DNA of 50,777 bases, counting the filler, from Jimgerdemannia flammicorona (taxonomy: Eukaryota): assembly GCA_003990765.1 (NCBI GenBank). It is 2 parts of 2 records of this genome, joined end to end, with 100 filler letters (N's around TTAATTAATTAA, not from the genome) between each part and the next. Parts side by side here need not be neighbours in the genome. Positions count along the whole stretch, not along the records: positions 25,440 to 50,777 come from RBNJ01000847.1; 1 more part is not named here. One strand, given 5' to 3'. Made by a program: the position numbers and the translations under genes. Below the pieces are notes generated by a model. That model saw only the letters and a program-made list of their open reading frames with translations, was not told the origin of the DNA and ran no database searches. Numbering within the stretch: position 1 is the stretch's first letter; every line of letters starts with the position of its first letter. This document shows, piece by piece, positions 1 to 50,777 of this stretch.

Positions 1-63
<63 letters not shown>

Positions 64-64
<1 letters not shown>

Positions 65-780
65 CAGAAGCATTACAAGAAGCCAATGCCCTCTCTATAG
101 CTAACTTCCTGTACTGAGAAATCACCTGCCACTATAAGACATCTAAGCAAATCACAACAGACCATGACATGAAATTTGTCAATGGATTCTATGAGATAAT
201 GTATCAGAAATATAAGATCCAGCACATCAAGATCACCACATATCACCCTCAAGAAAATAGACAGACAGAGAGAACCAATAAGACCCTCAAGAACATCCTG
301 ATGAAAATCTCAGAGATATATGAGAATTGGGATAATTATCTCCCAACTGCCCTCTCTGTCCTACAAGATATATAGTCACAGCGCATACACTTTACTCCAA
401 GGAAACTGCTCTTCAGAGAAGAAGATTCTGATGGAACCTCAGCCACAAATCTAGACCTAACTTGGAGATAGATTGATGCAGAAATCCGGAGACTACACCA
501 AATCAGAAAAAAGGCTGAAGATTACATCATTAAGTCACAAGCACTGATAAGAAAGAATGTAGAAAAGAATCACAAGACCCTAGAATCCATCCAAATTGGA
601 GAAAAGGTCCAACTGTATCAAAATATGATAGAAGCCTCATAGTTGTGAAAACTGGAGCCCAAATGGAAAGAACCCTTCTATATGTAAGATATCAAGGGAA
701 CTACCTTTTGGCTTAGAAAAATCTTAGAGATCATACTGCCTACCATGGTGCACAGGAACAGACTCAAGAAGTACTATAAA
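64..780 (+). pseudogene. Decayed Ty3/Gypsy integrase (end of DDE core plus C-terminal GPF/Y region) of LTR family A
   Basis: Translation gives TTYHPQENRQTERTNKTLKNIL...WDNYLPTALS (integrase core end) then IGEKVQLY..KLEPKWKEPFY..VHRNRLKKY; several stops; truncated on the left by a 63-nt poly(A). Confidence 0.9.
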
Positions 781-1395
781 CCTATATAAGAGAAGCAAAA
801 TATGATGACCACCTATGAGGTTCTAGTTCATAAATCATAACAGTATGTCCTGTGACCAGCAGACTATCTGTCTGAACTATTCTCTAAGGGATATGGTACC
901 AGCAACTACTTATCCATGAGACTTTCAAAGCTAGAGGAGTTCAAACCATCAACTGATTGATCAAGATCAGAATTAGGCCCTTGCTCTATATAAAGAGAGC
1001 AACTCTTCACTATTATGCCAAAATATATAAGAAAGATATCAGCCCATAAATACCACTTTTTGATCCCTTGCTAGAGGTTATGGAATCAGCAAATTTTTCA
1101 GAACTAGACTAATAAATAAGGATGCTTGAGAAGATTCTTATTTAGGAGAAAGATGTAATAGTGACCCCAGAATGATGACATCAGCACAGGAGACAGCCTT
1201 TCCTTACAAGCCACCAGATCAGAGCACAAGAAGATCATATGGTATATGAGATAAGTAATGATGACTAACTGTGAGTCATTGTGACCACAGTTCAGATATC
1301 TTGAGGAATATAAAAGAAGGATTAAGGAACTACAGTAGCAGTAACCAACAAGACCCACTAATCCCAAAATAGCTCAAAGACTTACTACAAATAAA

Positions 1396-2202
1396 ATGCC
1401 TGCTGCTTGCCAAATCTCAAGATCAAGAAACCATCAAGATATCTCAGTTGAAGAAAGAATATTCCAAGACATCAGAAGAGCTATGAGGACCTGCTCAAGA
1501 AGAACTTCTAGTGTCAACCTGGGTACTAGTAACCCTTATCATTATATCCTCTACTACCATGAAATGGAAACAAGGATCACTATTGCTACTGAATGCCTCC
1601 AAATGTGGTAGGAGTATGAAATAAGAAACCTCCTCTGCTAAGAGTTCCTACAGGCCAGCCCCCAAGAGTTACAAGATGCCACTTCTATAGAAATATGTGA
1701 AGCAAGGACAGCTAAGAAGATCTATTAGATCTTCAGGCATGTACCATGGTCAATCTCTAACTTAGAGTATATTAGAGTCTCAGATTTTAGAGACCTATCA
1801 TTCCACCATATCAATTTACTAGAAACCAGGATAGCTACAGAAGCCCAGTCCACTATCACCCTCAATAGTGATAAAGTAGAAGACTTCTGGCATCCCATCC
1901 TCCAGGACAACCCAGACCAATTCCTGCAAAGATTGATCTCAGTATTCTAAGGCCCAAGCATCTAGGTTAGACCTCTCTAAGACCCCACATTTGTCCCCTA
2001 TTTTATAGAAGAGAACCTCATAGACTAGAGAGCCCCAGACCTCCTTCCTACCACTGCTGAATATGATGACATCATTGGTGATGACATCATCCTATACAAC
2101 ATTGAAGTATATAAAATATATGATAATAATGAATTCATGAATCTCATCTCCTTCAGTAATAATGAGGATAAAGCCCCTATAGTCTTGAATATTCTGCTCT
2201 AA
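1396..2202 (+). pseudogene. U3-encoded ORF of LTR family A (269 codons, unknown family)
   Basis: Single frame MPAACQISRS...IFQDIRRAM...W*EYEIRNLL...IFRHVPWSISNL...FWHPILQDN...NILL*; several internal stops correspond to sense codons (CAG/CAA/TGG) in the antisense copy. Confidence 0.75.
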
Positions 2203-3252
2203 AGTTCTTTGGTTATACTGAGTTATGCCAGCACCAGCATTCTGATGTAATACTGAGTTATATCAGCACTGGCATTCTGATGTAATACTAAATTATTTCA
2301 GCACTATTTTCCTATACTACCAAAATTATACCAGTATCCTGAACCTATATAACCATCAGTACCGACCCTGGAACTTAGCAGTTTTTCCTATTCTGACATT
2401 TTATTTTAGTTATTGGAATTTATATTTAGCTTTATATCTTAGCAACTATTGAATTATATTTTGTATAAATATTGTCATATAGTGGTTGCTGAGTCTTTCA
2501 AATATACCAGATTCTCTTCAAGATATATCTCTTAGACTAACTCAAGTTTATTATAAGCAAGTTTTTATTAAAGTATCTTCCCAAGGTCTTATAGTTCTCA
2601 AACTTCTTATTTTTAACTATCTTATTATCTCTTAGATTGCTTGTAAGAGATTATATGTAAGTAAACTGGAACTGACTTTATTTTAGAGGAAATAAGAGAG
2701 GTATTTATACAAAATATAATTCAATGGTTACTAAGATATAAAGCTAAATATAAATTCTAATAATTAAAATAAAATGTCAGGACAGAAAAAACTGCTAAGT
2801 TCTAGGGTTGGTACTGATAGTTGTACAGATTCAGGATACTGGTATAATTCAGTATTACATCAGAATGCTGGTGCTGATATTATTTAGTATTATATCAGAA
2901 TGCTAGTGCTGGCATTATTCAGTGTAACCAAGAGACTTAGAGTAGAATATTCAGGACCATGGGGGCTTCATCCTCATCATTACTAAAGGAGATGAGATCT
3001 GTTATCACATAGATTGCATGTTTTGCATACTTTATACATATTGCATATCTCATGTATGTTGCACAGGATGATGTCATCACTGATGATATCATCATGTTTA
3101 GTGATAGAGAAATCGGGAGCTCTCTAATCTATAAGGTTCTCTTCCACAAAATAGGGAATAAATGTGGGATCTTGGGGGGGTCTAACCTGGATACTTGGGC
3201 CTTGGAATACTGAGATCAATTCTTGCAGAAATTGGTCTGGGTTATCCTGAAG

Positions 3253-3823
3253 TAGTGCTCCTAATAAGTCAATTTAATTTGGATTGGATTTGGATTGATT
3301 CGGATTGAATCCCATCCAGATCAACTCAGATGGGATTCGAATCCTATCTGAATGGATTCAAATCAACCATTGTTTTGATTTCCAAATTAGACAATTAAAT
3401 GTTTACATCAATAACTCAATGAATAATCCTCTAAATTTAATGATCTTGGTGTCATTCGAAAGCCCTTAATAAGGCCTATCTAATGATACCAAGAACATTG
3501 AAATCGGATCATGCATTGCTGAGTTGTGAAGGAAACCATCTGAATTACCAATTTTGGAAATTCTTCAATTTGCCGATTTTGGAAATTTCATCAAATAGAA
3601 CATTTTTCTTAATATCTTGGCAATGTGTAATCTGATTTTAATGTTCTTGGTATCATTAGAAAGGCCCTATTAAGGGCTTTCAAATAACACCAGAATTATC
3701 AAATATAGATAATTATTCATCAAGTTATTGATGTAAACATTTAATTGTCTAATTTGGAAATCAAAACAATAGTTGATTCGAATCCATCTGAATCTCATCC
3801 AGATTGATTTGTTTGGAGCACTA
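3253..3823. mobile_element. hAT-like MITE (571 bp) with long internal inverted repeats
   Basis: TIRs TAGTGCTCC...GGAGCACTA; 8-bp TSD TCCTGAAG (3245-3252)/TTCTGAAG (3824-3831); ~3350-3520 is inverted at ~3620-3790; absent from the sister LTR copy. Confidence 0.9.
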
Positions 3824-4036
3824 TTCTGAAGAATGGGATGCCAGAAGTCTTCTACTTTGTTGCTGTCAAGAGTGATAGTGGACTGGGCTTCTGTAGCCAC
3901 CCTGACTTCTAGTATATTAATATGGCAGAATGACAGGTCTCTGAAATCTGAGACTCTAACATACTCCAAGTTGGAGATCGATCATAGTATATACCTGAAG
4001 ATCTGATGAATCTTCTTAGCTGTCCTTATTTCATAT

Positions 4037-4290
4037 CTCTTTGACTGTTTTGCACCTATATTTAGAGGCAAGATTAAAATCATAATAGCTTTTAAAAAAA
4101 AATTTACCAATAATTTTTTATATAATAATTCTACCTTTGGTAAAAATTTTACAAAAAATTTTTTTTTTGTTTTTAAACAAATTGAGATATATTTTTAACA
4201 GAAAAACAATGTTTCAAAAAATCATTTTTTTCAAACTTTAATTTGTCTGCTAAATGATTTTAAAAGATGATCTTATCTACAGACAAAGGA
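4037..4290. mobile_element. Small AT-rich TIR element (254 bp) with ATAT TSD
   Basis: Ends CTCTTTGACTGT...ACAGACAAAGGA (imperfect 12-bp TIR); ATAT on both sides (4033-4036, 4291-4294); absent from the sister LTR. Confidence 0.75.
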
Positions 4291-5018
4291 ATATATCTAT
4301 AAGAGTGGTATCTTGTAGCTCTTGGGGACTGACCTGTGGGAACTTCCAGCAGAGGAGATTTCTTATTTCATACTCCTGCCACATTTGGAGGCATTTGGTA
4401 GTAATGGTGATTCTTGTTTCTATTTCATAGTGGTAGAGAATATAATGATAAGGGTCATCAGTACTTGTTGACACTAGGAGTCCTTCTTGAGTAGATCCTC
4501 ATGGCTCTTCTGATATCTTAGAATATTCTTTCTTCAACTGAGATACCTTAGTAGTTCCTTGACCTTAAGGTTTGGTGAGCAGTAAGTATTTTATTTGTAG
4601 TAAGTCTTTGAGCTATTTTGGGATTAGTGGGTCTTATTGGTTGCTGCTACTATAGTTCCTTGATCCTTCTTTTATATTTCTCAAGATATCTGAACTGTGG
4701 TCACAATGACTCACAGTTAGTTATCATTACTTATCTTATATGCTATATGATCTTCTTATGCTCCAATCTGGTGGCTTGTAAGGAAAGACTGTCTTCTATG
4801 CTGATTTCATCATTCTGGGGTCACCATTACAATACTTCTCTTATTTCTTCTGAAATAAAGTCAGTTCTGGTTTACTTACACACAATCTCTTGCAAGTAAT
4901 CTAAGAGATAATAAGACAGTTAAAGATAAGAAGTTTGAGGACTATAAGACCTTAGAAAGGTACTCCAATAAGAACTTGCTTATAATAAACTTGAGTTAGT
5001 CTAAGAGATATACCTTGA

Positions 5019-5077
5019 TAGATGGGCATAATAAAGGAAGAAAGTCCAAGTGACTATAAAAAAAAAAAAAAAAAAAA

Positions 5078-5112
<35 letters not shown>
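5019..5112 (+). mobile_element. Extremely 5'-truncated non-LTR retroposon 3' end with poly(A)
   Basis: ...TCCAAGTGACTAT(A)n flanked by 16-bp TSD AAGAGATATACCTTGA (5003-5018, 5113-5128); same 3' terminus as 29230-29486. Confidence 0.9.
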
Positions 5113-5117
<5 letters not shown>

Positions 5118-5173
5118 ATATACCTTGAAGAGAATCTGATATATTTGAAAAACTCAGTAACCACTATATGATA

Positions 5174-6130
5174 ATAGTTATTTCTTATACTATTATTATA
5201 TAAATAGCTAATATACTAAATTAAGATAAATTTTATAGATCTAGAATACACTTATACTCTAAGAAAATATCTGTGCTCTAAAGAAATATTTATCTCCTAA
5301 GAGAATATTTTTCCAAATTAGTCTTACTATATATTTTATAATTAGCTATATAGTAACTAGCTAGTAACTATACCTATATAAAATATCTTAATAATAAAGA
5401 GTAAATAAATCTTAGTTTAAAAGTTCTAAAGTAAAAATAAGTCTACTCAATATACTTTAAGTATAATGGTTTTAGTTTCTTTAAGAGAAAATAGCTAAGT
5501 CTAATAATTCTAGTAGACTTAAAGTAGCTTAAAGAGATACTTATAAATTCAAGTATTCTTAAAAAAAATTCTGGAAGAAAATATTCTAAGCTTTATTCAA
5601 GTAAAGAATAAGGATATTTATATAAGATCTGAAAGAAGAATCCAGAAAGATCTCAGAAAAGAAGAAAAAGGCCAAGAAATAGGTTTTTAGCAAAGATGAC
5701 TAATAGAATTCTACAATATTCCAAAAGATTCTATAACTAAATACTTGGTACTACTTAGTACTGAGAAAAGACAAAAATATTCTAATAATATCTTAGTATT
5801 AAGAGAAGATTTCTAGATATTTAGAAGATATTGAAATATAGTAGAATATTTAAAAAAAGATAAGAAAAGACTATTAAAAAGATATAAAAAAGTACTAAGA
5901 TTAAAATATAACTATAAATTATTATATCTCTTTCTCCTTAAGAACTAATATTCTTATTGAGTTCTTAGATTATATAAGACTAAATATACTTAATCAAAAT
6001 TTCTCAAACTTATATTAATATATTGATAAGAACTAGCCATTCTTATATAGAGCAGAGGGCCTATTACTAGACTAACTATCTGAGAGAGATTCAAACTCAG
6101 CTAGTAGTTTTATTTAATGAACTTCTTATA
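5174..6130 (+). mobile_element. Heavily decayed, CpG-free retroelement-like sequence (possible gag/protease remnant)
   Basis: Extreme AT/purine bias typical of decayed TE coding sequence; no motif readable with certainty. Confidence 0.3.
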
Positions 6131-7483
6131 AGGCCAATCAAAGTTTTCTTTATTTTTACATTTTGCTAAAGCTTCATTAAAGATCTTTATTTTATTTCTT
6201 TCTCAATCTTTGTTGGTATTGTTATCTAATTCTTGTTGCATGAGAGTTTCAGCACATTCTCAACAACAAAACTTAATGATTTCTCTTTCTTCTTCATCTC
6301 ATCAAGTAATTAGTAAACCTTCTTTAGTGTTTGTGCAGTTAAAACAATTTTTTTTCATGATATAAAAAAAAAAGTTTCCCCGAACCACCCGCTCTATCCA
6401 ATTCATGCAGATCAAAAGGTTAATTTACTGAACATAGATTTGAGAAAGCCTTGTGAAAGCAATCTCAATTAAAAGGCGAGACGATTCTCAGTGGACTACA
6501 TGCCTTCACTGCCGACTTCGCCATTATTCGACGAACCGGAAATCCACGCCGAGCATTCCACGACAGAGATTGTTCATCAGAAAGGAGTCAAGCGAGCCCC
6601 GACAAACCCGAGTTTGGCACATTTTTACCTTCGAATGGCTGCAAAATAAAAATCTTCGAGCGACATCATATGTTCACTTTGTCTGGTTTTGTTGCAGCAC
6701 GCCCCATATAACATGTAATTTGTACGACCAACATCTCAATCCTCATCTGCGCCTCGCTTTGTAACACCTCTTTCATGTCGGGTTCTTCGAACTGACCGAT
6801 GCAACGCATTCGAGACAGAATCATTCCTCATGCACGCATTCGCCCAAATATACAAACATACACATTATTTACGAAGTTGGTTTAAACAACGCAATTTTGA
6901 TGGTCCTGAAATAATAACATGTTCGTGTCTGTCGTATAGACGTATGGACGGCGACCACTGCTGGAAGTGCAAAGGAGAGACCATCGCATGACACATCGTC
7001 GGCGACCTCCCCAGCGCAGTCGCCTGCCTGCCGGTTTAGCGCATAGTTGATTGGTTGGGCGGAGGTGCGCGTGGAACGACCTCATCTGTCACATAGTCGA
7101 TGAACGTGCTGCTCGCAAAGGTAGGCCGCCATGCCCCGCCTGGTAAACAGTCGGCGGAATGGTGGACGAGTGCAAAGGAGAGACCATCGCCTGGCATAGT
7201 TGGCGACCTCCCCAGTGGATTTGCTAATCCAATGTTAAGTAAAAGCTTCTTGACCATCTCCAACTCACATAGGATGTTTCTGAGCCGGAGTGAAAATTCA
7301 ACTCTTAATTCGAATGGCCGCTTGAGTGCCCCTATTGTTTTGGTTTTTTTTTTTCTTTATATTGGTGTGCGGAGAAGCTGATTTGCGCCGCTGTGGTGTA
7401 TGGCGCGTGACTTAATTTTTTTTTTTTTTTTGTTTTGTTTTTGTTTTAGGGAACAATGACTTGGACTCCTTTCTTCAAGATCT

Positions 7484-9866
7484 ATGCCCGCTCGCCTCAA
7501 CAATGACACTCTCCCCTCCAAATCTCACCATCCATGACTACTGGATTCCGCTTCTGAAACTGACGACGCTATGGCCCAACGTGCTGAAGCGCATCAGGCA
7601 TATAAAGCAACCCTACGAAGCTTAGAGATGTATCAGCATGTTCGAGTTGCCGTGAAAATGAAGCCTAAAGCATTTGGCGTAAGAGATGGCGAGATCGAAC
7701 TCATGTCATTTATTTTGCATGTTATTCACTTACTAATTCTACTGTGAATATAAGTGCTGGGTAAATCAACCGACTGCATTCAGTTCTGGGAGAAAACGGG
7801 CCCCCTCTTCAAGAATGCGCAACCAACAAGACTAAAGGAGACAACAAGAGGACAAGAGCGATGTCGATGAGATCGTATTGATGGGAGTGACATCATAGTG
7901 ATGAGTGTAGCAATAGCATACAAACACATGTACGGTATGATTATATATATATTATTGATTATCTTTACCAATATTTTATTTCTAATTATTATTTATTCAA
8001 TAGATGTATGATTCAATCTATGCTGAGATCCAAAAGCTACAATATGATAGTAATGCTGTGTATATCAAGTAAGGAATTTATTTTATCTATAGGTTGCTCT
8101 ATATCATTCGCAACTTGTTATTTACTTATTTATATTGCCAATAATCCACTTTGATGGGCGATACTTGATTCAAGAAGCAAATATACCAGCTTAACTCCTT
8201 GACTTGCACAAGTGTCGAAGCTTCTCCCAATGTCAGAGGTGGACTGTTGCGTAATACTGTCGTCAGCATGATACAAAGGCAGTCAATGATTAGCAAATCT
8301 ACTTAAGGCCATATCATACCGCAAGACAGTGGGCCTAAAAGTCTTAGGAAGCTGGAGGCATTTGGGGGCTTTCAGATTTCCTCTGCCTCTCTGTTTACCA
8401 TTCGAAATATATACGCAGATTTTTCAGAATTTGTCGAATTAAACGTTGATCTATTTGATCTGAAAACAGATTATATCAGCGATTGTCTGTTGGCCACATA
8501 AATATTTTCTTCATTGAATATCTTAGACACCTGACTGAGGTTGTGATGCAAATACATCGTATTATAGAGATGAGTGGGTTCGCGACTTTGGGGGGTGCAA
8601 CAAAATCAGAAAGAACACTTGATATCAATTTGATTGGCGTTTATTCAAAAACTCTGGGAACAGCCTTTTTGTAGTAAGTATATATTAATATGAACAGTGT
8701 AAACTGATGTATTTCTTTTAACATATAGCATATGATTAGACAAATATAAATATTGACAATTATATACTTTCTAGTATTCAATGTTCCCCCCATATGTGGA
8801 GAAACTGGTAAATTTTTTATGGCAAAACCATCTTATCTGTGTTCTGAGTCCAGCAACTATTTTATTTATTTATTATTTTCTAAATTAAATTTCAAAGCGA
8901 ACTACATCAGACTGTACAAGCACAACCTTCGCCACCAACGGCACAGCCCGCCCTAGCGATCTTGACAAAGATGAAGATGTTATCGATATGCCAGAAAAGG
9001 ATACAGAACAACTGAGTAAGTAATTGACAGTGGATAATGAAGGCAATCGATACAGATAGTAGTCATAATAGTCTTTTTGTATATATATTCTTTGATTCAG
9101 ATATCTATCACCTATAGAGGCTATTGACAGTGATAGCGAGAAGTCATCCGATGAGCATGTTGAAAACAACGACGATAGTGAACGGCAGATGTCGCCGTCA
9201 GATCATGAACATTTCAGTCAAGCCTACGCGACACGAGATTTCCAAGTCAACAAGCTATTATAATACCTTGACAGTTTCCGTGCAGTAAGTTTATATATAT
9301 ATCACTTTCATAATTTGGTTGCTTTGTCTTTATTAAATTCAATATATATATAATGATCTTAGGCGTTTGGCGTTCCGACAAGATGCTATGGATATAAACT
9401 TCAATTGGCAAGACAATTTCGATCGTGATTGGATTCGGAATACGATAGGTATTATTAGATTAACTATATACTCTACTTTTATAGGCTAAGAGAATACGAG
9501 TCAAACAGTCTCACTTAGAATTGTGGTTACTGATCCACGTTTGGAGTTTATAGATAAGGCATTTGAAAACATAGAGGGAATAGAGGCCATTAGGAATGGA
9601 GAAAGTTCTCTTTTTGAAATTACAACCAATTTCTTTTTTCTTAATTAAAATTATTCTTGTCACAGAGGCGAATCCTGCAGTCGTGCATCTTCTGATAGGA
9701 AAAATCGAAACAGAATTGTGGCTGCATTGATTAACGCTCAAACGGAAGATTTTGGGTCTGAGAACTGACTTGATCATTCGCAAAGTTTCAACGGAATATG
9801 GATGCGCCGAGTCTGGAAGGTTTTAGACTGGAAAGAATGGTACGAAATTATTGCAAGAGAGGGGGT
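7484..9866 (+). pseudogene. 5' part of an intron-rich pseudogene with a putative PD-(D/E)xK restriction-endonuclease-like C-terminal domain (Crinkler-type family seen in Mucoromycota)
   Basis: Exon-like segments between AT-rich introns; with frameshifts reads LELWLLIHVWS-IDKAFENIEGIEAIR/GESCSRASSDRKNRNR..KRKILGLRTDLIIRKVSTEYGCAESGRF*TGKNGTKLLQERG; family assignment is from recall of the motif only. Confidence 0.65.
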
Positions 9867-10335
9867 CCGTATTTCCCGCTCAATTCTTAAAATAGATTTT
9901 GACTAATTTGGCATGTCGTCACACAACGCGCTTCGCGATTGTCACGTTCCGCGATCAAAACATACTTATTGCACTACCTTAATGCACTGTCACTACCTAC
10001 AATACAAATGGATGAAGGAATTGACCAAGAACGACTTTTAGATGAGGTTTTCAATGATATGCCTGACCATGCAGAATGCCAAATCGTCATCCCTCCAAAA
10101 CCCGAAGGTCTAAGTGCACATGAAAAGGCTGACTGGACTGCTATTGAGGCATGGATCAAGGAGGAAGCAGAAGTCCAAAAGACTATAAATAAAAAAATTA
10201 AAATAAAAAAATAAAAAAAAAAAGAGATTGTGGAGGAAGAGATCAAGACTGGTTGCCAATATCCAAAAGGCTCATTTCAAATACCTCCAACTTCTCATAA
10301 GTCATAATATATTTTCAAAAAGAATTACTCATATC

Positions 10336-11518
10336 TTTTTTTTATTTAACAGACTCTATGTCCCACAGATTTTTATTGGAAGGGAACCTAGACTATATAG
10401 GCCAAAACCCTCCCCCACCACCCACCAAGCACTGCCCCCCCATAAACCTAGGCTAGCTATTGTCCAGCAGCTCAACCATGCCAGGCACAGTAGGGCAAAG
10501 TAGCCTGCACCTCATTCTGTGCACTATGCTCTCCCTACCACCAGGGGAAACCTAGCCATATGCCAACAACTGAAAGCATATGCCCGAGAACCCAATGTAT
10601 GTACAAGGCCATGCCTGAGCTGAATAGAATAGCCCCTACCACCCCAAAGAGAATAACAGACAAAGAAAAAACCCTCATCAAAGTACAACATGGTGGATAG
10701 GGCCTGGTTCTCCCAGTCAAGGTAAGTAGAGGACTTATATGTGAGGCGAGAGGAGACCCCCAATACCCCACTACTCAAGTCTGCAGGCCTCGATCACATT
10801 ACCATGTCAGCTCCTGGTTCCAGTTGAGTATAGCCAAGATACCTGAAATGGGTAGCCTCAGGTCCCCTGACCCCCTCAGATGACTGGGGCCCAACCCCAT
10901 GAATTGCCAAAAGAAGCTGAGAGTGATACCTACCACCTAACCACACTACACCAATCAAAAGGCCCCACTGAAGTAGCATCTGCCTCAGCCCCGATGACTG
11001 CCCCCAGCCTGGTACCCTACTGGTTTATCATTATCGCCCTTCTTCCTATCTATAATGGCCATCTCCCCTCTCATCCTGACAACACCCAAAAAGCAGTCAC
11101 CTACACCAGAACTGTGCTCACCGGGAAGCTTGCCAAAGCCAGAGGGCCCCACCACAGGCACTGAGGACCTGCAGGTAACCTATACTGAGCACTTGATGCC
11201 CAAGGTTGGCCAACTCCCTATGTAGCCTGAGACACATCAGGATACCACCTTGTTGACAATAGCAAAAAGAAGAAGGCACTGCACTAAAACAGATGCACTC
11301 CAGATGCAGCTAAAGATACCAGAAACTGCGAAAAAGTGGAGAAGACACTGATCCAATACTGATAAAGGGGCAACTCATCACCATTGCCTTCCTCCCGCCA
11401 TATCCATGCAGATACAGCAAACCAACCTGAGGTAGAGGAGGTAATAATAGGGGAAAGGGGACTTGAAAGGTTGCCTACCAAACCTTGTAACCAGTAAGGT
11501 AGCAAAGAAAGGGGTTTG
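10336..11518 (-). mobile_element. 1.2-kb non-autonomous poly(A) retroposon, copy 1
   Basis: T-tail at 10336; 16-bp TSD AAGAATTACTCATATC (10320-10335, 11519-11534); diverged reverse complement of 16901-18121. Confidence 0.9.
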
Positions 11519-11609
11519 AAGAATTACTCATATCATTATACTGGCTCTTATAAAACTACTGTCAATATGAGAGGTCCTGAAAAAAAAGAAAAAAGTTTCA
11601 AAGAAGATT

Positions 11610-13096
11610 TGTAAGAGGGTTGCTTTTTAGGGTAACTATTACATAGTTCTGGAAGGGTTTTCTGGAAGTTCTGGATATTCTGAAAGACTGTTTTCTTATG
11701 GTCAAGATCAATTTTATATAGAGTACATTCTCTATACTTATTGATTTCAAGATCAGGTTGATGTCTCAACCAAAGTCCTTTTTCAGACTAGTTCTGGATG
11801 TTTAGGATTTTTCATATTTCAGGAAGTTCAAGAAACTAAGACCAGCTTAGTTGAATTGACATATCACTACAGACAATACCCAATTAGGAAATTTCGTGAT
11901 GGGGTTAGGAGTAGGACCTAACAGAGAGTAGATTTACTTAAAAGTGATTTGTGGGTTATTAAATAGGTTTATTCACTATTCATAATATTGCTATACTAGG
12001 AGTAGTTATGTAAAGAGATATTATGGGGAAGTGCTCAGGAGTTGTATTCAAATTGTTCAGGTCTGAGATTCTGAGGTCTGGAAGAGGGAGTATTTATACT
12101 AGTGAGGGGCTATCTAGACTATGCTAAATATGGATATAGCACTTAGTATCTTGCTGAGTCAGAATGCAGTTATGTAGTATAAGTGTGATCTAATATACCA
12201 AGAGATCATCTAACTACTGAGTCAGTTCACAGTTATGTCATATAAGGCTAATCTAACTATACTATGACTGCTAAGCTATTTATAGATTTAGATGCTGTCT
12301 GGTTAGTCTTTGATAATATCACTATTGATGACATCATCTCTGACAAAGTCTGAGCAGTTTTCTAACTTCTGATATCATCAGTTTCAAGGTGTCATTACTT
12401 CTATCTTTTGCAAGATTAAGGCTGTCCTTGGTGGTAGTGATTGTACAAGGATAACAGGTCTTGGTTCTCTTTTTTTTTAGCCTGCTGGTATATTTGTGAG
12501 GACTGGCCATCCTTGTCTAGGGTGAGGGCTCCCAATGTTATGACTGGGGATTTGAACCTCTTGGAAATGATATTTTTTGTAATCTGAGGCAATTTCTAAT
12601 AGTAATATCTGTTACATAGATAGCTTGAGATTGGTTTCGATGATGTCAGCTTTCTTGAGTTCAGATGAAGTATCCATCACTCTCCAATAGAGGTGACACA
12701 GATAGAGCAAATAGAGTTATTCAAATGTGTTTTGCTTCCACTAAGTAATGAGATCTTGTATAGTATATCTTAGTCTTAAGTTTGATAAGTATAGTTCATG
12801 AACTTTGGTGGATGAGATAGGGTCCTTCTTGTCTCAGTTTGAGTTTGATACTTTTAGTTTCCTTTTTGTAATAGTACAGTACTCCAAACTAGTTATAAAG
12901 GTTCAGAGTCAGTCTTATAGTTGTAGTACTTCTTCTAGTATTCTTGTATCTTGGCAGTAAGTTCTCATGTTTGCTGGTGTATTTTGTGTAACCAGATGAT
13001 CTCTTCAGTAACTTGTTTTGTAGCCTCACATGTGGTTTCTAAATTGGTTCTAAGAATGATATGTAGTTTTGGTGGCTTAGAGGTTATGTACTTACA
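11610..13096 (-). repeat. 3' LTR of family B (1487 bp)
   Basis: Direct repeat of 16487-16900 plus 18133-19211; TATAAATA on the minus strand at 12091-12098. Confidence 0.95.
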
Positions 13097-13499
13097 ACTC
13101 TCTCCTTCTTAGCTTTCAATGTCCTTATGGCCTTCTAATTTGTTCTAGTGTTGTTGTACTATTTGGATGGTTCTTGTGGCTATGTTTGTTGAGGATTTAT
13201 TCAACTTTGTACTCTTCTTGGTCATTGATAATGACAGGTACAGGTGGTTCTGTAGTTTAGTTCAGAAATATGTCTCAGACCTTCTAGAGTAAGGGTCTAA
13301 TATGGTTGTCAACTTTAAAAAAGTCTTCTTCAGAGTTCTCAGATTCTTCTTTGGATGGGCAGATAGAGATGGCAAAGAGAGGGCATTTCTTGGCCAATTT
13401 CTTGAGCTATAACTTATTAATGTGGGTGATCTTTGGTCCAGGGTCACTAGAGCTAAGTGAGTCCTTTTCACCTTATAGTTTGAAGTTATAATATCCTTT

Positions 13500-13835
13500 C
13501 TTGATGGTCAGAGAATGATTTATCCAATCAATCATAGGGTTCTCTTATTTCAACCATGGGGTTCCAAGGATGATCTCATTGTCAGGAAGTGATACAATCT
13601 GGAGGATAACATGTACTCAGTAATCACTAATTCTGAAGGGCAGATTGCGGACTTCCTTGCTAATAATATGTGAGGTTCCATCAGCTATAGCAACTGCTTG
13701 AGTTTGTTGTACTGGAGAGGTGAAGACTTTGAGTCTGCTGGCTGTTTCTTTATTGATGAAGTTGCCTGAGGCACTACTGTCTATCATAATCTTGACAGGT
13801 GCTCAGTTGATAAAAGCTTGAAGTGTAAGCAGTTT
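13500..13835 (-). pseudogene. Retroviral-type aspartic protease (decayed)
   Basis: KLLTLQAFIN*APVKIMIDSSASGNFINK...NEIILGTPWLK*ENPMIDW. Confidence 0.9.
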
Positions 13836-14048
13836 GTCTGATCCAATAGTAGTGATTTCAGTTGTAGGGGCTTTTCTTCTGTTGGTTCTTCTTTGAGCCA
13901 GTTCATTGATATAAGAGAAGCAATCATCAATCATTCAGAAAGAGTACATTCCAATACCATGAGGGCATTAGCCACTTGGTACATATCTGTCTTTGATTTT
14001 CTTATAGAATTGTTCTTCTTTATTCATGGTAGGTTGGGCTGGGGTCTT

Positions 14049-14459
14049 GTTTGATGAGCCAAATCCTTTGGATCCTTAGATGGTGGGCAGTAGTTCAGGG
14101 ACTTTCTTGACTATCAGGGTTGACTCAATTTTCTCAAATAGAATCTGGGCAATACAGAAACCAATGGAGATCTTGAAGGGTGTCCAACTATGGTTTCAGA
14201 TGAGAATAATAATTTCACCTGTGTAATCTTCATCAATGGCTCCTCCTTCTACTAAGAGTCCTTTCAATGCTAGGCTGCTGTGACAGCATATTCTTCCAAC
14301 ATATCTTTCAGAGATTTGGATGCTGATTTCTGTGTAGACTTGCTTGACTTCTCAGTTGGAGACTGTAGCTTCTTTGGCTGTATACAGGTCATATCCAGCT
14401 GCTTTTTGACTTTCTTTGATTGGGGTCTTAGCAGTTTGTCTTAACTTGACAAAGTCCAG
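14049..14459 (-). pseudogene. dut: Trimeric dUTPase domain (decayed) between gag and protease
   Basis: LDFVKL..AAGYDLYTA..GRICCHSSLALKG..GGAIDEDYTGEI..CIAQILFEKI..*GSKGFGSS: all five dUTPase motifs in order. Confidence 0.93.
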
Positions 14460-14519
14460 TGTTCTGGTGATCAGGTTATTGAGGTAGTGTAGAGTAGTAA
14501 TAGTTGCTCATATTGCTAT

Positions 14520-15780
14520 TTGGGGTTTTCAATTGGGGCAGGCACTGGCTATGTATTCTGTCTTTCAGCAATAGAAGCATGCTCTGCTTCTTTGAAGTTC
14601 ATTTCTTTCTCCTTCAGTAAGTTTCTTGAAGATACTCAGTTAGGTGGATTTATGATTTCTGGGTGTCTATGAGGTAGATATAGAGAGAGCTTAGGATGCT
14701 TCATACTTGGGTTCTTCTTTCTTAGTCCAAGTCTTTTCCTTATTGTTGAATTGTCTTCAGGGCAGAATTGGTCCAGCTGTTAGGATTCACTTGACCATAG
14801 TCTTGATTCTTGCTAGGCACCATTGTTGGTGATTGCAACTAACTGAGCAGCCTTGTTCTTGAATTTTTCTAGTAAGCCATTCAGATAGTGTATCAAATAA
14901 ATGGTCTGCTCTTGTACCATTTTGTACTTCATCATTGGTAATATATTCTAGGCCAACAGTGTTCAGGAGTGACTCAAGTTTTGTACAGAAGGTTTTGAAT
15001 TCTTCTTTACCATGTACATCAAATTTGAGGTTGTGGAGTTTTACTTGAGATTCAGCAATCATAGTTTTGCTACAGTATTGAGCAATTATGAGTTATTTGA
15101 GTTCAGGGGCTGCAGGATGGGTTCCATATCCTGGGGTATTATTTGCTGCATTCTGAGCAACTACTATAGGTCAGGTGTCCCATGTGAGGGGTTTTTCAGG
15201 AAGGGTTTGCCACCATTCTTCAGCAGATTCTCAGAAGAATATAACAACTTGGCAGACATAGACTATAGTGATAGCAAAGAGTTGTTCCAGAGTATGGTCT
15301 TGATTGTTTATCAGAAGGTAGTCAGCAACTCACTCATTGGTCCATTGATTGGCTTTGAAGTTGGTGTCAACTATACTAATAAAGCTTTGGACTTCTTGTA
15401 TAGTACCATTGAAGGTAGGTAGGCTCAGATTTTTGGTAGATCAAGTCTGTTTGGCTAAGATAGTAATGGTTGCTACCATTATTGCTACTTGGGCTGTAAG
15501 ATCTAGAATCTGTTGGTTTGCTATATTGTTTACTGGAGGTGATTGGACTACTAGTAGTAGTATTACTGGTACTACTTGAGATACTGGTGCAGAGTGTGAG
15601 AATATTCTTTGAGTCTGTGTAAGTTGCTGGAGTAGTAGTTGTGGGTCTGGAGTAAGAACTTGATAAATAGCTGTTTGTTGCTGTATAGGTGTGTTCTGTC
15701 CTGATGGAGGTATGTCTCCTTCAGTAGTATATCTGGGATCAAGTTTACTGAGATACTCCTCCTCCTCTTCAGTTTGGTCT
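14520..15780 (-). pseudogene. Gag (decayed) with C-terminal CCHC zinc knuckle
   Basis: KPKSEPTYLQWYY/LPTFNG-like region, FKTFCTKLESLLNTVG, and ACFYC*KTEYIASACP at ~14535-14582; start uncertain. Confidence 0.75.
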
Positions 15781-16470
15781 CCATGTAGTTGGGTTTGCTT
15801 AGCATCAAAGTAGACAGAATCAGTTGTATATCTGATTTTGGAAGGACTTAATTCAAAGTCAAGTTCTGGTTTAGTATTAGCTTCAGGTTCAGGTAGAGCA
15901 GTAGCAGGACCTGCTTCTGATTCAGAGTTGGGTAGTTGATAAAGGGTTTCTCTTGCTTCTTCTTTAAGAATATAGTGGGCCTTGCTATTCTGGAATTGGT
16001 AGTATAATGTGGTCTTGGTCCTGGTACAGTGAAAGTTAGTAGAGTTGAGCCACTTGACTATAGAGGCTTGGGCTTTATGAGAGACTAAGGCTAGAAAGAC
16101 TGCTGATGGTTGTCCTAGGTTGCTTGGATTTGTGAAGCTGACAAAACTCTTGTTGAGAAGAGTAAAGAAGGCTTCAATAAGACCTTCTTTGTTTTGACTT
16201 ACTGGATATAGAGCAAGGAGTTTGGTGAATAGGGTTTCACCTATTTGCTGATTTAACTAGAGTATTTCTTTCTTCAAATGACGTTTGTCCCACTTGTTAC
16301 AGATGTGGAGATCAAATTGTCCTTATACATCAGGTTCAATTCTCTTTAGATTGTCAGATAGTTCAGGATAAATTCCAGTTCAGAGATTGGGCTTTATACC
16401 AACTTGTAGGAATTCTCAGAGGGGTTTGTAGCAGGGTGAGAAAGCATCTTGAAGTGGAATTGGATTATAA

Positions 16471-16483
16471 ATCACTGCTACCA
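16471..16483 (-). promoter_or_regulatory. Primer-binding site, probably initiator tRNA-Met
   Basis: TGGTAGCAGTGAT begins 3 nt after the 5' LTR end on the minus strand. Confidence 0.75.
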
Positions 16484-16486
16484 AGT

Positions 16487-18084
16487 TATAAGAGAGTTGC
16501 TTTTTAGAGTAACCATTACATAGTTCTGGAAGGGTTTTCTAGAAGTTCTGGATATTCTGGAAGACTGTTTTCTTATGGTCAAGATCAATTTTGTATGGAG
16601 TACATCCTCTATACTTATTGATTTCAAGATCAGATTGATGTCTCAACCAAAGTCCTTTTTCAGACTAGTCCTGGATGTTCAGGATTTTCCATATTTCAGG
16701 AAGTTCAAGAAACTAAGACCAGCTTAGTTGAATTCGCATATTGCTGCAGACAATACCAAATTAGGAAATTTCATGACAGGGTTAGGAGTAGAATCTAACA
16801 GAGAGTAGATTTACTTAAGAGTAGTTTGTGGGTTATTAAATAAGTTTATTCACTATTCATAATATTGCTATATTAGGAGTAGTTGTATGAAGGGATATCA
16901 CATCTCTTTCTCCACTACCTTACTAGTCACAAGGTTTGGTAGGCAATCTTCCAAGTCTCCTTTCTCCTATTATTACCCCCTCTACCTCAGGTTGGTTTGC
17001 TGTACCTACAAGAGCATGGTGGGAGGAGGGCAATGGTGATAAGTTGCCCCTTTATCAATATCAGATCAGTGTCTTCTTCACTTTTTCGCAGTTTCTAGTG
17101 CCTTCAGTTGTATCTGGAGTGCATTCGTTTTGGTGTGGCACCTTCTTTCTTTTGCTATCACTAACAAGATACTGTCTTGATGCATCATGAGTTATATAGG
17201 GAGTCAGCCAACCTTGGGCATCAAGTGCTTAGTGTAGATTACCTATAGGTCCTCAGTGCCTGTGGTGGGACTCTCTGGCTTTGGCAAGCTTCCTGGCAAG
17301 CACAGTTCTAGCATAGGTGACTGTTTTTTGGATGTTATCAGGATGGGAGGAGAGATGGCCATCATAGATAGGAGGATGGGCAATAACAATGAACCAGTAG
17401 GGTGCTAGGCTGGGGGTGGTCATTGGGGCTGAGGCAGACAATATTTTGGTGGGGCCTTTCGATTGGTTGGTGGGGGGTGGAGTAGTGCAGGGGCCAGCAT
17501 CCTGGCTGTACCCAACTGGAACCAGGAGCTGATGCAGTAATACAATTGAGGCCCACAGGCTTAAAGAGTGGGGCCTTCTTCATTTAGTAGTACCTGACTA
17601 GAACTAGAAGCTGATATGGCAACATGATTGAGGCCCACAGGCTCAGGGAGTGGGAGTGGGGTCTTTTCTGGCCCTAGCCCATATATAAGTCCTTTGAGGA
17701 AGGTGCTGTATGTAAGTTCTTTACTTACCTGCTTTGAATCTACTTTGCTCTCTATTGGTTAGTTGGAGGGTTTTTTCTTTGCCTCAGACTTTCTTTTGGG
17801 GTTTGGGAGGCTATTCTTTATTCAGTCCCAGTGCTGCTAGATCTGATGTGTAGGTGTGCTCTCATGTGTAAATGATGATCTAGCCCTGGTGAGCAGATAA
17901 GTCTAGTCTATGTTGTAGGGATCAACATAGCTAGTGTTTGACAGGTATAGCTGAAGTGGTAGGACTGCTGGACAATTTAGTAGCCTAGGTTAATTGGGGG
18001 ATATTGTTCAGTGAGTAGTGGAGAAGGGTTTTGGCCTATATAGTCTAGGTTCCCTTCCAATAAAAATCTGCAGGACTATGAGTC

Positions 18085-18125
<41 letters not shown>

Positions 18126-19211
18126 AATATTATGGGGAAGTACTCAGAAGTTGTGTTCAGATTGTTCAGATCTGAGATTCTGAGGTCTGGGAGAGGGGGT
18201 ATTTATACTAGTGAGGGGCTATCTAGACTATGTTAAATATAAATATAGTACTTAGTACCTTGCTGAGTCAGAATATAGTTATATAGTATAAGTGTGATCT
18301 GATATACTAAGAGATCATCTGACTGCTGAGTCAGTTCACAGTCATGTCATATAAGGCTAATCTAACTATACTATAACTGCTAAGCTATTTATAGATTTAG
18401 ATACTGTCTAGTTAGTCTTTGATGATATCACTATTGATAACATCATCTCTGGCAAAGTCTGAGCAGTTTTCTAACTTCTGACATCATCAGTTTCAAGGTG
18501 TTATTACTTCTATCTCTTATAAGATTAAGGCTGTCCTTGGTAGTGGTGGTTGTACAAGGATAACAGATCTTGGTTCTCTTTTTTTTTAGCCTACTGGCAC
18601 ATTTGTGAGGACTGGCCATCCTTGTCTAGGGTGAGGGCTCCCAATATCATGGCTGGGGGTTCAAATCTCTTGGAAATGATATTTTCTATAATTCAAGGCA
18701 ATTTTTAGTAGTAATATCTGTTATGTGGATGGCTTGAGATTGGTTTCAACAATATTAGCTTTCTTAAGTTCAGATGAAGCATTCGTCACTCTCTAATAGA
18801 GGTGATACAGATAGAGCAAACAGAGTTGTTCAAATATGTTTTGCTTCCACTAAGTAATGAGATCTTGTATAGTCATAGTATATCTTGGTCTTGAGTTTGA
18901 TAAGTATAGTTCATGAACTTTGGTAAATAAGATAGGGTCCTTCTTGTCTCAGTTTGAGTTTGGTACTTTTAGTTTCCTTTTTATAATAATATAGTACACT
19001 AAACTAGTTATAGAGGTTCAGAGTTAGTCTTATGGTTGTAGTACTTCTTCTGGTATTCTTATGTCTTAGTAGTAGATTCTCATATTTGCTGGCATATTTT
19101 GTATAACCAGATGATCTCTTCAGTAACTTATTTTATAGCCTTATATGTGGTTTTTAAATTAGTTCTGAGGATGATATACAGTTTTGGTAGCTTGGAGGTT
19201 GTATACTTACA
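16487..19211 (-). repeat. 5' LTR of family B, interrupted by retroposon copy 2
   Basis: Matches 11610-13096 over its full length once 16901-18121 is removed; terminal TG mutated to TA. Confidence 0.95.
16901..18121 (+). mobile_element. 1.2-kb non-autonomous poly(A) retroposon, copy 2
   Basis: Poly(A) 18089-18121 after AATAAAAATC; TSD AAGGGATATCA (16890-16900)/AAGGAATATTA (18122-18132). Confidence 0.9.
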
Positions 19212-21195
19212 AGATTGGCTGTACTACTGAAATTATTATCAAGATAGTAGTATACTAATAAACTATAATCCAAAGCATATAAATCATATTTTAGGTTCTT
19301 GGAATAATCTCAAATAATTATATTTATCCAACAAGGCCAAAGTTATTCTTTGTGAAAAGATAAGTATCTGAATAAAGATATCTGAATTATGTAGTTTGAT
19401 GTAGACTTAGTTTGATAATATACTTGATCTTGATACCTATGGTATACTTACTCTTGAGTTAGTACCTATAATATAGAAATTAATAATTTGTATAATCTTC
19501 TATATAAGGTATTATATAAGAAAATAGTGCTTAGAATTGATAATATTTCAAGTATTGAACAATGAGCCAAGATTTTATATATTGAAGATTTATTTACTCT
19601 TTTTGAGTATAATACCAAAAAATTTCTTTTTGCAATTCAGACTCCTTAGTAACATCAAGTTTTTATTAAAGATAATATTATAGGCCAGCTAAAAAAGATG
19701 ATATGTTTAGATATAACATATGTATAATACAAATAAATATAGATATAGTCTTTTTAATATTATTTTTAGTAGATTTGATATTTCTGTTATATTTTATATT
19801 TCATCATATGATAATTCTAATATAATTGAAAAATGGTTAAAAAAACTCATGACTGATAATTACTAAAAGGTATTTCTATTGATAATGATTAGGCTGAAAT
19901 CAATATAGTATATAAATCTATACTGAGAGTATAGATACTTATCTATTAGTAATATATGGTAAGATTATAGTAAAAAAATATATATGAGAAGCTTATTACT
20001 AAAGAGAGGCTTAATAAACTAATAGAGAATTTAACTCAGCTAAAAGATTATGTTGAAGTTCATAATATAATTAATAATAATCTTTTATATAATAATGAAA
20101 AAGTTCAAAATACTATTACTCAATTTGAAGATAAGTGGCATACTGCTAGTGAAAATATTTTTATTAATTACTTTTTATGATATTGAGTTGAAACTGATGG
20201 AAAGAAAAAATGTGAATGAAAGGTTATTACTCTTATCCTTATCAACAAATTAATATTAATAATTTGATAGAGTCTTTTCAAATATTTTTATCTTAAAAAA
20301 AGATTAAATCTAAGGCTTAATATATTTATTTATCTGCTAGTTCATTATATTTTAGTTGATGTACAATGTGAATGTCTTACTAAAAGACTTAGTATTGGTA
20401 GAATGGCACCACAGGTTTATAATCAATATAAACAAGAGCTCTATAGTTAAGAAATTCCAAAAAAAAAAAAAAAAACAGATCATACATATGCCTGGTAATA
20501 TCTTTCTTATACAGTCACAGAATGCAGAACTTGATTATTCTGTTACAAGAACAAGGATGATGAATGAAACTGGCAATTATGAGCAGTTTATTTGTACTTT
20601 TTATAATTTTGAAAAACGTGATCTTGATTGTAAACATATTTATGCTATAATGACTTATTTTTTTCCAGAGCTCATAAAAATTTCAGATAGACCAGTTTCT
20701 GGTGAAAATGAACATCACAATGTCATCAGGCAATAGAGGTGTTGGCCAGGCTGCTGAAAACAGATTAGTATAGATGAAATTATGATGCAATTTAGAGGTA
20801 AATTGAAAACAATTGGAGAGGGATGAGCAAGGGAAATATGGCGGGAAGTAAAGTTTTGTATTAATAGATTTAAGGATAGAGGTGAATTTCAGCTACCGGA
20901 GAGTGATCACATTGCTCAGAATGAACGAGTTGAAAGGCAACAGTATTGAGGGGGACAATGCCATTGTTAATCAATACGTTGTATTTTGTCAGTATGATAA
21001 CTCAATGAGTGAGCGAGTCAATGAGTGAGCGAGTGAGTGATAAAGAGTTAAACATTTAATGGCAAGTAGTTAGGATATTCATATTAAATTGTCACATCAA
21101 TCTGTTGTATCGGGTCTTCGTATTTTGTGTTGTATCGGGTCTCCGTATTTTGGACGTTGTGTGACGACTCATGCCAAATCAGTCAAGAAATACGG

Positions 21196-21530
21196 AGAGG
21201 GGTCTCAAACCTCCTAAAATGATGAAGGACATCCTAGTGCAGCTGTCAATGACGATGAACGGAAGGTTCGGAAGCTTGAATCGATAGGATTCTTACATGC
21301 AGGTTTTTTATCATAGGTTTTTTTTTGTTTTTTGTTTTTTGTTTTTTGTTTTTTGTTTTGTGTCAAGCTATGTTTTGTCGCTTAACCTTTGTTATTATTG
21401 CTGCTTATTTACTCTAGGACTTTTGATACTACTCCTGAGGCTTGATTCTCCGGCTGGTTATATCTACCGCATTTCAAACGCGCTTGCCGTAATTCTACTT
21501 GTTTGGGCAGCAAATGGAAGTTATATATAT
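21196..21530 (+). pseudogene. 3' part of the REase-like pseudogene split by the MULE
   Basis: Reading resumes exactly after the TSD: ERGLKPPKMMKDILVQL..RKLESIGFLHAG/intron/LLILLLRLDSPAGYIYRIS. Confidence 0.7.
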
Positions 21531-22209
21531 TACTGATTGTTCATAAATATCCATTACTATATCTGATATACTTTGTGGCGAGGAGCTGGCGGAATTATAA
21601 TTGTAAGCTAAATCTAAATGTCCCGATCTAAAACTATCACTTTGGGCTTGACAGGCTTTGCTATTTCAGAGGAATGTAACCTGCAAGCGAATGAACAATA
21701 GTAGAATGCTCGGGTTTCACCCAGTTGATCGGCGCCTGTCTCACAACAATAGTATTAACGTATGTAGGAACCGCAGGAGGTTGAGGCAGATGGATATGAC
21801 TAAGAAAAACCTTGCGAAAATAAAAAACTCAATGCCTATGATCCGAATTCCACTACCCGACTTTTAAAAATTGCCACAAACTGACATTCAAGTTCCCGAC
21901 CGACCAACTCATGATAAGTCGATTAATGCCTCGTTCGACCTACCGACTTGTACGATTAATTGCGTTAAATATACCAATGGGATCCGCCAATCCGATCCGT
22001 TCGGAGAACCTATAGTTAATATTTATTTTCAAGGAAAGGGAGGGGGTTTTTAACCGATATGTTTAACTAGTATAATTATTATTAGCACGACCCAAAAAAC
22101 TGTTGTCGCAAATCATGTGGTCAAGGCCCCATGTCCATCAAGCGACTATTATATATTCGATATATGAACCCTGCCCCATCAGCTGTTGTTGACCCTCTCA
22201 TGCCACACA

Positions 22210-23604
22210 ATGGCCACCTCGTCTTCCCCACTCCCTCGCTACGCCCTGGCTGCAGCCCAGGCGCGCTTTGCTACTCTCAACCTCAACAACCCATTCAGCC
22301 GACACCGCGACATTCTCCTCTTTCACCTCCCACTCATTCTACCTTACCTGTCGAAAAAGGACCTATGGTGCTGTTGCACCCTCAATCACACTTGGGGTCG
22401 GGCCGCCAAACAGGTTTTATGGAGCTACCCCATCTTTGGTGGCGATACCACCACCTCTTTGAACGATTTTCGCACCTTTTTACAGTGCATTGAATTCGCG
22501 CGTGACGATACTCTGGCTCTCATTCGTGTTATTGACGTTGCCGACGTTGAAGAGACAATGTACGATACCATTGAAGGAACATGGCTGCGCACCATCGTCA
22601 CCCGCTGCCCTAATTTACACGCTCTTATTCTGCGTAAAGCTGAATTTCTCAACTCCCGCGCAGTTCGCTTTGCGGGAGTGGCCTCGAACCGATCCGTCCA
22701 GTATCTAGACGCGAGTTTTTGCCGTAACCTGACCGAGGTCACAATCAAGCAGCTCGCCAACTTATTCCCTTCGCTCAAAACACTCAAATTCGACCAAACC
22801 TCCGGCATCAACGATGCCTCAGTTTCACAACTTGTATATTCCTGCGATGAAGTACAACACCTTTCCCTTGGCTCTGCCCGCAACCTCACAGACACGGGTC
22901 TCTACGCTATCGCCAAATTTTGCAAGATCCGCCTTCGCTCCATCGACATTACATCCAACGTGAAGATTACTGATGCCGGCATCCTCGCCATCGCCAGATT
23001 CTGTATTCATCTCGAACGCCTCACTTTAACTTCCTGTGTTCTCCTGACTGACGTCTGCATCACGGGCATCGCCAAAGCAACCGCACGGACGCTTACCCAC
23101 CTTGATATCACCAACTGCAAAGGCTTGCGACTTGACCTGCCTGTGCTCTATACCCTCGCGAATAGCTGCCACAAACTCGACAATCTCGCGCTTTCCTTTT
23201 CGACGCTGAACCGCGACCATACGCATTCCAAGATGGTTCTCGAAGTTTTCCACGAGTTTCGATCGCTCCGGCATCTGATTTTGCACGACATTCCGGAACA
23301 TACGCCCATCAAGTTCGTGGCCGATTTAGTACACCAGATGGAAAATGGTGCATTGAAGCAAATCACATTGTATCGAGATTATTACACAAGTGATTTTATT
23401 ATGGGTGGGTACACTGATCTCAGGCAGACTGCGTCGCCAGTTAGAACCATGGTCGGTTCGGCATCGGCAATGATGGTGTATCGGAGCCCAGACGTGACGT
23501 CAAGGGAGGTAGAGAAGTTTAATGAAAGCATGAAGGGGAAAGTTGTGGTTAGGTTGCTAGAGAAGAAGGAATTATTACCCACCGTGGCGGCGGAGCAATG
23601 GTAA
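22210..23604 (+). CDS. F-box/leucine-rich-repeat protein (FBXL type), 464 aa, intronless
   Basis: Open frame from ATG 22210; F-box-like LPLILPYLSKKDLWCCCTLNHTWGRAAKQVLW followed by cysteine-containing LRRs (LDASFCRNLTE, LSLGSARNLTDTGL, IDITSNVKITDAGI, LTLTSCVLLTDVCI); CpG retained. Confidence 0.93.
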   Translation: MATSSSPLPRYALAAAQARFATLNLNNPFSRHRDILLFHLPLILPYLSKKDLWCCCTLNHTWGRAAKQVLWSYPIFGGDTTTSLNDFRTFLQCIEFARDDTLALIRVIDVADVEETMYDTIEGTWLRTIVTRCPNLHALILRKAEFLNSRAVRFAGVASNRSVQYLDASFCRNLTEVTIKQLANLFPSLKTLKFDQTSGINDASVSQLVYSCDEVQHLSLGSARNLTDTGLYAIAKFCKIRLRSIDITSNVKITDAGILAIARFCIHLERLTLTSCVLLTDVCITGIAKATARTLTHLDITNCKGLRLDLPVLYTLANSCHKLDNLALSFSTLNRDHTHSKMVLEVFHEFRSLRHLILHDIPEHTPIKFVADLVHQMENGALKQITLYRDYYTSDFIMGGYTDLRQTASPVRTMVGSASAMMVYRSPDVTSREVEKFNESMKGKVVVRLLEKKELLPTVAAEQW

Positions 23605-23941
23605 GGGTGTCTTCTGTAAAGACTCGCGGGAGAGGATTGCTGGGGACGAATGCTGGCGTGCAATTCACATAGCCACTTAGTAATGTCAGCGTATACATCA
23701 TTTTTGTAATTCGTGTCTTCCACGGAAAGTGTCGCTTTCATATTTCCATTGGATTTCAATCACATTTGCATGCGTTAAATACATAATGTATAATATAGTA
23801 TCATATTGGTAAATCATGCGAATGTTTGGAGAAAATATCTCGGAAACCAACTTTCCTAATTCAATATGTGATCGTGCGCGCGGCATTTGCAGCTCCTTTA
23901 CATAAATAACGAAGGACATGAACTCCTATTTTTGTTATGAT

Positions 23942-24457
23942 TTACAGCTTGGCATTAAGAATAGCCTCAGCACCGGACGGACCAACTCCAGGTTCAGTCT
24001 CGACACCAACATACTTGACAACTAAATTATCAACTACAATGGCGAACCTTTTAGCGCGAAGTTCGCCCATACCCACATGCTTCAAGTTCTGGGTCAGACC
24101 GAGCGCCGCACAGAACTCGCCGTTGCCATCACCAGCCATTATGATCTTGTCGTGGACGCCAACTACCTTTCCAAAAGCGTTCATGACGTATCCATCAGTG
24201 ATGGAAACACAGATGATATGGTCATAGCCTTGGTCCTTGAGCTCGGCGTGCCTAGTCAGGTAGCTTGGAACGTGTACCTCCTGGCAGGTCGGAGTAAAGG
24301 CGCCGGGGATTGAAAAGATAATGGCCTTTTTGCCCTTGAGGAAAGAGTGGGTCTTGAGGGTCACAGGGTGCTGGCATGCTTCAACACTAGCGCTAGGGTC
24401 GTGCTCGACGTAGTGAAGGATGACGTCGGGTAGCTGGTCACCAACAGAAATAGTCAT
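23942..24457 (-). CDS. AHP1: Peroxiredoxin, Prx5/Ahp1/PMP20 subfamily, predicted peroxisomal (171 aa)
   Basis: IPGAFTPTC peroxidatic motif, DGYVMNAFG, GDGNGEF, KRFAIVVDN; extra N-terminal Cys as in fungal Ahp1; C-terminal PTS1-type AKL. Confidence 0.95.
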   Translation of the reverse strand: MTISVGDQLPDVILHYVEHDPSASVEACQHPVTLKTHSFLKGKKAIIFSIPGAFTPTCQEVHVPSYLTRHAELKDQGYDHIICVSITDGYVMNAFGKVVGVHDKIIMAGDGNGEFCAALGLTQNLKHVGMGELRAKRFAIVVDNLVVKYVGVETEPGVGPSGAEAILNAKL

Positions 24458-24494
24458 GGTTCAAGTGGTGCGGGTTTTATGGAAACAGGGGTCC

Positions 24495-24503
24495 CTTTAT
24501 ATA
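24495..24503 (-). promoter_or_regulatory. Putative TATA box of the peroxiredoxin gene
   Basis: CTATATAAAG on the minus strand ~40 nt upstream of the ATG. Confidence 0.55.
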
Positions 24504-25339
24504 GAAAACCCAGCCAATGCCATAATAACAGCACACTTTTCTGGGGGTCGCAACCGCCACAAAGCCAGTAACTCGGTAGCATGTGACTAGATTTACACAG
24601 AGTCTGGGGTTCTCATTTCGCGTAAACCATTTTCACATAATGGAGTCAGAACACATGTGCCAACGCCTTTTCAGCATCAGTGAGGCCTTCAATATTTATC
24701 AAGCTCTATTTGAACAGTATTGGCCAACTTCTCTAATGTCTGGGCTCATTACAATGAAGACTTTTCTGCCAACAGTAATACTTGAAAAGTTTATTTCTGT
24801 TAGCTGGAGAAATACAAGATGTTAAGTATATACATTGATGGTATTGTATCTGAAAAGTGTTGGAAGACTAGTATTCATGAGCTATGTCAAAATTTAAATT
24901 ATATAAAATAGTTAGAATTGAGCTCTATAATGATTCTTCAACCTATACTTATATTTTTGAGAAGATTGATATAATATTATTATTATAAAAGTTATAAGAA
25001 TTATTCTTTTAGGGGAACTGAGTTGTTTATAGATAGTAATAGTTATTGGGTATTTGAGAAAGAGAGGTAGATGGAGGTAGGGGAGTTGGTAAAGAGATGA
25101 TAGTAGTTAGTGAGAGAGATAGTATAAAAATAGTAATTGTAGAAGTTATAAGAAAAGAAAAAATATCTCAAAAGATACTTAAGGTGATATTGGGGAGTTA
25201 GGGACAGTTTGTGATAGGAAAAGAAGGGGTTATATAGAGGGCTGGAGTAGGGTAAAAAGTCTGAATAGTAAAGAAAATAAGGTGAAAGAGAAGAGTAGAT
25301 TGAGAATTTCAAAACTCTTTTTTTTTTTTTTTATTTTTT

Positions 25340-25439
25340 NNNNNNNNNNNNNNNNNNNNNNNNNNNNNNNNNNNNNNNNNNNNTTAATTAATTAANNNNN
25401 NNNNNNNNNNNNNNNNNNNNNNNNNNNNNNNNNNNNNNN
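25340..25439. other. Assembly gap with artificial TTAATTAATTAA spacer
   Basis: 44 N + TTAATTAATTAA + 44 N (six-frame stop linker), flanked by homopolymer runs. Confidence 0.95.
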
Positions 25440-25452
25440 AAAAAAAAAAAAA

Positions 25453-25690
25453 GAGACAAGTGGCAATCCCCCAGATTCCTACCCTCTGCTCCTACTAAAG
25501 TCTGGGTAGTACCAATCTATATACTGACAAATAAATACCCAAGTACCACACTATCTCACCAGTAGAGATAATTGTTCCAATAACATCCCCTCCCACCAGT
25601 CCATTGCCTAACACTATTATTTTACACTTGTGCCAGTTGAGTTTTGCCCCAGAGTTCTCCTCATATCAGTCTACTATCTCCTTGAGCTGA
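25453..25690 (-). mobile_element. LINE RT fragment related to the 43-50 kb LINE
   Basis: Minus strand reads KIIVLGNGLVGGDVIGTIISTGEIVWYLGI, matching MMVLDNSLVGGDVIGSIVSMGEAV at ~49380-49445. Confidence 0.75.
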
Positions 25691-25694
25691 TAAT

Positions 25695-26190
25695 GTGACA
25701 TATATGTTCATCATTCACTCAATCTCAAGCTAAAGTAACATATATCCATCATTCATCTGATCTCAAGCTGAAGTGGTATTTTTATCTATTGTTCATCCAA
25801 TTTTAAACTGAAGTAACATATTAGACTGAGGCAGCATATGTCTATTATTTACCCAATCACAAGCTGAAGTGAGATATTGGACTTGAGCAGTATATATCTA
25901 TTATTCACCTAATCTCAAACTGAAGTAGCATATATATCTATCATTTACCTAATCTCAAGCTAAAGCTGGGGTGGTATATATTCATCTTTTACCCAATCTC
26001 AAGCTGAAGTAGCATATTTGGCTAGGGTTGCATATGTCTATTATTTACTCAATCACAAGCTAAAGTAGCATATTAAGCTGGAGTTATACATATCTATCAT
26101 TCACTTAATCTTAAGCTGAAGTAGCATATATCTATCATTTACTGATCTTAAACTGAAGTAGTATATGTCTATCTTTCATCTGATTTTAAA
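25695..26190 (-). repeat. Tandem array of ~38/57-bp units (left, inverted arm)
   Basis: Repeated ATCTCAAGCTGAAGTAGCATAT..TCTATCATTCACC, reverse complement of the arrays at 26985-27179 and 36507-37410. Confidence 0.9.
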
Positions 26191-26984
26191 TGAAATCTCA
26201 TTTACAATAGCTAGAATCCACTCCCACCATGATAATTGTTTTTATTGAATTATTTATATACTAATTCTCTTCAAAACCTTTCCTCCTATAAGGTCAGGTG
26301 AAATTGTCTCTTACTTTTTATTTGGCATTATATTTATTTGTCAAATAATAGAAAATAGTTATACTATTAAATTCTTTACTCCATCTACCCCATTTATAAA
26401 TTTCACTAATTTGCTTTAGTTGGTCTATATAGTAGTAATACTATTGATATCCACTATGCTGAAATGAATGAGTGCTATACAGATATCATTTTACAATTCT
26501 AATAGTATACAAATTATATTCAAACTGATCTTTAAAAGATTAGTAACTCAGTGTATGGTGTAAATTAAGAGTTAATTTGATCTATCAATAGGAAAAAAAG
26601 CCAACAGAAGTTCTACAGAAATATCTCCAACTGAGAAATACATATATAGGACAGAGATATTTATTATGATCATTTCAATAAAGAATAAATGATTTAACCC
26701 CTATTATTCTAAAAAATAAAATGAATATTATAGTAATAATCTTGATTATTTACTTTTTTTAAATATATACTTTATACTTACTATCTTTTTGAGCTGTTTT
26801 GTAAAAATTCAATATTAAAATTAGATACTTTTTTCTATATTCAATATTTGTTTGATCAATCTTTAGTGCTTTCTCTCTATAAAGAAGACATAGATAGGTA
26901 AATAGATAGATATACTATATTATATATAATGTAAAACTTATTAGTAATTATCTGTATTTTTTATGATATTTGTAAGAGAATGAT

Positions 26985-27179
26985 GGATATATATTACTTT
27001 AGCTTAAGATTAGGTGAACAATAGATATATGCCATATCAGCTTGAGATTGAGTAAATAATAGATATATACTACTTTAGCTTGAGATCAGGTGAACAATAG
27101 ACATATGCTACCCTAGCTCAATATACTGCTTCAGCTTGAGATTGGTGAATAATAGACATATGCTACCTCAGTCTGATAT
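26985..27179 (+). repeat. Tandem array, right arm part 1
   Basis: Units GCTACTTCAGCTTGAGATCAGGTGAACAATAGATATAT; cut by the Penelope-like insertion. Confidence 0.9.
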
Positions 27180-30100
27180 TTATTTATTTTTTTATTTTAA
27201 TTTTTTTTTTATTATTAAATGAGTAGACAATAGAGAAATAGTTTAGATGTGATATTGATATAGCAGATATAAAGGTTGGCAGTAAAAGATCAAGCAGTAG
27301 GAAATGATAAGCTTATGTTAATTTTTAAGACAGAACAATAGAGTGGAATAAAATGTTTTCCAAAGTAAGACGTAATTGATCTGTAATCTACTTATGGCAC
27401 CATAGTATGTAGAGGTCTTTATTCAAAATTGAGAATAAAGTTTGAATACAAGAGACATGGATCTAACTCCAGAATTCCAGAATCAGAACAGTGTATAAGT
27501 ACCCAGACCTTGCCCCAATCCAAACAAAAGTCTGAATCAAGCATCATCAATCTATACATATGATAGTCCATTAAAAACCTAATATAGAAATAATGGAGAA
27601 AAGGTACCAGTCATATGATCAAATGTTATATATACATAAACAAATGCTAAAAATAGAACTAGACTAATGATGATTCTATGTCATCAGATGATTGTCACTT
27701 ATAGGATTAAACCCCTAAAAATCATCAGCACTGAAGGTACAGGTATCAGGCCTAGAGCCTTATGACTGGAGCAGAGTAGAGTCTTAGCACTAGAGCAAGC
27801 AAAGTGAGTGGAGGTAGACAGATATAACAGAGTATAGATATGCAGGCATTAGACCTAGAGCCTCATGCCAGCAGTTATTTGGTAATTTTTTGCATTTTTA
27901 AACATCATATGGTATGTACAGGTAGTACAGCCTTCAGGGAGGACTTAGAGTGAAGCTGGTGTTTGAGATAGCATTAAGAATGGTAAAACCATTCTTCTAG
28001 GTGATAATTGGTTGTCAGGTGGTTACAGAGAAATCAAAATGAAGCAAAGTGATATATAGAGTCTTATTGGGTTGCTGATTTAGCCATTGGTCTATATCAT
28101 ATTGGACAACAAGCAATGGGAGAGGAAAAGTGGAGTTGGAGATGGGGGTGGGAGAAATAAGAAGAGGGGCTAAAAGTAAAGTTTGAACCTCAAGCCAATC
28201 AACCAAACTCAATTAAGTGGTCACAACATTGACAGAGTATTCTTTCCTATAAATCAGGAATTTGGCCAAAGACTGATACTCATCAAGCCAATTATAGTAA
28301 GATGAGCAGAGTTGCAATAGGCAGCAAGCCTCATTTAAGATATATAGATATAGTGTCTTCCTAGAGTGATTGCTCAACCAGTTGACAAACTGTGTACTCT
28401 GGGAGAATTTGGCAAAATGGCCTATACAGAACAGTGTGACTCAGATTTCCTGGTCCAAGTAGTGGTACAGTCTGGCAGACAAGACTTTCTATTCAATATG
28501 ATGGTGTGGAGGATATATGGCACCAAAAATTGAGGCCAAGTCTATAATCACAGGTATAAAGACAATTAGATTGTCAATAAATTGGCAGAACTTTAGCCCA
28601 GCAGTAATAGCTCAGCTGAGCAGATGATCAGATGCTTGCAAGGCAAATAACTCATGAGCAAAACCAACAAGATTGGTAAGATCCAGAGTACAATTTGTAC
28701 CCATAGCTATGCTAGTTACTGAGCAGAAGGCACTAATAGCCGATGGGAATATCATACATATGAGTCATAACTATGTGGATAAGACCAATAATGGCTTCAA
28801 GCAGTAAAGAGCCAGTGGAAAAGGCCACAGTTGACAAGAAGGTATGGTAGTCAATATACTCATATAGTGTAATCCTAGTGTAGAATATAGCAAAATCTCT
28901 AGTAGTAATAAGACAGCAATTAGACATATCTGGGTAATCTGATTGAACTAATTATAATAGTTCTAACATATTATATAGAGGTGAATAACAAATAACCCAC
29001 ATTAAGGTGTAGATAGGCTAATCATAGATAGAGAAAGTGAGATAGGAAATGCAAAATCTTAGTTATAGGAGAGTTAAACACACCAATAATAGGGTACCAT
29101 ACTACACAAGCCTCTTTGTGTACCTTGGGCAGTATATGAAACATAGGTAGCTTACAATCATTAGGCTCTATGAAGTATTCCCAAATCAGTATACAACTTG
29201 AATTGCCAATACAGAACTCTAGTAGATCTTTTTTTTTTTTTTTTATAGTCACTTGGATTTGTATTTATTACTACTCTATCTATAAACAATAATACCTAAG
29301 TACCCATAACCCTTCAGCCAATGCCTCCTGGTTCTCCTGCCCCACTCACTCCCTCTCCCTACTGAAGGACAACCCAGCCACCCACTACCTGGACCCTTCC
29401 TCCACTCTTCTCACAAATATAATTTACCAAATTCTGACAGTACTCTCCCACTTGGTCCCCACTGTCTCCACCAACCATTCAAAATGAGAACTCTAGTAGA
29501 CCTAGCAGGTCTAACCTCACCAATTCCTTAACATTATCAATTATAGAAAAATCATATATATATGTAAGATCATAAAGGAGGGACTGAAGGCTGTTGAGAT
29601 ACAGAGTACTCAGAATTATGGTGAACTCCAGATTTTTGTTTGTAAGACAAACAGTGAAGTCATTATGAGTATGAATGTCTTTAAGAAGATGTCAGAACTT
29701 CTTTGGTATAAGTGCACCAAATACATTCATCATGGATCAGATGGCTTGATTTAATACAGCACTCATATGAAGCATAATTTTCATATTTTCTATATAGTGC
29801 AGTGGTCATCATTTTGTTGGCACCCAGGTGGAGATCTCCAGAACATCATCAGGATTACTCATGGAGGTCTAGAAGGTGGCAAGGTCAAGATGCCATTGGA
29901 ATAACAACAATGAAAATGGATCAATGGTACTATTCATTGATGCTGACCCAGGGAGAACAAATTTAGGGCCAAAGTTCAGCATATACATGAGCTCAGGGGT
30001 AAGCCAAGGCAGAGGTATATTAGTAACAAAGCCCACCTTGGTAAAAATCTGAAACTGAGAGATGAAAAACAGACTTAAACAAGAACTGGGAAGAGTAGAT

Positions 30101-32078
30101 ACAAAGGCAAAATTCTGAATTAGTATTGAGGCCACTACTTTATATAGAATGAGGACATTGGGGTCAAACCATGCTGCTGGGAAGTCATATAAAACTTCTG
30201 GGCTATGGATCTCTAGTTTTTTGAAGCAAGAGGACAGATGTTGCCAGCATTATATCAGATGACATTATGTTTAGCAGCAGTACACTTGTTGTACTGTAGC
30301 ATAAAAGCTCTGGCAATGCTCTTAGACAAGTGGCTTGAAGTTGACAAGTAGCTAGACCCAATATAAGTAGATAAAATGGACAGGAAAGGGAAGCCTTATG
30401 TGCTCACTTGATCTCTTTTACAGAACTCTCTGATAAGGCAGGAGATAGGGGGCAAGGACCCTGGTGGGCCTTCATAGGCACACCAAGGCATCCAGAACAG
30501 TTGTGGTAGTTTGGCATAGTAGAGACCAAATTCCAGCTCACCTTCTTAGCCTTTTCGGTGGCATCTACAGATATGGTGGTAGAGGATTGGAGAGTGGGGA
30601 CACTCTTTTTCAACCAGGTGGAACCAGTGGCAGCAAGAGCAAATATGTATTTAACACCTAGAGTAATGACATCAGGGTGCTTCATAAGCTTCTCAACTAT
30701 GACTTTGTGGGTAATAGTGGCAATCTCTTTTAAAGGGATGAGGATGCAGGGACTGTCAGGTAGACTATAGTAGTGGTAGCTTTGGTAGTGGCAGTGGTGG
30801 TAAGATAGCAAGATTAATATATGACAATATCAAAACCATAGAGTAGAAACAAGTTTGTCTTGGTTCTATCAGTAGCAGTGAGGGTGGCAATATTCTTGCC
30901 AACCCTCTGGGTAACATTGATCAGAAACTCAAAGAAGGCAAGGGCTTCCATAGATATCACTATAGCTTTGTTGATTTTAGCACACTAGTTCTTAGTGTAC
31001 TGGGTAGCAGTGATCTGATTGGTTGTGGCAGCCTCAATCATGGCTTCAGTACAGCACTTGGCTTCTGCAGATGTAGTAGCAAGGGTGGTGTCATACTGTT
31101 CCTCCAGAAGAAGAGCAATTGCAGTAGCAACCTTCTTGGAAGGGGTAAACTTCCAATCAGTAAGTTGGGCCTGCAAAAGGTCAGCATAGCACTCATATAT
31201 GGTAGCTATCTTGAGGGCATGAAGTACTCTGGTGCAAGCAGTACAGAAGGCAATATGGACCTTGGTAGAAGTAGCAGTCAAGTAGATGGTCAGGTCATTG
31301 AACTTTACCATATTGGTGAAGGAAGTAATGGGGACAGCAGCATCGCTATCTACATTCATATTGTTTATCATGTTGTATATTATTAAACAAGTAGACAATA
31401 GAGGAATAGTTTAGAGTAAGATATGATACTGATACAGCAGATATAAAGGTCAGTGTTAAAAGGTCAAGAAGTAGGAAACAATAAGCTTATGAAAATTTTC
31501 ATAATGAAACAGTAGAGTAGAATAAAGTGTTTTCTGAAGCAAGGTACAATTGATCTGCAACCCACTCATTGTACCACAGTATGTGGTGGTTTTTATTCAA
31601 AATTGAGAACAAAGTTTGAGTACAAGAGATACAGATCTAACTCTGGAATTTCATAATCAAAATGGTGCATATATAAGTACCCAGACCTTGCTCTAATCTA
31701 AACAAAAGTCTGAATTGGGCATTATCAATATATATATGTGACAGGCCATTAAAAACCCAATATAGAAATGATCAGAAAAAGGTACTGATCATGTGATCAA
31801 ATGTTACATATATATAAACAAATACTAAAAACAGACCTAGACCAATGATGATCACATATTGTCATGTGATTTTCAGTTATAGGTTTAAAAATCTAAAAAT
31901 TATTAGCACCTGAAGGTGCAGGTATCAGGCCTAGAGCCTCATAATCATTATGGAGTAGAGCCTTAGCACTGGAGCAAGTGAAGTAAGCAGAGATAGATAG
32001 GCATCACAGAGCATAGATATGCAGGCATCAGATCTAGAGCCTTATGCTGGAGGTTGTCTGGCAATTTTTCATAATTTT
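27180..32078 (-). mobile_element. Penelope-like retroelement copy 1 (pseudo-LTR - ORF - pseudo-LTR - A-rich tail)
   Basis: ~700-bp direct repeats (27211-27905, 31380-32078); decayed RT motifs NFGPKFV, LPMFHILPKVHK, SIAMGTNCTLDLTNL; T-rich tail 27180-27210. Confidence 0.88.
29230..29486 (-). mobile_element. 5'-truncated non-LTR retroposon 3' end (257 bp)
   Basis: Poly(T) then ATAGTCACTTGGA; 17-bp TSD AGAACTCTAGTAGA(T/C)CT (29213-29229, 29487-29503); absent from Penelope copy 2. Confidence 0.9.
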
Positions 32079-35000
32079 AAACCTATAAGTGATAATCACA
32101 TAATGACATATAATCATCATTGGTCTTGTTCTATTTTTAGCATTTGTTTATATATGTGTAACATTTGATCACATGACTGGTATCTTTTCCCAATTGTTTC
32201 TATATCAGGTTTTTAATGGCCTATTATGTGTGTAGATCAATGATGTCCAATTCAGACTTTTGTTTAGATCAGAGTAAGGTCTGGGTACTTATATACTGTT
32301 CTAATTTCAGAATTCTGAGGTTAGACCTATGTCTCTTATACTTAAACTTTATTCTCAATTTTGAATATAAACTATCATATACTATAGTGCTATGAGCAGA
32401 TTGCAGATCAATTATACCTTGCTTCAGAAAACACTTTATTCCACTCTACTATTCCATTATGAAAATTCATATAAGCTTATTGTTTCCTACTGCTTGACCT
32501 TTTACTGCTGACCTTTATATCTACTATATCAATATCACATCTTGCTCTAAACTATTTCTCTATTATCTACTTATTTAATAATATATAATATAATAGGCAA
32601 CATAAATGTAGATGGCGATACTGCTATCCCCACTGCTTCCTTTACTGATTTGGTGAACTTCAATAACCTGGCCATCTACTTAACTGTTGCTTCAACTGAG
32701 GTCTCTGTTATCTTCCATGCTACTTACACTGAAGTGCTCCATGCCATTGAGGTAGCTGCCATATATGAGCACTATGCTGACTTTTTGTAGACCCAACTTG
32801 CCAATTGGAAGTTTATTTCTTCCAAGAAGGTTGCTGCTGTAATTGCCCTCCTTCTGGAGGAACAGTACAATGCCACCCTTGCTACTACATCTGCAGAAGC
32901 CAAGTGCTATATCAAAGCTATAATTGAGGCTGCTGCAACTAATCCCACCCAGCATACTAAGGACCAGTATGCTAAAATCAACAAAGCCATAGGGATATCT
33001 ATGGAAGTCCTCACCTTCTTTGAGCTTCTAACTGATGTTATCCAGAGGGTTGCCAAGAAAATTGCCACCCTCACTGCTGTCCATAGGGCTAAGACAAACT
33101 TGTTTCTACTTTGTAGTTTTGATATTTTCATATATCAATCTCACTGTCTTGCTACTGCTACTACTGCCAAAGCTGCTGCTGCTGCAGTCCACCTGATAGT
33201 ATCTACATCCTCATCTCTTCAAGAAGGGATTACCACTACCATCTACAAAGTTGTAGTTAAGGAGCTTGAGAAGCACCCTGAGGTCATTACTCTGAGTACT
33301 AAATGCATATTTGCTTCTTCTCCCACTGGTTCCACCCAGCTGAAAAAGAGTGTCCCCACTCCTCAATCCTTTATCACCATGTCTATGGATGCTGTGAGAA
33401 AGGTTAAGAAGGTGAGCATAACTTTAGCCACTGCTATACCAAACTGCCATAACTGTTCTGGACACCTTGGTGTATCTATGAAGGCCCACCAGAGTCCTTG
33501 CTCCCTATCTCCTGCCTCATTAGAGGGTTCTGTAAAAGAGGTCAAGCAAGCATATAAGGCTTTGCCTTCTCCATCTGTTTCATCTGCTTCTACTGGGTCC
33601 AGCCACTTGTTGACTTCATGCTGCTTGTCTAAGGGAACCACCAGAGCTTTTGTGCTATATTACAATAAGTGTACTGCTGCCAAACATCATATTATCTAGT
33701 ATAATGCTGGTGATGTCTATCCTCTTGCTTCAACAACTAGAGGTCTCAGCCTGGAAGTCTTATATGACTTCCCAGCAGCATGGTTTGGCCCTGATGTCTT
33801 CATTTCATATAGAGTAGCAGCCTTGACACTGATTCAGTATTTTGCCTTTGTGTCTATACTTTCTGGTTCTTGTTTAAGTCAGTTTTTCATCCCTCAGTTT
33901 TGGATGTTTATCTAGGAGGGCTTTGTTATAAATATATCTCCACCTTAGCTTACCTCTGAGCTCACATATATACTGAACTTTGGCCCTAAGTTTGTTCTCC
34001 TTGGGTCAGCATCGATGAACAGTATCATTGAACTGATTTCATTGTCATCATTCCAATGGCATCTCAACCTTGCCAACTTCTGGACCTCTATAAGTAATTC
34101 TAATGATGTTCTAGAGATCTCTGCCTGAGTGCTATCAAAATGGTGACCACTGCACTGTATGGAAAATATGCAAATTATGCTTCATAAGAGTACTGCATTA
34201 AATCAAGCCATCCAATCTATGATGAATGTGTCCAGTGCACTTGTACTGAAGAAGTTCTGATGCCTTCTTAAAGATGTTCATACTCATGATAACTTCACTG
34301 TCTGTCTTACTGACAAAAATCTGGGGTTCACCATAATTCTATATGCTCTGTATCTTGATGGTCTTCAGTCCTTCCTTTATGATCCTGCATATATGAATGA
34401 TTTCTCTATAATTGATAACATTAAGGAATTGATGAGGTTAGACCTGCTAGGTCTACTAGAGTTCTGTATTGGTAATTCAAGTTGTATGCCAATTTGCAAA
34501 CTTCTCATAAAGTCTAATGATTGCAAGCTACCTGTATTTCATGCACTGCCTAAGATACACAAAGGGGCTCATGTGGCATGGTACCCTATGATCAAGATTT
34601 TGTATTTCCTATCTCACTTTCTCTGTCTATGGTCAGCCCATCTGTACCTTAATGTGAGTTATTTGCATTATTCACCTCTATGTAATATATTAGAACTATT
34701 ACAATTAGTTTGATCAGATTATCTATACATGTCTGATTGCTGTCTCATTGCTACTAGAGATTTTGTTACATTCTATACCAGGATCACACTAGGTGAGTGC
34801 ATTGACTGCTTCATCTTCTTGTTAACTATGGTCTTTCTCTCTGGCTCTTTGCTGCTTGAAGCCATTATAGGTCTTGTCCACATAGTCATGACTCATACAA
34901 CATTCACATCTGCCATCAGTTCCTTTCACTCAGTAACTAGCATAGCTATGGGCACAAATTGTGCTCCAGATCTTGCTAATCTTATTGATTTTGCTTATGA

Positions 35001-36506
35001 GTTACATGCCTTGCAAGTGTCTGATCATCTGCTCAGCTGAGCCATTACTACTGGGCAAAAGTTCCACTGATTTATTGATAATCTAATTGTCTTTATGCCT
35101 ACAATTATGGACTTAGCCTCAATTTTTGGTGCTGTATATCCTCTGCACCATTATATTGAATAGAAAGTCTTATCCACTAGACTGTGCCACTACTTAGACC
35201 TGGAAATCTCAGTTGCACCATTCTGCAAAGGCTGTTTTGCCAAATTTTCCTATAGTATGCAGTTTGTCAACTGGTTGAGCAATCACCCTAGGAATACACT
35301 GTATTTATATATTGTGAATGAGGCTTGCTGCCTATTGCTACTCTGCTCATCTTACCATGATTGGCTTGATGAGTATCACTCTTTGGCTGAATTTCTGGTT
35401 TACAGGAAAGGATATTCTATTGATGTTGTGACCACTCAATTGAGTTTAGTGGATTGGCTTGAGGTTCAAACTTCACTTTTAACCCCTCTTCTTGTTTCTC
35501 ACCCCCCTATTCCCCACTCTGCTTTTTCTCCCCCATTGCTTATCATCTAATATAATATGACTCAATGGCTATATCAATAACCTGACAAGACTCTATATAT
35601 TACTTTGCTTCATTTTGGTTTCCCTGCAATCACCTGACAACTAATTATTACTCAGAAGAATGGTTTTACCATTCTTAATACCATCTCAAACACCAGCTTT
35701 ACTCTAAGTCCTCCTTAAAGGTCACACTGCCTATATGTGACATGTGATGTTTGAAAACATAAAAAATTGCCAGACAACCTCTGGTCTGAGACTCTAGGCC
35801 TGACACCTACATACTTATACTCCATGACACCTGTCTACCTCTACTCACTTTGCTTGCTCTGGTGCCAAGACTCTACTCTGCTCTGGTTGTGAGGCTCTAG
35901 ACCTGATGCCTGTATCTTTAGGTGCTAACAATTTTTAGGGTTTTAAACCTATAAGTGATAATTATATGATGACACATGATCAATCATTGGTCTAGTTCTA
36001 TTTTTAGCATTTGTTTATATATATATAATATTTGATCATGTGACTGGTACCTTTTTCTAATTATTTCTATATCAGGTTTTTAATGGCCTATCTTGTATGT
36101 AGATTGATTATATCTGATTTAGACTTTTGTTTGGATCAGGGCAAGGTCTGAGTACTTATACACCATTCTGATTCTGGAATTCAGAGGTTAGATCCATGTC
36201 TCTTATACTCAAACTTTGTTCTCAATTTTGAATAAAGACTACTATATACTGTAGTTCTATGAGTAGGTTATAGATCGATTCCACCTTGCTTTGGAAAACA
36301 CTTTATTCTGCTCTACTGTTCCATTATAAAAATTCATATAAGCTTATCATTTCCTACTGCTTGACCTTTTACCACTGACCTTCATATCTACTATATCAGT
36401 ATCACATCTCACTCTAAACTATTTCTCTATTGTCTACTCATTTAATAATAAAAATAAAATAAAATAAAATAAAATAAAAAAAGAAATAAAATAAATAAAT
36501 AAATAT
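32076..36506 (+). mobile_element. Penelope-like retroelement copy 2
   Basis: Repeat 32076-32580 recurs at 35941-36448; decayed ~1050-codon ORF (~32600-35750) with NISPP*LTSELTYILNFGPKFV, LPVFHALPKIHK, SIAMGTNCAPDLANL, FIDNLIV, YLDLEI, HPRNT..RKGYS; (TAAAA)n tail. Confidence 0.9.
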
Positions 36507-37410
36507 ACATATGCTACTCCAGTCCAATATATCACTATAGCTTGAGATTGGATGAATAATGTACATATATGCCACTTTAGCTTGAGACCAGGTAAATGAT
36601 AGATATATACTACCTCAGTCTGATATACTACTTTAGCTTAAGATTAGATAAATGATGTACATATGCTGACCCAGTCCAGTATGCTGCTTCAGCTTGAGAT
36701 CAAGTAGACAATAGATATATATGCAACTTCAGCTTGAGACCAGGTGAATAATAAATATAGATCACTCTAGTCCGATATATTACTTCAGCTAGAGATCAGA
36801 TAAACAATAGACATATGCCACCCCAGCTTAATATGCTACTTCAGCTTAAGAACAGGTAAACATTAGATATTTATACTACTTCAGCTTGAGACCAGATAAA
36901 TAATAGATATATACTGCTCCAGCCTGATATGCTATTTTATTTTGAGATTGAGAGAATGATAGATATATACCACCTCAGTACAATATGCTGCTTCAGCTTA
37001 AGATTAGGTAAACAATAGATATATATGCTACTTTAGCTTGAGGCCAGATAAATGATAAATAAATACTACTGTAGCCTAATATGCTACTTCAGCTTGAGAT
37101 TGGGTGAATTATAGATATATGTTGTCTCAGCCTGATATACTACTCAGCTTGAGATCAGGTGAATAATGAATATATATATCACTTTAGCTTGAGACTAGAT
37201 AAATGATAGATATGTGCTGTCTCAGTCTGATATACCACTTTAGCTTGAGACTAGGTGAATGATAGACATATGCTGCTCTAGTCAGATATATCAATTTAGC
37301 TTAAGATCAGGTGAACAATAGATATATGCTACTTTAGCTTGAGACTGAGTGAATAATGAACATATACTACTCTAGCCTGATATACTACTTCAGTTTAAGA
37401 TTGGGTGATC
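36507..37410 (+). repeat. Tandem array, right arm part 2 (~900 bp)
   Basis: About 18 copies of the CTTCAGCTTGAGA core, alternating 38-bp and ~57-bp units. Confidence 0.92.
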
Positions 37411-38151
37411 ACTTTAAGCATATGCTTTAAACTCATTGATATATTCATTATCCTTATCCTTATATCTATATATTTCTAACATACTAGAGAAATGTAAAAT
37501 ATAATAAAATAATATTTATATATTGACAGATCACAATTACTCTATTTTTCTGATAATAATTATCTTTCATATCTTTACATACAGACTCTACAGCTTCACT
37601 ATTTTGAGCTTTTCACTTATATATAAAGGCTGTATATATATCTACTAACTTCATGAGATAAAGATAGATTCCCCTACTATTTATCTTGTAGAGAATTAAA
37701 GTAAAATCTTTAATAAGACTATTATATAATTTCACTATAATGCTAGCTGATAGTCAAGTGAATTATCATTGTAGTTAAATACTATAATATTAAATATATG
37801 AATAAATTAGTTAATAACTTAATAATTTATTTAATATAAATATTTAATAAATAATAAACTAAACTTACTGTTCTACCCTGATAGCTGAGATTATTATCTT
37901 ATTCTTCTATTTTATCTGATAAATCATATTGTTGAAATATATATTGTGATGTACACAATTGACAATGGAGTACCAGTGACTGCTAAGATCAGATGACATA
38001 ATGGCATGACAATCAAATAGGCAGCCTGACCCATTAGGTGATCATTCTAAAAGAAGACAAGATGATCTGAGCCAAAATGAAGACCATGTTATTTAAGGAA
38101 CCATACTCCGCCTCAGGGATCGGCACCAAAGAACCAAGTATCCACCACACA

Positions 38152-39096
38152 ATGCCTCCCATTCGCCAAACCAACCAGACCTCCTGCCACTCTACCCCTT
38201 TTCCTGGCCCAAAGACCCTGATTTTTGAAGCTATCAAGAAGGCCATCTGGTGCCCAGATACTTCCAAACACTTGAACTTCTACACTGAGGACCTTGGACA
38301 CTTCATCAACTACCAGTATATAATGACCCAATAGCTCAAAGATACTACCGAACGAATGACCCTCTGGCATGACTACGAAATCAGACACCGCCTTCGCAAT
38401 GAGACTCAAGAAGGCGACCAGGAAGACCTCATTGCTGAAATGTTAACCACTAGCCGGCTAATCAAGAGAGCTCTCCGTGTCCACCAAATCTTCTGCCATA
38501 TTCTCTGGGCCATAGCACACTTGCAAGGAGTAATGGCTGGCAGCCTCTCCCATCTTTCAACTGAAGATGCTGACTGGATAGAATCTGAAGTAGCCAACTC
38601 TACTGGCAGCAACTGTGTTGCTATAGGAAGCCAACAAACCGAACCTACTCAACCAGGTTTCTATACCACCCCACTCCGAGACAACCATCAAGGTCACCTA
38701 ATGAGTCTTATGGAGATATTTGAAGGACCACCCATTACCATAGAAGCACCTGTTGGAGCTACCCCAACCACCCACCACCCTGTTAGCCACAATTCACATC
38801 TCATCATTTGGGAACTGAATCAACAAGAAGCCCAAGAGGTCCCTGTCTTTGAAGAGGAAGCCCAAGAACTCCAAAACCCTGCCCCTGAAGAAACCCCCTC
38901 TGACACTGAAACTGACGAGTCTTCAGAAGAAGGAGAGGAGCAACAGAGAGTCTACCAGTCCTCTGTCCGCATTCAAGCTGTTCAAGGGTTGGAGAATGTT
39001 GTTGAAGATGACTGGCCACTTTTCTACCCCCTCACCTCTTGGCTGGCGCTTCCCCCCTTTGAGGAGAGATATGAAGAAGAAAACACAACCCAGTAA
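38152..39096 (+). pseudogene. U3-encoded ORF of LTR family D (314 codons, one internal TAG at 38332-38334)
   Basis: Track ORFs 38077-38334 and 38356-39096 share a frame; MPPIRQ..IFEAIKKAI..LWHDYEIRHRL..VHQIFCHILWAIAHL..acidic tail; homologous to 1396-2202. Confidence 0.8.
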
Positions 39097-39159
39097 TATT
39101 TGCCTGCTGCGGACGAAGGGTACTATTTCCTCTAGAGTACTGCCCATCAGCTGTGAGAA

Positions 39160-39450
39160 CCCAGCTTTTGTCAGCAAGTCCATTTCCAGCGTTACTACTC
39201 AGTACTACCATTTTCAGCATTTTTTGTCAGCAGGTCTGAATTCAGCATTGCCACCCTCCACAACCATTTCTGGCAACAATCATCGTATCATGTCAGCTCA
39301 TCCGAATCCAGCATTGCTACCCAGTACCACCATTTTTAGCGTTTTGTCAGCAAGTCAGCAACACCCGTTTTTAGCATTATCACTCTCCACAACCATTTCT
39401 GGCAACAATCAGCATTCCTGTCTGCTCATCTGAATCCAGTGTTGCTATCC
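39160..39450 (+). repeat. Imperfect tandem repeats between the U3 ORF and TATA box (enhancer-like)
   Basis: CTCCACAACCATTTCTGGCAACAATCA twice; TTTTGTCAGCA three times; recurring CAGCATTG. Confidence 0.7.
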
Positions 39451-40949
39451 CCTACAACCCAATCCGTAGTAAACAATAGCCTGCATCTCACATTGTGCAA
39501 GCCAATAGCATAGCAAATGTTTGCCACAACATAGTATACCTTAGCCGCCCCCATAGCTAGCAAACTTGTATAAATAACCCATATTCTTAGAGTGAATAAA
39601 CCTCAGTCAGCTTGTGTTTAAAAAGTAAAAAGGATTACAAAGAAACCACTGCCTCCAAGAGACCGGATAAATTCTGAGAACAAGATAACAACCTAGAGCA
39701 ATGGATCGCTTGGAAGTTTGAGTTAAAGAATTTTCTCTTGCCATGGAAAGAAAACGTTACCCGACCGCTGCCATTCAAGACCCAGCCAAGGATTCAAGAC
39801 TATGACCACTGCACATTCAGACCGCCATTTGAGATTCAAGACCCTGGCAACACAGCTAAAGAACCCAAGGAACCCAAGTTACCCAGCCAAAGGATACAAG
39901 ACCGCTGCCAAAGACCCGAACGACCGCCAGGAACCTTTCAAGTTAATAAGTCAAGATGGATGAGCGAGCCGTCAACCTCTGTTTTTCCGATCTACTGCGC
40001 CACAGACCACTTTAATTGACTGCATAAAGAGCAAGCCCGTTGTCGCCGCATAAATTCAAGACCATCACCGCCAAGTTTATCGCCGCCAGGAAACACCCTT
40101 TTCCACTAAACAATTGAGCCATCGACATCCTGAGCCAACGAACAAATGATCTCCCGCTATTATCGCACGTTTCGAACGACCTGTCACGTGACCATCGACC
40201 CGCGAACGTCACCAATGCCTTCAGTTATACATCGCGCGCTTCACCAAGTGGCACATTGAGCCATGCCAGAAGAGAACTAGGGATACAAACCCAACGCCAC
40301 AATATATATAAATATCTAGAGATATTTGTACTATTATAATATTAGAGATAAATATCTTATTAAAGAGCTCTTTATATTATATTTCTTGAAATCCTTTATA
40401 TATATTCCAGATCCTAAATATATTTAATAAAAAATCTTATAAATATAAATCTTCTTTATATATATTTAATCAATATTACTAATATATATTAGCTAGTATA
40501 TGAGTAAGAGTATATGGAGTAATATCATAAATCTCTTCTTGAGCTGCATATTGAGCAAAGTCAAATCAAATAATTTTTCTAAGTTCTTCTACAGCAGCTT
40601 CTGTAAGAATTGCATCAGAACATACTGTATTATGAGTAGGATCACAGATTAATTAATATAGGGATGTATTGGGTTCCTAGTATTCAGAAATATTTTAACA
40701 CTGATATTTTTATTTAAGGTATATGTAAATTGGGCATATGTAGGTTTCCTTTTATGATATTAGTATAGTGTATATTTATTCTACATATAATCTATCATTC
40801 ATTCTACTCAACACTTAATGTATACTTTATACTTTGTATATACTTTACACTTACATTCTATACTTCCATATATTTGGTAAATTTGTATGTACATTACACT
40901 TACATTCTGTACTTCTGTACATTTGTATACATTTTTCATTACCCTATGA

Positions 40950-43030
40950 TCCTCTTTGCAAATTCATGCCTCTTGTATCAATATAACCCTTCAAAGGGCT
41001 AACACAATCTGGGCTCCACCACCTGTCCTTTCTGCTCTGATATTATTTTCATCAAGTGGGTACTTCACTTCCTGCAGGATGATCTGAAGTTCAATAGTGA
41101 GACCCTTGACATCAATATTCTTGCTGATTACCTCACCAACCTCCCTGATAATTCTACACCCACACCTTGCCAAACTATACATTTATTAGTTTATGCTGCA
41201 TCCAAGACTCCTGCTAGTATTACAGTGGCTGGACTAGTTTTTTTGAGTATACTGAGCACTGATATTTCTATTGAAGCCAGCATTGCTTAGCTCTAAGAGC
41301 ATGTATTCACATAAGATTATCAGTTTGATGAACTTTTTTGGCTTCTACACTCTCACTCAGATGCTATATCTTTGTTGGTACTAGTACTGGCTACTGAAGT
41401 TCCCATTGTCTCTGGTCAGACTATATCTCACATTATTAATCAAGCCTTTATCAATTATACTACTGTCTCTCTTTTGGTAGCTATTATATCTACATCCCAA
41501 CCTCTATTGACTATCTCTGTGATTTGTCTTATCAGTATTCATAGTCCTACTGATAATTCCCAGAGTGAGTCTATCTCTTTATCTTCTTCTATTATCTCTG
41601 CCCATATCATTGTTTGGAGTGTCAACCTCTCTCTGATATATGCTCATGTCAATCAATAGCTATTGGATGCAGTCATCAATAATTCATTCACTACTATATT
41701 GCTTGGCCATTTTCTGGAGCAGAATGTCATCTCTATTGGTGGTTTTTCTAAAGCTCAATTTATTGAAATATTTGATAAGTTGGGTGTTCAGAACATTCTT
41801 CACATGCTGCCATCTCTTATTAAAGATCTTCCAGATGTTTCTGCTTTCCTCACCACCCTGCTCACATACTTCACCATTCTTCACAATGTGTATCCAGGTC
41901 TCACTGATCCTACTCCATTCTTTACATATGCTGCAGATTTTATCTTCCTCTCAACATTGTCATATTGGTCCATACTTCTCAACTATCATGTTTCCTTTCA
42001 CACAAAATAACTGATGGAGATCACAAATGATGGCATTTCTTTGGCATGGTATGAGCATTATGTCTGGCATGACCCCGACCTCTTTATGACTCTTAGTTTA
42101 CATCAATGTTTGCAAACTCCAACCTTCTCATCTCATCTGCCTAAGTTCTCCAAGTGTCACAATACACAACAGTGGCTATGTCTTACTGATGGCCCCTTTG
42201 CTCTATCTGCCAACAACACCTCTCAACAGTCTACTTGTCAGACATATAATAGCATTCTGTTTGATGGATCACCCATGAAGGATCCTGGATATAATAGGAA
42301 AGGTTGCTCTTATGTACATGCCTGCTCCAATTATAGTAGTAATTATTTGTAGTATCAATGCTCCCACAACCCATTGCCTCACTCCTAGGAACTCACCCCT
42401 GCTTATTTTATATACATACTCCTGGCTACTCCAAATATTCTACTCCATTACCCATTTATCACCCCTCTTATTGATACCACTCAAGACATTCTATGTTATT
42501 TTCCTCTCTCCTCTTCTGCTCTTCACTCTATTGTATGGGCATATGAGCTCCAGTTGTATCCTGATCTATTGGTAGCTCAGGTCACCATTACTGCCATTAC
42601 TCAAGGTGCTTTTCTCAGCTTTGATGAGTCTTATTGACACTTACTGTTCTATAATCATCACTCTGCTCTTGACCATCCAGAGGCAATTACATTTGATATC
42701 AAGTGGGAGGTGGCTGCTGACAGGATTGGTGACCCATTTTTATCCTCTCTATTTGAGTGCTTCCACTTGTCTCCTGTTGGTACCATTGCAAAGATGAATT
42801 TGAGCAGAATATAGCATTGCATTCATGAGCTCTCTTGGCCTTATCACAGTGATTTTGTTAATGCCAGTATTAATACTAATACCTTTCAGCTTTCCTATAT
42901 TGAGTTTGACAAGGCTTTAGACTTAGTTTGCTGCTTTGGCCAAGGCTGTCTTTTATTGAAGATCAATCTCACTGATACATAGTATCATATTCTTATCCAT
43001 CCTATAGATTGGGAGTTACTGGGCTTCAGC
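40950..43030 (+). mobile_element. DIRS/Ngaro-type retrotransposon fragment (gag-like ORF, Cys/His finger, N-terminal RT), truncated by the LINE
   Basis: YHVSFH..WYEHYVWHDPDL, TCQTYN..GCSYVHACS, then LSPVGTIAK..CIHELSWP..VNASI..LSYIEFDKALDLV..GQGCLLLKINLTD..ILIHPIDWELLGF. Confidence 0.8.
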
Positions 43031-46000
43031 ATCTTTCTCCTGTAATATTCAGATTACACAACCTTCCAGCAACACTTACAACATAGTTTTTGGAGAAACG
43101 ATACTCGTATCATAGTGACTGATAAGTATTCTGAGATATATACTGGGCTGGGTGGCTCTGGTGTCTTCAACTGGCAGTATGTAGGATGGGGCCCCAGCTT
43201 GGGGGGAAGCATAAGAGACCTGCTGGCAGGAGGACATGGTAGGGGAGAGGGCAGTGCTTGAGGTCAGGGGACTGGGAGGGTGAGCTTTGTAGATGAGGTG
43301 AAGGGGGGTCAGCAGAGAACTGGACTGAAGGGTTGGCTGAGAAGGGGTAAGGAGACATCAAAGACTGTAGGGCAGTGGCTTTAAGGGAGAGTCTCTCTGG
43401 AGGACCAGAGTAGTATGGCTGATGATATAGTGGCTGAGGGGGTGACTGCTGATGGAGGCATAATGGGTAATTTGGAAAAATATCTAGATGGAACTACTGA
43501 TGGTAGACCAAGCTGTGAGAGAGACATAAGGCCTAGAGACCTGGCTGATGGTGTAACAGGACTGGTGGTGGTGTCATTACTCAAGAAGTCAATCTTGGAG
43601 TTGGTAGTCACTCTGTACTTCTGGGGCTTAGTAGTAACAGCTAAAATGGTCTTGGGGCTGATTGCAAAGCAGATGGATGAAGCAGTATTAGTGAAGTTTC
43701 TAAGAAGTTTGGAAGGAGTAAAGGGGGGCTTTGAGGAGGCTGAGCTATTGGAAGTTGCACAAAGGTAGAGTTGACTATTGAGGAGATGTGTATTCTGATG
43801 GCATGATGCTTAAGATGGGACCCTAGGGTGATACAACTTCTGGTGAAAGAAGTATCCATGATGACTACTATAGAGATGAGGAGAAGAGTAGAGGAGGTCA
43901 TGGCAGAGTATAGAGAGGTGGTTGATATTGGCTTTTGAGTCTGGAAAGGGACCTCATTTAGGACAGGGGATATTGATGTTTGGTTTCAGCTAATAGAGAG
44001 AGAGGCTACCAGGAAGACTTGTGATTGGCCATCAGTGATGATGTGTGGGGTCTTTGTGTACAAGGTGATGAGGGTGAAGGGGAATGAGGAGGAGAAGGAG
44101 GATTCATTGGAGGTATTAAAGGAGATGAGTAGAGCAGTCAAGCAGAGGGCAAAGGCTTAGAAGGTATATGTAGAGTTGATATATTTGGAGATTGTAGATG
44201 GGAAATGAGTCCACATTAACAAGAGGCTGTAGGAGAGGTCTCAAGGGTACAAGAGGCAGAGAGAGTTGTTGGCAAGTCTGGAAGAAAGGGCTAAAAAGAA
44301 TGCTGGTGGCATTGAGGAGTCTGGGGGTGGAAAAGTGAGTATCTAGGCCAGTAAGAAAGATGGAGATATAGAGAAGGGTCTGAATGAGGTTGGGAAGATG
44401 CTAAGCAATAACCTATATACTAATGGTATGTTTGAAGTCTAGGAGGATACTCTCTCTCTTGTTAGGCAGGGTCCAGCTGTAAGAGGTCAGATGGCAGAGG
44501 ATGTACTGATGCATGGTACCCAGCAAGTACACTTTGAAGTTCCTGAGGTGGCAAAAGGGGACAGGTGGTGGCAGTTGGTGAGGATGAACTGGTAGATGTC
44601 CCAGAGGAGGGGTGGGATGAGACAGTGAGCACAGTGATAGATATCTCAATACTGGGTACATGAAGGCCAGTGACTCTAGAGAAGAAGAAAGTAGAAAACC
44701 TGTTATGGATATACTGGATGATGAACAACTTTGTGGCTAAAGAGTTGGGAGAAGTAGACCTACAAGTGATAAGTAATGAGCATTGGGCACAGATTCTGCA
44801 TAGTGATAGAGTTGTGGAGGTACTGAAGATAGAGGTACTTGTAATTTACCTAGAGGAGAAAGGGTATGAGGTTGATAAGGAGAGGGTATCAAGCTGGCAG
44901 TTGTTGCTGGTGAGAGGGCTGCCTTCTGTTGAGCAGAGCATTATAGATTGCAGCTCTGATAGGAGGCCTATCTAGAGTATCATAAGGACTTTGAGGAAAA
45001 GAAGGATGGTGAGATGGCTGAACTTCTGGTTGGATTGGAGGCTAAACTGACTAAAGAGGAGAAATTGGCTGCAGAACTTAACTTGGGCTTGGTACAGGAG
45101 GGGATGAATGTGGATTTATAGAGGAGGAGGGAGTATGATATTTAACATTATCTCTTATGAATAGTATAACTAACATTTTCTCTATAAATATGAATGGACT
45201 ACAGGGATCAGTGTGAAGATGGAACATTTTTAAATAGATGAAGGGATTGGAGGCTGATCCTTTTCTATTGCAAGATGTCAGATGTGAGGATGACTTGGAT
45301 AGAATGGAGTGGATGAGAGAATGAAAAGGTGTGGTGGTATAGAAGAATAAGATTGGGATCTTTGTTTGGAGAGGCAAAGGGGAGATACAGGATATAGCAG
45401 GCTGGGGAGAGCAGCTGGTATAGGGAGAGTGGTGATGACCTGGGTAGAAGCTGGTTACTGTAGATTCATGCTACTGCCCTGCTGTATAGGGTAAGTGGGT
45501 AGAGTGGGTGAAGAGTCTTAGGGAAAGTGGGGTCCTTATAGAGATCTGAGTGGATATTCTCAGAGGGGAATTTAATATGGTCTGGGATATACTAGTAGAT
45601 AAGACTGATATAGGGAGGTGCTGAGGGTTGGAATGGGAACCTAGTGGTATGGGAAGATGTAGAAAGGCTGAGCTCTCTGGTAGATGCTGGAAGGGGATTC
45701 TGGAGAGATAGATGAGTGTATATACACTGAGTGAATGGCCTGGGGATAAGGATCAACTGAGTGCTGATGGCAGATTACTGGGGGCCAGATGTTTGGAAGT
45801 TACTAGAGGCTGAGTGGTGTCTATGATCTGATAATTGGGGGCTGTTAAGATGGGGATATTTTGGGGAGAGTGGGGATGGGCCTGGACATTAGTGCCTAAA
45901 TTCCTCTTTGTTGACTGAGAAGGCATTAGGAGACATATGGGCAGAGGTCATTCAGTAGTAAGTAGAGAGTTGGATATAAAAGAGTACTATGATTAGTGTT

Positions 46001-46346
46001 TGGTAGGAAAGGTTGAAGATGGGCTACTAGGGTTTATTGGAAGGAGGCAGGAGAGATGGCAGATAGAGGAGAAGGAGGGTAAACTTGGCTTCTGCTAGAC
46101 TGGCTTGAGTTTTGGAGAATTGGACTGATCTTTGGCCCTAGAGAGAGTAGAGAACTAGTGGATGAGCTGGGCTAAAATGGAGGTTAATGAGCTATGACAG
46201 GTGTTGAGAGAAGAGAAGGAGACATGGGTATAGAGTTTAGCTGCCCAATTATACTGGCAGGGGCTTGAGGAGAGAGAGAGGCCATCTAAACACCTTTTAA
46301 GGATCCTGCAGGCAAGGAGGGTGAGGCAGAGGTGGGAGTGGGTACT

Positions 46347-48352
46347 TGTAAGAGGGTTGCTTTTTAGGGTAACCGTTACGTAGTTCTGGAAGGGTTCTCT
46401 GGAAGTTCTGGATATTCTGGAAGACCATTTTCTTATGGTCAAGATCAATTTCATATGGAGTACATCCTCTATACTTATTGATTTCAAGATTGGGTTGACG
46501 TCTCAACCAAAGTCCTTTTTTGGACTAGTTCTGGATGTTCAGGATTTTCTGTATTTCAGGAAGTTCAAGAAACTAAGACCAGCTTAGTTGAATTGGTGTA
46601 TCACTGCAGACAATCCCAGTTAGGAAATTTCGTGACAGGGTTAGGAGTGGGACTTAACAGGGAGTGGATTTACTTAAGAGTGGTTTGTGGGTTATGGAAT
46701 AGGTTTATTTGCTATTCATGATATTGCTATACTAGGAGTATTTGTGTGAAGGGGTATTGTGGGGAAGTATTCAGGAATGTTCTTGGGTGTTCAAGTCTGA
46801 AATTCTGAGGTCTGGGGGAGGGGGTATTTATACTAGTGAGGGGCTATCTGGACTATGCTGAATATAGATGTAGCACTAAGTGCCTTGCTGAGTTGGAATG
46901 CAGTCATATAGTACAAGTGTGATCTGACAAGTCAAGAGATCGTCTGACTGCTAGGCTATTTATGGGTTTAGGCACTTTCTGGGTAGTCCTCAATGACATC
47001 ACTATCAATTGCATCATCTCTGATGAAGTAGTCATCTAGGAATAATGGTTTACAGATTATTTCTCCTTGTTCGCTGAGGTAGTAATACATTGGGACTTCG
47101 TCTCTGTCCCACAGGATAGCATCATCAGTCTCATATGCTGGATAAGGTGTTGGTGGGCAAAGGATGGGTGTGTTGTCTTTGCTTTTATTAGATTTGCTGT
47201 CTGCATACCTTCTATAGATTACAGCACTATGAGTTGCAGGATTGTAGTAAGCTGGCAGCTGTGGTTCATGTCGCTCATACTTGGGTGGTGGAGTGGTTGG
47301 TTCGATCTCGAGGGTTGTCTGAAGGTACAGGTTGTGTTCTCCGGTCTCCTCATTGTAGTTGAAGTAATCAGGGGTGAATGCAGGTTAGTATTCATGCCGG
47401 TGGTCATTGTCCCAATAAGTCTCGTATGTAATTATGAACTGTTGTAAGTTCATTGGCAAGGTTGGCAGAGTGATCAGGGTTGGCAGAGATCCTTAGCTAG
47501 AGGTCATGTCGGTGTCAGAGGGATTGTTGTCTTCTGCTTCATCTTCATCGAAGTGGATTATATCATAGATGTCCTTCATGGTGTATCCAACTTGGGGCAT
47601 TGCAGGATTTGATCATTGGGGTGTGGGAAGGTTCTGTCTGTGGTTTCGACATACTCGAGGTACTTGTGGTTGAGTTCTTGTATCATATTGTCGATTTGGC
47701 CATAGGACAGAGTAGCAACCATTTCGCTGGTAGTAACTCAGAGGCAGGGAATAATGGTGCTGTACTCGTAGAAGAGTTCTCGATGTTTGCAGGCGATGAG
47801 CTTCTGGTGTTGAGACATCTGGGTAATATCTGTATCATGGTGGTGTTCGACCATGTCTTCCAGGAGGTGGCTGATCTGGTAGTAGCTTGAGATTTGTCTG
47901 ATTCAGTGGGCCTCGCTAAGCATGTTCAGAGCATTCCATCGGGCTTCCACAAAGTAGAGGGGTGCCAGGCTATGGATATTCATGAGGGGCAGAGGGGGTG
48001 TAGCTCGGTTGACAATGGCATTCTAGATGTCAGCATGGATACGGTTGTAGATCTCAGTGGTCATGTTTGTGTATTTGGAAGTTGTGGTTGTTGTTTGTTT
48101 TGGTTCTCTGTTTTGACGCATCTTGGTGCTTGGTATATATGCATTTGGTCCTGATTGGTAAGATTCCATTTGTGTAGATCTTGTGTTCTGTGACTTCATA
48201 TTGACTCAGTTTTGTGCGCTGTGACTTTGGTTTGACTCAGCTTTGTGATCAAGCAGGTGATTTCCAGATTTGTTCGGAGCTCGTGTGTGATTTCAGTGGC
48301 TTGTTCAGAGGGTGACATGTAATTTTGGTGGCTTGGAGGTTGTGCGCTTACA
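46347..48352 (-). mobile_element. Solo LTR variant C (2006 bp) related to family B, inserted in LINE ORF2
   Basis: TGTAAG...CTTACA ends; 5-bp TSD GTACT (46342-46346, 48353-48357); 46347-~47025 and the last ~40 bp match LTR B, the middle ~1.3 kb does not. Confidence 0.95.
47493..48136 (-). pseudogene. U3-encoded ORF of LTR C (~214 codons, one frameshift, few stops)
   Basis: (M)PSTKMRQ..IHADI*NAIV..WHPLYFVEARW..ISSYYQISHLLE..IACKHRELLYEYSTIIPCL*VTTSEMVATLSYGQIDNMIQEL..FDEDEAEDNNPSDTDMTSS*; TGA stops fit CGA deamination. Confidence 0.7.
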
Positions 48353-50777
48353 GTACTGAATTCAGATGGGCTACTGGTGCATGGTTCACAAGACATTCTG
48401 GGCTTAATCAAGGAGAGGTAGAGCAGTTTGTAGAGTGAGGAGAAGGGTGGGGCAATGGCTGATACTATTGCACATACTTTAGAGGATTGGTATCCACCAC
48501 AAGTAGATGGGCTGGATGGTTTGGTGATGCTGGTTCAGGAGAAGGAGATTTGCCAGGTTCTTGTTACAACTATACTGGGCACAGTGCCTAGTGAGGATGG
48601 GCTACCCAGAGATTTTTGGAAAAGAATATTGGAAGTACCTAGGGTGATAGGAGAGATGATAGCAATGTGTGATTTGGTACTGCAGTCAGAAAGGTGAGTG
48701 GGAGAGTAAGATCTGGGGCTGATGGTACTGCTTTATAAGGATAAGGATAGAAGGGAGGACCAGAAGAATTGGTAGCTCGTTATGTTTCTGGATATAGACA
48801 GGAAGTTGGTTACTAAGGTGGTGGTGGCAAGGTGGCCCAGCAAGTTTTGGGGGAGGAGCAGCAAGGGTTTATAGGGGGCTGGCTCATTAGAGATGGCATG
48901 GCCTGGGTGCATGGCATTATTGAAGGGACTCAAGCCTGTGGACTAGATGGAAGGCTGGTCTTCTTGAATCAGGAGAAAGCTTATGACCATGTGCAGCAAG
49001 TCTGGCTGGTGAAGGTTCTGAACCAGATTGGTATCCCTCTGCAGTTTCAAGTGACAATGATCAGTCTACTGGAAAGGAGTCAAGCAGCACTCATGTGCAA
49101 TGGACATAGAGGGGTGGGTTCTCTCTGGAGAGAGACATACTTCAGGGGGACCCCCTGTTCCCAATTTTGTATGCTTTGTCCTTAGAGCCATTGATGGATA
49201 GAATTCAGCAGAAGATATTGGAGCTCTCTATATTCAGCATTTTTGGAAGATTGGAGCCTTTGCAGATGATATGGTAGTTAGTCTGGGCTCAATTGCTAAT
49301 ATTGAGAAACTCCAGAAAACAGTAGAGTGGTGTGAGGTATACTCTGGGTTGAAACTTAACTAGCACAAGTATGAAATGATGGTGTTAGATAATAGTCTAG
49401 TGGGAGGGGATGTCATTGGATCAATTGTCTCTATGGGAGAGGCTGTGAGTTGAACATTTATCTCTCTATATATGGATCAGTCCTGATATGCACTTGGTGG
49501 GAGCACTAAGTGGCCATCTGGGGGCAGGTCCTGAGAGGTTGGGGGGGCTGCCACCTGTCTTTAGCAGAGTACATTGCAATTTGGAATGTTTACTGACTAC
49601 AAAAGTTGTGGTATTTATTATATCATATGGACTTTCCAGTCTGAGTGGTGAAGAGGCTATTGAAGCTGGCAAAGGATTGGATCTGAGCTGGGCAGAGGAG
49701 TTAGATTAGCTGGGAAATCTTGTCATTACTAGTGATTAGAGGGGGTCTTAGACAGGTTGATTTTCTGAAGTGGCTATATTGTCTATGAGCATAGTGGCTG
49801 AAGACAGCAGTGGAATTGAGGGGTGGCAGCTGGGTTTCCCTGATAAAAAAGGTCTGGAAGATGTGGTGCTCACTAAGAGGAGCAACTGGAGATTTTCTGT
49901 CCTTAGTTGGGCTTTCTAATAGGAGATGAATGAGATATAAGGGCTTCTGGTGTAGAGTAGTGGATGGGGCTCACCATATTGGAATTTGCTAGTAGGAGGA
50001 TAAAGGAGAGATGCCTTGGGGCCCAGTAATGTAGAGATAGGATCAAGTATTGCTAGGGGGAACCCCCCTCATAGACTTTGATATTAGTGATGGGGTAGAG
50101 TACCAGAGGTGGTTGGGAAAGGACATATGGCCTAGCAGCTGGCAGATGGCAGATATTGGAGAGAAGTGGAACTGGAATAGTTTCTGGACCTAGAGTGCAG
50201 TGATAAGGCAATGGTTGCTACCCAAGTACTGGGTGGTTTGGTGGTGCATGCTGTGGAGGAATGTTACACTCAACTTTCACTCAGGCTACCTTGTGGAGAG
50301 AGAGGACTTTGATTGTGAGGAGTGTTATAATGTAGGACAGGAAGGGGGGTTTGTGTAGATGCCGGAACATTGGCTGGGAGAATATAAGATACTTGGAGAC
50401 TTTTGATTAGTAGTTAATAATAGGTTGGGTGTTGTATACAGGGGGGATGGAGAGCAGGGTCAATAGGAGGATCTGAGAGATAGATTGGTGGAGGGGGTGG
50501 AGAGAGAGTGGCTGACTTTGAGTTGGGTATTAGCAGTATGAGTGAGACTAGCAGGTTACTGACTATTTGTGTTTGAGGAAGAAAAGCATTTGATTTTGGG
50601 GGAGTGGTTGGTGATGTTTGAAGGGTTGATAAAGGATGTCTTGACAGGCTGGTGGTTGGGATAGAGTCTGCAGGGGGGTTGGTGGTGCTATTTGATAGAG
50701 AAAATCTGTGGGCAGAGTGAGGGGAAAGTTGGAGTGGTGGGTGGCAGAGTGGTTTTCAAGTATGAGAGTGTGGGGGG

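Follow-up and report, generated by a model that had tools for sequence, protein, structure and literature searches.

A conserved open reading frame family located inside the U3 of three long terminal repeat families of the fungus Jimgerdemannia flammicorona

In the 50,777-nt stretch of Jimgerdemannia flammicorona DNA analysed here (the window, two joined parts including filler), long terminal repeats (LTRs) of three families, designated A, C and D, carry an open reading frame (ORF) upstream of their core promoter box. The longest of them, LTR D, has the following organization:

37945..40301, plus strand: solo LTR D (2357 nt; ends TGTGATG...GCCACA)
38090..38098, plus strand: TATA-like box TATTTAAGG, candidate promoter P1, read as a motif, 62 nt 5′ of the D ORF start
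38152..39096, plus strand: D copy of the LTR-borne ORF (314 codons; a single TAG at codon 61, 38332-38334)
39169..39459, plus strand: imperfect direct repeats between the D ORF and the core promoter (self-BLAST)
39568..39576, plus strand: core promoter box GTATAAATA (P2; motif)
39595-39600, plus strand: AATAAA, 3′ of P2 (motif)

An empty site for LTR D is present in a soil-metagenome contig (X1) that joins position 37940 to 40302, skipping 2361 nt, and in another metagenome contig (X2) the sequence directly before 37945 is purine-rich (...AAGGGGCAGA). The flanks read ATAT/ATATAT on each side; the target-site duplication is ambiguous, the site being an (AT)n run. The direct repeats (39169-39331 versus 39291-39459) match at 75.6% in the self-BLAST, and many metagenome contigs have only the segment at approximately 39552-39606 in common with LTR D. 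LTR D has no second copy within the window. Among sequencing runs, the window was covered in small shares only (at most 0.16), in soil metagenomes.

LTR A lies at the beginning of the window, next to the remains of a pol gene:

64..800, plus strand: decayed C-terminal pol (integrase) upstream of LTR A (phmmer against PDB)
1144..1153, plus strand: polypurine tract (PPT) AGGAGAAAGA abutting the LTR A 5′ edge (read from the sequence)
1154..2705, plus strand: LTR A plus copy, the 3′ LTR of an element truncated where the window begins (self-comparison)
1309-1318, plus strand: TATAAAAGAA of the LTR A plus copy, 87 nt before the ATG
1396..2202, plus strand: A copy of the ORF (268 codons, 7 stops)
2463-2471, plus strand: GTATAAATA of the LTR A plus copy (motif)
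2702..4831, minus strand: LTR A minus copy, truncated on its 3′ side, with insertions at ~3252-3826 and ~4036-4291
4832..5018, minus strand: 3′ end of another LTR A copy, joined to the minus copy at the 5′ start of the latter as an LTR-end/LTR-start junction

Based on phmmer searches of the PDB, the region from 64 to ~500 matches the PFV integrase (E=1.3e-6) and residues 1211-1310 of the Ty3 Gag-Pol 7q5b (E=4.9e-5); Pfam rve_3 reached 15.5 bits on this integrase, under the cut-off. LTR A starts with TGTAAT at 1154, while its 3′ end, uncertain by a few nucleotides, reads ...GGTAT and has no clean CA. In the inverted copy, whose 5′ flank differs from that of the plus copy, the family profile recovered pieces of the ORF at 4292-4468, 3796-4041 and 3112-3282.

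The third family is represented by a solo LTR, for which an element with two LTRs served as a comparator:

46347..48352, minus strand: solo LTR C (2006 nt; TGTAAG...CTCTTACA)
47493..48136, minus strand: C copy of the ORF, N-terminal part (6 stops; ATA replaces ATG)
46968..47384, minus strand: likely C-terminal portion of the C protein, in a different frame (acidic; DRDEVPMYYYL, a motif compared by eye and unscored)
46825..46833, minus strand: core promoter box GTATAAATA of LTR C (motif)
11610..19211, minus strand: comparator element F (two LTRs, PPT, primer-binding site (PBS), 5-bp duplication AATCT on both sides)

A perfect duplication of 5 bp, AGTAC, flanks LTR C on both sides. In element F, the LTRs (11610-13096 and 16487-19211, the latter with a 1.2-kb insertion) have TG...CA-type ends; the PBS, TGGTAGCAGTG, which we take to be tRNA-iMet-like, lies 3 nt past the 5′ LTR, and the PPT precedes the 3′ LTR. 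Elsewhere in the window, the following Pfam matches were located:

28216-28440, minus strand: DUF2861, sub-cutoff (E 0.0008, 19.5 bits)
23942-24457, minus strand: Redoxin

The host peroxiredoxin in the window is 91% identical to a Jimgerdemannia flammicorona peroxiredoxin, in line with a host belonging to the Endogonales within the Mucoromycota. The Pfam scan of window ORFs, which covered 98 of the 115 stop-free ORFs of at least 75 aa, returned only a weak rve_3, the sub-cutoff DUF2861 and LRR_6.

The initial annotation placed the ORFs inside the LTRs rather than next to them, and the LTR status holds for each family checked separately. Ends of the TG...CA type, as in Ty3/Gypsy LTRs, are found in D (TGTG...CACA), C (TGTAAG...TTACA) and F; target-site duplications within the 4-6 bp range flank C (AGTAC) and F (AATCT); a PPT precedes A, and F has both PPT and PBS; no PBS accompanies A, C or D, as the window contains none of their 5′ LTRs; and integrase is the last pol domain upstream of LTR A. 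It is very improbable, and already largely refuted, that these units are short elements in their own right or internal regions with misplaced boundaries, or that the ORFs are chance frames. The single copy of D in the window and the 3′ end of A, which is not a clean CA, would fit such a reading, whereas the empty site, target duplications, PPT, PBS and integrase context speak for LTRs, and the protein homology (E=3e-17) together with intact relatives, both described below, speaks against chance frames.

The ORF coordinates and peptide blocks were reproduced as first described. The ORF start, expected at about 207-242 nt from the LTR 5′ edge, was measured at 207 (D), 242 (A) and 216 nt (C). GTATAAATA is located downstream of the ORF in each copy, in agreement with the proposed order of ORF and TATA box; this box has 7 matches in the window versus 1.08 expected, a number reached in 0 of 100 shuffles, and six of the seven are inside LTR copies in sense orientation. 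Since the ORF is 5′ of the core TATA box, it falls within U3. Additionally, the LTRs are unusually long (1.55 kb in A, 2.0 kb in C and 2.36 kb in D), because their U3 holds a whole protein-coding gene. As previously noted by eye, LTRs A, C and D share no nucleotide similarity with one another (no match at E<=1e-10, nor at E<=1e-3 when a word size of 7 was used). The D and C copies are solo LTRs, so the ORF does persist in them, as had been proposed. These data support the location of the ORF wholly inside true LTRs in three LTR families.

The block-by-block alignment of the A and D proteins, previously made by eye, was borne out by BLASTP (E=3e-17, 26% identity over 176 aa, colinear). The C protein, suggested as a more distant member, gave insignificant BLASTP results against both D and A, but the family profile matched it at 47675-48076 on the minus strand (profile positions 13-138) with 9.4 bits. 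The best score of the reversed sequence was -4.5, and 20 local shuffles gave at most 0.3 bits (21 controls overall); thus, C is a weak but above-null member. Its C-terminus is probably the acidic segment at 46968..47384 (minus strand), in which DRDEVPMYYYL resembles the terminal motif of the family.

Intact relatives of 246-342 aa were found in soil metagenomes. Among 1.84 billion representatives, 11 profile matches were obtained at E<=1e-3, corresponding to approximately seven subfamilies with 19-39% identity, and none of them carries a name. The ORF family is tiny, and its members outside the window are metagenome ORFs only. Of the 245 positions aligned between the A ORF and the intact P0012, 183 (75%) are identical; the D ORF shares 75% identity with P0004, an intact protein of 325 aa in which a Q corresponds to the D stop. 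Repair of C>T changes had been advised, and at all eight stops compared (8/8) the intact relatives have a codon for Q, R or W; between the plus and minus copies of A, 158 of 175 differences are transitions. All ORF copies in the window are pseudogenes, decayed by C>T/G>A transitions. Based on sequence comparison, we consider the ORFs of LTRs A, C and D to be one conserved, previously undescribed protein family. Against metagenome contigs, P0004 gave no locus and P0013 gave one, L001, of 1535 nt; P0004, P0012 and P0013 had no match in viral contigs.

A second TATA motif was found upstream of the ORF. TATAAAAGAA precedes the ATG by 87 nt in A, equally in A(+) and A(-), and by 80 nt in L001; in LTR C the motif is not recognisable. 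By itself this motif is not significant (2 matches versus 0.52 expected; 9 of 100 shuffles reach 2). In LTR D, TATTTAAGG at 38090..38098 is inferred to be the promoter P1 of the ORF. Additionally, by an eye count, A and L001 agree at 26 positions over the last ~29 nt of the leader plus the start. With a TATA box 62-87 nt before the ATG and the AATAAA of the LTR downstream, each LTR would be a self-contained promoter-ORF-terminator cassette, which could be expressed alike from 5′, 3′ and solo LTRs. Such an arrangement suggests that each LTR may direct its own expression of the gene, with no dependence on the 3′ LTR, from which the initial annotation had the protein expressed.

Alternatively, the gene may be real and LTR-borne and lack a promoter of its own, being expressed in the manner of MMTV sag from the 3′ LTR copy only, as a 3′-proximal ORF on the genome-length RNA or on a spliced subgenomic mRNA, with the solo copies as silent relics. 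We regard this as possible but rather unlikely. The U3 of the 3′ LTR belongs to the genomic RNA in the standard life cycle, the upstream TATA motif is statistically insignificant, and AG-ended pyrimidine stretches just before the ATG in D and A, noted by eye, are possible splice acceptors. On the other hand, TATAAAAGAA is equally placed in A(+), in A(-) and also in L001, a distant relative, and the leader has been conserved although DNA similarity is absent from the remainder of the LTR.

In L001, a PPT-like run and TGTAAT come 11 nt past the stop codon of the ORF, which indicates that in this subfamily the gene may adjoin the LTR on its upstream side and lie outside it. An interpretation of L001 as a tandem LTR found no support, as its upstream and downstream flanks and the D 5′ 207 nt align no better than shuffled controls. 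LTR C resembles the element F LTRs over the first 111 nt and the last ~680 nt; nevertheless, despite these common termini, the ORF family profile had no match on the element F LTRs. The gene is thus dispensable for at least some relatives, and the common first 111 nt place the ORF as a module inside an otherwise shared LTR frame in that family. The passages of PMC10787394 on the crapaud LTRs of Podospora describe them as modular, with a variable 5′ half and a conserved 3′ half, and the modularity of C versus F is like that of these LTR subfamilies; those passages mention no ORF in the crapaud LTR, in contrast to LTRs A, C and D.

These observations also bear on the idea that an internal ORF3, located between pol and the polypurine tract, was swallowed into U3 as plus-strand priming moved upstream, leaving a functionless hitch-hiker. 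The PPT-like run and TGTAAT 11 nt past the L001 stop would be consistent with this origin, as would element F, which lacks the ORF. Nevertheless, the ORF occupies the same U3 position in three LTR families with no remaining DNA similarity, the protein retains colinear blocks and intact representatives, and the first 111 nt common to C and F put the ORF module inside a shared LTR frame. We therefore consider a functionless origin of this kind quite improbable.

The helical protein with an acidic region foreseen from the sequence was recovered in AlphaFold2 models, which show a confidently predicted N-domain of ~150 aa, all helical (pLDDT 77.9, pTM 0.75), followed by a disordered tail (pLDDT <50) that is proline-rich and strongly acidic and has a conserved short motif at its end, an acidic run and then P-[LMW]-x-[LFY]. 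The tail has a net charge of -14 to -29 in the full-length D, A, P0013, L001 and P0025 types, and of -2 in P0021/P0027, the weakest subfamily.

A known gag, pol or env domain had been named as one finding that would speak against an accessory protein; no significant Pfam family was found in the 21 family members, whose matches at E<=1 were to three unrelated families at chance level (best E 0.044), none of them related to MMTV (Pfam MMTV_SAg). The D and A proteins had no Pfam match, and a RAMP match of the C protein was rejected as chance-level (E 0.013, 16 bits versus a 27-bit cut-off). A PDB sequence profile search with the family gave 0 matches at E<=10, the ESM Atlas gave no usable match, and with two models Foldseek found none in the PDB at E<=1e-3; the BFVD viral folds gave none at E<=1e-3 either. 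Tas/Bel1, Tax and Nef were absent from the chance-level Pfam matches, the PDB profile search and BFVD. In the structural search with VIA-align, the best Z values were 3.0 and 4.1, and no solved chain among 48,161 reached Z>=5. For a retroelement Gag/capsid there was likewise no Pfam match and no chain at Z>=5, a missing fold match being insufficient to exclude a family. Helix-turn-helix (HTH) proteins aligned to model residues ~71-157 (Z of 3.7 for VirB, 3.7 for SopB, 3.2 for ParB, 3.0 for Spo0J and 2.9/2.7 for KorB); the ParB/KorB/SopB values of 2.7-3.7 are within noise, below the level meaningful for helical proteins, and the HTH likeness of the modelled N-domain is a lead only.

Taking these results together, we favour, with moderate confidence, an explanation in which at least three Ty3/Gypsy-type LTR families carry an accessory gene in U3 as a self-contained cassette with a regulatory role. 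As U3 is copied to both ends in each reverse transcription, the gene would be inherited with the LTR and left behind in solo LTRs. The most likely function, proposed tentatively from the two-part build of the protein, is that of a trans-acting regulatory adaptor, whose N-domain would bind either a host factor or the LTR of the element itself, at the repeats 5′ of P2, and whose acidic tail would recruit transcription or chromatin machinery, as foamy-virus Tas or HTLV Tax do. It is almost as likely that the protein counteracts silencing or hijacks a host factor. A more specific model, which we consider unlikely, has the LTR as the complete gene of an element-encoded transcription factor, in which the weakly HTH-like domain would bind the repeats 5′ of the LTR core promoter, the tail would activate this promoter, and the L001 arrangement would reflect the way in which displacement of the polypurine tract brought an internal ORF3 into U3. 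Under this last model, each insertion would provide two gene copies and solo LTRs would stay possible sources, because the gene sits in the LTR.

In LTR retroelements, accessory genes normally lie in the internal region, and to our knowledge a gene wholly within the terminal repeat is a textbook case for MMTV only. MMTV is a vertebrate retrovirus whose sag, a superantigen ORF in the U3 of the LTR, encodes a membrane glycoprotein. In foamy viruses and lentiviruses, tas/bet and nef are 3′-end ORFs that overlap U3; the activator Tas binds DNA, carries an acidic activation domain and has an internal promoter of its own. For MMTV, the phrase 'LTR contains an ORF' occurs in PMC9412291. Like sag, the fungal gene is a complete accessory ORF in U3, carried to both ends by an unusually long LTR; unlike it, the gene belongs to a Ty3/Gypsy-type element of a fungal host, and its product combines a soluble-looking helical domain with an acidic tail and has no Pfam match at significance. 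With tas/bet and nef it shares the 3′-proximal, LTR-located position of an accessory gene (partly so in those viruses), whereas the fungal ORF is whole inside U3 and has no sequence or fold similarity to them. By analogy, Tas is our favoured working model for the LTR-borne protein.

Accessory ORFs are also described outside the LTR in other elements: ORF0 upstream of gag-pol in Retrosat2/RIRE (PMC3485330), an extra region between pol and the 3′ LTR in Retand (PMC11963269), an additional ORF in the Cer1 CERV (PMC10309623) and extra ORFs in bdelloid retrotransposons (PMC5408684). They resemble the family reported here in being lineage-specific, fast-evolving accessory proteins of Ty3/Gypsy-type elements, and differ from it in that the fungal ORF is in the terminal repeat and survives in solo LTRs. 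Some members of this group have very long LTRs, and the function of their ORFs is unknown or regulatory. A full-text literature search of main texts returned no report of an LTR-embedded ORF in fungal or other non-retroviral LTR retrotransposons. One apparent match was set aside, its wording meaning 'within LTR retrotransposons'.

Elsewhere, such an arrangement is best known in a small number of retroviruses. Should the gene be expressed, it would represent a second and independent case of U3 carrying a gene, and LTR length and solo LTRs would gain a coding meaning in very repeat-rich mycorrhizal fungi. In that case, gene and repeat annotation would also be affected, since these ORFs are masked as repeats, and the family would offer a compact candidate regulator, a helical domain with an acidic tail, that is directly testable. 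If the element-encoded transcription factor model were true, the family would retain a distributed pool of its own activator (or anti-silencing factor) after the coding elements have been deleted.

The initial annotation had proposed that three LTR families, A, C and D, each carry a conserved accessory ORF located wholly within U3. Reading of the three frames bore out the proposed positions, starts and stops:

38152-39096 (+): D ORF, beginning Met-Pro-Pro, with one TAG only, at codon 61
1396-2202 (+): A ORF, with seven stops
48136-47493 (-): C ORF, with ATA replacing ATG and six stops

The D and A proteins are colinear over 176 residues with 26% identity (BLASTP, E=3e-17), and the blocks previously matched by eye are those of this alignment. 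BLASTP found no significance for either C vs D or C vs A. A family profile constructed from 21 members was searched in the six window frames, with stops read as X; it matched D, the plus copy of A (A(+), 1154-2705), three pieces of the inverted A copy (A(-), 2702-4831) and C (47675-48076(-), 9.4 bits, profile positions 13-138). Since the null scores reached at best -4.5 on reversed translations and were <=0.3 in 20 locally shuffled sets, C was counted as a weak family member that nonetheless exceeds the null. Thus, of the three proteins that were to be aligned, D and A were joined by BLASTP, and C was reached by the profile alone, weakly. An acidic frame downstream of the C ORF (47384-46968(-)) has the sequence DRDEVPMYYYL, which by eye resembles the terminal motif of the family. 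As had been claimed, no DNA similarity between the A, C and D LTRs was found at E<=1e-10, nor with 7-nt words at E<=1e-3.

A word-indexed search identified an intact 325-aa relative of D (75% identity, 98% coverage), together with its cluster mates. When 1.84 billion representatives were searched exhaustively with the profile, 11 proteins of 40-342 aa were recovered at E<=1e-3; an intact protein of the A type was among them, as were members of other subfamilies, and none was a longer fused form. All relatives come from metagenome contigs. Identity across subfamilies is 19-39%; the members have in common the blocks LNLxxxDLGHF, WxEYEIGHxL, AxKxHQIFRHxP and DNPDQxLQxLxxxFEGPPI, and end in an acidic run followed by P-[LMW]-x-[LFY]. 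All eight stops of the window copies fall at positions occupied by Q, R or W in intact relatives, and 158 of the 175 differences between the two A copies (1154-4831) are transitions (90%), which identifies the window copies as decayed descendants of intact genes. The decay pattern of the A copies is RIP-like or methylation-deamination-like, in a Mucoromycotina genome. Among intact representatives, colinear protein similarity is kept where all similarity of the surrounding DNA has gone; because the former outlasts the latter, we consider this indirect evidence for purifying selection on the ORF family.

The units that contain these ORFs are delimited as follows:

37945-40301 (+): unit D, starting TGTGATG and ending GCCACA, with AT-dinucleotide runs on either side
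1154 (+): A boundary; a spacer after integrase, AGGAGAAAGA, then TGTAATAGTGACC at 1154
4831 down to 2702 (-): inverted A copy, with two insertions
48352 to 46347 (-): unit C, TGTAAG...CTCTTACA, with AGTAC at both flanks

For D, contigs from four public runs were mapped onto 37700-40500. A 228-nt soil-metagenome contig passes from 37819-37940 directly to 40302-40407, skipping 2361 nt, with 4 letters assignable to either side; it represents an empty site for D. This contig is only about 87% like the D flanks and the site may be orthologous or paralogous; in either case, it shows that D, at 2357 nt, inserted as a discrete unit accompanied by a short duplication. In another contig, 24 nt immediately precede 37945 and finish with AAGGGGCAGA, a purine run, as would be expected in front of a 3' LTR. 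Just upstream of LTR D lies a tandem array of 5-6 copies of a ~152-nt unit (36492-37408, copies 64-80% alike), with inverted relatives 10 kb away (25698-26189 and 26989-27179).

For A, positions 64-~500 encode the C-terminal half of an integrase (PFV integrase, 1.3e-6; Ty3 Gag-Pol, 4.9e-5), for which the Pfam rve_3 score was below the cut-off. A run of 63 A at 1-63 truncates the pol of this element. The TGTAAT of the inverted copy is preceded by a different sequence, which belongs to the 3' end of a further A copy, and this makes 1154 a true unit boundary; the 3' end of A near 2705 is less clean. At 4832-5170 (-), an A LTR-end/LTR-start junction with one T between units would represent either tandem LTRs or a circle-junction-like arrangement; its upstream copy is broken by an insertion that contains poly(T) and has the repeated CAAGGTATATCTC on its flanks. 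A near-perfect palindrome of 436 nt (80%, 3352-3787) is inserted into the inverted copy.

Over its initial 111 nt and roughly its final 680 nt, unit C matches both LTRs (F1 and F2) of the neighbouring element F (11610-19211, -). The middles are unrelated (1212 nt with the ORF in C, 46347-48352, vs 633 nt without it in the F LTR, 11610-13096), so U3 is modular and comes in one form that carries the ORF and one that lacks it. In structure, element F is complete as an LTR element: the tract AAGAAGGAGAGAG precedes its 3' LTR, its 5' LTR is followed after 3 nt by TGGTAGCAGTG, which we take to be an initiator-tRNA (tRNA-iMet-like) type primer-binding site, and an AATCT duplication is present at both sides. 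The region between the two F LTRs spans no more than about 3.4 kb, in which Pfam detected no gag or pol, and a 1.2-kb insertion (16898-18121) interrupts the 5' LTR; one portion of this insertion repeats 10950-11519 in inverted orientation. About 460 nt past the 5' edge of C, the frame 48817-49182 (+) resembles by eye a LINE-type (non-LTR) reverse transcriptase fragment; it has no Pfam match. On the evidence of boundaries, empty site, duplication, polypurine tract (PPT) and integrase, D and C are solo LTRs and A(+) is a 3' LTR. The proposed LTR location of the ORFs is upheld, the units being genuine LTRs by the empty site (D), integrase and PPT (A) and AGTAC duplication (C).

The window is eukaryotic DNA, rich in repeats and with AT-rich spacers. 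Another repeat is present as two inverted ~4.7-kb copies (27179-31901 vs 36482-32063, 81-82% identity), and its 302-codon open frame (32791-33696) gives no Pfam match. Between repeats are two apparently intact host genes, encoding an LRR protein (22210-23604, +) and a peroxiredoxin (23942-24457, -), the latter 91% identical to the peroxiredoxin of Jimgerdemannia flammicorona and 68% to that of Endogone sp.; these identities assign the host to the Endogonales (Mucoromycotina). Two runs of 44 N occupy 25340-25383 and 25396-25439.

The distance from the LTR 5' edge to the ORF start is 207 nt in D, 242 nt in A and 216 nt in C, in agreement with the ~207-242 nt originally given. Their placement upstream of the TATA box also held, since GTATAAATA lies downstream of the ORF in every copy. 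The window contains seven matches to GTATAAATA vs 1.08 expected, a number reached in 0 of 100 shuffles; six lie in sense orientation within A(+), A(-), F1, F2, C and D. In D, AATAAA follows 19 nt after GTATAAATA. Many metagenome contigs share with D only about 39552-39606 and differ on both sides, which makes this block the conserved region of core promoter and poly(A) signal and places the ORF in U3. Upstream of the ORF, TATAAAAGAA is found 87 nt before the ATG in A(+) and A(-), and TATTTAAGG 62 nt before it in D; the count of the upstream TATA motif in the window is not significant by itself. The same box TATAAAAGAA is located 80 nt before the ATG in L001, a 1535-nt metagenome locus carrying a distant relative, where by eye 26 positions match A across the final ~29 nt of leader plus start.

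Taken together, these comparisons place a conserved gene in the U3 of genuine LTRs in at least three families. This picture is tempered by element F, in which no ORF was detectable by the profile, though F shares LTR termini with C. Additionally, 11 nt after the ORF stop of L001 (1252-1275), AGGAGGGAGGA is followed by TTGTAATAAG (a PPT-like run and TGTAAT), an arrangement resembling a polypurine tract with the start of an LTR; in this subfamily the gene may therefore be internal, just upstream of the LTR, in an ORF3 position. The L001 flanks gave no alignment above shuffled controls.

Neither Pfam nor PDB sequence searches gave a significant match for the family, and the ESM Atlas gave no usable match. 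AlphaFold2 predicted helices to about residue 160 of the full D-type protein, with disorder beyond, and an all-helical fold for the N-terminal 200 residues of the L001 protein (pLDDT 77.9, pTM 0.75), consistent with the helical protein first suggested. Foldseek against PDB and BFVD returned nothing at E<=1e-3. VIA-align against 48,161 chains gave a top Z of 4.1; the DNA-binding domains of ParB, SopB, KorB and VirB scored Z 2.7-3.7 on residues about 71-157, within the noise range, and this possible likeness is at most a lead. The C-terminal part is proline-rich and, as proposed, acidic, with a net charge of -14 to -29 in most full-length members.

In MMTV, the whole sag ORF lies in U3, and foamy-virus tas/bet and lentiviral nef overlap U3. 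The fungal ORF is like sag in being entirely within U3 and resembles tas/bet and nef in its overlap with U3; sequence and fold comparisons did not place it in any of these families. In the portions of the literature consulted, extra ORFs of LTR retrotransposons are internal, such as Retrosat2 ORF0 upstream of gag-pol (PMC3485330), whereas the fungal ORF is inside the LTR; the part consulted on crapaud describes modular LTRs and mentions no LTR ORF (PMC10787394). A full-text literature search, covering main texts, found no account of a fungal retrotransposon with an ORF embedded in its LTR. We regard the protein family as new.

In the LTR life cycle, both LTRs receive their U3 from the 3' end of the RNA; a gene in U3 would therefore pass on together with its LTR, gain a second copy with every insertion and persist in solo LTRs. 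With a TATA box upstream of the ORF and the LTR poly(A) signal downstream of it, each LTR could function as a cassette in its own right; alternatively, expression might depend on the 3' LTR, with genome-length or spliced RNA as the sole source, as it does in MMTV sag. The predicted two-part build of the protein points to a candidate trans-acting adaptor or activator, with a counter-silencing role as the alternative.
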